Shown: piece by piece, positions 1-64,000 of the stretch | Numbering within the stretch: position 1 is the first letter of the stretch | Layout of the letters: every line of letters begins with the position of its first letter | From: Prorocentrum cordatum | Lineage: Eukaryota | Reading direction: 5' to 3' | Length of the DNA stretch: 64,000 bases | NCBI GenBank assembly: GCA_963575745.1 | Contig: CAUYUJ010000283.1 | Location: 1-64,000, forward strand | The notes under the pieces: model-generated | Told to the model about the DNA's origin: nothing | The model's input: only the letters and a program-made list of their open reading frames with translations | The model's database searches: none | Made by a program: the position numbers and the translations under genes

Positions 1-289
1 CCCAACAGGCGAAACCCCGACGGACCCATCCAGTTACTCCAGGCACTCGGGGTTTCTTAAAAAGCGTGGGGGGTACACCCCCGACAGGGGGTTAGCCTCG
101 CCTCGTCATCGCGCCGCGACGGGGGTCGGAGCGCCTTCGGCACGCGGTGGCTGCCCGCGACGGGGGTCGATGTGGGGCTGTCGGCGGGGGTGACGCCCCC
201 CCCCCCCCCCCCCGACGCTTATCAAGAAACTCAGAGTACTTATCGGGGCAAAAAAAACACCCAAGGGATCCTAAGCGTATGCGCTGCTC

Positions 290-700
290 GGGCATTTGCG
301 ACAGCTGGTGGAACGGAGAGGGAGTCGTTTTCAAAATCGGGACCTCGCCTCAGCGCCGCGTCCATTCCTCTCGAAGGCGTGTGACAGGTGCAAGGATGGA
401 TGGCAGTTTCGTTGCAAGATAGGGGCCCTCGCTTTAGCGCCACGCACATTCGTCTTCAAATTTCGTAGCAATTACCAAGGATGAATGGCGGTTCCTTTTC
501 GAAATTGTGCTCTCGCTATCGCGCCGCGCACACTCGTCTTACATGTTTACACAAACTGCAAAGATGGACGGCGGTTCTGTTTCAAACAGTTGTTGTCGCT
601 TGAGACTCCCCTGCACTAAACACGACCCGCAGGTTGAACATATGTAGCCAGTGCACGGATGGAATGCGGTTCCTTTCCCAACTGGGGCTGTCGCTTTAGA
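290..700 (+). repeat. Degenerate ~83-bp tandem satellite (partial copy of a dispersed family)
   Basis: Recurring unit ...TTTCAAAATGTGGCTCTCGCCTTAGCGCCGCGCACATTCGTCTT...CACGGATGG; also at 10360-10620 (-), 21900-22130, 24780-25400, 26990-27470 and 43020-43410. Confidence 0.75.
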
Positions 701-1028
701 TTTCTCAAACGTAGTAGCAATAATTCCAGACGTGGGCATTCGTCTGCACTGATGGGGCGGCTCATGTTCCTTTTCAAGCCACGATCTTGCTGGACGCATC
801 GTCAAGCGTTAATCGGCGGTGGACAAACCTCTCTGTAGTAAACCGCCTTTTAGTGACAACGGCCTAGGACCGAAACCGACAGACCTGGACCCGCAAAGAC
901 GACGGCCGCGACGCCCCCTCGCGAACCGAAAACGGCCAACTCGCTAATCGACGTGTCAGTGTAGGAGGTCTATCAAACTCAGACTTAGGATTCTAACTAT
1001 TCGTTTCCCTACTGACTCGCTAGAGTTA

Positions 1029-1185
1029 GGTCGGGCGTGGCCCCCTACAGGCGGATGTTTGACGAAAAATGCAAAATACACCCCGAATGCCCCAAAATGC
1101 TCAAACTGGGCAAAAAAAAATCGTCCCCTGACTATTTTGTTGACTATGTTTGAATGTTCCTCCTGCAGAGGGACAGGCCCGACTT
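1029..1185. mobile_element. MITE family B (~155 bp, ~22-bp TIR)
   Basis: Ends GTCGGGCGTGGCCCCCTACAGG ... CCTGCAGAGGGACAGGCCCGAC are imperfect inverted repeats around an AT-rich core; second copy at 55368-55520. Confidence 0.7.
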
Positions 1186-2644
1186 CACGCCAGAAGGATG
1201 CGAGACTGCCCCTTCGCAAAATTGGGGCCCTCGCCTGAGGAGGCAGGCACGCGGGATGACCGTCTATCAACAAGGGGGCGCTCCTCGTGGCAGAGAGGAA
1301 GGCCCGAGGGGCCTTCTGGGACGGGAGGGCTTATCGCAACATCGTCGACGCAGCTTGGGTTTACTCTGGCCTTCTTCTTCCTCCTCCTCCTGCAGCCCTC
1401 CTCCTCCTCCTCCTCCTCCTCCTCCTCCTCCTCCTCCTCCTCCTCCTCCTCCTCCTCCCTATTCTTGTGACAGGCCTCGAGCGCTTGCGCGTTCATGGCT
1501 GCACGTGCGCCCATTACCAATGACGTCGTGCCAACGCCCGCGCGATGGTTCGAAGCAGAAATTGCACGCCTGCTTACCGCGGTGAGTGCACATCCCGTCA
1601 CCCGACCTTGGCAAAGCGCGAGCCCGAACCGATCAGATCCTCTTCGGGCTCGTCCTTGTCTTCCTCGTCATCCCCTTCTTCCTCTCCCTCTGTCCCGTCG
1701 TCCCCTTCGGAGCAGGACGAGCTGGGACAGTGGCAGCTCGAAGTCGGTCCCGGGGTCCAGACGCACCAGCTTTCCGAGCTGCGCCCAGTCGTGGCGACGA
1801 GAGCTCCCCCCAGAAGGCCAGCGACCGCTGTCTTGGCCCGCCCTCCCTGGACCGCTCCTCCCCCCTCCTCCTCCGCCCCGCCCTCGGGGGTGGGCAGAGC
1901 CCCCTTTCGCAAAAGGCCCCTCAAGGAAAGCTGCCAGGGGCACTCCACGTGCGCACGGCGTCGCATTCCGAGTGCACCCCAGCGGGATGGCTAAGCGACG
2001 CCAAAAAACAACCGAACGGATCCAGCGAAACGAACGTCCACCAATGGAACCGACTGGGGACTGCACCGGCTGCACTGGCACACTCGCCTGCCAATGTCGA
2101 GTGAACCAGTGCAGATTTCCTCAGTCGACTTGTCTGGGTGGGCGTTCTCTCAATGCCCGAGGAGGAGGAGGAGGAGGAGGAGGAGGAGGAGGAGGAGGAG
2201 GACGAGGAGGAGGAGGAGGACGAGGACGACGAGTTCCCCCTTCCCTGTCCCCGTCCCCCAGATCTGAAGCAGTCGCCCTCCAGTGGTGGGCCGCGCGAGG
2301 GGCAGCAGAGAAGTATGCCCGACCACACGCCCACAGCACCGACACGTCGGCTGCAGAAACGGGGGCAGCTATCCTCCTCACCTTCCTCCTCAACCTCTTC
2401 CTCCTCCTCATCATCTTCATCCTGCTGCCTGCAAAAACAAGGGCAGCTACAGCGCGGAAGCGGCCGCAGAAAGCCCTCGCAAGAAATCCAGCCCAGCATC
2501 TGCGCGCGAAGTGCGGTGTTTGGGGGGAAAGCCAGAGCACCCCGAACGCAACAACTTCTGTGTCGGCCGCGGGGAGGTCACCGCGCAGCGCGCGGGGAGA
2601 AGAAACCCTGGGTACCCTCCCGAAGCGACACCGGTTTCTTGATG

Positions 2645-2795
2645 CGCGCCCCCACTGTGTGTCCGCGCCTCGCGCTCCGCGAAGAGCCAATAATTTCGCG
2701 CTCTCGCGCCGCCCCCCTGGGGAGAAGAGAAGGACGACCATGACGAAGACGAAGATCCGCGGATCGCGAGAACTTCGCGCCCTCGTGGCGGCCCT
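2645..2795. mobile_element. Degenerate copy of MITE family C
   Basis: Shares TCGCGCTCCGCGAAG...TTCGCGCTCTCGCGCCGCCC...AACTTCGCGCCCTCGTGG with 33449-33610. Confidence 0.55.
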
Positions 2796-2909
2796 TGCTG
2801 AGGGGTGGGCCATGGCCGACCCAGGCGCAGCCCCCCGGTGCGAGGCTGGGCAGATGCTCGACTGTTGTGGAGAGAGGGCGGGAGGAGAGGCTGGCAGCCT
2901 AATCGCATA

Positions 2910-3091
2910 CCGCTGAGGCCAGTCCGCAAGAAGCCTTCCACAAGAGACCCAACCCCTGAGACCCCAGGACGTCCATTCCATGGATTCTTGGCGTGGGCAC
3001 GTCATGCTTTCCGCCGCAGACCCGTCGAGACCCAAGAAACCCTGGGCACCCTGGAGGCGAGCAGGATGTTCCTTGGCAGAGGCCCCCACTG
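2910..3091. mobile_element. Degenerate copy of TA-flanked MITE family A (Tc1/mariner/pogo-like ends)
   Basis: Internally homologous to 20469-20626 and 55769-55941; right end GGCCCCCACTG; left end decayed and preceded by TA. Confidence 0.65.
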
Positions 3092-3494
3092 AAAATCTGC
3101 TGCAGGAACTGTCGGAGGTCTGCGCGGATCTCTTGGACCCGCGCTGGACCCCCATCCCTGGCGCGCGGAGCGCGCCAGGGGCGGCACCGGAGGCGACGCC
3201 AGAGGGCTCCAGCGCAGATCCTGGAGATCCACGCGGAACTCCGAAAGTTTTCATGCATCTGTGTGTGCATCTGCTTCTTCGAGGTAGGGCAGGTTCAAGT
3301 CGCAACGGCGTGGGCGCTGGTCCTGGACGCCTCGTGGATCGTTCGAGCTTCTGGACAATCGCGGTTTTCCGATTGCGCAGATCGTTCGATGTCGGCCGAT
3401 CCTGGACCACTGGCAGCCTTCAACCTGGAACGCCTGCGCTGGCGTCGCCGCCGCGTCGACACGACACGAACCCACGGAAGAGCCGGGCCCCTGC

Positions 3495-3671
3495 CTTGAG
3501 CGCAGTTTCCGCGTGCTTGATGTCGAGGCCGAGGGCCTTCTTCTTGTCCTTCTTGATCGTGACGACCCACACGACTGGGGGCTCTGGTGTGGGCTCCGGC
3601 TCGGCCTCAACCGCGGGCGCCGCCTCCTCCGCCTCCACGGGGACCGTATCACCTGCGCACATGTTCCCCAT
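3495..3671 (-). CDS. Probable first coding exon of an N-lipidated PDZ-like host protein
   Basis: MGNMCAG start (MGxxC myristoyl/palmitoyl pattern), acidic Pro-rich linker, then VVTIKKDKKKALGLDIKH resembling the PDZ betaA/carboxylate-binding loop; pyrimidine-rich CTCAG acceptor 9 nt upstream of the ATG; AAG|GC donor at 3495/3494 (GC donors are common in dinoflagellates). Downstream exons not resolved. Confidence 0.45.
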
Positions 3672-6091
3672 GACTCCCGGCTGAGATCAGGCACGGAGAG
3701 ACAGAAAACGATGGCCACGACCAAGACCGAACGCGGAAACACCGATACCGATCCTGGCCATCGTCCATCTAGGTCATCGTCGATTCGTGGATCATCCTCG
3801 CGAATCGGCGACAGCGGGCATTGGCCATGGACGAGACTGGCGCCGGCAAGATCCGGCGACGTCTTGGTCATGGTCATCGTGTTTCTTCCCTCGAAAGCTG
3901 CTGGGCGGCTGGCTGCACGCTGGCCCGTGCAAACCAAAAGGGGGCAGTGTGGTTCCAAGTACTTGGGTGGGGCAATTTTGAGCCAGGCGGGTTGCGGCGA
4001 AGGGTTGCTGTACGAGGCGCAAGGGCGAGGAGGAAGAGGAGGCGGCAGGAGGAGGGCGAGGAAGGCGAGGGAGGAGAAGAATGATGAGGAAGACGAGCGG
4101 AACGGAGCGAAGTGGCGCTGGCACCAGGCGGCAAAATACCCGTGCCGTCTGGTCATGGCGCAGCAGGCCGTACTCTAGCCTCAGATCGCATGGGCGTAGA
4201 AGATGTTGGTGAAATGCTAGAAAAACCGGCCCAAATCTTGTTTTCGTGAATTCCTCCGCTTCGCTCTCACGAGTGGCGTGTTTTCCCGACCAGCAACAGC
4301 ATGCTTGGATATTCATGCCAGCCGTCATCGTCAGTCCACGAGGAAGCCTGCTTACGCGTGATGTTCAGGAGACACACTCTTGTTGACATACTGGCGCTTG
4401 GGAAGCTCATTGATGCAGTAAGGCTGGATGTTTGTAAAACAACAAACACTGCCACGCCCTCAGTGCAGACGAGAGACATCCTACTCGATGCCAGGTCACC
4501 GCGTAAAATCGTATTTCAGCTGGTGCATGTGCTGCGTGTTCAAACGGCATTGATTGAGCGCGTACGAATTTGTCTCTCCTCAAGGGCACTTCCGAGCCGA
4601 GCGAACAACGTTAGGCGACAAACTCGAATCTCAGCCAAACTCATACGTTTGACTTCCTGGCCCTCCTTACGAACTGCTAAATTGCGCCAATCAGCTGCGA
4701 TGCACGTAGCCGCCCACCGGAGAGAGAGAGAGAGAGAGACGTTCGCCAGCAATGGGTTCCCAGCATTGCCAATTTCAGCATCTGACGTTTCGACGATCAT
4801 CACATCTGTCCCTCGTAGCATCGAAAGACACATGATGCATGAGTGTCGAGTTTGCGCTCAATCCTGCATCAAGTCGAAGCAAATCGTAAGAAGGAAGGGT
4901 GCGCATTTGCCGCATACTGTCATTCACCGTAAGGCTCATCACATGGCCTGATATTATAGCATGTTCTCAAACTGTTTATGATGATGAGGAATGATTTCCG
5001 TGTCACATCTTGCTGGAAGCATTGCCTTCTCTTTTGCGGTCGCGATAAATGCGCGTTCCCATTGTACTCATACATGTGGCGCAGAAGGTCAGCACACACT
5101 GCGGTGGGTGACTCAAAGCGGGTCCGTTCCATGGGGTGCGGCATGTACGGTGCCAGCTTTCTGGAGCTTCCCTCTTTGAGCTACAATGGAGGAGAAAAGG
5201 AGGAGGAGGTGGAGGAGAGAAGAACGGGAGCATGATGGAGGAAACTGAAAGGGCGAGTCGTGAGCCAGAAGAGGAAGGCCAACGAGCGGGGAGAAAGGGG
5301 AACGCCGACGAGGGCACGTCTTAAGTGCGACTGGGGCCCAGCAGGGTGGCTGGCATCACGCTGTAGATGCATGATGCGGCTTACGGTCACGTCTGCCTCT
5401 GTGTGCGGGAAGAAAGCGGGACGAATGGAGAAGAAGGAGGAGGAGGAGGAGGAGGAGGAGGAATGAGACGGGAGAACACGAGGAGGGAGAGGGGGTGGTA
5501 GAGGAGGGCGAGAACGAAAAACGAAAGGGGAGGAAGAGGATGAGGGACGGAAGACGAGCAGGAGGAGAACGAATGCGACAACCCTGGCGTGCGCAACGCG
5601 AAGGGCCCCCGCAGCGAGGGGGGGCGAGCGGCACGCCCCCCTCCTCCTCCAGCCTCCTCCTCCAGCCTCCTCCTAAATACTCCAACTCCTCCCGCTGCCC
5701 TCGCCGCCTCCCTCCCCCCCCCCCCCTCCGCGGCACCCCGCCCCGTCGGGGGCGTAATATGCTGCCCGACAGTGGCATGAGCGAGACGCGAGACCACCAA
5801 TCGGGCCTGCTGGCCCCCCCCTTTCGGGGAAGGCCGGGCCGTGAGGCTTGCTGCCTGAAGTGGTGCCTTGTGCGCTGTGCTGCCTGCTGTTCTCTCCAGC
5901 CCCGTGTCCAGCTTCAGGAGAAGAAGCAAGCTGCACGAGCACAGACTCTCGGAGATCCACACGTGTCTCTCGGATCGGCGTTGAACTCTCCTCCCTGGCG
6001 CGCGGGGCGCGCCAGGGGCGGCGCCAGTGGAGCCGCCAGGGGGGCCTGGCGACATCCCAACGTTAATGTGTCTCTGTCGTTTGCCGCATGC

Positions 6092-6380
6092 CAAACATGA
6101 ACAACCCACGAGCCAGGAACGTGATATAGAACTGCAAGATGTGACAGCGCTCCGAGACACTTAATTGGGGCGATGGGCAATGGCAATGTTCACATACCGA
6201 CGGTGATGATACCGTGCCGACGGCGCCGTGCTGAACAGCGCTGCGTCATGCTGTGTGTTGAACTGTACTGCTCTGCTGCGTGTCAGATCGATTCGTCCTT
6301 GGCGTCGGAATCCTGATCGAACTGGTCTGGATGTTAAGGGAGCTGCCTGAACACATGGCTTCCAAGAGCTGACCGCTGCG
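6092..6380. mobile_element. Diverged partial copy of the Helentron-like family at 35719 and 38382
   Basis: AAACATGAACAACCCACGAGCCAGGAACG...GAATCCTGATCGAACTG...GAGCTGCCTGAACACAT aligns with 35719-36010. Confidence 0.6.
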
Positions 6381-7919
6381 GGAACGTCCGAACCGCACAA
6401 CTGGCTCGAGCTCGATATCCGAATCAGTTCCGAAATTGGACGATTCGAGAGAGGGCGAATACGAACCGAGGAGGCATGCATCAAAATGGTGGACCGAAAA
6501 CGCCACCGGCAGCGACGACGACGGACGACGACGAGTGCGAGGGAGGCAGAGGGGCTCGAGGCCAACAGGCCAAAACAACCCCCGAACTTTCTGTCGGGTC
6601 TGGGGCTTACCGGCGAAAGGAACCCATGTGTCTTGGAGGCCCCGGGGCTCCTGGGCGAGAGGAGCCTACATGGTTTCAGCTCCCAGGGCGTCGCGGAAAT
6701 CCAGATGCTCGCAATGCCGCCAGAGCTCCCAACGATGACAGATCTCCCCCCTCCTCCCCCTTCCCCTCCTTTTTGACGTTAGGAAAACAGGAGCGACGAG
6801 GCTGTTGCGTTCATGTGAAATGACGTAACTGCAAGGCCCGACTTACGCATTGTGCCTGAATTGAAGCAGACGGACGGTCAGTGCAAAAGAGGTGCAACAA
6901 GTGCAGGAACAGTAGTGGAGCCCGTGAGGGCGCAGAGTAACTAAGCCGACTGCCAATAGGAAGGAGGGAGGAACAACCTGCAACAATAACTGCACGTAAA
7001 CATAACAACGGGAGTCATCCGAACATGAGTGGTCGAAATACGCGTGCAGGCGGGCAACAATGTATAGATGATAGGGGATTGAACTGTCAGCTGGCCTGCA
7101 CAATCTTGTACATCCTATCCTCAAGACCGCAACCAACCGAAAGGGTAACTAGGCCGCTTAACTGGAGTCGTGTTTCCTCCCCACCCACACCTGCAGCTCA
7201 ACCTCCGAACCCCCTCAAAACCGTCGTAAGAAGCGTAGTTGAGCAGCGCATGCAATGCTGAATAAGTCGGGCGTTAATGTGCAAAGGGCGGATTGGACGC
7301 AAACTTAGCGGTGGGAAGACAGATTGCGCAGCATGTTGGCAAGTGCTGAAAGTCAGAGTGGCAGTGTGATCTGAAAATTTGCACACGAAGGCCAGCTCTG
7401 AGTCGTTTTCCCATCCCAACCTGAACCCCCCCCCAGCCCACCCCAGCAACGCACCCCGTCTCCAATCCTCCATCGGAAGACATACGTAGCCAGGCGGTTG
7501 CAGCGCAGGTGACCTGCAAAGCTGACGCAGCAATACTGGCTGGCCTGATTCATATCATGATGAGGGCGGTCAGAATACAAAGAAGCTGGGCATCTACATG
7601 GGTCGGCTACCGGCCTGCAACAAGAAACTGGATGGGCAATCATATTAGAGTACGGCTGGAATGCATGGCCATTGCAAGCAAGTCTGGTGAAGAAGGGGAA
7701 GGATGAGGGGAGGCGGAGTGGAAGTGTGGGTAGGGTAGCTGAGGCTCGGCGGCCCACAGTTGGGTGGATGCCCCTCCGCCGACGGCCACAACGGTCATTG
7801 TCGGAGGTTGAGGGGTGAGATCGCAGTGGAACGGAGACCCCCAACCGGGAAATCGTTTCGTTTCGTTCGTGTTGTGCGTGCGGGCGAGGCGAAGCTGCGT
7901 GGGCGCGCGAGCGTAATGA

Positions 7920-8780
7920 ACCCGCCGTTGCTAGGGCGAAGTCAAAACAAATGTTTCTCCTCCGTCCGGCGGTATCCCGCGGTGTCCCGCCGTTGCTAGG
8001 GCGAAGTCAAGACAAATGTTTCTCCTCCGTCCGGCGGTGGCTCGCGGTGTCCCGCGGTATCCCGTGGTGTCCCGTGGTGTCCGCCGTTGCTAGGGCGAAG
8101 TCAAGACAAATGATTCTCTCCCGTCCGGCGGTGGCTCGCGGTGTCCCGCGGTGTCCCGTGGTGTCCCGTGGTGTCAGACGTTGCTAGGGCGAAATCAAGA
8201 CAAATGATTCTCCCCCGTCCAGCGGTGGCTCGCGGTGTCCCGCGGTGCCCCGTGGTGTCCCGTTGAGTGAGATCGATAATGAGATCAATAGTGAGATTGA
8301 TAGTGAGATCGATGAGATCGATGGTGAAATCGATAGTGAGATCGATACTGAGATCGACATGGTGCCCCGAGGTGTCCCGTGGTGTCCCAAAAAATGAGAT
8401 CGATAGTGAGATCAATAATGAGATCGATAGGTGCCCCGTGGTGTCCCGTTGAGTGAGATCGATAGCGGGATCGATAATGAGATCGATACGGAGATCGATG
8501 TGGTGCCACGAGGGGTCCCGTGGTGTCCCAAAAAGTGAGATCGATAGTGAGATCGACAGGTGTTCCGTGGTGTCCCGTTGAGTGAGATCGATAGTGGGAT
8601 CGATACTGAGATCGACACTGAGACCGATATTGAGATCGAGAGGTGTCCCGCGATGTCCCGTGGTGTCCCGTGGTGTCCCATTGAGTGAGATCGATAATGA
8701 ATTCGATAGTGAGATCGACAAGTGTCCCGTGGTGTCCCGTGGTGTCCCGTTGAGTGAGATCGATTGTGAGATCGATTGAG
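7920..8780. repeat. Composite minisatellite array
   Basis: Four GTTGCTAGGGCGAAGTCAAGACAAATG-headed units, then interleaved 12-bp GAGATCGATAGT and 10-bp GTGGTGTCCC units. Confidence 0.85.
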
Positions 8781-9019
8781 TCAGATGTTGGTTCCCCCCC
8801 TCTCCCCCCCCACACACAACCTCTTTATCACCCGAAGGGTGGTCGTATAGGTGTACAAGTATACCTCCACGCATCCCCCAAGGATGGGCAGTATGCGAAT
8901 ATACATGTATTGGAATGTCAGGTCTGGCGCAGGCGTGTGAAGGACAAGCTATCTACGAAAAAGAGAATACCCTAGGGGCCTGGGGCAGCACGTGTGTTTG
9001 CTACAGCTGGTATTCCCTC

Positions 9020-9548
9020 CTCCTCCTCCCTTGTCCCTCCTCCCTCCGCCCACCTCCATCTTCCTCCCTCCCTCCTCCCTCCCACCCTCCCTCCCACCCT
9101 CCCTCCCGCCCTCCCTCCCTCGCTCCCTCTCCCTCCTCCTCTTCCTCATCATCGTCCTCCCGTTCCTCCTCCTGTTCCTCCTCCTCCCCCTCCTCCTACT
9201 CCTCCTACTCCTCCGCCTCTCCTCCTTCTCCTCCTTCTTCTCCTCCTCCTCCTCCTCCTCCTCCTCCTCCTCCTCCTCCTCCTCTCCCTCCCTCGTCGCT
9301 GCTCTGCCCGCTTCTGCATCGCGCCACCCGCCGCCCCGTCCTCCACCTCGCTGGGGGCCGCCTCGGGGAAGAGCGCCCTCGTCAGCCTCCGCCGGACCCT
9401 CGAAAGGTCGACCTGCCCCCAGGAAAATGAGAACGAGGATGGCGAGGAGAAGGCAGGAGAGAGGAGGGAGGGAGGAGGAGGAGGAGGACAACGACGACGA
9501 TGACGACGACGATGGCGATGATGATGATACTGATGATGATGATGATGC

Positions 9549-9579
<31 letters not shown>

Positions 9580-9683
9580 GATGGTGATGATGGTGATGGT
9601 GATTGTGATGGTGATGGTGATTGTGATTGTGATGGTGATGGTGATGGTGATGGTGATGGTGATGGTGATGGTGATGGTGATGG

Positions 9684-9720
<37 letters not shown>

Positions 9721-9734
9721 ATGATGATGTTGCT

Positions 9735-9765
<31 letters not shown>

Positions 9766-10010
9766 ATGACGATGGCGATGAATATGATAGTGATGATGAT
9801 CATGATGGTGATGAATGCTGAGACTGTTGATGATGATGCTGATGATGATGAGGATGATGATGCTGATATTGACGATGATGATGATGATGACGATGATGAT
9901 GCGGATGATGATGATTAGGAGGATGAAGAGGAGGAGGGAGGGGAATGAGGAGGAGGAAGAGGAAGAAGAGGAGCAGGAGCAGGACGAGAAGGAGGAGGAG
10001 GAGAAGGAGC
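9020..10010. repeat. (CCT)n, (GAT/GGT)n and (GAG)n microsatellites
   Basis: Directly visible low-complexity tracts. Confidence 0.95.
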
Positions 10011-10044
10011 ACGCACAGGAAAACAAAGCAAGACTCATCAAAAA

Positions 10045-10670
10045 CATTAAAATAAACCATCCCTCCAGGCTTCCACTTCAGATGCCCCTACAAAGATTCA
10101 CTTCCTCTGAGCGAAAGACCCCGTTGGGAGGCAACCGTTTGGAGATCCTGAAACGTGCCTAAACACCATTCTAGGGACTCCAGCGGCACGAATCAACCTG
10201 ACTGTTGCGTTTCGACGATCCTGGATCGTGCCAGAACGCTGCCCCTGGGACTTCACCACCGCGAATCAACGTAACTATTGCGCCCTGATTACCCTGAATC
10301 CTTCCTGATAGCCATTTCTGGTACGATAATTATGGGAACCCGTGAACATCTTACAACTTGTTTAAACGAATGTGCGCGGCGATAAGGCAAAACCCAGAAT
10401 TTGAAAAAGAACCGCCCTGAATACGTGAAACTCTTGCGGATGCTTACAACGAATGCGCGCGGCGCTGAGGCGAGAACCACATTTGAACACAACCACCCGC
10501 CCTCAACCGGGTAAACTCTTGCAGACTATCAAACGAATGTGCGCGGCGCTAAGGAGAGAGCCACCTGTTGAAAACCACCCGCCCGACATTTGTGAAACTG
10601 TTGCCAATGTTGGAGCTTGAAAATCATGACTGGTAAGGAAATCTCAGGCGAAGCGCCCAGCCCGCCCTTC
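10045..10670 (-). mobile_element. Dispersed non-autonomous element with internal ~83-bp tandem units
   Basis: Reverse complement of 26945-27750 and 42965-43720: same head (GGGCGGGCTGGGCG.TTCGCCTGAGA), same internal units and same tail block. Confidence 0.65.
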
Positions 10671-10854
10671 CGACCGACCTCGGGGTGTGAGAGGGATGAG
10701 CTATGTATGAGGAGAAGAAATGGAGGGGGGGAGGAGATGGAGGGGGAGGAGGAGAGGGAGGAAGAGGAGGAGGAGGGAGGAAGGGAGAAAAGTGGCATGA
10801 AACGAAGAGCGGGCACACTGTCCAAGCCAGCGTGCCCTCAGATAAAAGAAAAAG

Positions 10855-11089
10855 GATGATGATGATGATGGTGATGATGAGTATGATGGTGGTTATGGCG
10901 ATGGGGATGATGATGATGCTGATGCTGATGATGGTGGTGATGTTGTTGATGGTGCTGATGATAGTGATGATGGTGATGGTGGTGGTGATGCCAATAATAC
11001 CTATTATACTGACGATGACGACGATGATGATGATGATGGTAATGACGATGATGATGCTGATGATGATCAAGATGATGATGGTGATGATG

Positions 11090-11121
<32 letters not shown>

Positions 11122-11317
11122 GATGGTAATGATGATGGTGATGATAGTGATGACGACGATGTTGATGATGCTGACGCTGCTGCTGGTAATTATAATGGTG
11201 GTGATGATGATGGTGATGATGGTGATGATGGTGATGCTGATGATGAGGGTGATGATGATGATGATGTCGATGCTGATTCTAGTATGATGATGATGGTGCT
11301 GGTGATGGTGCTGGTGC

Positions 11318-11377
<60 letters not shown>

Positions 11378-11566
11378 GCAGTCTTATTGTTATAACTAGT
11401 ATTCTAATGTTATGAACGGCACTCTTTGGTATTGATAGACTGACTATTAGTATCGCTATTATGTTTATTAATCGTATTGCAACAATGGTTATGATGCCTA
11501 GCATGGTTATGAAGACTATGATGATGATGATGCTGTTGATGATGATGCTGATGCTGATGCTGATGC

Positions 11567-11643
<77 letters not shown>

Positions 11644-11890
11644 TGAGGACGGAGGAGGAGGACGAGGAGGACAAGGAGGAGGAGAACAAAGGGGAGGGGG
11701 AGGGAGGGAGGAGGAGGCATGAGGAGGGATGAGGAGGGGCGAGGGGGAGGAAGAGGGAGGAGGAGGAGGAGGAGGAGGAGGCATGATGAGGAATGAGGAG
11801 GGGCGAGGGGGAGGAAGAGGGAGGAGGAGGAGGAGGAGGAGGAGGAGAAGGAGGAGGGGGAAGAGGAGGGGAGGAGGGCGAGGAGGGCGA
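10855..11890. repeat. (GAT)n followed by (GAG)n microsatellite
   Basis: Directly visible. Confidence 0.95.
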
Positions 11891-12649
11891 GGAGAGACCA
11901 GCACGCGTGGCGAGGGAGGTCGGGGCCACCCAACTTTGCGCCTCGCGCACCGCGATGGGCGACGTGCGGTTCAGTTCGCGCCCTCGCGAGGCGACCTTGG
12001 CGAAGGGCAGCTGTCTGGCCCACGACGAGACGCGCGAAGCGCGAAGATCTTCCTCGCGCACGCGGGGGGGACGCGTGAGATGCGCAGCCCCAGCAGGAGG
12101 GAGGGTGAGGTTTGGCTTGACTCGGGTGCGGATCGCGCCAGAACTTCAATCGACGGGTCAGCCCACACGAAACTGGAGAGAGGAGAGAGCAGAGGTCGAG
12201 GCCAACCATGCTGGCTGCTTCCACTGCGACGACGGATGGAGGGAGGGACGAGGAGGGCGAGGAGAAAACGAAGGGCGAGGAGAAGGGATAGGAGGAGGAG
12301 GAAGGAGGATGAGGATGAGGACTGAGGGAGGAAGAGGAGATGATGAGAACGGAGGAATGAGAGGGACAAGGGTTTGGGAAAGTTCTGCGGATTCTGGAAT
12401 GTTACTGAAAGGATCTGGGGGGCTCTCTGGGTCATCCTCCCGTCAAGACCATTCCTCATTTTCCTGCTGCTCCTCCTGCTCCTCCCCCTCCACATCCTCC
12501 ACCACCTACTTGTCCTCGTTCTCCTCGTCCTCCTCGGCCCATGTTTCTCATCTTCCCACTTGCCCCGTCTATCCCTCCTCCTGCTCTTGACTCACTCGTC
12601 TTATTATATCATCCGTCACCTTGCCTCAGGGCACGGAGTGGGCATGTCC

Positions 12650-14800
12650 TCAGGTCCCTTGCCCATATCCCCTGAACCTCAGTCCTCAATCCTGGATTAT
12701 TTCGGGGTCCGGAGCCCAAATTACCAAATCTACCGGGGTTTGCCGCATTACGTCGGGGATCCGGCGCATCTCCGGCCCCAACACGAGCCCAGAGGACTAC
12801 AAAAGGCCCCACAGACGGTCCAAGAGGGCACCGAGTCGCCGAACAATCGCCCCAAACGCCCAAGATGGCCTCAAGACGGCCCCAGAAACCTCCAAGACGC
12901 CCAAGAGGCCTTCTAAGAGGGCCTAATAGGCAAACGTCATTGATTTTTGACGGATTCTGGCGTTCTCGCCTTTTCGGCTTCCCAACGCTCCAAGACGGCC
13001 CGAGAGGCCCCCAAGAGGGCCCCAAGACGGTACAAGAGGACCCCAAGGTAGATGACCCAAGAGGTGCCCAAGCTGGCTGACCCAAGAGGGCCAAAGAAAC
13101 GGCTCCGAGAGGGGGCCCAGATGGGGAACCCGAGCGGACATTTCGAGCCCACGGCCCCGAGGGGCCCCCAGAAGCCCCCAGAGGCCCCCAAGAGGCCCCC
13201 AAGAGGTCCCCAGAGGCCCCCAAGAGGCCCCCAGAGGCCCCCAAGAGGCCCCCAAGAGGCTCCCAAGAGGCCAAAGCCTCCAAGAGATCCCGAGAGCGCT
13301 CCGAAGAGACCCCAAGAAGCATCCCTGAGAACTCTGACCCACAGCACAGGCGCGGTGGCGGGATTGGCCGAACGCCAGTAGATCCGCCGCCCCCTTTTGC
13401 TTTAGCAAAGGGGTGCCTGGCGTGCCAGATGATATGGCTTTTGGTTTTTGTTCTTTTTCCAACAGAACTCCCCCTGGGGCTTCGGCCCGTCCCGCCGGCC
13501 ACCCGGAAACTACACAAGTCAATGCCCGTTCCGCCCCAAGATGGCCCAAGATGGTCCCAAGACGGCCAAGATGGCCCAGGATGGCCTCCAAGACAGCCAA
13601 GATGGCCTCCAAGACGGCTAAGATGGCCCCAAGATGCATCCAAGACGGCCCAAGATGGTCCCAAAATGGTCTAAGACGGCCCAAAAGGCCCGTGAGAGGC
13701 CTCCAAGACGGCCCCAGAGGCTTCCAAGGGGTCCTCCCGGAAGGCCCTAAGAGGCCAAAATCATTGATTTTCCTTAGATTTTTGAAGGATTTTGGAATTT
13801 GCGCCTTTCGGCTTTCCGACGGCCCAAGGCGGCCCAAGAGGCCCCCAAGATCGCCCAAGAGGCCTCCCAAATGGCCCATGACGGCCCAAGAGGCTCCCAC
13901 GACGGCCCCAAGAGGGCCCGAAGACGGCCCAAGAGGCCTCCAAGACGCCCAAGATGGCCTCCAAGACGCCCAAGGGGCCTCCACCCCAAGTCGGCCCAGA
14001 AAGGCCCCCAAGACGGCTCCCGACGGCGTCAGACGTGCCAAGAACCCACCAAGATGGCCGAAGTTGGCTCGAAGCTGGCCCAAGACGGCCCAAGAGGCCT
14101 CCAAGAAGGCCTCCAGGAAGGCCAGAAGAGGCCAAAAACATCGGTTGTACCTGAAGTATTTGACGGATTTTGACATTTGCTTCTTCTCGGCCTTCCGACG
14201 GCCCGAGACGGCCCCAGAGCCCCCAAAGATCGCCGAAAGATCGCCCAAGAGGCCTCCAAGATGGCCCCAGAACGGCCCAAGAGGGCCCCAAGAGGCCCCC
14301 AAGACGGCACAGGAGGCCTTTAAGACGCCCAAGATGGCCTCCAAGACGACCCTGGAGCATTCCAAGAGGGCCCCAAGTCGGCTCATAGAGGCCCTCACGA
14401 AGGCCCATAAAGGTCAAACATTGATTTCCCGTGAATGCTTGGAGAATTGTGGCATTTGTTGTTTTCGACCTTCCGACGACCCGAGACGGCCCAAGAGGCC
14501 CCAAAGATCGCCCAAGAGGTCTCCGGTCCCAGAACGGCCCAAGAGGCCCCCAAGACGGCCCCCAAGACGGCCCAAGAGGCCCCCAAGACGCTCAAGATGG
14601 CCTCCAAGACGGCGCTGGAGCACCCCAAGAAAGCCCCAAGTCGGCCCAATAAGGCCCCCAAGACGGCTTCCGACGGCGTCAGACGGGCCAGGAGCCCACC
14701 AAGACAGCCAAAGAGCCCCCGAGAAGCCCCCAAAGGTCCAAGAGGCTCCCAGGAAGCCCCCAGGAGGCCCCAAGAGTGTCCCCAGAGGCTCCCAAGATGC
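12650..14800 (+). repeat. Dispersed CCAAGA-rich (GGCCCCCAAGA, ~10-11-bp subunit) repeat family, several abutting copies
   Basis: Dense GGCCCAAGAGGCCCCCAAGACGG subunits with recurring T-rich spacers; hairpin CCCCTTTTGCTTTAGCAAAGGGG near 13392-13414; same family at 24050-24690, 28520-30120 and 30650-30780. Confidence 0.8.
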
Positions 14801-15244
14801 CCCCTCCTCCTCCTCCTCCTCCTCCTCCTCCTCCTCCTCCTCCTCCTCCTCCTCCTCCTCATTCTCCCCCTCCTCCTCCTTCTCCCCCTCCTCCTCCGCC
14901 TCCTCTTGATCTTCCCCGCCATCCTCCCCCAAGTGTTCCCCGAAGGGTATCCACAACGGTTGGGGGGAACACATGGCCCGATACCTTGGCAGAGTTTTTG
15001 CCACAACGCTCGGCCGCATGGGCGATTCTAGAAGGCGGGGGGCGGCGGTGATTCGCCGTAGGCGTCTTCGACCGCGAGCGTGTCTTATCCGGCGTTTCGA
15101 CATTGAGCGGAAGGGGAGGGGAGGGGCGGGGGGGCTCTGGACCTCTGCTTGCTGCGGCTGTTTGCAGCAGTGCGTCCAATAAGGGAGGGACTCCACCTGC
15201 CCGAGACAGGCGCCAGAAACAGCCAAGATCGACTCCATGCGGGT

Positions 15245-15510
15245 GGGCAGGGGGGGGTGCGAGGGCCCGCTCCGATCGGCAAACAATGAATAAAACAACG
15301 AGCACCTCATCCATGGGGGGTAGGGAGGGGGGGTGCGAGGGCCCGCGCCAATCGGCAAAACAAATGAGTAAAACAACGACCACGTTTTGCACCCTCATCC
15401 TCATCCATGGTGGGTGGGGAAAGGGGGGGGGGGGGGGGGCGAGGGCCCGCGCCGATCCGCAAACCAATGAGTAAAACAACGACCACGTTTTGCACCTTCA
15501 TCCTCATACT
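15245..15510. repeat. Three-copy ~80-105-bp tandem repeat
   Basis: GGGGG(T)GCGAGGGCCCGC...CAAA...ATGA.TAAAACAACGA.CAC repeated three times. Confidence 0.8.
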
Positions 15511-15659
15511 CGCCGTCGATGCCTACCTTCTGCTGGGCGCAACGCCCGTCGAGGCACGGCCTCGGGCATCGCTGCGGCAGCGCCAGGGCGACGAGACCCA
15601 CGCGCAGCCCCCAGGCTGCCTGGGCCCAGCCCCAGGCTGCCTGGGCCCAGCCTCATCCT

Positions 15660-15907
15660 CATCATCATCCTCTCTCCCTCCTCCCTCCCTCCCTCCCTCC
15701 CTCCTCCTCCTGCTCCTCGTCATCCTCATCCTCCTCATCCTACTCATAACTCTTCCTCCTCCTCTTCCTCCTCCGCCACCTCCTCCTCCACGACCTCCTC
15801 CTCCTCCTCCGCCACCTCCTCACCGACCTCCTCCTCATCATCCTCCTCACCTCCCTCCTCCTGCTCTTCCTCCTCCTCCTCATCATCATCATCAGCATCA
15901 GCAGCAG

Positions 15908-15943
<36 letters not shown>

Positions 15944-16965
15944 AATCATCATCATCATCACCATCATCATCACCATCAGCATCAGCACCACCATCAACAT
16001 CATCAGCAGCAGCACCACCACTACCATCACCATTGCCATCATCATCATCACCACCACCACCACTAGCACCATAATCGCCATCATCACAACAGCCATTATA
16101 TATACATATGTATAATCAGCAAAATGTTGAACATCATCATCACCATACGCATCGTCATCATCATCAGCAGCATCAGCATCAGCATCAGCATCAGCATCAT
16201 CATCATCATCATCAGCATCATCATCATCATGATCAGCATCAGGAGCATCAGCATCATCGTCCTCATCCTCATCCTCATCCCCATCGTCCTCCACGTCATC
16301 ATCATCGTCATCATCATCATGAACATCATCACCATCATCGTCATCACCATCATCATCATCACCACCACCATCATCATTACCATCAGTAGGAACATCGCCA
16401 TCATCGTCATCACCGTCATTCCACCACCACTATAAGCATTGGCATCATTGTCAGAAACATCAGTGCCATCATTGTCATCATACGCAATATCACCATCGTA
16501 ATAAGCAGCATCATCATCATCACCAGCATCATCATCAGCGTCATCAGCATGATCATAATCATCAGCATCATCAACATCAGCATCAGCATCATCAGTATCA
16601 TCAGCATCAGCATCATTCTCATCATCATCAGTATCACCATCAGCATCAGCAGCATCAGCATAACCATCATCAGCATCAGCATCAGCATCAGCACCACCAC
16701 CACAACAACCACCACCATCATCATCATCAGCAGCAACAGCATCAGCATCATCATCATCAGCATCATCATCACCATCGCCATCATAATCATCATCATCATC
16801 ACCATCATCATCATTACCATCACATCACCAGTACCATCACCAACATCATCATTATCATAATCACCACCATCATCATCATCAGCATCATCATATTCAGAAT
16901 CAGCATCATCATCATCATCATCATCATCAGCATCAGCATCATCATCATCATCATCATCATCATCC
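15660..16965. repeat. (CCT)n then (CAT/CAG/CAC)n microsatellite
   Basis: Directly visible. Confidence 0.95.
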
Positions 16966-19900
16966 ACAACATAAGAGAGGCCTCAAGACGGGGACAACGA
17001 CCTGACATTTGGAGCACTCGACCCAGGATGGCTCCCCGGACCGTCTGCAGGCCCACGAGGAAGTTTCCAGGACTCCTCGAGATGCTTCCGAAAGCGCTGA
17101 GGGAACCAACAAAAATAAGCCGCCAAGGGTTTTGTCAGAAACCTCGGGTCAAGAACCCGGGCGCAGCGGTTGGCTGAGCCGAATGTCGCCAGATATTAAG
17201 CAAGCGTTCGCACAAATACGCGCGCAGCGCAAATACGTCGCTTGCCGAGGCAATTATCACACGTCCAAAGAAATAGCCAGAGGAAAAGACGAGGGAAAGC
17301 ATGAAGATCGAACGTACGAACCACATTTGCAGATAATTGTCCAGGCCTGTTTAAGCCAGGTGGGGAAAACCATGACCTCCTGGATACAGTACGTATGGAA
17401 AACAAGCATACATCGGAATTGCGATGTCTATTTAAGTTTATGGCACAAGAAACGAGGAATAAAAGATCCTGGTTGTGTATGTCGAGGGGGGGCCGTCATG
17501 CGGGGTTGATGTACTTACGCTCGAATGTCGACCAAGTGAGGACGTCTTGAGCCGATCGAACCCACAAGGCAAGATCAGTCAGCATCGAATTGGGAAATCG
17601 GATCGGATTGAAACGTGCCGTGGGAAGGGGCTGCATCGGACCAAAATCGAAATCTAATCCGATCGTTTGCGCCCGGATGCACAACTACGTTGTGCAAGCA
17701 TCGGGGCACATCGGACCGCAGGGAAATCGAAGCCAAATCAGATCGAGCATAGGGTGCACTCGACGCCGACTTGGGTCGTTCGAGCCGAATGGGCCCTGGT
17801 TGGTTAAACTGCGATTCGGTAAATGCGAGTCCAACTGCCCGCGGATAAAACTGAATAGCACTTGTTTTTCCAAACTTGCAGCTTCGATCTGCATTGAAAA
17901 GATTGGCGGGTCGACTGCAAGTAAATAAACGTCTAACCGAAGAGGGAAGGCCAAGGCGAGTGGAGGAAAAAGAATCGAGGCAAAAGATGGTATGGCCCCT
18001 GGCGGTGAGGCAGAAGGGGAGGATTAATGAAGGCGCTCCACAATCTCAGCATGTTCTGAAACAGACCGTTTGCCAAACACCCCCTCTCTTCCTGCTCACC
18101 TCACCTGAAGTGCCGGCACCCCCGGCAACCAGTGGCACGGCGGTCATCAAGAGCTCTCTCATGCCGTTCCACATCATCACCTCGGCATGGGACGAGAGGG
18201 GAGCGGGAGGGGGAGGCTGCAAGGGGTTGAGGTGAAGGGGGTGAGGGGTGGTGGCGTGGGGGGAGGGAGGGCAGTATGTTAATTACCCAGAGACGTGCCC
18301 AACCCATACGCAACAAATGGCGATTATCAGCGGGCCCAGTCAAGCCAAACGGACATTGTAAGGGTCGTGCGGTCCTCCATGGAAGCTGCCTGGAAACTCA
18401 CCCATTGCACGCGATATGGTCGGTTGCATAAGCCCTGAGCCCACAAAAACAATGTCACCTCCTGGGGGTGCATCTGGTACTTCTGCCAATCCTTGGGATC
18501 TTCTAGGCATCCTTTGGAATTCCTTCGGAATCCTGAAAATCGGCGGCGCGGCAGCGTTAACGATTGTGCAATGACGACGCGGACGGAAGACCGTTACTTT
18601 TCAAATCGAGACTTACTATGGCTCCCCTCCTCCTCCTCCTCCTCCTCCTCCTCCTCCTCCTCCTCCTCCTCCTCCTGCTCCGCCTCCTCCTCCTGTAAAA
18701 CAAAAGCCCAGGGGCACCCGAGTTGGTTCCCACCTCCGTCACCAAAGGGGACCCTGGGCGTTGGGGTTATGGTCCTAGGCACATAACAACGGAAAGCGCC
18801 ACCTACCAGGCGCAGCCTCTTGGAGGACGGGCCCCGTGGCACTCCGCCTCTGAGCGTAAGCGATAATTCAAATAGAATTACGCAAGGCAAAAATTCAAGC
18901 AGGGGCGGCCTGGCAGGCAGGGGGAAACAGAGGAAGAGGAAGACGGGGCGTCGGGCGGGGGGCGGTCGTAGTGGTCGTCCTGGTGGTCGTGGAAGTCGGT
19001 GTGGTGGTGGTAGTCGTAGTAGTCGGAGTGGTGGTGCCTGCCGCCAGAGCTATGGTAATTGTGGCTGTTGTCGTGCTGTCGCCGACCAAATGGTGGTTGT
19101 GTGAAGGGCGTGAAGTTGCCGTGGTCGGAGGGGTCGTGCTGAGCGGCGTTGGAATCAGGTACCCGGCACAAGCCCCGGGGTGTGAGGCATGGGACAAGAC
19201 CCCTGTGTTAGGCGCCTGGGCTGGGCACGGTCACCGCCTCGAGAGGCGCTCAAGAGCGTGCGCGCCACCTCCCCGACCACGCATGTGGAGATGGTCCGGT
19301 GCAGGGTGCTCAGAACCTCCTGGCGCCCAGGCCCCTTCGGTGTTTGCTGCGCTAAAGAGTATCCAAGGAGCACAAAAAAAGAAAAGTTCACAATAAACTA
19401 CTCAAAACGAAAAAAGCGAAAAACAGAAGATGGACAATGGAAAAACCCGGGCCAAAAATAAAAAAAAATAGTACAAAAGATTCATAAAATAAATGAAAAT
19501 AAAAAAAAAAAACTAAAGAACATAGAAAACTATGAACAAAAAAGAAAATATAAGAAATGACAGCACATAAACAACAATTCAAAATAGTAAACAAAGAAAG
19601 GACATCTCACACCCCCCGCGCACCCCTCCGCCCGATCCCTTGTTTGGGCAAGGCACGCCCAAGTCTTCCCCCCACCCCTAACCTCTCATCTACTTTGTCC
19701 CCGACGGCCGTCACTCTCATCCCAGTCTCACATCTAATAGTCCCATATACCACTTGCCATCTCCCATATTCCCCCCGATACTCAAGCCCAAGAGCCTAGA
19801 GCCTGCGATGCCATCTTCTGCGGCGCTTAGGCTTGTTCAGCAAAGCCTCCTCAAAAGCACGATGTGACCCCTCCTCATCATCCGCCCTTTCCTCCCTCCT

Positions 19901-20468
19901 CCTCCTCCCCTCACTCTCTCCTCCTCCACCTCTCCTCCTCCTCCTCCACTGTCCCTTCCTCCTCTCCTCCCTCTCCTCCCCTTCTCATCCGCCTCTTCCT
20001 CCTCGCATACTTCCACATCCTCTTCCTCCCTACACCCCTCCCTCTCCCTCCTTCCCCTCCTCCCCCTCTTCCCCTCACCCACTCCTCCACCTCTCCCTCC
20101 CCATCCCCCTCCCCCTCCACTTCCTCCTCCTCCTCCTCCTCCTTCTCCTCCTCCTCCTTCCGGCTCCGCCTCTCCCGCCTCCTTTCCGTTCCTCCTCCCC
20201 TTCCTCCTGGCTCCTCGCTCCCTGGGCTCGCCCGGTTCATCTGCTCGAAGGCGACCTGCCTCCGCGCGGTGGGGTCGATGTGGACCTTCGGCGCGCGGGC
20301 CGGGCGGCGGACAGCTCGTCGCCGACGTCGTCGCCGCCACGGCCGTCGTCGCCGCCGCGGCCGTCGTTGTCACCATCAGGGACGTCCAAGATGCGAGGCG
20401 CGGGTGTATCCACATCCACCGCCTCGGGAACCGAAGTCATGGGACCCCAGCGGGCAGTGGACACGATA

Positions 20469-20626
20469 CAGCGGAGGCCAGCCCACAAGAAACCTTCCCC
20501 AAGAAACCCCTCCCTGGAACCCCAGGAAGTCCATCGATTTTCGGTGTGGGAACTTCACGCTTCCCATCGCAAAACCATCGGAACCCTGGAGGCAAGCAGG
20601 GTGTTTCTTGGCATGGGCCCCCACTG
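20469..20626. mobile_element. MITE family A, 158 bp, TA target-site duplication
   Basis: TA|CAGCGGAGGCC ... GGCCCCCACTG|TA, with inverted subterminal CAAGAAAC/GTTTCTTG; a TA TSD with CAG ends is typical of the Tc1/mariner/pogo group. Confidence 0.8.
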
Positions 20627-22179
20627 TATTGAAGCCCCAAGGGGGCCCGACTACAGCCACATCCACCGCCTGCCGAGGTCCCCGTATATCGATCTGCCGG
20701 GCGTTGGCTATGGATGGATCTCCGCCTCGGACCAGGGAGTTTGCAAAAATCATGGCCCGAGGCACGTGTGCGGACGCACTGTAAGAGAAAAGGATGCCAG
20801 AAAATCTGGGGAGAATCTTGGCGGCATCCACGAGGGAGGATTGAGCTTCTGCAAAAGCCGCGGGGCTTAGAACGAGGCACATGGGGCTCCTCGGAGGCCC
20901 GGCCCAGCCTCTGAGAAGCCTTCTCAGAAGCTGGGCCTGGCCGCCTGGCCTTTTAAGACGCCCCTCCGCCTTATAAGAAGCCCCGCCGCCTTCTTAGAAG
21001 CCCACCCCCCTCGCGTGACTCCCTCGTGGGCGCCTCCATTCGTGGTCGTCGTCGCCCCATCGAACGGGCCTCACCGATCACGACGGCGATACTCCAGACG
21101 AAGGAGCTCTTCCTGGAGGTTTTCGGACGGGCGCTTCCCAGCATCGGGATGCTCTCTTGCAACTGCGTCTCGTCGAGAGCGCTCCTGGGGTGCCGGAATC
21201 GTCAAGACCAGCCCAACGTATGACCCGAAGGCCTGGGAAGCCGCCGAGTCGGAGGAAGGCAAGTGGAGAACAACGGCGACCCCAACAGCGTTCTGCGTCC
21301 TTTCCGGGCAGCCTTGATGGAAGTTTCTCGCCGCCACGGCTGGAGTCGCCTCGGAAAACGGGTCAGGACTGACTTGGGCGCGAACTCATGGGGGGCGACA
21401 AATGGGGGAGGGAGAAAGGTGCCCTTTCCGGACCCTGGAGGCCCCCCCCTGGGCCCTAAAGGGCTCCTTTGGGGGCCCTGAAGGGCCCCTTCTCTGAAGC
21501 CCTCGCTGCCCCCCCCATTGATCGCCCGTCCATGAATTCGCGCCCAGTGGACCCCGGGAGGGAAAGGTCCGCCGACCGATTTCGAGCGGATTCGGGCGGG
21601 GCGGGAAAAGCCGCCGAAGGAAGTCTCACCAGGCCCTCCTCCGAGAGGAGAGCATCGAACATCGTCTGCATGCGTGCATCCTTTCTCGCGCCCGCGGCCG
21701 TGTCCGGTAGATTCTGACTGGCGTCCCAGTGGCGCGGAAGCTGGACGACCAGGAGGTGGAGTTGATCTGCGGAGAAGTGCGACGCAGATTCGTGTGCTAA
21801 GCTCTTTGAGCCCAAAAGGCTAAGGACCTTGCGACTGCAACGTTCAACTGTGCGGTTATTCGTCTGAACGCTACCTTGTTCTACTGGGCGCTCTGTGGCC
21901 AAGAAGAAACATAGAGACGCGTGAAACTGACAACAATGGAGGGGGGACGTCTTCAAAATGCGGCTCGCGCCTTAACGCCGGGCGCATTCGAATTAAAAGC
22001 TTGTACAACAGCTTCACGGATGGGGGGGCGCTTCCAAGATGTCGCTCTCGGGGTGGTGCCGCGCACATTCGTCTGAAAAGCTTGCATCCGTTTCACAGAT
22101 GCAGGGGAGGTCGTTTTCAACATCCGCCGTCCCTGTCGGCGTGTGAAAGACGCTATTACTCGACGTCGACGTCGCGGTA

Positions 22180-23500
<1,321 letters not shown>

Positions 23501-23659
23501 TCGCCTCCGTCGCGTTTGACCCCCTTTCTCTGGACCCGTCGCCGCTCTCCCCCCTTTCGCAGGGCCCTCCTCCTCAAGCGAGCCAGCCAAATCGAAACCA
23601 AAGCGAAATTGAGCAACGTCGTAGTTGAGTCGAAGGAAAGCCCCTTCCCTTTGGTCCCT

Positions 23660-23741
23660 TTCCCCCGGGGGGGGGGCCTGGAGGGGGGTTCCCGAGGGGG
23701 TACTGGGGGGGGGGGGGGTGTGGGGGGGGGGGGGGGGGGGG

Positions 23742-23781
<40 letters not shown>

Positions 23782-24030
23782 TGGAGGGGGGTTCCGACCG
23801 AGGGGTAACGTGGGGGTGGGGGGGGGGGGGGGCGGGTTGGGGGGGGGGGGGGGGGGGTGGGGGGGGGGGGGAGGGGGGGGGGGGGTGGGGGAGGGAACTG
23901 GGGGGGGGGGGGGGGGGGGGGGGGAGGGGGGGGGGTCTGGGGGGGCGGGTGGGGGGGGGGTCTGGGGGGGGGGGGGGGGGGGGGAGGGGGGGGTCCCGAG
24001 GGAAGACCTGGGGGGGGTCCCGGGGGGGTC
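23660..24030. repeat. Poly-G tracts
   Basis: Multiple long G homopolymers; run lengths are probably unreliable. Confidence 0.9.
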
Positions 24031-24049
24031 CCTGGTCGGAGTAGCATCC

Positions 24050-24690
24050 TCTCCAAGGAGGTCCTGGGGCCCAAACAGGCCCCAAGACAGCCCAAGAGAC
24101 CCTCAAGAAGGTCCAAGAGGGCGCCGAATCGCTGAACAGTGGGTCCAAGACGCTAAAGATGACCTCCTGACAGCCCAAGCGGCTTCAAAGACGCTCGAAG
24201 AGGCCTCCAAGAGCACACCAAGAGGGCCCCAACAGGCAAAATTGGATGATTTTCTTTCGGGTGATTTAAAGATTCTGGCGTTCTCGCCTTTTCTTCTTCC
24301 CGACGCCCTAAGACGGCCCAAGTTGCCACCAAGATCGGCACAAGAGGGCCCCCGAAGGTTTCCAAGACGGCTCCAAAACGACCCAAGAGGGCCCCAAGAC
24401 GGACCTAGAGGCCTCTCAGACGGCCCAGGAGGTCCCCAGAAGGGCGCTAAGAGAGAGCCCACACAGGAGCCCGAACAAACATTTCGAGCCCTCTGCCCCG
24501 AGAAGCTCCAAGGAGGCCCCAAGACGCCCACAAGCGACCCCCACGAGGTCCCAAGAGGCCCCCCGGAAACCCGAAGGGACTCCCGAAAGGCTCCCAAGAG
24601 GCCCCAAAGATGTTTCCAAGAGGCCACAAAACTGCCCCCCAGAGGCCTACGAACGCGTTCCGAGGAGGCCCCACTAAGCATCACTGAGGA
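24050..24690 (+). repeat. CCAAGA-rich dispersed repeat copy
   Basis: Same subunits as 12650-14800. Confidence 0.8.
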
Positions 24691-24779
24691 CTCTGCCCCA
24701 CGTCAGCGTCGTCGTCGCCGCCGCCACCGTCGTGGTCGTCGTCCCCCTTCAAGGTCGGCGGCACCGGCCATAAGGCCTT

Positions 24780-25400
24780 CCCAATTTGGCTCTTGCCTCA
24801 GCGCCACGCACATTCATTCTCAAAGTTTGCGCAATTTTACTTTGCAGGGGGGGGTCCTTTTCAAGGTGTCACTCTCGCCTGATCTACGCGCGCATGTATC
24901 TCAAAGTTCGCAGCGCACATTCGTCTTAAAGTTTGCAACACCTTCACGGATGGATGGGGCCGTTTGCAAAATGCGGCTCTCGCCTTCGCGCCGCGAGCAT
25001 TCGTATTTAAATGTTACGACAAGGATGGAAGGGGGTCATTTCCAAGCCGTGGCTCTCGCCATCGCGCCGCGCACATTGGTTCCCAAATTAGCACCAGTTT
25101 CAAGCACGGAGGTGGATTCCTTTTCAAACTGTGGCTCTTGCCTCAGCGCCGCGCGCATTCGTATTAAACGCTTGCAGCACTTCACGGATAGGGAGTGTAT
25201 TTTCAAATGTTTCGCTCGCCTGAGCACGGCAACAAGTTGTCTCCGCGCACATTCGTCTTGAGACCCTCACCAACTTCACGGATGGAGCGCGGTTCCTTCA
25301 AAGTGGGGCTCTTGCCAACAAGCCACGCACATTCGTCTCAAGATCTTGGGCTCTCGCCTGAACCCCGCGTTCATTCGTGGTTTCTTGAAACGTTTCGCAG
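24780..25400 (+). repeat. ~83-bp degenerate tandem satellite
   Basis: About seven GGCTCTCGCC...GCGCACATTCGT units. Confidence 0.8.
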
Positions 25401-26100
25401 GATGGAGGACTGCTAAACTACAACATGGAGTTATCGCTGGAGCCTTCGTTAAGCTTCAAGGCTGGAACTTCAACGCCTGTGGCGCTGCACGGATCCATGC
25501 CGGCTCTTCTTTCAGAATGGAGCTGTCGCTTGAGACTTCCTCGACGATTGTGGTCACAGGCGTAAGATTGCACAACAGTTACACGGATGGGATGCGGTCA
25601 TTCTTCCCGAGGGAGATCCTGCAAGACACCCCGCTGGAATGTATGACCGACGTTTTCCGCGTTCCTGATGACACGCCAGGACGGTGCGAGGCAGTTAGTC
25701 TTCAAAACGCCCCCGCGCCAAACTGACAGGCCCAAGTGCGCTGGTCTTTCCGGGGGGCGCCTGTTGTAGTGAAAAGGGCTCCTCCTCCTCGTCCTCCTCC
25801 CTCCCCTCCTCCCTCCCCCCCTCCCCTCCTTCCTCCCTCCCCTCCTTCCTCCCTCCCCTCCTTCCTCCCTCCCTCCCCTGACCTCCTTCCCCCCCCTCCA
25901 CCCTCCCCTCCTCCCTCCCTCCCCTCCTCGTCCTCCTCCCTTCCTTCCCTCCCTCTCCTCCTCGTCCTCCCTCCCTCCCCCCCTCATTCTCCCATTCCTG
26001 CCCCCTCCTCCTGCTCCGTGGGCGGGGGAAGGAGGGCGCGGGGCGCAGCTGCTGGCGGCACGGGGGCTCAGCACGAAGAGGAGTGAGGAGGAAGACAACT

Positions 26101-26265
26101 GAAGACGACGCCAGGACGAGGATAACATCGGGGTGAGGATGAATCGAGAATCTCTGAGATCTGAGCCCTGGAAGATGTATCGGGCGCCGCGGCCTTCTGA
26201 TAGCCTTCTGGAACGCTCTGGGAGCGTCCGCAAACGCTTTGGAACGGATCTGTCTTCGTCCTGGC
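26101..26265. mobile_element. MITE-like family D, uninterrupted copy
   Basis: GCCAGGACGAGGATA ... TGTCTTCGTCCTGGC inverted ends; the homologous copy at 55620-55960 is interrupted by MITE A. Confidence 0.65.
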
Positions 26266-26665
26266 ACTGTCCAACAATTGCCGGCGCGCACTAGGGGGTG
26301 GAGGGAGGGGGGGGGCGTCTTGGAAGGGGGCTGCGTCTTAGAAGGCGCCAGCCTTAGGCCTACAGGCAAGGCCCGTGCCTTCTGAGAAGCAGGGGTGTTT
26401 TTGAGAAGCCCTCCCGCCTCCCCCCAGCCTCCTCTACGCGTGGCTGAGATAAGAAGGAGGAGGAGGAGGAGGAGGGGGAGGAGGAGGATCGATGGTCGAT
26501 GGGTAGACAGGACGATGACGATCGAGAATGGCCCTTCCCCTTCTCTCCCCCACTCTTCCTCCTCCTCATCATCCTCCTCATCCTCCTCCTCCTCCTCCTC
26601 CTCCTCCTCCTCCTCCTCCACGGCCTCCTCCTCCTCCTCCTCCTCCTCCTCCTCCTTCTTCCTCC

Positions 26666-26733
<68 letters not shown>

Positions 26734-26757
26734 GTCATCATCATCAGCATCATCATC

Positions 26758-26788
<31 letters not shown>

Positions 26789-26944
26789 GCATCATCATCA
26801 TCAGCATCATCATCATTTTCCTCCTCCTCCTCCTCCTCCTCCTCCTCCTCCTCCCTTCCTCCTTCTCCTCCCCTTCCTCTACCTCCTCCTCCCGTTCCTC
26901 TTGCCTTATACACAACTTCTCCCTCTCGAACCCCGAGGCAAGTT

Positions 26945-27750
26945 TTGGGGCGGGCTGGGCGTTTCGCCTGAGACTTCCTTGCCACTTAAGACTCTGCAGC
27001 GTAAAGATTGGCAACAGCTTCACCGATGGATGGCGGGTGGTTTTCAACATGTGGGTCTCGCCCTAGCGCGGCGCACATTCGGTTTAAACATGTGCAAGAG
27101 CTTCACGGATGGAGTACGGGTCGTTTTCAAAATGTGGCGCTCGCCATTGCGCGGTGCACATTCGTTCTTTATGTGCAAGATCTTCACAGATTGAGGACGG
27201 TTCCTTTCAAGCATGCGGCTCTCGCCTTGGCGCGGCGCACATTCGTTTCAAACATGTGCAAGAGCATCACGGATGGAGGGCGGGTCGTTGTCAAAATGTG
27301 GCTCTCGCTTTAGCGCTGTGCACATTCGTTATGTATCTACGTATACAAACAATAACATGATTCCACTTTTTCAGGATTGTTCCTTCAAAACATGTGGCCC
27401 TCACCTTAGCGCCGCGCACACTCGTGCAAACACTTGCAAGGGTTTCACATATTCCCATCCTCAACGTACCAGCAATCTAATGTTTTGAAAGGGTTCAGGA
27501 TTATGCGGGTGCAACAATTATGTGGATGCGCTGTGTTGACGTCCCAGAAATGGCGTCCTGGTACGATTCAGGGTCGTCAAGGCGCAACAGTCAGGTTGAT
27601 CCGTGGCGTTGGAATCCCGAAAGCAATGTTTTGGCATGATTCAGGGTCGTCAAGCGGTTGTCTTCCAACGAGGCAGTTCCCCCAATGGAAATGAACCGTT
27701 GCAGGGGCCTGTGAAGAGGGAGCTTGGAGGGAAGGTTGATTTCAACATCG
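26945..27750 (+). mobile_element. Dispersed element with internal ~83-bp tandem units
   Basis: Same head, array and tail as 10045-10670 (-) and 42965-43720; GCACATTC recurs at 27073, 27156, 27237 and 27320. Confidence 0.65.
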
Positions 27751-27774
27751 CTGATGCCTCTTGGATTTACACTG

Positions 27775-28495
27775 GTCCTCCTGCTCCTCCTCATCCTCCT
27801 CCCTTCCTCCTCCTCCTCCTTCTCCTCCTCCACCTCCTTCTCCCCTTCCTCCTCCTCCTCCTCCTCCTCGTCCTCCCTTTTCCTCCTACCTTTCCTCCTC
27901 CCTGTCCTCCTCCTCTTCCTCCTCCTCCTCATCCGCCTCCTCCTCCTCCTCCAACTCCTCCTCCTCCTTCCCGTCCTCGTCCTCCTCCTTCTCCTTCTCC
28001 TCCTCTTCCGTCTCATTCTCTTCCTCCTCCTCCTCCTCCTCCTCCTCCTACTCCCCCTCCTCGTCGTCCTCCTCCTCCTCGTCTTCCTCCTCCTCCTCCT
28101 CCTCCTCCTCCTCCTCCTCCGCCTGCTCCTCATGTTCCTGTCCCTCATTACACGTACTGCTACTCTTTCCCAGGCACGTCTTCCCCTCTCCTCTTCCTCC
28201 TCCTCCTCCTCTTCCTTCTCCTCCACCTCCTATTCCTGCTGTTCCTGCTCCTGCTCCTGTTCATGCTTCTGCTCCTGTTCATGCGCCTGCTCCTGCTCCT
28301 GCTCCTCATCCTCCTCCTCCTGCTCATGCTCCGTATACTTCCTGGTTTGCGTTCCCTCCTCCTCCTCCTCATCATCATCCTTCTCCTCCTCCTCCTCCTC
28401 CTCCTCCTCCTCCTCCTCCTGCGACTCCTCATCATCCTGGTCCTCCTGTTCCTGTTCCTGCTACTGCTCCTGTTTCTGTGCCTGCTCTACCTCCT
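27775..28495. repeat. (CCT)n/(CCTGCT)n microsatellite
   Basis: Directly visible. Confidence 0.95.
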
Positions 28496-28519
28496 GACCG
28501 ATGAATTTGACTCGCTTGA

Positions 28520-30120
28520 ATAAAACAACGCAACACGCCAATTCGCCGGCCCAACGGGCCAGAGGCGTGCTAAGATCTCCGGTAACTGGTACACAGTATT
28601 TCTAGTTCGCGCGCGCGGGGCGGCCCCTGGGGGTCCCTGGATCAAAAATACCCTGGGCGGAGCCCGGGCGGAGCCCGGGACACTCCTCCAGATCCTCCAG
28701 GATCGCCCCAAGAGGGCCCCAAGAGGCCCCCAACACAATCCAAGAGAGGTCCGAGACGCCCGAAGATCGCTCCACGGCGCCCAAGATGGCCTCCGGACGG
28801 CCCAAGACGTGATCATTTTTTTATTCTGGGTTCCGTCATTTGGCGCATGGGGGGGAGGGGGGGGGGGTCCGGCTCTCGGCCCGTAGTCAATGCCTCCGAT
28901 TGAATCATGTGGGGAATCCTGTGGGAGATGCCGATGAGGGAATCCTATGGGGGACCCCCCATGGGGGAATCGCGAACAGGCTGCGCGGGGCTGCGCCAAG
29001 GCTATGCGTGATTGTGCAGGGCTGTGCCAGAATTGCTAGGGATCACTATTCATGATTCCACAAGGCCGTCGGTGGCATTACGGGGGGGGGGCCAGCCGGA
29101 GGCATGCTTTTTGGCGATCGGGTCCGGCGCCCCTGAGCCCTTTCGTTGTGGTTCCAGAAGAATAGGAGGAAAAAGTGCACACAGTTGCACACATCAGCGA
29201 TTCGAGCTTCTACGGGGGGGGGGGGGGAGCGCCGGCCCCCGTAGTTCGTCCGATCGATTGAAGCAGGTGGCAAAATCAGCCCAGAACTTCTCTACGGAGG
29301 GGGGGGGGGGGCGGGGGGTTCCGCCGAAAGCAAAAAAAAATAATAAAAGAATGCTCACGACGTCTCCAAGATGACCCAACAAGCCTCCAAGATGCCCCAA
29401 GAGACCTCCAGGAGCACTCCCAAGAGGGCCCCAAGAGGCAAATATCAATGCTTTTTCTTAGGTTTTGGACAGATTTGGGCGTTTCAACCTTTTCGGTTCC
29501 CCGACGCCCCTAGACGGCTCAAGAGGCCTCCAGGATCGCCCCAAGAGGGCCCAAGAGGCCCTCAAAAGAGCCCCAAGACGGCCCAAGACGGCTCCAAGAC
29601 GGCCCCAGAGGCCTCCAAGACGGCCCAAGAGGGCCCCAAGAACGCCCCCAACACGGTCCAAGAGAGGTCCGAGACGCCCGAAGATCGCTCCACGACGCCC
29701 AAGATGGCCTCCGGACGGCCCAAGACGTCTCCAAGATGGCCCAAGAAGCCTCCAAGATGCCCCAAGAGGCCTCCAAGAGAACTCCCAAGAGGGCCCCAAG
29801 AGGCAAAAACCTGTGCTTTTCCTTTGGTGTTGGACAGATTTGGGCGTTTTAACCTTTTCGGTTCCCCGACGCCCCTAAACGGCTCAAGAGGCCTCCAAGA
29901 TCGCCCCAAGAGGGCCCAAGAGGCCCCCAAGAGGGCCCCAAGACGGCCCAAGACGGCTCCAAGACGGCCCCAGAGGCCTCCAGGACGGCCCAAGAGGGCC
30001 CCAAGAACGCCCCCAACACTACACAGCTCCCGACGCCGCAGCTCCACACTGCAAACGACCACTCGGACAGGCGACCACGGTGCGACATTATGGGCCGGCG
30101 GAATGAGCGAAGCGATTAAA
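28520..30120 (+). repeat. CCAAGA-rich dispersed repeat copies with an internal ~360-bp duplication
   Basis: 29465-29655 is repeated at about 29830-30018; intervening unique segment at about 28810-29350. Confidence 0.75.
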
Positions 30121-30149
30121 TAATACCTTGAAATAGACCGTCAGCCGCT

Positions 30150-30500
30150 AGACCCGCCTCCCCAGCATAAGCGAAACGTCAAGCATCTTGATGCACGGGC
30201 GGCCGATGGATACGTCGAAGAGGACCAGCGACAATCGCGAACATCACATCCGATAGAGGGCACCCCTGTTTAAGTCCACGCCATATAGCATACCCCATCA
30301 GAAACCCGCCACCCCAACTTGATGCCGCCACACAAATTGATGGTCTTTTGCCGCGAAGACCATCTGCGGCATTCATGAGAGGCTTCGGAACAGCAGCGGA
30401 CCTTGGAACATGGAAAATGCAGCTGCGGGTTAGGCTCGGGGAGGCCGCTGCGATGTCGAACCAAGCAGAACCAGTATTTTTACGAGCGCATACAATGTGC
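30150..30500 (-). pseudogene. Decayed non-LTR reverse transcriptase fragment
   Basis: WFDIAAASPSL (DxxxAFxS motif), RGLKQGCPLSDVMFAIVAGPL (QG.PLS motif), then a stop and RFAYAGE in place of YADD. Confidence 0.8.
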
Positions 30501-31224
30501 CATAAAATAGTTTCAATACTGCGAAATAATAAATCCCACCAGCCCTCTAGGCGTCGAATTTCTCTCTGCCAATCTTCCTTCTTCCCCTGCTCGGGGGAGG
30601 GGTTTACCCCCACCCTCCCCAGGACCTGGGAGGGGGCGGAGGGGGGATCGGTCAGGGCGCTCGAGGCCTCGGAGACCCCAACATGGCCTCCAAGATGGCT
30701 CGAGATAACTCAAGATGGCTCAAGGTAGCCGCAGGCGCACATTCAAGAGGCCTCAAGGCGGCCCCGAGATGGTTTCAAATGCCTCCCAAACCCTCCATGT
30801 ACCCCGGTCAGCCTTCCCAGCTACATCACACATCAATCCTGAGGGCCTCATATGAGACTCCAACTGGGTTTTCGTATCTCTATCGGAAGAAGACGCCAAG
30901 CTGTATTTCGGGACTCCATCTAACGAGCTCACCGACGAGGCCAGAAAGGTCCTATATCAAGATGCCCCTGCAGCCATCAACAGAGCCTCTCGGGACCACG
31001 GCACGGAGGTAGGCGACCAGTCGTACCTGGACCGCTACTACATCTACAGGCCCCAATACTTCCAGGAGATGGCACGAGAGGCAATCTCAGTGCGAATGCA
31101 CAGAGCCGAGATTTCCATACTCCACTTTTTCCCCACATCCTGAGTGGGGTTCTTGTTTTCCCAGGACACCCTCTCCTTCCCACCTTCCCACCTTCCCACC
31201 TTCCCACCTCCCGCTCCCTCTTCA

Positions 31225-31590
31225 TATTCCTACCATACCATACTATACCATACCATACAATACCGCTCCCTCTTCCTACTCCTACCATACCATACTATAC
31301 CATACAATACCATACCATACTATAGCAGACCACCGTACCTACCATACCACACCTAGGAAACCATACATACACCATCACCGCATACCTACCACACCATACA
31401 ATACCATACAATACATACCTACCACGCTCGCTCCCTCTTCCTATTCCTACCATACCATACTATACCATACCATACAATACCATACCATACTATAGCAGAC
31501 CACCGGAGTCAGGCAAGCACGTAGGAAACCATCCATACACCATCACCGCATACCTACCACACCATACAATACCATACAATACCTACCTGC
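31225..31590. repeat. (ATACC)n pentanucleotide repeat with a ~170-bp duplication
   Basis: Directly visible. Confidence 0.85.
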
Positions 31591-31594
31591 CCTC

Positions 31595-33005
31595 CAGGGA
31601 GGCCCCGCCAGAGCGAGGACAGTATTCGCAAACCATATTATGTTTCAGGTTTCGTGCCCCTCCCACCGCTCCAGGGAGGCCCCGCCTGAGCGAGGACAGT
31701 ATTCGCAAACCATATTATTTATCAGGTTTCGTGCCCCTCCCAGCGCTCCAGGGAGGCCCCGCCTGAGCGAGGACAATATTCGCAAACCATATTATTTATC
31801 AGGTTTCGTGCCCCTCCCACCCCTCCAGGGAGGCCCCGCCTGAGCGAGGACAGTATTCGCAAACCATATTATTTATCAGGTTTCGTGCCCCTCCCACCGC
31901 TCCAGGACAGTATTCCCCGCCAGAGCGAGGACAGTATTCGCAAACCATATTATTATCAGGTTTCGTGCCCCTCTCCAGGCCCCGCCTGAGCCAGTATTCG
32001 CCCTCCTCGGCCGCTCCAGGGAGGCCCCGCCAGAGCGAGGACAGTATTCGCAAACCATATTATTTTCAGGTTTCGTGCCCCTCCCACCGCTCCAGGGAGG
32101 CCCCGCCTGAGCGAGGACAGTATTCGCAAACCATATTATTTATCAGGTTTCGTGCCCCTCCCACCCCTCCAGGGAGGCCCCGCCGGAGCGAGGACGTCCA
32201 GGGAGGCCCCGCTGAGCGAGGACAGTATTATATTATCAGGTTTCGTGCCCCTCCCACCGCTCCAGCTCCAGGAGGCCCCGCCTGAGCGAGGACAGTATTC
32301 GCAAACCATATTATTTATCAGGTTTCGTGCCCCTCCCACCTCTCCAGGGAGGCCCCGCCTGAGCGAGGACAGTATTCGCAAACCATATAGTTATTTATTC
32401 GCAAACCAGGTTTCGTGCCCCTCCCAGCGCTCCAGGGAGGCCCCGCCTGAGCGAGGACAGTATTCGCAAACCATATTATTTATCAGGTTTCGTGCCCCTC
32501 CCACCGCTCCAGGGAGGCCCCGCCAGAGCGAGGACAGCATTCGCAAACCATATTATTTATCAGGTTTCGTGCCCCTCCCACCCCTCCAGGGAGGCCCCGC
32601 CAGAGCGAGGACAGTATTCGCAAACCATATTATTTATCAGGTTTCGTGCCCCTCCCAGCGCTCCAGGGAGGCCCCGCCAGAGCGAGGACAGTATTCGCAA
32701 ACCATATTATTTATCAGGTTTCGTGCCCCTCCCACCGCTCCAGGGAGGCCCCGCCTGAGCGAGGACAGTATCGCAAACCATATTATTTATAAGGTTTCGT
32801 GCCCCTCCCACCCCTCCAGGGAGGCCCCGCCTGAGCGAGGACAGTATTCGCAAACCATATTATTTATCAGGTTTCGTGCCCCTCCCACCGCTCCAGGGAG
32901 GCCCCGCCTGAACGAGGACAGCATTCGCAAACCATATTATTTATCAGGTTTCGTGCCCCTCCCACCCCTCCAGGGAGGCCCCGCCTGAGCGAGGACAGTA
33001 TTCGC
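31595..33005. repeat. 77-bp tandem array, about 18 near-identical copies
   Basis: Unit CCAGGGAGGCCCCGCCTGAGCGAGGACAGTATTCGCAAACCATATTATTTATCAGGTTTCGTGCCCCTCCCACCGCT; period 77 (31671 to 31748). Confidence 0.95.
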
Positions 33006-33099
33006 TGCCATCCTCGTCGACCCCTCCCCCCGCACCTCCGCCTCTTCCTCTTCCCGACTAAGCCCGCGCCCTATTAAAACGCCCATGTGGGGAACTCCG

Positions 33100-34160
33100 T
33101 TAGCATAATTTTCTGGCATGCGAAGATCAGAAGACGTCCAGTCCCACATTGAAGCGGAGCTCATCCTCCCAGGCTGTCAGATCACAGTGCTCTCAGTGGC
33201 CATACACCACTTGAAAGGGGATCTCACACGACGCCAAACAATAGCAGAGGGGAGGGGACACATCAGGGCTCACAGGGCATGGAATACTGCAGGCCCCCCC
33301 CCGTGCGAAACATGGTGTGCTTCTCGGTGGCTGGAATGGGGGGCCCCACCGGTACGGACAAACGAAAGCACGTGGGGTGTCCCGTGGGCTTCAGCGAGAC
33401 AGCAGGAGCAGCCGGAGGCAGGCAACCTACTTCTGTTTGCGATTGTCTAGGGCTCCCAACTTTGCACTTCGCGCTCCGCGAAGCGCGAATAACTTCGCGC
33501 TCTCGCGCCGCCCTCCCAAAGGGAGAAAAGGAGGACGAGGAGGAGGGGGAGAAGGAACGAGGATCGCGAAGCACTGAGCGCGAATAACTTCGCGCCCTCG
33601 TGGGAGCCCTTGGCTTCCGCTGCTCTTAAATGATCACCTGTCTTCAGGAACCAGCAAATGGGTGCATCCACAGCCGGCAGTGTGGCGTCTGCAAGCTCCC
33701 GCTTCGTTCGTGTGGGGTCCGCTCCGCGCTCTTGCTTCCTCTCCTATCTCGGCTGCCACAGATTTCGACCAATGCGTACTCCAGGACCTCCCAGCATCAG
33801 AAGTAGGTCGAGACCCGACGAGACTGGTCCCCATAAGAATGCCAACGCTACACACAGATGCTCTCAGGGTAACAATGGACGTTGTAATCATGGCCAGAGG
33901 GTACATATGACGTTGGTGGGCAAAACTTCAGACCAGCTCCAATTCAAAACGATTAGCAAGAAGAAGTGCCCGACCCGTATGTCTGCCGCCCTAGCAAATG
34001 CTATTTCGGACTCATTGCAAGCTGTCGCCGGTGACAGACTACCATTGACCTGTGATCCAGAGGTTTCCCACGTGCTCAAAACGCTGTACGCCAGGCTGGA
34101 TCCAGACATCGACTGTGTGACGGCTCCAGACTATGCGAAAAACAAGCGGTGTGTCACAGG
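33100..34160 (+). pseudogene. Retroelement-type C5 cytosine DNA methyltransferase remnant, MITE-interrupted and frameshifted
   Basis: Ordered motifs: *FSGMRRSEDVQ (motif I-like), VLSVAI..KGDLT (II/III), GPPPCETW (catalytic PC, IV), GNLLL, [MITE], EPA..PAVWRL (VI region), DFDQC...PTRL (VIII), RCNHG..H..LVGK, CPTRMSAALANAI (X). Confidence 0.7.
33449..33610. mobile_element. MITE family C, 162 bp
   Basis: Perfect 10-bp TIR AGGGCTCCCA...TGGGAGCCCT; internal GCGCGAATAACTTCGCGC palindrome occurs twice; interrupts the MTase reading frame. Confidence 0.75.
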
Positions 34161-34173
34161 AGACGGAGATTGG

Positions 34174-34369
34174 AGGCTTAGAAATTGGCACCAACACTAA
34201 AACAGGGGGGTGCCTCCACATGGGGAAGATGATCCTAGATTTCGGAGTTGGTGGCAATATTTCGGTCACAGTGGAAGCCAGAATATTACCACCATCACCG
34301 AAATCGGGATCTTCTTCTCTCGGTGGAGGCACACCGCAGATATTCATGTTGGTGTCAACCTCTGGGCCT
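34174..34369. mobile_element. MITE family E (~195 bp)
   Basis: AGGCTTAGAAATTGGCACCAACA ... TGTTGGTGTCAACCTCTGGGCCT imperfect TIR; second copy at 54998-55192. Confidence 0.7.
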
Positions 34370-34542
34370 GAGAACAGAGGTGAGCAGATGGAAGTGCCTC
34401 CAGGCCTCTCCCCCCCCCCCTCGCCGCCGTCTCCTGCCGCCGCCGCGGCCGCTCACGCTGCTGCCGTCGCCCCCTTCTCCCCCGTGCCCGTGCCGCCGCC
34501 CGTCCCAGAAGAGGGCGACACGGAGGCTGCCTCCATGGAGAG

Positions 34543-34684
34543 GCGCGTTCCACCACTCGCAAATCAACTACTCGCAAATTGCCTGGATCCGCCGCGGAGG
34601 ATTCACGATGGACTACATAGAGGAAAGCGTGTATTCGTTTTTCTGACGTTTGCGAGTAGGCACTTTGCGAATAGTGGAACGCGC
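34543..34684. mobile_element. MITE family F (~140 bp)
   Basis: GCGCGTTCCACCACTCGCAAA ... TTTGCGAATAGTGGAACGCGC, plus inner CTACTCGCAAA/TTTGCGAGTAG inverted pair. Confidence 0.65.
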
Positions 34685-35446
34685 TCGGCGACTCCGGTGC
34701 GGAGGCCGAGGCCTGGGACGCCGAAGCGGCGGCGGCGGCCGACATGCACGGGCCCTTGGAGCCCGAGGCTGGGGAGGGCCGTGCTTCTCTCCCTCCGTCC
34801 TCTCCTCCTCCTCCGCCACCACCTGTAGAGAGCTCACAGACGAGCAAAAGGCTCGGAGTCAGGCGAATCGCGAAGCCGCCATTGCGCCGCAGGCGCCATG
34901 TCCCACGGACCTTCACATCCATATTATGGCCTGAAGGTTAGAATTCATCTTGTGAGTTTACACCCAGGGTCTTCATTTTCTCCTGGCAGTCACTGCCAGT
35001 GTTTCCCCAAAAGACTGCAGAGCTGTGAGCACGCATTGATTGCCACGCCACCGTTGCACCACCATCGCCTCCTCCCCTCCTCTCCTCCCTCCTCCCCGCC
35101 GCTCTCATCCCCCCCCACGGGGGCGGGCGCGGCGGGTGGCCGGCCATGCGGATGCCCAGCAAGCGGTCGGAGAGCGCGCAGAAGACGCCGTGCCTCCGCG
35201 CGGCTGCGGGCGGAGGCCGGGGCCACGCGGAGCGCGGGGGGGGGGCGAGCGGGGAGGGGGGGAGGGAGGGAGGGCAAGGGTGACATTTCAGACTATGTGG
35301 CGTCAGGTGTTTCTCAGCATTGTTATCTTCAACATCGTCACCACCATCATCTTTACCATCATCATTTTTGTTCCTCCTCCTCCTCCTCCTCATGTTCATT
35401 CTCGTCCTCCTCCTCCTCCTCCTCCTCAGTTCCCTTCTCCTCCGCG

Positions 35447-37990
35447 CAATCAGAACAATAAGACACGCGTACAGTCAAAAACAGGAGCAACACCATACAA
35501 TCAAAACCAATAAATAATCAATACAATCAAACACAATAAGAAATCGATACACTCAAAAACAATACGAAGCCCATACACTCAAAACAATAAGAAACCTAGA
35601 TAATCAAAAACAATGAGAAATCCAGACGAACAAAAACACTCAGAAGACGTCTTGGGGTTGAGGATACCAAGAACAACAAATAACAACAACATGAAAAACC
35701 TGAGAAAAAAAAACAACAAAACATGATCGACCCACGAACCCGGAAAGGAATAGATATATAGATGTAACGCATGGCAACGTTTTCAAAGACACCTGATTGG
35801 GTGACGGGCAAATGCAATGCTGATTGTATCGATCTTGATGTACCGTGCCGAGGGCTGTGCTGTGCTGCGCCGTGCTGAATTGCGATGTGCCATGCCGCGG
35901 TTGTGCTCTATAGCGTCGTGGATCGAGTCTTCCTTTGCATCCGAATCCTGACCGAACTGATGTGGATCTTAAGCTCGAGCTGCCTGAACACATAGCATCT
36001 GCCCAAGAGCTAATTGACAGGGGGACATGCCAGGAGGACGCGCCGCGAAACGTCCCAAGGGACGCGCCAAGCGACGTGCCAGGGGACGTGCCATGGGGTC
36101 GCACCGTAGGACGTGCCAAAAGGACGCGCTACGGAACGTGCCAATGGATGTGCCACGGAAAATGCCAGGGGACGCGCCACGCGACGTGCCAGGGGGACTC
36201 GCCAAGGGACGCCCCACGGAACGTGCCAAGGAACGTGCCAAGTTGCATGCTGATTGTATCGATCTTGATGTACCGTGCCGAAGTCTGTGCTGTGCTGCAC
36301 CGTGCTGAATTGCGATGTGCCATGCCGCGGTTGTGCTCTATGGCGTCGTGGATCGAGTCCTCCTTTGCATCCGAATCCTGACCGAACTGATGTGGATCTT
36401 AAGCTCGAGCTGCCTGAACACATAGCATCTGCCGCAGAGCTAATTGACAGGGGGACATGCCAGGAGGACGCGCCGCGGAACGTCTCAAGGGACGCGCCAG
36501 GCAACATGCCAGGGGACGTGCCATGGGGACGCACCGCGGGACGTGCCAAGGGGACGCGCTACGGAACGTGCTGGGGACAAGCGTTTCGCTCGAGACATCC
36601 TGTCAAAATCCTCATTCTAGACATCCGCCTGAGCGACCTGGACACGTGAAAACAAACGTTTCGCTCAACACATCCTCAACACATTCTCATGCTAGACATC
36701 CGCCTGGGCGAACTGGACACGTGAAAACAAGTAGTTCGCTCGAGACATCCTCAACACATCTTCATGTGAGACGTCCGCCTGGGTGACCTGGGCACGTGAA
36801 AACAAGCGTTTCGCTCGAGACGTTTTCAACACCTCCTCATTCTAGACATCCGCCTTGGCGACCTGTACACGTGAAAGCAAACGTCTCGCTCGAGACATCC
36901 TCAACACATCTTCATGTTAGACATCCGCCTGGGCGACTTGGACACATGAAAACAAGCGTATCTCTCGAGCCATTCTCAACACATCCTCATGCTAGGCATC
37001 CGCCTGGGCAACCTGGACACGTGCAAACAAGCATCTCGATCGAGACTTCCTCAACACCTCCTCATTCTAGACATCCGCCTGGGCGACGAGGACGGGTGAA
37101 ACCAAGCGTCTCGCTCGAGACATCCTCAATAAATCCTGGCGCTTGACCTCTGCCTGGGCAACCTGGAGGCGTGAAATCAAGCGTCTCGCTCGAGATATCC
37201 TCAAGACCTGGGCACGTGAAAACAAGCATTTCACTTGAGAGATCCTGTGAATTCAGGTCCCCAGGGGAGGACAAGCTATAACACAAAACAAGCGTTTCGC
37301 TCGAGACATCCTCAGCCAATTCTGAAAAACAAGCGTTTCGCTAGGGACATCCTGAAATTTTAATTCGCCGGCCCTCTTCCCACTCGTTATTTATCGCAAA
37401 AGAAATCCGCCGGCCCTCTTCCCGTCAAAACCGGGGGGAAACCTCTAAAAGAGAACCCGTGGCCTGAAGCCCTTTCCGGGAAAAACAAAAATCAATGGTT
37501 TTCGTGCCTTCAGGCTGCCTGGGCGGATCTGGGCTGGAGGGACCCGGAGGAAGTCCGAAGACGCGAAAACCATTTATGCTTGGTGTTTTTGGTACCCTCA
37601 CCGTTTTTTGTTGGTGCCCTCACAGGGTTCGTGGACCCGAGATATTTGTGCCTTCAGGCTGCCTGGGCGGATCTGGGTGGAGGGACCCGGAGGAAGTCCG
37701 AAGACACGAAAACCATTGATTCTTGTTTTTTTGGTACCCTCACAGTTTTTGTTTTTTTCTTTTTTTGGGGTATGTTTTTGTTGGTACCTTCGCGGGTTCG
37801 TGGACCCAAGGCGTTTTCTGATTGTTTTTGATTGTCTGGATTTCTTCTTGTTTTTGTTTGTATGGGTTTCTTATTGATTTTTATCGTACGGACTTCTTAT
37901 TGTTTTTGATTGTATGGACTTCTTACGGTTTTCATTGTAGGGTGCCCTTATTGATTTTCACTATGGAAGCTTCTTATCATGTTTCATTGT
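35447..37990. mobile_element. Foldback-like element with arms built from ~26-bp units
   Basis: A-rich left arm (AAAAACAATAAGAAATCCATACAATC-like units) is the reverse complement of the T-rich right arm at 37805-37990; CAGAAGACGTCTTGGG pairs with CCCAAGGCGTTTTCTG. Confidence 0.65.
35719..37485 (-). mobile_element. Helentron/DINE-like non-autonomous element A carrying a 430-bp duplication and a 75-bp satellite
   Basis: Asymmetric subterminal IR CCCGGAAAGG (35739-35748) / CCTTTCCGGG (37471-37480); A-run ends, no TSD; same termini as 38382-39681; GTGAAAACAA period 75 (36646, 36721, 36796...). Orientation and superfamily are inferred. Confidence 0.55.
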
Positions 37991-38077
37991 ACTAACCCCC
38001 TCCCCCCCACTACTTCGTTCCTCTTCTCCCCCTCCGTCCTGGCCTGGGAAGCGAAGAGGTGGAGGGGGAGGAGGAGA

Positions 38078-38157
<80 letters not shown>

Positions 38158-38249
38158 GGATGATGATGGTGATGATGACGACGGTGATGACGATTAGGAT
38201 TATGATGACGATGGAGACGATGATGATGATGATGAGGAGGAGGAGGATT

Positions 38250-38303
<54 letters not shown>

Positions 38304-38381
38304 GTGACGAGGGCGAGGGCGAGGAGGGATGATGATGATGATGAATGATGACGACGACGACGATGACTGTGACGATGAGGC

Positions 38382-39681
38382 AAACATGATCGACCCACGA
38401 ACCCGGAAAGGGATATAGAACCGCATGCATGGAAACGCTTTCACGACACCGTATTGGGCGACGGGCACTTTCACGAGACACCCCGCGAAACATTCCACGA
38501 GACACGGGCGACCGTTTTCAACGTTTCCCTGGAAACATTCCACGAGACACCCCGCGAAACAGTCCACGAGACACCCCACGAAACATTCCACGACGACAGG
38601 CAACCACTCAACCAAGGCGGTGTGGTCGTGCTGGGGAGTGGTCGTGCTGGGGTGTGGTCGTGCTGGGGGGTGGTCGTGCTGGGGGGTGGTCGTGCTGGGG
38701 GGGTGGTCGTGCTGGGGGGTGGTCGTGCTGGGGCGTGGTCGTGCTGGGGCGTGGTCGTGCTGGGGCGTGGTCGTGCTGGGGTGTGGTCGTGCTGGGGTGT
38801 GTGCTGGGGTGTGGTCGTGCTGGGGTGGGGTCGTGCTGGGGTGTGGTCGTGCTGGGGTTGGTCGTGCTGGGGTGGGGTCGTGCTGGGGTGTGGTCGTGCT
38901 GGGGTGTGGTCGTGCTGGGGTGTGGTCGTGCTGGGGTGTGGTCGTGCTGGGGGGTGGTCGTGCTGGGCGTGGTCGTGCTGGGGTGTGGTGCTGGGGGTGT
39001 GGTCGTGCTGGGTGTGGTCGTGCTGTGGTGGTCGTGCTGGGGTGTGGTCGTGCTGGGTGATGGTCTGGTGTGGTGCTGGGGGGTGGTCGTGCTAGGGGGT
39101 TGGTCGTGCTGGGGGGGTAGTCGTGCTGGGGGGTGGTCGTGCTGGGGCGTGGTCGTGCTGGGGCTTGGTCGTGCTGGGGCGTGGTCGTGCTGGGGTGTGG
39201 TCGTGCTGTGGTGAGGTCGTGCTGGGGGGTGTGGTCGTGCTGGGTTATGGTCTTGCTGGGGTGGGGTCGTGCTGGGGTGGGGTAATGCTGGGGTGTGGTC
39301 GTGCTGGGGTTTGGTCGTCCTGGGGTGGGGTCGTGCTGGGGTGGGGTCGTGCTGGGGTGTGGTGGTGCTGGGGTGCCCAGATCCTTCAAGTTCTACAAAA
39401 CAAGCGATTCGCTCGAGACATCCTCGGTAACTCTGCGGAGCAAGCGTTTCGCTCGAGACATCCTCAACACACGAAAAAGTGGCCCGCACCCTGTGATTTA
39501 TCGATCGGGATTTCAAAAACAAGCGTTTCGCCTGAGACGTCCTCAAATTTTAATCCGCCGGCCTCCTTCGACCTCGATATTTATCAGGGAAAGAATCCGC
39601 CGGCCTCCTTCAAGTTAGGCACGGGGGACATTGTTTACATACTAAAAGAGAACCCTGGGCCTTTGCCCTTTCCGGGAAAAA
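38382..39681 (-). mobile_element. Helentron/DINE-like element B carrying a 15-16-bp G-rich minisatellite
   Basis: AAACATGATCGACCCACGAACCCGGAAAGGG ... GGGCCTTTGCCCTTTCCGGGAAAAA; internal (GTGGTCGTGCTGGGG)n at 38620-39375; lies within a (GAT)n tract. Confidence 0.55.
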
Positions 39682-39710
39682 CTATGATAGAGAGCGACCA
39701 TGATGATGGC

Positions 39711-39760
<50 letters not shown>

Positions 39761-42700
39761 GGAGGAGGAGGAGGAGGAGGAGGAGGATTCGGGGTAGGAG
39801 GGATGACGATGATGATGGTGATGATGAGGGGGGAAGACGACGACGACGAGGAAGAACAGGGGCAGGAAGAGGATGAAAAGGGGACGGAGGCGCTTCGACG
39901 CAGTACCGGCTGCATTTTGCTGTTGAACTCTGGGGTTGATTTTGGCGGCGGTGGTAAGACGTAAGACATGTGGTTGCCGTTGTATTTCAAACCAGACCGT
40001 GTTATTGCAAAGCCGGTATTTTGCTTGCATCATGGCCCCTTGTTGGCTGTCTCGTGAACGCGGTATTCGCCAGTGCGGTTTCGACAACGCAGCGCGGAAA
40101 CACCACCACAACAGTGAGTTTACCACAGGGCCCCTCGTCCGGCTCCTCACCTACGTGGGCCTCCGTTTGCTCCTGGGGTTCTGCAAAGGCTCTTGGGTGC
40201 AATCGCGTAGTAGAGGCAGTACTAATAGCATGATTCGTATTAATATTAGTGATAGTAGTAGGATAGAGCGATAGTAGCATGCGCGATTGTGTCCGCAGGT
40301 AGTTCCTTTCCAGTTTCGTTCTTGGATTCGTCCTACGACGCCTGCGACGAGCTCGGCCGCGTGCGCGCTGAATGTCGGGCGACGCTGCTGCTTGTCGAGG
40401 AGAACCGATACCCGAAATTCGATCGGATCGATCCAGTTCTTCGTGTTCGTCGATGGCTCGTCTGTCGAGGGGGGTTGGCATCTCCTATGTGAGTAGTACC
40501 CAGCGTCACTGCTGCTGATTGCCATGCGGCCAGGAGAGGCTGAACATGGTCGTTTACCAGCAGACTCTCGCCCTGAAGAAACACTTGTTCTGCAAGGCTT
40601 TGATGGCGATTGTGCGCTGGGACATCCAGATCCCTCACACCGTTCTCGGTCGCGTCGCCTCCTTCCTGACACCTCCGATGCAGAGCTGGGTCACCCTTTC
40701 GAGCATGGGAGCGGCCGATCATGACCCCGTGCTTCCATACGCGGGAGGCTCAGAGGGCCTGATCGTTCTGTTTGGGGGTTTTGCCGATCCGCCCGCCAGA
40801 TCACGCGCCATGTCTCGACGATGCCGCGTGGCGCGCGGCACCTGGTCCCCTTCGAGTCGCATGGTCGACGAACGGTTCGAGACTCGCCATGCGTCCTGGC
40901 GCGCGGTCCCGATCGACGATTTCACGACTGAAAAGGCAGAAACGGACTTAAACACGTCGTGCCGAAATCCGCTCCTGTGCTTTCGGGGGCCCTGCCAAGG
41001 ACCAACTCCACTTCATGTGCGGGTACCTGGCCATCGAGGCCGAGTACCCGGTCGACGATGTAGACATCGAGAGTGACTTGGCCCGCGTGGGGATCAAGTT
41101 GCACCTTCTGCGCACGCAGGACCATAATTGTTATTACAAACGTTGGAGGCGTTTTCTTCCCGTTTTCCATTTCTCGTTCTTGACTCGACCAGAACGTTCT
41201 AAAAACTACACCCCGGAATGTGGGCGCCACGCAGGCGGCATTGTGAGATAAACACAGATTAACCACGTATTGGAAACAGACATAAACGAGCAGGTCGGCC
41301 ACTGTCCGACCCCGAGGTAGAGCACGTGCCAGAAACGGTGCCCAAACAGAAGGAAAGCGCCGATCTTGAACACGGAACGAAAACGGCTCCATCGGTGTAG
41401 AATTACTTCAGCGCAGGATTCGATGCTGAGCGCCATGTGCATCCGTTGCGGCAACTTCCCCAACGGCGTGGACGCCGCCATATCCCGCCTGAGCGCCATG
41501 CGCTTCGGCTGACGGATCAATAAGTAGGCTTGTGCGATTTTAATGGGCACTGGCTTGCCCCTGTACTCGGGCAGTGCTTCGCTGGGCTTGTACACGCAGC
41601 AATGTGTGTGGGGCGATTTTACGGCGGAGCCTCGGTGCGAACACAACGCGTGCGGGCGGGAAACAGCGGCGCCGCGGATTCGTCACATATCTGGAGCGGA
41701 CGGGTCATCAGCAGAGCACCGGGTAGAAATAAGCATACGACGCTGCTGTACGCGTAAAGTCAGGAGGATGTGTAGGACAAGGAGCAAACTCACGAGCATG
41801 ACCTAATTATAATAGTAATAATTACATGAGTACACATACGGCCACTACTGCTAGACCTGATAAACTCGACTTAGCGCGTTACAACGGTGCACGCGAGCAG
41901 GCTCACGCCATGAGATGCCGCGCGACACAATGTGTCCGCGCGAGAAAGCAGCGCACGCCACATAGTCTTAAATGTCACCCCCACGGGGAGGGAGGGGGGA
42001 AGAGGGAGGATGGATGGGGGGAGGGGGGAGGGGGATGGGGAGGGGGGGATATATGGGGGGAGGAGCGAGGGAGGATGGGCGAGGAGGGAGAGGGCCAGGA
42101 GGAAAAGAGGATGTAGGAGGATGTAGGAGGAGGAGGAGGAGGAGCAGGAGGAGGAGGAGGAGGAGGAGGAGGATGTAGGAGGAGGAGGAGGAGGAGAAGG
42201 AGGAAGAGGAGGAGGTGGTGGAGGAGGAGGAGGAGGAGGAGGCAGAGGCAGAGGAGGAGGAGGAGGAGGAGGAGGAGGCAAGAAGGACGGAGGTGGGAGG
42301 GAGGAGAGGGAGGAACGCAGCGGAGCCCTGGAGGCCCCAGAGATAAAGCTCCCTGGAGCTCTGGGGACATCCGAGAGGGCTCCTGGAAGCTCCAGAGCCG
42401 AGGGGGCTGCTATCGGAATGCGTCAACTAAACGCCTGCAACGAAACTGGCCAGGCCATTTCTGGGCCCCGGGTCGTGCAGCTGTCCTACTCGCCGAGCCA
42501 TCAGAACGCATACGTGGACCTTGGCTCCAAGATCGGCCTGGCCAGGATCGGTGCAAATGTACACCGAGACCGCTGGCGCTTCGATGTTTGTCCGATGCGT
42601 GGGTCCCCGAACCTCTCGACCCCTTACCTGGGGCCGTTCTTGTTTCTCCCGGGCTGTTTTTGATCACGGCGCCGAGGCCCAGAAGCCTGGCCTCCAGAGG

Positions 42701-42964
42701 CCAATAACGGGGACAAGCTGATCGCCTCCATTTGTTCGAGGCGCCAAATGTATGGGAACCGATGCTTCGGGGGGGATCCAGGATTTTCGTGGGGTGAAGG
42801 AAAAAGGGGTTGAGAGACCATGTAAGCAAATCCTCCTCCTCATACTCCTCCTCCTCCTCCTCTCCTTCTTCCTCCTACTCCTCCTCCTCTTCCTCCTCCT
42901 CCTACTCCTCCAGTCCTATCCTTTTAGAGAACCCCTCCCTGTCGCGCCCCCAGACATGACAGCA

Positions 42965-43720
42965 AGGCGGGCCCGGCGTTTTGCTTGAGATGTCATCGCC
43001 ATCCGTGATGCCGAAGCTTGAAGGTTGCAACAGCTTCACGGATGGAGGGCAGGTCTTGCGCGCACTTTCGTTTCGAAGGTTTGCAGCAGCTTCACGGACG
43101 GAGGGCGCTCCTTTCGCAAAAATGTGGCTCTCGCCCTAGTGCTGCGCACATTCAACTTAAAAAGTGTACAATTCCAAATGATGCAGGAGAGGCCGCTTTC
43201 AACGCTCACGCTTTGGCGCCGCGCGCATTCGTCGTATAAGTGTGCACTTGTCTCAAAGATGAGGGGGCAAGCCGCTGTCAAAATGTGGCTGTCGCCTTAG
43301 CGCCGCGAACATTCGTCTTAAACATGTGCAGCAATTTTGAGATTGAGGGCGGTTCCTTTTTTCAAAGCTGCGGATCTCGCCATGGCACCGCGCACATTCG
43401 TCTTAACAGTTAACAGAAGATGAAAGGGTTCGTATGGTTGAAGTCCAGGAATGGTGTTCTGAACGACTTACAATTGTCAGGACGCGACGGTCGTGTTGAT
43501 TCGCGGTGTTGAAATCCCAGGAATGATTTTCTGACACGGTTAAGGATTGTCAAGACGCAAGAGTCACGTTGGATCGCAGCGACGAGTTCCAGGAATTGCG
43601 CTTTGGCGTGATTGTAAGTTCTTAAACGGTTGCCTTCCAATGGGGCACTTCTCGCAATGAAATGAAATTATTGCAGGGACCTATGAAGAGGGAATTTGGA
43701 GGAACGGTGTCTTGCAACAT
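42965..43720 (+). mobile_element. Dispersed element with internal ~83-bp tandem units
   Basis: Homologous end to end with 26945-27750. Confidence 0.65.
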
Positions 43721-44472
43721 CCTCCTCCTCCTCCTCCATCTCCCCCCTCCCCCCTCCAGAACGGCCACTGAAGAGCAACGGTCCTTAAGAACACGGCGAA
43801 ATTCAGCGCAGCCGCGACCGTGTAGATCGCCTCTCTCTCTCTCTCACGCGCGAGCTCCCGCGCACAACACCGATCCACCCCCCTCCTCTCCACGCCGCTG
43901 CCGCCGCTTCCCGGCCGCTGCTTCCGCCAACTGCTGCTGCCCCAGCCACACAAAAACCGGGTGGCCAACGAACCCCAAGGGGCCCAAGCGTGACCGGCGG
44001 GATTGAGTGCATGACACCGTCGGGCTGCGTCCACCGTCTCATTCGCCCTCCCCCGCCCCTCCCCTCCCCCTCGTGCTGTTCCTCCTCCTCCTCCTCCTCA
44101 TCATTCTTCTCCTCCTCCTCCTCATCCTCGTTATTACCCTCCTCTTCCTTTTCCTCTTCCTCTTCCTCCTCCTCCTCCTCATCATCATCAGTTTCGTCCT
44201 CTTCCTCATCTTCATCGTCATTCTCAGCCGCCTCTTCCTCGCCCTCCCACTTTATCTTACTCCTCCTCCTCCTCTTCCTCCTCCTCCTCTTGCTCTGTTT
44301 TGCTTTTCCTCTGTTCTGTCCCCTATCTGCTGCTCCAACCTCTCCCATCCTCTATCTTCTCTCCTCCTCCTCCTCCGCCTCCTCCTCCTCGCCCTCGTCC
44401 TCGTCCTCCTCCTCCTCCTCCTCCGCACCTCCTCCTCCTCGTCGTCCTCCTCCTCCTCCTCCGCCTCCTCCT

Positions 44473-44910
44473 CTGCGGTATGCGGAACTACTCCGAGAGA
44501 GATAGTGATCACCTCGCTCACGACAGACCTGGCAAATGCGATAGATGCTGACGACTGCTGATGGCATTAACGGCCTATCAGTCTAGCTTCCATCCGCGAC
44601 CGCACGTCCAAATCTCAAGAAATCGAAAACATGCGATGGACCGCCTGTCTCCTGGATCAGCGCCCGTGCCCCAAAAACTGGCCCACGGCCTTGAGCCGTG
44701 CGACGCGCGTGAACCAAAGTCAGAATCCGGACCCTCCCCCGAGATGTTCGCCAATGCTTATGAGAACAAGGAGTTTGCATTTGAGACGCATGTTATTCCT
44801 CATATGTAGTGTCACGTTTTTCTGTACTGGGGCACCCAAGGAGTCCTGACTACCCCCGGTATTGAAAACTCCGGTGGTGGGAGAAAAAAACGAAGCGCTC
44901 GAGAAAGTAC
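44473..44910. repeat. Unique block of a ~0.9-kb tandem duplication, copy 1
   Basis: About 17 substitutions (hand count) versus 52991-53430; the adjoining CT-rich part at 44110-44430 is also repeated at 45050-45350. Confidence 0.9.
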
Positions 44911-45512
44911 TCCTCCTCCTCCTCCGCGCCCTCCTCCTCCTCCTCCTCCTCCTCCTCCTCCTCCTCCTCCTCCTCCTCCTCCTCCTCCTCCTCCCCCTCC
45001 CCCTCCTCCTCCTCGTTCTCCTCCTCCTTCTCCTCCTCCTCCACCTCCTCCTCGTTATTACCCTCCTCTTCCTTTTCCTCTTCCTCTTCCTCCTCCTCCT
45101 CCTCATCATCAGTTTCGTCCTCTTCCTCGTCTTCATCGTCATTCTCAGCCGCCCTCTTCCTCGCCCTCCCCCCTTTATCCTACTCCTCCTCCTCCTCCTC
45201 TCCTCCTCCTCCTCCTCCTCTTCCTCCTCCTCCTCCTCTTGCTCTGTTTTGCTTTGCCTCTGTTCTGTACCCTATCTGCTGCTCCAACCTCTCATCCTCT
45301 ATCTTCTCTCCTCCTCCTCCTCCTCCTCCTCCGCCTCCTCCTCCTCCGCACCTCCTCCTCCTCCTCCTCCTCCTCCTCCTCCTCCTCCTCCTCCTCCTCC
45401 TCCTCCTCTCCTCCTCCCCTCCCTCCTCCTCCTCCTCCTCCTCCCCTCCTCCCCCTCCCCCTCCTCCTCCTCCTCCTCCTCCTCCTCCTCCTCCTCCTCC
45501 TCCTCCTCCTCC

Positions 45513-45534
45513 TCCGTAGCCATTTTGGCTCAAG
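45513..45534 (+). other. Perfect dinoflagellate spliced leader (DinoSL) forming the 5' end of a LINE
   Basis: TCCGTAGCCATTTTGGCTCAAG matches the DCCGTAGCCATTTTGGCTCAAG consensus 22/22; not followed by the GT/GC donor expected of an SL RNA gene. Confidence 0.97.
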
Positions 45535-45671
45535 CCGTTTGGGCCCCGACCGTCCGAGGTGCTGAGGCGCACCACGGGCTTTTGTGGCCCCCGACAATCT
45601 CCACGCGATTTCGGCTGGGATCGACAGTCCCCGAGGCGGGATCCAGATCACAAATAGTCGGTAGCAAAACG

Positions 45672-46931
45672 ATGGGCAAGAGCAAGCGCTCTCGCATCGC
45701 GAAGAAGCAGCAGGAGGTGCAGCCTGGGGACCCATGGCCGCCGCTCCCGCTCCGTCCTGGGCCTCAGCAGGCCGCGCCGCGGGGGAGCGGCATCGGGTGG
45801 GCGCCATGGCACGTGCCTCAGTCGTGGTTCGTGCCGCCGCCGCCGCCCTTGCCTGGGGCTGTGCGGCACCAGCGTGAGTCTCCCCAGGCTCAGGACACCA
45901 AGGTGAAGTGCTCGGCATGTCTGCGCTGGGCCTGGACCAGTAAGTTGGCGATGTATAAGAATACGTGCCTCTGCGGGGCGCCTTTCAGCAACCTTCCGCC
46001 GCCCGAGGCCGTCGAGGGCGGTGGCGGGCCCAAGCATGGCAAGGGCAAGGGCAAGGGGAAGGACCTGGGCGCGTTGGAGGCGCAGCTTGAGGCGGTCATC
46101 AAGGCGCGTGGCGGCACCGAGCAGGCGAAGGCGGCCCAGGCGCTGCTGGACGCCACTCGGGCCGCTGGCAAGAAGACGGACACGGCGCTGCCGATCACGC
46201 AGCAGGTGACGGCGGCGGCGTCGAAGGTGCAACGGGCTCAGTCGGCCTTCGACAAGGCCCAGTCTCAGCAGTTGAAGTTGACCAAGGAATTGGAGAAGTG
46301 TAAGAAGACGCTCCTGGATGCAGCGCAGACGTTGGCACAGGCTGAGGCGGAGAGGGCCACCCTGTTCCGCTCCATGGTGCCGACGGATTCGGGCGGTGGC
46401 GCCCAGGCGAGCAACACCATCGATTTGTCGGCGCTGCTGTCGGCGCAGTCGGTGGACGACTCTTTGTTCTCCATCTCTCTCGGTGCGGAGTTCAATAATG
46501 AGGACGGGCTCATTGAGCAAAAGGATTTGGAGGAGCTGGATCGTCGCAAAAAGGCTGTCATGGAGGCGCTGATGCACACCTTGCGGGCCACTTTCGGCGA
46601 GGCTCACGAGAAGCTCAAGGAGCACCGCGACAACCTGTCGGCGATGCGCGAGAAGGTCGCCAAGCGGCGCAGGGAGCACTCGCCTGGGCCACCTCAGGTG
46701 GCGGAGGCGACGGGCGACGGCCCTGCGCCTACGGCGGCCTCGGCCGACCAGGCAGCCTCGGGCGCAGCCGCCAGCTCGGCGGCAGGCGGCTCTGCGGGCG
46801 ACGGAGGCGAGCCCGACGCTGTGGAGGCGGCGCGCCTGGCTGCCCTGGAGAGCAAGCTCAAGGCGGACGCGGAGGCTATGCTGGCGACGGCGCGCTTGGC
46901 GGCGGCTACGGCTGGGCCGCCGAGCCTTTAG
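45672..46931 (+). CDS. LINE ORF1 (419 aa): basic N-terminus, Cys cluster, coiled coil
   Basis: First ATG after the SL (MGKSKRSR); CSAC...CLCGAPF zinc-finger-like motif; GKGKGKG; heptad-rich Ala/Gln/Lys helices; no interruptions. Confidence 0.8.
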   Translation: MGKSKRSRIAKKQQEVQPGDPWPPLPLRPGPQQAAPRGSGIGWAPWHVPQSWFVPPPPPLPGAVRHQRESPQAQDTKVKCSACLRWAWTSKLAMYKNTCLCGAPFSNLPPPEAVEGGGGPKHGKGKGKGKDLGALEAQLEAVIKARGGTEQAKAAQALLDATRAAGKKTDTALPITQQVTAAASKVQRAQSAFDKAQSQQLKLTKELEKCKKTLLDAAQTLAQAEAERATLFRSMVPTDSGGGAQASNTIDLSALLSAQSVDDSLFSISLGAEFNNEDGLIEQKDLEELDRRKKAVMEALMHTLRATFGEAHEKLKEHRDNLSAMREKVAKRRREHSPGPPQVAEATGDGPAPTAASADQAASGAAASSAAGGSAGDGGEPDAVEAARLAALESKLKADAEAMLATARLAAATAGPPSL

Positions 46932-47106
46932 CCTCTCGGATCCCCTCGATCGTGGCGGGCCTGAAGGTCGAGGGGCATGCCCGCCAGCTACGAGTTCGAG
47001 TTCGGCCCCTACAAGTGCTGGCGCTGCTGCGGACGCTCTGGCCACTGGAACCCCCTCAACCCCTTTCGCTGCAGCGCGTGGGCGTGAGCCCTGTCCGCAG
47101 TCGACG

Positions 47107-50100
47107 GTGTCGACTGTGGGGGCCGCTGAAGGGGGGGAGGCGTGCGGTCTCGGTGGCCCCGCGGCTGTGGTGGCTTCGTCGTCTGGGGCTTCCAGTTCGT
47201 GTACAGACCTGGCAACCGCAGGCCCCCCCCGCCGCTCTCCGAGCGGTCTCCAAGGGGTTAAAGGGGGGGAGCGCCTTCTCGGGGGCCAGGTCGGATCGGA
47301 TGCAGTTGTGGCCCGCCGTACGCTGCACATGCGGAACTTGGGTGGATGGGGACCTGCTACGCGATCTGTTTGCCGAGGTCGTGCCGCTGATATCCTCGTG
47401 TTTCCTGAGACTCATGTTCCTGAGGCTGGATCATACGAGTTGTTGCATGATTGGCGCAAGGCAGGATACATTGGCATGTTGTCGGCCGCCTACGAGCAGA
47501 ACGGGAAGTCTCGTGCAGGTGGCATTACTATGGGCACTTTGAAGAAGTATAAGGTTCAGTCGGTGAGGCATTTGGCGTCGTCGCCATCGGACCAGGTCGG
47601 GCTTCGTGACCTGGATCGGCGTCCAGAGGCTATGCCAGGCATCGACTTCCGTGATATGGTGGCTATGCAGCTACGGGCCCAGGGCCAGTCGTTGTTGATC
47701 GTTGGTGTGTACATGACCTCTTCGATCGGGCCGAAGGCAAACGCTCCCAAGCTCGCTAACGTTGGCACTTTGGTTTCGACGGTTCAAGGGCCGTGGTTGG
47801 CCATCGGTGACTGGAATATGACCCCAAATGAGTTAGCTGGTACGGGGTGGTTGGGTCTTGTGAATGGCAATGTGATCGTTCCGTCTAACACTGAGTACAC
47901 GTGCACGTTGGGGTCAGGGCGCATGTTGGATTATATCGTGGCTTCTCCGCATGCATTGCCTTGGGTCGAGTCTCTTTTGGCGGACTTTCAGGCGGTGGAG
48001 GGGGCGGGCAAGGCCCATTATGGGCTCCAGCTCAGCCTCAACTTCGACGCATGCCGCGCCAGAGCGTGGCTCATGAGGTTGCCGCGAGCTTTCCCACACC
48101 CTGCTCGGCCTAAGCCGTGCGCTGACCCCGATAGCAAGCGGTCGCGGAAGAAAGCGGAGCTGCAGGCGGACCGAGAAGTTCAACCCCAGCAGGGTGTCAT
48201 GCCCGCTCCGTCGTCGTGGGGGCCGAGGCGCACGCTGGTCATCAAGAGCCCGCCCCCGTTGCAATACGCCCTTTTCGAGGAGGAGGATGACGAGTTTTTC
48301 ACGGACGGGGAGGACACGGACGTCCCTGAAGATGATGATGATGTGCAGGTGGCCGTCTCTGATTCGGAAGTGGACACGCATGCCTCGATTCAGTTGGAGT
48401 GGTCGTCGGAGGCGAAGGATCTGTTGTGGCAGCAGGTGGCGCCCGCAGTTTCGCGTCGACCCGTTCCTGATTTTGTTCAGCAGTCGTTGGCGTTTCAGGC
48501 GGCCGGGGAGGAAGCTTATGACCTCGGAGATGTTTTCGCGTCTTGGGTCTCAACCATGGAGTTGTATTATCTTGAATTGTATAAGGTGGACCCCTTGGCG
48601 AGGAGGCAGTACCGTGGTCGTGACTCCTTGCGGGGCCCTCAGTTGGGAGTCTATGCTGGAAGTAAGCCGTACCCTACTGCCGCTGATCCCAGTGCTCGCT
48701 GGTGGGCCTCTGTGGCTAACTTGTTGGAGGAGTTGGTGGGCCAGAAGGGGGATAAGCGCAATCTCCCTCGAGCTCGGCATCTTCGGGACCAGCTCTCGCA
48801 GCTGGCTGGCTCCATCCCGTCCACGCAGATCGTTCCCTTGCCTGTCCGCCGTCGTGATCGATGGCTTCGCGGTCTACGAACTCTGGATGGTGCGACCTCG
48901 GAGTCTCTGGCGGCCTTCGCTGCTGGGGCGCGCAGGGCCTCGGGCCAGGCCCTGCGCGCTGTCGCTCGGCAGCGTCACCACGCTTTTCGCGATTGGGTCC
49001 ATCAGCAGGCTGTTCTGGGATGCGGCGCTCTGCATCGGTTTGTGCGTGACCCCACGGCCGAGGTCAGCGAGGTCAGAGTGCACGGCGATACGTCTTTTGA
49101 TGCGGCCTCTGTGATGGAGGCCAAGGCGGCGCTCTGGAGTGCGATATGGACACCATCCAACGTCGACGACGACCAGGCGCTCCGCGTGCTGCAGCGGGCT
49201 CGGCGGCTGGCGCTTCAGGACGAGCTGGAGCCCCTCACTCTTGTCCAGCTGGAGGAGGCGCTCCGTGCGGTGCCGCCTCGGAAGGCGCGCGGCATCGAGT
49301 CGGTCGGCCAGCGGGACGTTTGGTGGCTGCCTGAGTCGGGCCGCCGTGCGCTACTCGAATTGTTTCATTTGATCGAGGCCAAGGTTGCTTGGCCTTGGCA
49401 ATGGCTCACCGCTATCGTTGTTTTGCTTCGCAAACCTGATGTGCGCAAGGATCGCGCCATAGGCTTGCTCACCTGGTTGGGTCGGTTGTGGAGCCGCATG
49501 CGGTCTCGCCCTGCGGAAGTGTGGGCTGCGGCTCGCTCTGGTCCTTGGGACGCCGCAGTTCGAGGCAACAGCGCTCTACGAGAGGCTCTGCTCAGGTGCT
49601 ATGCCGACGAGGCTGCGCTTGCCTCAGTCCTGCCTGAATATTGCTCTGCCTCAGTTCTGTGGGATGTGGAAGCGTTCTATGACACTATTCGATGGGATCG
49701 CGTGGTCGACCATGCGATTGATCTTGAGTTTCCTCCGCACCCCCTAGCCTTGGAGGGTATCCTTCACATGGGGCCTCGGCTTTTGAGGGGCGAGGGGGTT
49801 TTTGCTCCGCCTATCATTCCGCACGGAGGGCTTGTGGCTGGAGCTCGCAGGGCCCCCGATTTCTCGAAATGTCAAATGTTCGAGATTTGTGAACGTGCGT
49901 ATGCCAGCAGTGCTCTTGTTTCCCTCCGTACGTGGATCGACGATGTCACCCAGCGTGCGGAAGGTCTTAAGCGAGATGTCATTCGTGAATTAATCCAAGC
50001 TGGGGCTGTTTTTGCCTCGGGCTGCGAGCAGGAGCAGCTGAGGATTGCTAGCAAGTCGATTATTGTGGCGTCTGAGATTTCGGTGGCGCGGGCTATTCAA

Positions 50101-50450
50101 GCTGGCCTAGGACTGAAAGGCATCCAGGTCGATGTGGCCTCGGTTGCGGCGGATCTGGGTATTGAAAGGGGCAGTGGCGTTTCTGTCGCCAAGCCCCGCC
50201 ACTCGAAGCGTCTCAGGCAAGCCACTCGTAGGGCGTGTCGTATCCATAAGTTAGCTGCTGTGGCCCCTCGGAAGATCGGGGCGCGTTTGATCCTCACTGG
50301 GGCTTTGCCGCAGGCGTCCTACGCCTGGAAGGTTTTTGGGGTCGCGCCCTCGGTCCTCCAGAAATGGCGACGGGCTTTAGCCAGCAGCTTAACTCGAGGC
50401 TTGGCGGGGCGATGTCTCACGACCCTGCTGGCCTTGGAAGTTAAAAAAAG
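47107..50450 (+). CDS. LINE ORF2 part 1: apurinic-like endonuclease and reverse transcriptase
   Basis: EN: MRNLGG, FPETH, GVYM, IGDWNMTP, LDYIV. RT: LLRKPD..DRAIGLL, LWDVEAFYDTI, GLVAG, TWIDDV, DLGI. Frame shifts at the A7 run (50443-50449); true start uncertain. Confidence 0.9.
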
Positions 50451-51250
50451 GACCCTGCTTTCACCACGGTGTTTCAGCTTCTGGAGTCCTGGTTTCAGAT
50501 TGTTGCTGCGCTGCCTGAAAAAGGAGTGGACCGCATGCGTGCCTGTTGGTCCGCCACGGTCGAGAGGATCGATAGCTTGGGCCCCCAGCGCAGGTGGCAT
50601 AATATAAAAGGACCCGTGTCGGCTGTGGTCGCTACCATGACGGCCTTGGGATGGAAGCTCGACGGGCCTTGGTCTTGGGTCGCTCCTGGGGGTGATGTCT
50701 TCGCTGTTCCCGATGAGCTTCGATCCCAGGCTTGTATGACGTCGGATTTTAAAAAGGAAGTGGACCGTAGCATTGAGGCGCGTTTATGGTCTGCCGCCGC
50801 CGAGTTCCGCAATGGAGGGGGTCTTGCATCAGGCGTCGACCTCGCGATTGCTTGGCGGCACCTTGCGTCCTTGCGTAGGAAGTCACCTCAGAAGGCTGGC
50901 TCGCTCAGGGCTGTCCTTACTGGGGCCGTCTGGACGAGGGGCCGTATTCAGGCTTCTGGGGGTGAGTGTGAGCTCACCTGCCCCCGTTGCAACTCGGCCC
51001 CCGAAACGGACGTCCACCGGTTCTGGGAATGCCCGTGCAACAGTGAGTTTCAGGAAGTGGACGATGGGTTCGCGCGTAAGGCTGCCTCTGTGGCTGCCGA
51101 TTTCCCATGTTTCTGGCTTCGCGGTCTCGTGCCCCGTGAGTGGACGTTCGTCCCTCCGCCTCCCGACGACCCCATCCTCTGTGCCGCTGGTGCGTTTCCT
51201 GGGCCTCGGGGGGGAACTCGCATCTGGGGCGCGGGGGATGCGAGTGGTGG
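50451..51250 (+). CDS. LINE ORF2 part 2: post-RT region, CCHC zinc finger, start of RNase H
   Basis: WHNIKGPVSAVVAT, CPRCNSAPETDVHRFWECPCN, CFWLRGLVP, GDASGG. Confidence 0.8.
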
Positions 51251-52477
51251 GTCACGAAGGATAAGCGTCTCAGACGGGTGTCATGGGGCGTCGCGGTTTT
51301 TGGCCATGATGTTACAACCCTGCCCCCACTGGTGTCGGATGCCGACATTCAGTTCATCCAAGGGGGCGGGATCTCTGGTAAGCAATCTGTGAATCGTGGT
51401 GAGCTCTGGGCCCTTTTGGCTTTCCTGGAAGGAGCTCACCCCCAGGCGTGTCTTGGATACGTCGCGGACTCGGCCTATGTTGCGAGGGGTTTTGCTCGCA
51501 TCCAGGCCGGCCTTTTGCAGCGAATTCAGACCCACGCTGATCTCTGGAGGCGTGTCCTGAGCGCTCTGGATCGTCTTGGGGATGTGGTTCTCATTCAGAT
51601 TCCGAATCACCTCAAGGTTGAGGAGGCCGTGCGCCGTGGATTAAACCCTGGCGTCGTGCTGGCGAATTCGGTGGCCGATGATGTTGCGAGCCACTTCGCC
51701 CAGCAGGTTCAGGTTCCATATGCTGTCTCGGCTCCCGTCAGGTTCGCTGATGGGCTAGCTCGGAAGGTGCAAAATCATTTCCTTGCTGTGATGTCTGATG
51801 TTTTGGAGCGTGAGGGTGGACGCCCTCCTCGCCCCCCCAAGGAGAAGGCTCGGAGAACGGCCCGCCAGCTCCTCCGCGCTGCGGCGGTGAAGTCCTCTCA
51901 TCATTGCCCCTTGCTTTGTGGGGATTTCTCCCAGTGCCAGAGGTGCGGTTGCTCTTCAACCGCTCGTGACCTGACATCGTTTTTGAATTCGCAGTGTACC
52001 CCTATGGAATGGTCTGGTGCGGTCTTTCGACCGACGGCGGCTGTGTGTGTGCGCAGTCGGCTTGTGGACCCTTCCCATGCCTTGGCGTTCTGGCCTGAGG
52101 CGAATGTGCTGTGGTGTTTAACTTGTGGGGCGTATTCGACCCAGCACTTGAGGGACCTGGGTAAGGTCTGTTCGGGCCGCCTCGGGAAGGCGGGGGCCCA
52201 AAACCTTTCCAGGATCGCCCAGGGCATGGTCCCTGGGAGTTTGGTTTGGGGGAAGGAGCGGAGGGAGAGGGCTTGCGCGAGAGGCGGGGTGGGAGAGAGA
52301 GATAGAGCGGCGAGTGCGGCCCCGCGTGCTCGGCGCGCGGCGCCGTTCGGGTCTGCCGCGGTCGCGGCCGACGTCTTCGCGGCCGTGGCCGCCAACAGGC
52401 GCCGCCCCGCCTCTCTCCCCCCCGCCCGCGCGCCCCCCTCCGCCCCCTCTGGTCCCCCGCCAACCTCGGTGGCTTAG
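51251..52477 (+). CDS. LINE ORF2 part 3: RNase H and C-terminal Cys/His fingers
   Basis: DKRLRRVSWG, QSVNRGELWA, VADSAYV, HADLW, IPNH, NSVADDVA; then CQRCG, SHAL...WCLTCGAY...C; stop at 52475-52477. Confidence 0.85.
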   Translation, partial: VTKDKRLRRVSWGVAVFGHDVTTLPPLVSDADIQFIQGGGISGKQSVNRGELWALLAFLEGAHPQACLGYVADSAYVARGFARIQAGLLQRIQTHADLWRRVLSALDRLGDVVLIQIPNHLKVEEAVRRGLNPGVVLANSVADDVASHFAQQVQVPYAVSAPVRFADGLARKVQNHFLAVMSDVLEREGGRPPRPPKEKARRTARQLLRAAAVKSSHHCPLLCGDFSQCQRCGCSSTARDLTSFLNSQCTPMEWSGAVFRPTAAVCVRSRLVDPSHALAFWPEANVLWCLTCGAYSTQHLRDLGKVCSGRLGKAGAQNLSRIAQGMVPGSLVWGKERRERACARGGVGERDRAASAAPRARRAAPFGSAAVAADVFAAVAANRRRPASLPPARAPPSAPSGPPPTSVA

Positions 52478-52537
52478 GTTGCCATTGTGGGTGGCCCTTT
52501 TCTCTCGTCCTTGATCATCATGATCGCTCGCTATATA

Positions 52538-52990
52538 CTCCTCCTCCTCCTCCTCCTCCTCTCCCCCTCCTCCTCCTCCTCTCCTCCCCCTCGTCCTCTT
52601 CATCCCCTCCTCCTCCTCACCTCACCTCCACCACCTCGTCATCCTCCTCCCTCCTCCCTCATCCTCCTCCTCCCCTCCTCCTCCTCCTCCTCTCCTCCGC
52701 CCCCCTTCTCCTCCTCCTCCTCCTCCGCCCCCCTCCTCCCTCCTCCTCCTCCTCCTCCTCCTCCTCCTCCTCCTCCTCCTCTCCTCCTCCTCCTCCTCCT
52801 CCTCCTCCCTCCTCCTCCTCCTCCTCCTCCTCCTCCCTCCTCCTCCTCCTCCTCCTCCTCCTCCTCCTCCTCCTCCTCCTCCTCCTCCTCCTCCTCCTCC
52901 TCCCCTCCTCCTCCTCCTCCTCCTCCTCCTCCTCCTCCTCCTCCTCCTCCTCCTCCTCCTGCTCCTCCTCCTCCTCCTCCTCCTCCTCCT
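52538..52990. repeat. (CCT)n tract at the LINE 3' end
   Basis: Starts immediately after ...CGCTATATA. Confidence 0.95.
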
Positions 52991-53430
52991 CTGCGGTATG
53001 CGGAACTACTCCGAGAGAAATCGTGATAACCTCGCTGACGACAGATCTGGCAAATGCGATAGATGCTGACGACTGCTGTTGGCATTGACGGCCTATCAAT
53101 CTAATTTTCATCCGCGACCGCACGTCCAAATCTCAAGAAATCGAAAACATGCGATGGACCGCCTGTTTCCTGGATCAGCGCCCGTGCCCCAAAAACTGGC
53201 CCACGGCCTTGAGCCGTGCGACGCGCGTGAACCAAAGTCAGAATCCGGACCCTCCCCCGAGATGTTCGCCAATGCTTATGAGAACAAGGAGTTTGCATTT
53301 GAGACGCATGTTATTCCTCATATGTAGTGCCACGTTTTTCTGTACTGGGGCACCCAGGGAGTCCTGACTACCCCCGGCATTGAAAACTCTGGTGGTGGGA
53401 GAAAAAAACGAAGCGCTCGAGAGAGTACTC
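52991..53430. repeat. Unique block of the tandem duplication, copy 2
   Basis: About 96% identical to 44473-44910 (hand count). Confidence 0.9.
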
Positions 53431-54147
53431 CTCGTCCTCCTCCTCCTCCTCCTCCTCCTCCTCCTCCTCCTCCTCCTCCTCCTCCTCCCCCTCCTCCTCC
53501 TTCTCCTCCTCATCCTCCTCCTCCTCCTCCTCCTCCACCTCCTCCTCCTCCCCTTCTCCTTCTCCTCCTGCGCCTCCTCGTCGTTGTCCTCATCCTCGCA
53601 GCTAAAAGCGAACCCTGGGCCCACGCCCTTTTCTGGAAAAAAAACTCCTCGAACCCAGAACCTCGAACCTCGCCCCCCCCCCCTTCCTCACCCTCGAACC
53701 TCGAACCTCGCGCCGCTGGAACCAGTGCTGGGCCACCTCGCACCACCAGCTGGCTCCAAGCTGGGGCTGCCCTTGGCCTCCGCGCGGTGGCGACATCTGA
53801 GCCCTACCCCCACCGACCATCAATTCTCCTGAACCGATGGGAGGCGGGGGTAGGGCTCGGATTTCGCCGCCGATTCGTGCCAGCTGCGACGGCCCACGCG
53901 GGCGGCGCGAGCTCCCGACGCGGCACACACCCCTGCGACCACACCGTCGGGGGCGTCCAAGAGGGGGGGGGGGGGGAAGGCGTCCAAGAAGGGCTCTCCC
54001 TCTCACGCTCTACCATTCCCCTCCTCCCTCTCTCCCCCTCTTCCTCTTCTCTCCTCCCTCTCCTCCCCCTCTCCTCCTCCTCCTCCTCCTCCTCCTCCTC
54101 CTCCTCCTCCTCCTCTCCTCTCCTCCTCTCCTCCTCCTCCTCCCCTC

Positions 54148-54178
<31 letters not shown>

Positions 54179-54387
54179 TCCCCCTCCCCCTCCCCCTCCC
54201 CCTCCCCCTCCCCCTCCCCCTCCCCCTCCCCCTCCCCCCTCCTCCTCCTCCTCCTCCTCCTCCTCCTCCTCCTCCTCCTCCTCCTCCTCCTCCTCCTCCT
54301 CCTCCTCCTCCTCCTCGTCCTCCTCCTCCTCCTCCTCCTCCTCCTCCTCCTCCTCCTCCTCCTCCTCCTCCTCTGTCTCCTCCTCCT

Positions 54388-54441
<54 letters not shown>

Positions 54442-54997
54442 TCGCCTCCTCCTCCTCCTCCTCCTCCTCCTCCGCCGCCGCGTCTGGGGCCCGCGCCGCC
54501 CGCGTCGGACGTGGGCGGCCGCGTCGGACGTGGGCGGCGCCAGGCTGAACGGCCGCCGGGGACTCGAGCTATGACCCGATGGCCAGACGACGATCAGTCA
54601 GGACCGAATCGAGCAGTCGGATCGATTCAAAATTTGCGTCGGATCGGGCTGCATTGACACGGAGCCGGAATCGAAACGGATCCGACGCGTCAAAATGCAC
54701 AACAAAACCATGCGAACATCGGCCAGCACGGGATCGCCGGGAAATCGAAATCGAGTCGGATCGGGCAAGCCGAAGCCGATATCGAATCGGATTGATAGGA
54801 TCGAAATTGACCCTGGAGGGGTGGGGGCGTCCAAGAGGGGGGGGCGCAAAAGTCATGGCCAGAGGCACGTGCGCGGACGAAGGGCGGGGCCCAGGGGACG
54901 CCGTGAAAGAACGGCGAGGGGCCCTGAACAGCGCGAGCAGATGCCGCAGCCCAGGCTATGAGATCCTCCCCCCTCAGACTTCCGCCCCCACTTTTGG

Positions 54998-55192
54998 AGG
55001 CCTGGAAATGGGCACCAACACAAACACGTTGGGCTGCCTCCAGGGGGAAGATGATCCTGGATTTCAGTGTTGGTGGTAATAGCTCGGTCACCTTGGAAGC
55101 CAGAATCTTTCCACCATCACCGAGATCGGGATCCTCTTCCCTCGGCGGAGGAACACCGCCGATGTTGGTGCTGGGTGTCCACCTCTGGGCCT
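54998..55192. mobile_element. MITE family E copy
   Basis: Homologous to 34174-34369, with the same ends. Confidence 0.7.
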
Positions 55193-55367
55193 GCGACACT
55201 GGGACGCCCCCTCGACACTGGAGACGCCGTGGCGTCGGCGGCAGCAGCTGGGCCGGCAAGCCCAGCAAGGGGGGGGGGGGGGCACTGCGCATGCCCCAGG
55301 GGCTCCGACCGCCCGGGCCTCTCACGAGGCTCCCCAACGGTTGCGCGTGCTGCCCGCCCCCAGGCCC

Positions 55368-55520
55368 AGGTCGGGCCTGTCCCCCTATAGGGGGTTTTTT
55401 GAGGAAAAATAAAAATAGTCAACAAATATTCAAAAATGATCAAAAGTAGCAGAAAAATCGTTCCCACACTATTTCTAACTGTTTTTAAATGTTCCTCCTG
55501 TAGAAGGACACGCCCGACTT
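55368..55520. mobile_element. MITE family B copy
   Basis: AGGTCGGGCCTGTCCCCCTATAGG ... CCTGTAGAAGGACACGCCCGACTT. Confidence 0.7.
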
Positions 55521-55619
55521 AACCCCAGGCTGTCCGCCCCTCCCTCCAATCCTCCACCCAGCCCGATTCCGCTCAGAGTCGATCCCCGGGGTCCTCCCAG
55601 GGTCCGTCCCGGCCCGCTA

Positions 55620-55960
55620 GAAGACGACGCCAGGACGAGGCCAAAATCGGGTGAGGATAGGTCGAGAACCTCTGAGGTCCGGCGGCTCTGGAGAATGTCG
55701 CGGACGCCGCGGCCTTGTCAGAGCGTTCCGGAACGCTCTGATAGCGTCCTGGAACGCTCTGGAATGTACAGTGGAGGCCGACCGCAAGAAACCTTCCACA
55801 AGAAACCCTACCCTGAGACCCCAGGACGTCCATGGACTTGGTGTGGGAATGTCACGCCTTCCACCGCAAAATTATCGAAATCCAAGAAACCCAGGGCACC
55901 TCGGAGAAAAGCAGGGTGTTTCTTGGCATGGGCCCCCGCTGTATTTATCCTCGTCCTGGC
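55620..55960. mobile_element. MITE-like family D copy interrupted by MITE A
   Basis: Aligns with 26101-26265 once the nested MITE and one TA are removed. Confidence 0.65.
55769..55941. mobile_element. MITE family A, 173 bp, TA TSD
   Basis: TA|CAGTGGAGGCC ... GGCCCCCGCTG|TA. Confidence 0.8.
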
Positions 55961-56207
55961 CCCGCCCCCCGTTGTCAGAGGCGGCTGCAGCCGCGGCGAC
56001 GAGCAGCATCCAGGAGGCCCCAGTAGGGACGACGGGCGCCGAAGAGAGCTGCCGCCGGTGCGACCAGCCCTCCTCCAACTCGGCGGCCTCCCTGGCTTTC
56101 GGGCCACAACTTGGCCTTCCGCGGCCGCTCGGAACGATTCTGGCACCCCAGGGTAGCTCTCAAAGGGGCTGGGAAACACCTGGAAATTTCCGAACACCTA
56201 TGGAAAC

Positions 56208-56290
56208 CTCATCATCACCATCACCATCACCATCACCAATACCATAGTCCTCCTCCTTCTCATCACCATGATCATCATCATCACCACCAC

Positions 56291-56326
<36 letters not shown>

Positions 56327-56664
56327 GACCACCATCATCATCATCATCATCAACATCAGCATAATCATCATCATCACCACCACCATCAGCATCATCACCA
56401 CCATCATCATCATCAACATCATCATCATCAGCATCATCATCACCATCACCACCACCACCATCATCATCATCACCACCATCATCATCATCATCATCATCAT
56501 CACCAACATCATCATGATCATCACAAACAATCACCATCATCATTAACATCATCATCATCACCATCACCACCACTACCATCATCATCACCACCATCAACAT
56601 CATCAACATCATCATCACCAATATCATCATCATCATCACCACCACACCTACAACCACCACCATG

Positions 56665-56696
<32 letters not shown>

Positions 56697-58192
56697 TACC
56701 ATCACCACCACCACCACCACCACACCATCATCATGACCACCATCATCATCATCAACATCATCATCATCATCACCACCATCATCCTCATCAACATCGTCAT
56801 CATCATCACCATCACCACCAACACCACAACCATCATCATCATCGTCACCATCACCATCATCATCATCACCACCACCATCATCATCATCATCACCATCACC
56901 ACCACCACCATCATCATCATCACCACCATCATCATCATCAACATCATCATCAACATCATCATCACCATCACCACCACCACCATCATCATCATCACCCTCA
57001 TCATCATCATCAACATCATCGTCATCACCATCATCACCACTACCACCAACACCACCATCATCATCATCCTCGCCACCACCATCATCATCATGATCATCAA
57101 CATGATCATAATCATCATCATCACCACCATCAACATCATCATCACCATCATCATCATCAACAACATCACCCTCACCACCACCATCACCATCATCATCACC
57201 ACTACCATCATCATCACCACCACCATCATCAGCATCATCATCATCAACATCATCACCATCATCATCACCACCACCACCATCATCATCATCACCACCATCA
57301 TCATCACCACCACCATCATCATCATCACCATCACCACCACCACCATCATCATCATCACCACCATCATCATCATCATTATCGTCATCATCATCACCATCAC
57401 CACCACCACCATCATCATCATCATCACCATCACCATCATCATCATCATCATCATCAACATCATCATCACTCTCACCACCACCACCACCCTCCTCCTCCTC
57501 CTCCTCCTCATCATCATCAACTTCAACATCATCATCATCACCACCATCATCATGATCACCATCATCATCATCACCATCACCACCACCACCACCATCATCA
57601 TCATCACCGTCACCATCATCATCATCATCATCATCAACATCAACATCATCATCACCATCGTCACCATCACCGCCACCACCACCATCATCATCATCACCAC
57701 CATCATCAACAACATCATCATCATCAGCATCATCATCATCACCACCACCATCATCATCACCACCATCAACATCATCATCATCAACATCATCATCACCATC
57801 ATCACCACCATCACCACCAACACCACCGTCATCATCATCATCATCACCACCACCATCTTCATCATCATCATCATCTTCATCATCAACATGGTCAGCATCA
57901 TCTCATCAGCACCACCATCATCATCATCACCATCATCATCATCGTCATCACCATCACCCTCACCACCACAACCACCTCCGCCACCATCATCAGCATTACC
58001 ACTATCATCATCGTCAACATCATCATCACCACCATCATCATCATCAGCATCATCACCACCACCACCATCATCATCATCACCACCATCATCAGCATAAACA
58101 TCATCATCATCATCACCACCACCACTACCACTATCATCACCATCATCATCACCACCACCATCATCATCATCACCACCATCACTATCATCACC
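56208..58192. repeat. ~2-kb (CAT/CAC)n microsatellite
   Basis: Directly visible; abuts the 3' end of the YR element. Confidence 0.95.
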
Positions 58193-58641
58193 ATGATACG
58201 CTGTTTCGTTAGGCGGAGAATCGAGTTCTGATAATGACGGCTCGCTGCGATCAGCGAGCTGCTCCTCCAGAGCTTTGGGACGAGGGGCCGAAAAAGGCCC
58301 CGCTCTGAGGGAACCGAAGACAGTCAGACGAACCCCCCCCCCGCCGCGCGGGAGCCCCCCTCCAGGGTTGGGCGGGCTGGGAGAACCGAGATGGGCTGCG
58401 GACGCAATGCTCCCTGCTAATCGTTGGCAGACGACACCCCGCTCCCCGCTTAATCGTATCCGTGCACGCACCCCCTATGATACGCTGTTTCGTTAGGCGG
58501 CGAACCGAGTTCTGATAATGACGGCTCGCTGCGATCAGCGAACTGCTCCTCCAGAGCTCTGGGACGAGGGGCCGAAAAGGCCCCGCTCTGAGGGAACCGA
58601 AGACAGTCAGACGACCCCCCCCCGCCGCGCGGGAGCCCCCT
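58193..58641 (-). repeat. Split direct repeats: B1 58477-58641, putative A2 58362-58476, B2 58193-58361
   Basis: Two ~165-bp near-identical copies separated by 115 bp of unique sequence, starting just after the last stop codon (58648). Confidence 0.85.
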
Positions 58642-58647
58642 GCCCCC

Positions 58648-59330
58648 TTACACAGGGCTAGCATTATAGATGGAGGCTTTCGCGAGGGACTGGAGGGAGT
58701 GAGTGAGCGCAGGGTTTAAAAACACTGGGCGTTTAAGGGAGTAACTAGTATGGCTCACTCCGAATGTATCTCTGCCCCGTCGGCGGATATGAGGGACGCC
58801 AGTCCTATCGCAAATACCTGTGCAGCTGTGACAAGTACGAGCCAATATCGCTATGTCTTCGGGCTCCGTGCCCACGTGCATGTATATACAACGGTGTCTC
58901 CAGGAGGCTCCGAACATGAATCTATCATTGACAACTGTCGTCACGAAACTATCTGGCACATCGGGTTGGCTAACGAGATGTGGCCAGAGCCGGCGTCCCT
59001 GCGGTATCTCCAGGAGGAGCGGCACGCGAGCTCGCCATGCTGTGGCGATGAGCCGTTTCAATCTCTCCGCAAACCTCCGCAGTCGGCGGTGGCCTGCTAG
59101 CCTACCTGTAGCTTTGTTTGCCGACGGTACCGCGGGCGACAGGAAAAGCGCGGCTACCTCACCACGCCGCAGGTGCGCCTGAAGGCGGCGCTCCAAGGGC
59201 GCGCCCAGCCGCTCGTCACCGAGGGCGTCGCCTCGCCACATCCGGGTAGGCACCCCACTTTCGGCGAGGCCCGACCCGATCGTGGCCAGCCCGTCCCCGA
59301 TCAGGAGCGCTTTGCACCGCTCGGCGAGGG
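58648..59330 (-). pseudogene. C5 DNA methyltransferase-like domain lacking the catalytic Cys
   Basis: ALLIGDG (motif I position), GEVAALFLSPAVPS (PPC position), VPLLLEIPQGRRLW (ENP position), NDRFMFGASWRHRC (DxCxFG..RK), LARTC...CDRTGVPH, RPVFLNPAL (YP..L). Confidence 0.6.
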
Positions 59331-59363
59331 CTGGATGCCTCCTGGCAGAGGCACCGCTCGCCC

Positions 59364-60090
59364 CTACACCAAGGCGCGCTCCAGCTCGCGCAAGCACTGG
59401 TCGCCGTACGCCTCCAGCATCGGCCCGTGCATCTGCGCGCGCTGCCCGAGGCGCGCGCTTTTCTCGTAGCGCGCCATGTTCATCAACTGGCGCCAACCTC
59501 CCCGCCGCCGCACCTCTGCCTGCGTCCTCTCGCCGCTGGCACGGTCGATGCTCGCCCCCGAGTGCCCCGCCTGACACGGCGTGACGGGCCGCAGCTGCAT
59601 CCTGCGGCAGGCCGCCTTCATCTTGCGCAGCAGCTCGGGGTAGTCGAAGTCCCACACAGGCTTCCGAGGACCGAGCATCTGCATCTCGCTCAGGACTGGC
59701 CCGATCCACCGTAGCCACGAGGAGTCCAGCCTCACGCTCAGGTCGAACTCCCCCACTTTGTCGGGCGTTTCTCGCTCCTGGGGGTGCATGAGGAGCCCCC
59801 AGTGCTGACTGCCACCTCCTGGTTTCACTATGTCGCCAGGGCGTAGTGTGTCTGCCCCCAGGCGTCCAAACTTTGGGTAGATGTGGTTCACCGCCGCCGC
59901 GACATACATCCCCGTCGAAGCCTGCTTGCCCAGCAGGTACAGCGAGGTGAAGTAGTGGTCCAGGCAGGCGTCCATCGTCTCCGCTGGCATCTCGAAAAAG
60001 TCCTGGCGGCCTGACCTCTGCTTCAGCTGCCCGACCACTCTCTGGCATTGGGCCCTCCCTCACGGCGTCGCCGTGCTCGACTCCAAGTAT
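59364..60090 (-). pseudogene. Tyrosine recombinase of the YR retrotransposon, inactivated
   Basis: MDACLDHYFTSLYLLG, WGLLMHPQE...KVGEFDLSVRLDS, PCQAGHSGAS (HxxR-box Arg replaced by Gly), RRGGW, RYEK; stop at 60060; probable deletion after KFGRLGAD. Confidence 0.8.
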
Positions 60091-60485
60091 CGGTCGAGCG
60101 ACACCCCGTCCTCGATCGCGCGAGCTACCGCCAGGTGCCGCCTCTTCACAAGCCTCACCAGTGTCCTCCGCCGCTTGAGCTCGACGGCGGCCTCGGACTC
60201 GCTGGTAGCGCCGCCCAAGCTCTCCCCAGCAGACCGAGCCCGCTTCCCAGTGGCGCGCCTTCGGATGGCGGCAGGTTGCGCCTCCGCCGCCGCCTCCAAG
60301 CACTGCGCTCGCGAGCCCTCCGCTGGCACGGGCGGCCCTCGGCCTTCCAGCGGGGCCCCGCTCGCGCCTCGAGCTCTCTCCCACGTGAGCACCCTCAGCC
60401 GCGACGCCGACGATGGCTCCGCTGCTGGGGAAGGGCCCGTCGCCGTCGGCCGAGCCCTCGGCAGTGTCCGGGGCGTCAACAACGG

Positions 60486-60507
60486 CCTGAACCAAAACGG
60501 CTACGGA
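60486..60507 (-). other. Internal DinoSL-like sequence (19/22) in the YR element
   Basis: Minus strand reads TCCGTAGCCGTTTTGGTTCAGG; all three differences from DinoSL are transitions; sense to the element. Confidence 0.8.
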
Positions 60508-60701
60508 GTGAGACCGAGACGCAGGGGCCCCATCGGATCCGGAGGAGCAGGGAGCCCCGAGGACGAGGGAGGAGGGGTGACGGCGATGCTCGTTTGTTTC
60601 CAGAGCTCTTACATGGATGGTGCACTGAAACGGGGCTACTCGCTTGCTCGCATTCAACATTGAAGCAATTAGAACTGACTGACTTTAGAACTGACTCAGG
60701 T

Positions 60702-63153
60702 TCAGCACGCCGACAGCGTAAGGGGGCCGAACGGCGTGCACGGACACGGGGGGGGGTCGTCGCCAACAATACTATTCGACTCATCCTCGCCCCTGAGACT
60801 CGACCCAGGAGGAAGAGAAAAGGCAGGCAGAGAGACAGGAATCAGACGCGTTAGAATCTTGGACGGTTCGCCACCGTCGGCCCGCGAGCCTTCGTCACTA
60901 TTGTTGAGCTCACTTGGGACCCAGCGGACGATTGCCCTAAGGTTTCGACTTAAAAGATAGGCAGCAAATTTACGAATATGTCGCAATATCGCGAAGCTAC
61001 GACACCTACATCTATCAAACGCTAGTGCTACACCTAGGTTATCAACTAACAAGATCTGCCTGACATTGAGGCCGAAACGAGTGAGTGCAATACGCCTCAG
61101 ATTTCACGAGGGCCCTGGACTCTAGAAAGCCGATGTGCTCACCGTGCCTCCACGTCCCCTGGCCAACGTTACGCCAAAGCTGATGAGACAGGAGAGAGCT
61201 GGGCACCTCACGGAACTCCGGGTCCATCTCGTAGTCACCCCTGGGCAGCGTGGATTCGGTCAAGGCCTTCTCGCCTTCGTCAACACAGAGAGCCACGTCC
61301 TCTCCCCTGGCGGTCAGAAACTCCCCAAGACCCGCGGCAGAGAGGGCGGAGCGACGAGCGTCACCCCCCCCCTCGGTACGGAAACGACACCTCTCCCGCC
61401 AGCGTCCCACGGAGTTGAGAGCCTCGAGATCCCAGAAGCTCCCCGCGATACCAAACCCACTCTCAGAAGCATCCGCACACTGCACCCATCGATTATATGG
61501 CAACCGCCAATCTGAGACGATCAGGGGAAGCAAGCCCCGAAACGTCTTCAACTCTTCTCGAAACCTATTCCAAAGGGATGCTGAATCTTTGCCCATTTTA
61601 GTCACAAACCTATAACAAGAGTGAAAGACGCAGAGCACGGGGCGGCGCACCAGGCCCAGGCACGTGCAATGCCCCAGCAGGACGCGCAGATCATCACCAC
61701 GGACTGCACGAAGTTGGGGCAGTCCCGTGATCGCCTGGCGCACCCCCCAGAGCCTCTTCGACGTCGGGCGCGTCTGCAGCCTCTGGCCGCCCAGCACCAC
61801 GCCGAGCACCTCGATGCCGTCACACCGAACCTCACGCCCGTGGACGCGTGGACCCACGGCCTCGAAGGCCTGCGCCAGCTCGTCGAGGCTGCTGCTCACG
61901 CGCCCCCCGTTCTGCCCGATCACGCCTATGTTGTCGACGTACACGTAGTGCTCGATCTGCGCCGTGCCCGCCGCCAACCTGAGCACCAATGGCTTCCCCA
62001 CGTCGCTGAGGGGCGCGCCGTCGCGAAGGCTCGGCGCGAACTGACAGCGGAGCTCCGCCACGCTCTGGCACAGGCACAGGCTCCACGTACGTCCCATCGG
62101 GAGAGCCTCGGGGACAGGGAAGATGACGTCGTCGTAGCCGAGCACCTTCCCCTCCAGCATCGCCCCGTGGAGCCTGACGTCCCCGGCCTCCAGGGCGGGC
62201 AGGCCGAACAAGCGCTTCATCCAGGGCGGCAGCCGCACGCGGTGGAAGGCGCCCTTCACGTCCGCCACCCCCGCCGAGAACTCCACGTCCTTGAGCGCCG
62301 CCTGGAAGGCCGCCTGCAGATGGCCCTCGGCGCCCCCGTCCTCCTCGAGTTCGAAGGCCGAGAGACCCTCCGCTGTCAGCAACTGCACCGACGGGGGACC
62401 TATCAACCAAGCGTTGCTCCTGCGACAATCCAGAATCATACGAGTCGTTTCCCCCCCGTCTTCCACGCGAAAAAGATGCCCACCGTCTCCGAGACCTGAC
62501 GTGCACATGACACCAGCCCACGTTTCGCGAGATCCCTCACAAAGTCACCGTACCGCCGCCGGCTCCGCACCAGCGATGGTTCGCTGAAGGGCGCCCGCGG
62601 ACAACGCTCCAGCGCCTCGAGCGCGCTCTCGTGGCCCCGCAGCATGCGCTCGCCCTGCCCCATCCACGCACTGGCGCGCCCGCCCCCGAAGCAGCTCGCG
62701 AAGCGCGGGCGCCTCGGCGATGCCCTCGGGAAGCGACGGCAGCCCAGGTCGGCAAGGGGCGAGCGCGTCCTCGGGAGGGCCGCCAAGGTAAGGCGACCTC
62801 CCTCGCATCAACTCCCGCAAGGCTGAATGCGGAGGCTGCAGCCCCACGCCCCGCATCGGCTGCGCGACGTCGTTCACCTGCCCATCGATGCGCTGCGCGA
62901 CGTCGAGCTGCGCGGCCGCCACGGGCGTCGTGGAAGACCCCGCGGATGCCCCTGCCAGCCAATTGAGGCTGTCAACCGCCTCGTTCACCAGCACATCATG
63001 AAAGCGTCGCTGACGAAGTCGACGCCGACCTCGCCCTGACGCCGCGTGGCCCACGAGCTCCCCCCTCCCTGGCAACGGGAAGATGTCGCGAACGCCCCCC
63101 CCCAGGCCACGGCCCAGGCGGTCCTGCACACTCGAGGCCGCTGGCTGAACCAC
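60702..63153 (-). pseudogene. RT-RNase H polyprotein of the YR element (at least three frameshifts)
   Basis: RDIFPLP, EAVDSLNWL, VGIFFAWK, RMILDCRRSN, ADVKGAFH, LPMGRTWSL, YVDN; RNase H CADASESGFG, HIGFLESRAL, LVDNLGV, RWVPSELNNSDEGSR. Confidence 0.88.
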
Positions 63154-63200
63154 GTCCAGCGGCCACTCCTTCCATCGTCATTTGTCAGCCCCCGACGCGG

Positions 63201-64000
63201 TCACGTCGGAGCCTTCGGCCCTTTCGGACCCTTCTTGTTGCCGTTGCCGTCATCTCTCTCTGACTTGGGCCGCTCGGCCGCCGTGAGGCCTCGAACACGA
63301 GCGCCCAGGAACTCGGCGTCCTCCTTGGCCCGCTTGGCACCGAAGCTGCGCAGCTCAGGCGCCACCACGTCTCCCGGGCCCGTCTCGCCTGCGAGGTAGC
63401 GGGCCATCCGCCAGTTGGCTGGAGCTCCAGGCACAGAGTGGGCGTCGGTGATCACCTGAATTCGCCTCGCGAGCCTCTCCAGCGACCGCAGACCGCCCAA
63501 GCTCAGGCAGAGAACCTCCAGCTCGTGGTAGATCCGATCCGTGCGCTCGATGCGGTGCTCTCGGCTCCACTCGGCCAGCCAGCGCATCGGGTCGCCCCCG
63601 CTCTTGTACATGGCCTTTGCCAGGTGGGCGATCGACGCGGGACCATCGATCGGGTCGTCGGGGGAGCTCTCGGCCGTGATCTCGCTCGCTCACCACGCTG
63701 CGCCCATCCTTGAACCTTTCCCCGTGCCCGTCGAAGTCCACGCTGAGGGTCCTCACGTCGCCTACGCTACTGGTCGCTATACGCTCCTCTCCACTGCCAG
63801 CCTCGCCCGCGGTCTCGCTAGTGTTCAGCCCGAGCTGGTCCTTCACTCCCGTTCCACCGATCTGTCGACCTGAGGCTCCAATACGTCTATGGCTCGGCGC
63901 AGGCGCGCTATCTGCTCAATGGCCAAGGCGGGTGCACTACCGACACCCACCCGACGCACTCGAGACACCTCCGAGCCCATGAACTTCAGCCCGTCGCTTC
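63201..64000 (-). pseudogene. gag-like ORF of the YR element (frameshifted, runs off the window)
   Basis: DVRTLSVDFDGHGERFK, then GP...HLAKAMYKSGGDPMRWLAEWSRE..DRIYHELEVL, LERLARRIQ, basic C-terminus; lies upstream of the RT ORF. Confidence 0.7.

What the first reader, a model, noticed from the sequence alone, without database searches (positions are those of the whole stretch)
60440..60560. Spliced-leader copy embedded inside a YR retrotransposon, just upstream of the recombinase-MTase module
Seen: minus-strand TCCGTAGCCGTTTTGGTTCAGG (19/22, all transitions), sense to the element, between RNase H and the YR frame. It is preceded by a CT-rich stretch and followed by CCGTT, as in the LINE. A rough equal-base-frequency estimate gives about 0.001 such matches per window by chance. 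An internal SL cannot come from simple 5' trans-splicing of the genomic RNA. Inference: either the YR-MTase half was acquired as a retro-copy of a trans-spliced mRNA, or the element keeps an SL mimic or acceptor to make a subgenomic YR mRNA. With the LINE, this suggests convergent SL co-option by unrelated retroelements.
Basis: partly seen in the sequence, partly recalled or inferred. Interest (0 to 1): 0.85.

Follow-up and report, generated by a model that had tools for sequence, protein, structure and literature searches.

The report
Fossil spliced leader inside a dinoflagellate retrotransposon
A decayed copy of the dinoflagellate spliced leader really does sit inside a tyrosine-recombinase retrotransposon, but it looks like an inherited fossil of an RNA 5' end copied in by reverse transcription, not evidence that half of the element was captured or that the leader is kept for a purpose.

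Summary
A 22-mer at 60507-60486 (-) matches 19 of 22 bases of the dinoflagellate spliced leader (DinoSL), and all three differences are transitions. The perfect DinoSL is in the same window at 45513. The copy is in sense orientation, between the RNase H end and the recombinase (YR) core of a decayed DIRS-like element.

- **Old architecture.** The order RT-RH-YR-methyltransferase-like recurs in 41 metagenomic relatives, and none carries an SL-like 22-mer. Capture of a YR-MTase half is therefore unlikely.
- **Not a spacer.** In intact relatives the methyltransferase-like domain is the C-terminus of Pol. The YR gene is nested in the +1 frame, so the leader sits in doubly coding sequence.
- **Shared but not conserved.** Prorocentrum cordatum gene models and contigs of one public run carry the same stretch. 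In the one other copy that can be read there, the motif is no better kept than its flanks.
- **Not independent of the LINE.** About 40 bases after the leader resemble those after the LINE's leader.

Best reading: a relict leader written in by template switching, then inherited and decaying. I could not test whether it serves as a trans-splice acceptor, because no RNA data were available. Interest is moderate.

The parts
60486..60507 (-). Relict DinoSL, 19/22 to the canonical leader, full length from SL base 1. It reads without a stop in frame 1 and gives TAG (60503-60501) in frame 2.
60508..60570 (-). CT-rich stretch directly upstream of the leader (C+T 0.68). It contains an ATG at 60534 in the recombinase frame.
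60441..60485 (-). About 45 nt after the leader. They align, anchored at the leader's end, with the first ~40 nt after the LINE's leader (45535-45575).
60705..63141 (-). Decayed Pol N-terminal part, reverse transcriptase (YVDN near 61960) and RNase H. It has at least two frameshifts (about 62480 and 61090) and an in-frame stop (62545). The conserved RH end is at about 60882-60836 and the frame-2 stop at 60704.
58648..60684 (-). Long frame-1 ORF (678 aa), equal to the Pol linker plus the remnant of the C5-methyltransferase-like domain (58648-59343). The motifs FxGxG, PPC and ENP of the relatives are lost here.
59364..60499 (-). Tyrosine-recombinase frame (frame 2, +1 relative to the MT frame). 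It is open from the leader's TAG. It has a private TGA at 60062-60060 and lacks about 60-80 residues that relatives have before the catalytic core. The RHSGAS motif reads GHSGAS.
58193..58640 (-). 3' terminal direct repeat: 58640-58477 and 58359-58193 are 96% alike, 117 nt apart. This is the B-x-B part of an A-pol-B-A-B type end. The 5' end of the element lies beyond 64000.
45513..52477 (+). LINE-like element. A perfect DinoSL (45513-45534) follows a long (TCC)n tract. The first ATG of ORF1 is at 45673. It has weak endonuclease and zf-RVT hits.

Best explanation
The 22-mer is a genuine relict DinoSL: a DNA copy of the capped 5' end of a trans-spliced RNA. It was written into an ancestor of one Prorocentrum-type subfamily of an old DIRS-like retrotransposon lineage. 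In that lineage Pol is N-term/RT/RNase H/linker/C5-methyltransferase-like, and the tyrosine-recombinase gene is nested in the +1 frame of the linker.

The most likely route is template switching or recombination during reverse transcription, involving an SL-capped RNA. That RNA was either the element's own internally trans-spliced RNA or a LINE-like mRNA whose first ~40 nt it resembles. The leader landed at the start of the recombinase-coding stretch, was inherited by descendant copies and is now decaying like its surroundings. The window's copy is dead.

Shown:
- The motif is SL-derived and in sense orientation.
- It lies in sequence that is doubly coding in intact relatives.
- It is absent from all distant relatives examined.
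- The same stretch is present in other family copies.
- The window copy is decayed.

Inferred:
- The route (template switch) and the donor RNA.
- The size of the inserted piece: exactly 22 nt, or about 63-66 nt including the LINE-like stretch.
- That the decay is neutral.
For: Identity and chance:
- 19/22 with three transitions, and the perfect leader is in the same window.
- 0 of 100 shuffles gave a match; the expectation is 3.2e-4.

Old, SL-free architecture:
- The metagenome scan confirmed 41 loci out of 138 pattern matches.
- There are 0 SL-like 22-mers (<=6 mismatches) in all 41 loci, 181,978 nt, both strands.
- 27 loci hold both RH end and YR; all show RT/RH before YR, and MT-like after YR where the flank allows.
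- In 23 of 27 the RH frame stays open >=1000 nt past the RH hit.
- Pol ORFs are 996-1526 aa at GC 0.48-0.52.
- In 11 of 19 loci RH and MT share a frame with YR at +1.
- PMC3783388 states that the YR ORF can overlap other ORFs.

Family sharing:
- Run X1 lays 297 contigs at 80-100% identity over all 30 bins.
- One contig (312 nt, 60379-60691, 31 differences, 7 gap letters) crosses the site without a 22-nt gap.
- P. cordatum model P0069 starts MLVN.., aligned to the window's VLVQ, which is SL positions 10-21.
- In window coordinates, P. cordatum model P0015 joins RT sequence directly to an exon starting at 60486, the leader's last base.

Decay:
- The window copy has frameshifts, stops and a deletion. 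The TGA at 60062 is C on the minus strand in 5 of 5 X1 contigs.
- P0069 differs from the window in 2 of the 4 SL-derived residues, with a 2-residue indel right after. It matches 9 of the next 17 residues but 26 of the following 27.

Frames and donor:
- Upstream of the leader frames 0 and 1 are open; downstream frames 1 and 2 are open. This is the shift a 22-nt (3n+1) insert makes in two ORFs offset by +1.
- LINE-like similarity after the leader: anchored score 30, against a maximum of 29 in 5000 random element 45-mers.

Background:
- Relict leaders arise when trans-spliced RNAs are reverse-transcribed into the genome (PMC7245778, PMC3229502, PMC5585692; passages).
Against: - No DNA of close copies could be read letter by letter. 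Presence of the full 22-mer elsewhere rests on a contig's coordinates and gap count, and on two spliced gene models.
- The site has no AG immediately upstream of the leader (..CTCAC|TCCG), so it is not a simple print of trans-splicing at that exact base.
- No target-site duplication or flanking duplication was found.
- The insert size is unresolved. Frames 1 and 2 are also both open for 36 codons or more on the upstream side, which fits an in-frame insert of about 66 nt equally well. The N-terminal and linker profiles of relatives are too weak to assign frames.
- The LINE similarity beyond the first 9 nt is only p of about 0.01-0.02.
- If the insert broke both ORFs, spread of the SL-bearing lineage needs mobilisation in trans or DNA-level duplication. 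Neither was shown.
- 'Neutral decay' rests on one protein-level comparison.
Confidence: 0.6

Rival explanations
1. Working signal. The element keeps the CT-rich tract plus the relict leader's AG (GTAG| or CAG|G) as an internal trans-splice acceptor. This yields a capped subgenomic mRNA for the nested recombinase (and perhaps the linker-MT part). The leader in the DNA is the print of that mRNA, maintained because it helps expression.
For: - The leader sits just where the recombinase frame opens: its own TAG is the last upstream stop.
- A pyrimidine-rich tract precedes it.
- Relict leaders are known to be re-spliced at their internal AG (PMC3229502).
- SL trans-splicing is thought to resolve multi-gene transcripts in dinoflagellates (PMC7245778, PMC11453091).
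- Precedent: the Cer1 retrotransposon of C. elegans makes an SL1 trans-spliced short mRNA from an internal acceptor (PMC3315495).
- A P. cordatum gene model places an acceptor exactly at the leader's last AG.
- The motif persists in several copies.
Against: - 0 of 41 relatives with the same nested architecture have any leader there, so the design works without it.
- The motif is no better kept than its flanks in P0069.
- There is no ATG in the recombinase frame between the leader and the conserved core in this copy.
- The gene-model boundary may be an ab initio call.
Confidence: 0.2
2. Module capture. The recombinase-methyltransferase half entered the element as a retro-copy of a trans-spliced host or foreign mRNA, and the leader marks the seam.
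For: The leader lies at the 5' side of the recombinase region, in sense orientation.
Against: - The same gene order and the same frame relations occur in SL-free relatives at 27-53% YR identity.
- MT-like is in the Pol frame, not in the YR frame.
- RT and YR both give the window a 2.84 end branch outside the 11 relatives, and both trees share the clades L024+L009, L013+L031 and L004+L005.
- P. cordatum model P0015 carries both halves of the same subfamily.
Confidence: 0.05
3. One-off junction. An SL-led, 5'-truncated retro-copy (YR-MT) landed by chance next to a 3'-truncated RT-RH copy.
For: The window copy is heavily decayed and the region 60704-60611 is AT-richer with six stops in one frame.
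Against: - A contig of another copy runs 184 nt upstream and 107 nt downstream of the leader, and another contig links that upstream part to RNase H (records 5 and 6).
- Two P. cordatum loci show the same succession.
- The spacing RH to YR fits the family architecture.
Confidence: 0.07
4. Chance resemblance, or an SL RNA gene.
For: None beyond the large size of dinoflagellate genomes.
Against: - The expectation is 3.2e-4 per window, and 0 of 100 shuffles matched.
- There is no GT donor after the 22-mer and no Rfam match.
Confidence: 0.01

Closest known systems
Relict DinoSL of dinoflagellate retrogenes ('recycled cDNAs'; Slamovits & Keeling 2008 as cited in PMC7245778 and PMC3229502; Song et al. 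2017, PMC5585692)
   Same: It is a DNA-encoded copy of the 22-nt leader, in sense orientation, upstream of coding sequence. It is decayed by point changes and explained by reverse transcription of a trans-spliced RNA.
   Different: It is not at the 5' edge of a retro-copy. It lies inside a retrotransposon, in a stretch that is doubly coding in intact relatives, with element sequence on both sides. It is the full 22-mer, not the 15-nt truncated tandem relic.
DIRS-like retrotransposons of Symbiodiniaceae (SymbioDIRS / SymbioDIRS-Dnmt3; de Mendoza et al. 2018, PMC5890265) and DIRS/Ngaro elements generally (PMC3783388)
   Same: - The RT is too divergent for Pfam.
- It has RNase H and a tyrosine recombinase in a separate, overlapping ORF.
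- It has a methyltransferase-type domain in Pol and terminal direct repeats of the A-pol-B-A-B kind.
   Different: - The MT-like domain here is recognised only by motifs and fold, not by Pfam PF00145.
- That paper has no occurrence of 'spliced leader'.
- The window's subfamily is of Prorocentrum type and carries the leader.
Cer1 (Gypsy/Ty3) of C. elegans, whose short mRNA is SL1 trans-spliced at an internal acceptor (PMC3315495)
   Same: It is a retrotransposon in an SL-trans-splicing host with an internal SL acceptor that gives a subgenomic mRNA. This is what the functional rival proposes here.
   Different: In Cer1 the leader is added to RNA only and is not encoded inside the element. Here the leader is in the DNA and no RNA evidence exists.
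Chimeric retro-copies made by RT template switching (U6/L1 chimeras in mammals; short host-RNA inserts in retroviruses).
   Same: A foreign RNA 5' end copied up to its cap and joined to retroelement sequence.
   Different: Here the captured end is an SL-capped RNA and the recipient is a YR retrotransposon. The mechanism is inferred only.

Membership tests
Relict DinoSL (retroposition signature) | Close match to the 22-nt DinoSL consensus | tested here: met
   19/22, three transitions. The perfect copy is in the same window. 0 of 100 shuffles matched. The consensus is quoted.
Relict DinoSL (retroposition signature) | Sense orientation, within a few hundred bases upstream of the coding sequence it once capped | tested here: met
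   Same strand as the element. Recombinase homology starts 120-220 nt downstream.
Relict DinoSL (retroposition signature) | Lies at the 5' boundary of the retro-copied unit (the upstream flank is unrelated to the parent) | tested here: not met
   Element sequence continues upstream, in this copy and in another copy's contigs.
Relict DinoSL (retroposition signature) | Truncated tandem relics (from SL base 8) directly downstream, showing repeated cycles | tested here: inconclusive
   The first ~10 nt after the leader resemble the start of a truncated relic (about 8 of 10 with one gap), here and in the LINE. Nothing is recognisable beyond that.
DIRS-like (tyrosine-recombinase) retrotransposon | RT and RNase H of DIRS type | tested here: met
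   YVDN and the ..RWVPSELN..D..SR end are present. tblastn to 27 loci gave E down to 1e-94. Pfam is silent or weak, as PMC5890265 reports for Symbiodinium DIRS.
DIRS-like (tyrosine-recombinase) retrotransposon | Tyrosine recombinase with conserved catalytic-region motifs | tested here: met
   Invariant H, S, G, S and R are present. The R-G-x-W and R-Y-E-K motifs are shared with 13 homologues, one named integrase by its source. The first R of RHSGAS is G in this copy.
DIRS-like (tyrosine-recombinase) retrotransposon | Terminal repeats (ITR+ICR, or A-pol-B-A-B) | tested here: inconclusive
   The 3' direct repeat 58640-58477 / 58359-58193 is present. The 5' end lies outside the window, so the A repeat could not be matched.
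DIRS-like (tyrosine-recombinase) retrotransposon | Methyltransferase domain in Pol, with the YR ORF overlapping | tested here: met
   In relatives RH and MT-like share one frame and YR is at +1 (11 of 19 loci). The model has pLDDT 78 and pTM 0.80. Every listed Foldseek PDB hit is a C5 cytosine methyltransferase; the best has E 1.6e-4 and TM-scores of the top dozen are 0.36-0.46. The motifs DLFAGxGG, PPCSSFS and ENP are present. They are lost in the window copy.
SymbioDIRS-Dnmt3 (PMC5890265) | Pfam-recognisable DNMT (PF00145) of the Dnmt3 clade in Pol | tested here: not met
   No Pfam family matched the MT-like domain of the window, and none covered that domain in the 3 relatives' Pol ORFs, at E<=1. 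There was no PDB sequence hit. Clade membership was not tested.
SL RNA gene | Leader exon followed by a GT donor and SL RNA intron, often in arrays | tested here: not met
   The leader is followed by CCGTT. There was no Rfam match at gathering score in the window, nor at E<=1 near the site.

The most novel reading that the evidence does not exclude
The leader is the fossil of the element's own subgenomic mRNA. On this reading, dinoflagellate tyrosine-recombinase retrotransposons free their nested recombinase gene by SL trans-splicing inside Pol. One such mRNA recombined back into the full-length element during reverse transcription, so the element now carries its own cap sequence and re-uses it as an acceptor. 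The 5' end of the same RNA was also picked up by a LINE, which would explain the shared ~40 nt.
Probability: 0.2. Interest if true: 0.7.

Novelty: new variant of a known kind. Interest (0 to 1): 0.4.

Why it matters
Relict leaders are the standard marker for retroposition in dinoflagellates, and they are read as marking the 5' edge of a retro-copied mRNA. This case shows a leader can also end up inside a retrotransposon, within overlapping genes, and be passed on to descendant copies. Three consequences follow:
- Retrogene counts based on 'leader within 500 bp upstream of an ORF' will include such internal relics.
- It is a natural record of template switching between SL-capped RNAs and retroelement RNAs.
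- It gives a concrete, testable site for asking whether dinoflagellate retroelements use SL trans-splicing to express nested genes.

As side results, the work describes the nested +1 recombinase gene and a divergent C5-methyltransferase-like Pol tail in a wide set of dinoflagellate-type DIRS elements.

Tried and rejected
**Searches that gave nothing**
- No whole genome is held for the window.
- Earlier-findings look-ups by place, words and sequence returned nothing.
- No RNA holder was listed among sequencing runs. The three runs laid were DNA contigs. X2 and X3 gave only short, poor pieces.
- The viral-contig scan with the YR alignment gave 7 pattern matches and 0 relatives.
- The genome-contig scan with P0069 gave 44 pattern matches and 0 relatives.
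- Protein word searches with the frame-1 translation across the leader found nothing. One search scored only the 8000 candidates sharing most words and missed even P0069, so it is uninformative.
- The representatives search found no protein covering the residues upstream of the leader.

**Family and structure look-ups**
- Pfam on ten stop-to-stop frames of the element gave 0 families.
- A PDB sequence search with the MT-like profile gave only one spurious hit, E 0.11.
- Rfam gave nothing.

**Tests around the insertion site**
- A search for a target-site duplication around the leader found only 8-mers of no significance.
- A search for an internal duplication of the N-terminal region gave score 23, against a shuffle mean of 19.8 and maximum of 29.
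- Profiles of the relatives' YR N-terminus and Pol linker were too weak to say which window frames are ancestral upstream of the leader. I could not choose between three candidate recombinase starts: ATG 60784 in frame 0, ATG near 60660 in frame 1 (my own reading of the translation; the coordinate was not computed by a call), or ATG 60534 in frame 2. Nor could I choose between a 22-nt and a ~66-nt insert.

**Other**
- The idea that the post-leader similarity to the LINE is only a pair of decayed truncated relics explains the first ~10 nt, not the rest.
- The 6-mismatch SL-like hit at 29042 is at chance level: 5 of 20 block shuffles gave one hit at <=6 mismatches.

Full report
**1. The observation**

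The minus strand at 60507-60486 reads TCCGTAGCCGTTTTGGTTCAGG. The same search found the canonical dinoflagellate leader at 45513-45534 (+). Its sequence matches the consensus quoted in PMC8045281, PMC5585692 and PMC7245778 (passages). The two differ at positions 10, 17 and 21, all by transitions.

None of 100 dinucleotide shuffles gave a match at <=3 mismatches. The equal-frequency expectation is 3.2e-4 per window. A scan at <=6 mismatches found two more SL-like sites. The one at 21826-21805 (-) has 4 mismatches and is probably a third relic. The one at 29042 has 6 mismatches and is at chance level, since 5 of 20 block shuffles gave one hit.

The 63 nt upstream of the motif are 68% C+T, against 47% for the element strand. 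Both leaders are followed by CCGTT.

**2. What surrounds it**

Pfam sees nothing in ten frames of this region. De Mendoza et al. 2018 report the same for the divergent RT of Symbiodinium DIRS elements (PMC5890265, passages).

Reading the three minus-strand frames shows the following:
- An RT (YVDN) and RNase H, broken by at least two frameshifts and an in-frame stop.
- The conserved RNase H end at about 60882-60836.
- A recombinase frame (frame 2) open from the leader's own TAG down to 59364, with one TGA at 60062.
- A 96% direct repeat at the 3' end (58640-58477 and 58359-58193).

The element runs off the window at 64000.

**3. Relatives**

The recombinase has 13 homologues in the protein collection. 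The best are 87% and 83% identical fragments, and one is a Prorocentrum cordatum protein.

A metagenome scan gave 41 loci with 27-53% identical recombinases. tblastn with the window's segments shows the same order on one strand wherever the flank allows: N-terminal part, RT, RNase H, recombinase, MT-like.

In 23 of the 27 loci holding both RNase H end and recombinase, the RNase H frame stays open for 1000 nt or more beyond the RNase H hit. In the intact ones it ends where the MT-like domain ends. This gives Pol ORFs of 996-1526 aa at only 48-52% GC.

In 11 of the 19 loci with all three hits, RNase H and MT-like share one frame and the recombinase is at +1. The other 8 are frameshifted copies. 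The recombinase ORFs are 441-519 aa in 13 of the 14 examined. They start within about 30 nt of the RNase H end, several with M-[AGS]-P-K-R-V.

In this lineage, therefore, the MT-like domain is the C-terminus of Pol and the recombinase gene is nested in its linker. This fits the DIRS description in PMC3783388.

The MT-like domain of the relatives carries DLFAGxGG, PPCSSFS and ENP. It is invisible to Pfam and to a PDB sequence search. It folds with pLDDT 78 and pTM 0.80, and every listed Foldseek PDB hit is a C5 cytosine methyltransferase (best E 1.6e-4; TM-scores of the top dozen 0.36-0.46). In the window's copy these motifs are gone.

**4. The leader in relatives**

None of the 41 loci (181,978 nt, both strands) contains a 22-mer within 6 mismatches of the leader. 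The architecture is therefore older than the leader and works without it.

RT and recombinase trees (11 loci with long hits, 30 left out for short or missing hits) both place the window on an end branch of 2.84 outside all relatives. Both trees share the clades L024+L009, L013+L031 and L004+L005. Nothing suggests a swapped half, although at this distance the test is weak.

**5. The leader in close copies**

One public run (X1, DNA contigs) lays 297 contigs at 80-100% identity over all 30 bins of 58600-64000, so the family is multi-copy.
- One 312-nt contig covers 60379-60691 with 31 differences and 7 gap letters. It crosses the leader site without a 22-nt gap.
- Another contig links 60577 to 61010 (RNase H).
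- All 5 contigs at 60062 have the base that turns the window's TGA into CGA, so that stop is private to the window's copy.

The representatives search and cluster look-up brought in P. cordatum gene models.
- P0069 (517 aa) begins MLVNFP, then AVAG.. This aligns with the window's VLVQ, then AVVD.., so its start codon lies in the leader-derived bases.
- P0015 (1267 aa, a chimera with a kinase) joins RT sequence directly to AVVDASDT.. In window coordinates that exon starts at 60486, the leader's last base.

These are spliced gene models, not transcripts. They do show the same succession in at least two further loci.

Between the window and P0069, the four leader-derived residues differ at two, and a two-residue indel follows. 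The next 17 residues match at 9 and the following 27 at 26. The motif is not better kept than its flanks.

**6. How large is the insert, and where did it come from?**

Two readings fit the frames.
- *A 22-nt insert.* Upstream of the leader frames 0 and 1 are open, for 366 and 177 nt. Downstream frames 1 and 2 are open. A 22-nt (3n+1) insert into two ORFs offset by +1 produces exactly this step.
- *An in-frame insert of about 63-66 nt.* Frames 1 and 2 are also both open for 36 codons or more just upstream, with an ATG at 60534. The window's N-terminal region from that ATG is about 20 codons longer than in relatives.

The second reading gains some support from the LINE. Anchored at the leader's end, the next ~40 nt of the two elements align with score 30. 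The maximum was 29 in 5000 random 45-mers from the two elements, and 0.04% of whole-window 45-mers reached 30. Without the first 9 nt, p is about 0.01-0.02.

Profiles of the relatives' N-termini and linkers are too weak to decide. No target-site or flanking duplication marks the insert. No AG precedes the leader, so it is not a simple print of trans-splicing at that base.

**7. Explanation**

The leader is a relict DinoSL. Relict leaders arise when trans-spliced RNAs are reverse-transcribed into DNA (PMC7245778, PMC3229502, PMC5585692).

Because element sequence continues on both sides, a second event is needed. The likeliest is a template switch or recombination during reverse transcription, between the element's RNA and an SL-capped RNA. 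That RNA was either the element's own internally spliced RNA or a LINE-like mRNA. The product was inherited within a Prorocentrum-type subfamily and is decaying. I put this at 0.6.

The functional rival holds that the CT-rich tract plus the relic's AG serve as an acceptor for a subgenomic recombinase mRNA, as SL1 does in Cer1 (PMC3315495). It is not excluded, and I put it at 0.2. Capture of a recombinase-MTase module (0.05), a one-off junction (0.07) and chance (0.01) are disfavoured by sections 3 to 5.

**8. Comparison and novelty**

Leader relics upstream of retrogenes are well known. Song et al. found 'RNA-dependent DNA replication' enriched among genes with relics.

I found no description of a leader embedded inside a retrotransposon's coding region, in:
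- four full-text searches;
- term-search passages of PMC5890265, PMC8045281, PMC5585692, PMC12014239, PMC7245778 and PMC11453091.

Supplements were not opened. I rate it a new variant of a known kind, of moderate interest.

The LINE's leader needs no special explanation: a full-length retro-copy of a trans-spliced RNA carries it. 'Convergent co-option' is not supported.

Noticed in passing
L003-L024 and other loci (e.g. L012:859-5256 Pol, L012:3155-4531 YR): In metagenomic relatives the recombinase ORF (441-519 aa) lies wholly inside the Pol ORF (up to 1526 aa) in the +1 frame, between RNase H and a C-terminal domain, at about 50% GC. This is a long true gene overlap. I did not find it stated for dinoflagellate DIRS elements in the passages of PMC5890265 that I saw.
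   Followed up: partly
L012:4456-5253 and equivalents; window 58648-59343 (-): The Pol C-terminal domain has FxGxG, PPC and ENP motifs and a C5 cytosine methyltransferase fold (Foldseek E 1.6e-4). It is missed by Pfam and by a PDB sequence search, so it is a very divergent DNMT-like domain.
   Followed up: partly
window 45513-52477 (+): A LINE-like element has a perfect DinoSL at its 5' end, 139 nt before the first ATG. It is embedded in long (TCC)n-type low-complexity sequence on both sides (about 43800-45512 and 52300-53100). It may be a microsatellite-targeting family.
   Followed up: partly
window 21805-21826 (-): A third SL-like 22-mer (4 mismatches) is not followed by CCGTT. ATGs follow about 145 nt downstream. 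It is possibly a retrogene leader.
   Followed up: no
window 60661-60696 (-): A 12-nt unit (AGTCAGTTCTAA) is repeated with a 16-nt period, in an AT-richer patch that has six stops in one frame. A contig of another copy differs here by -4 nt (60611) and -2 nt (60748).
   Followed up: partly
window 56000-58200: About 2 kb of very skewed low-complexity sequence (GC skew -0.8) is open in several frames as His-, Asp/Gly- or Ile/Thr-rich runs. It lies directly 3' of the element.
   Followed up: no
P0015 (CAK0831367.1), P0069 (CAK0884681.1), P0007 (CAK0824879.1): Prorocentrum cordatum gene models fuse pieces of this retrotransposon across frames by predicted introns. One also fuses a casein-kinase-like N-terminus and is named 'Casein kinase I' in UniRef. 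These are likely annotation chimeras.
   Followed up: partly
P0014, P0016, P0017 (EukProt set labelled Pyramimonas sp. CCMP1952): Short proteins from a set labelled as a green alga (a transcriptome-derived set by recall) match this dinoflagellate element at 43-80% identity. This hints that the family is transcribed somewhere and that the set contains dinoflagellate sequence.
   Followed up: no
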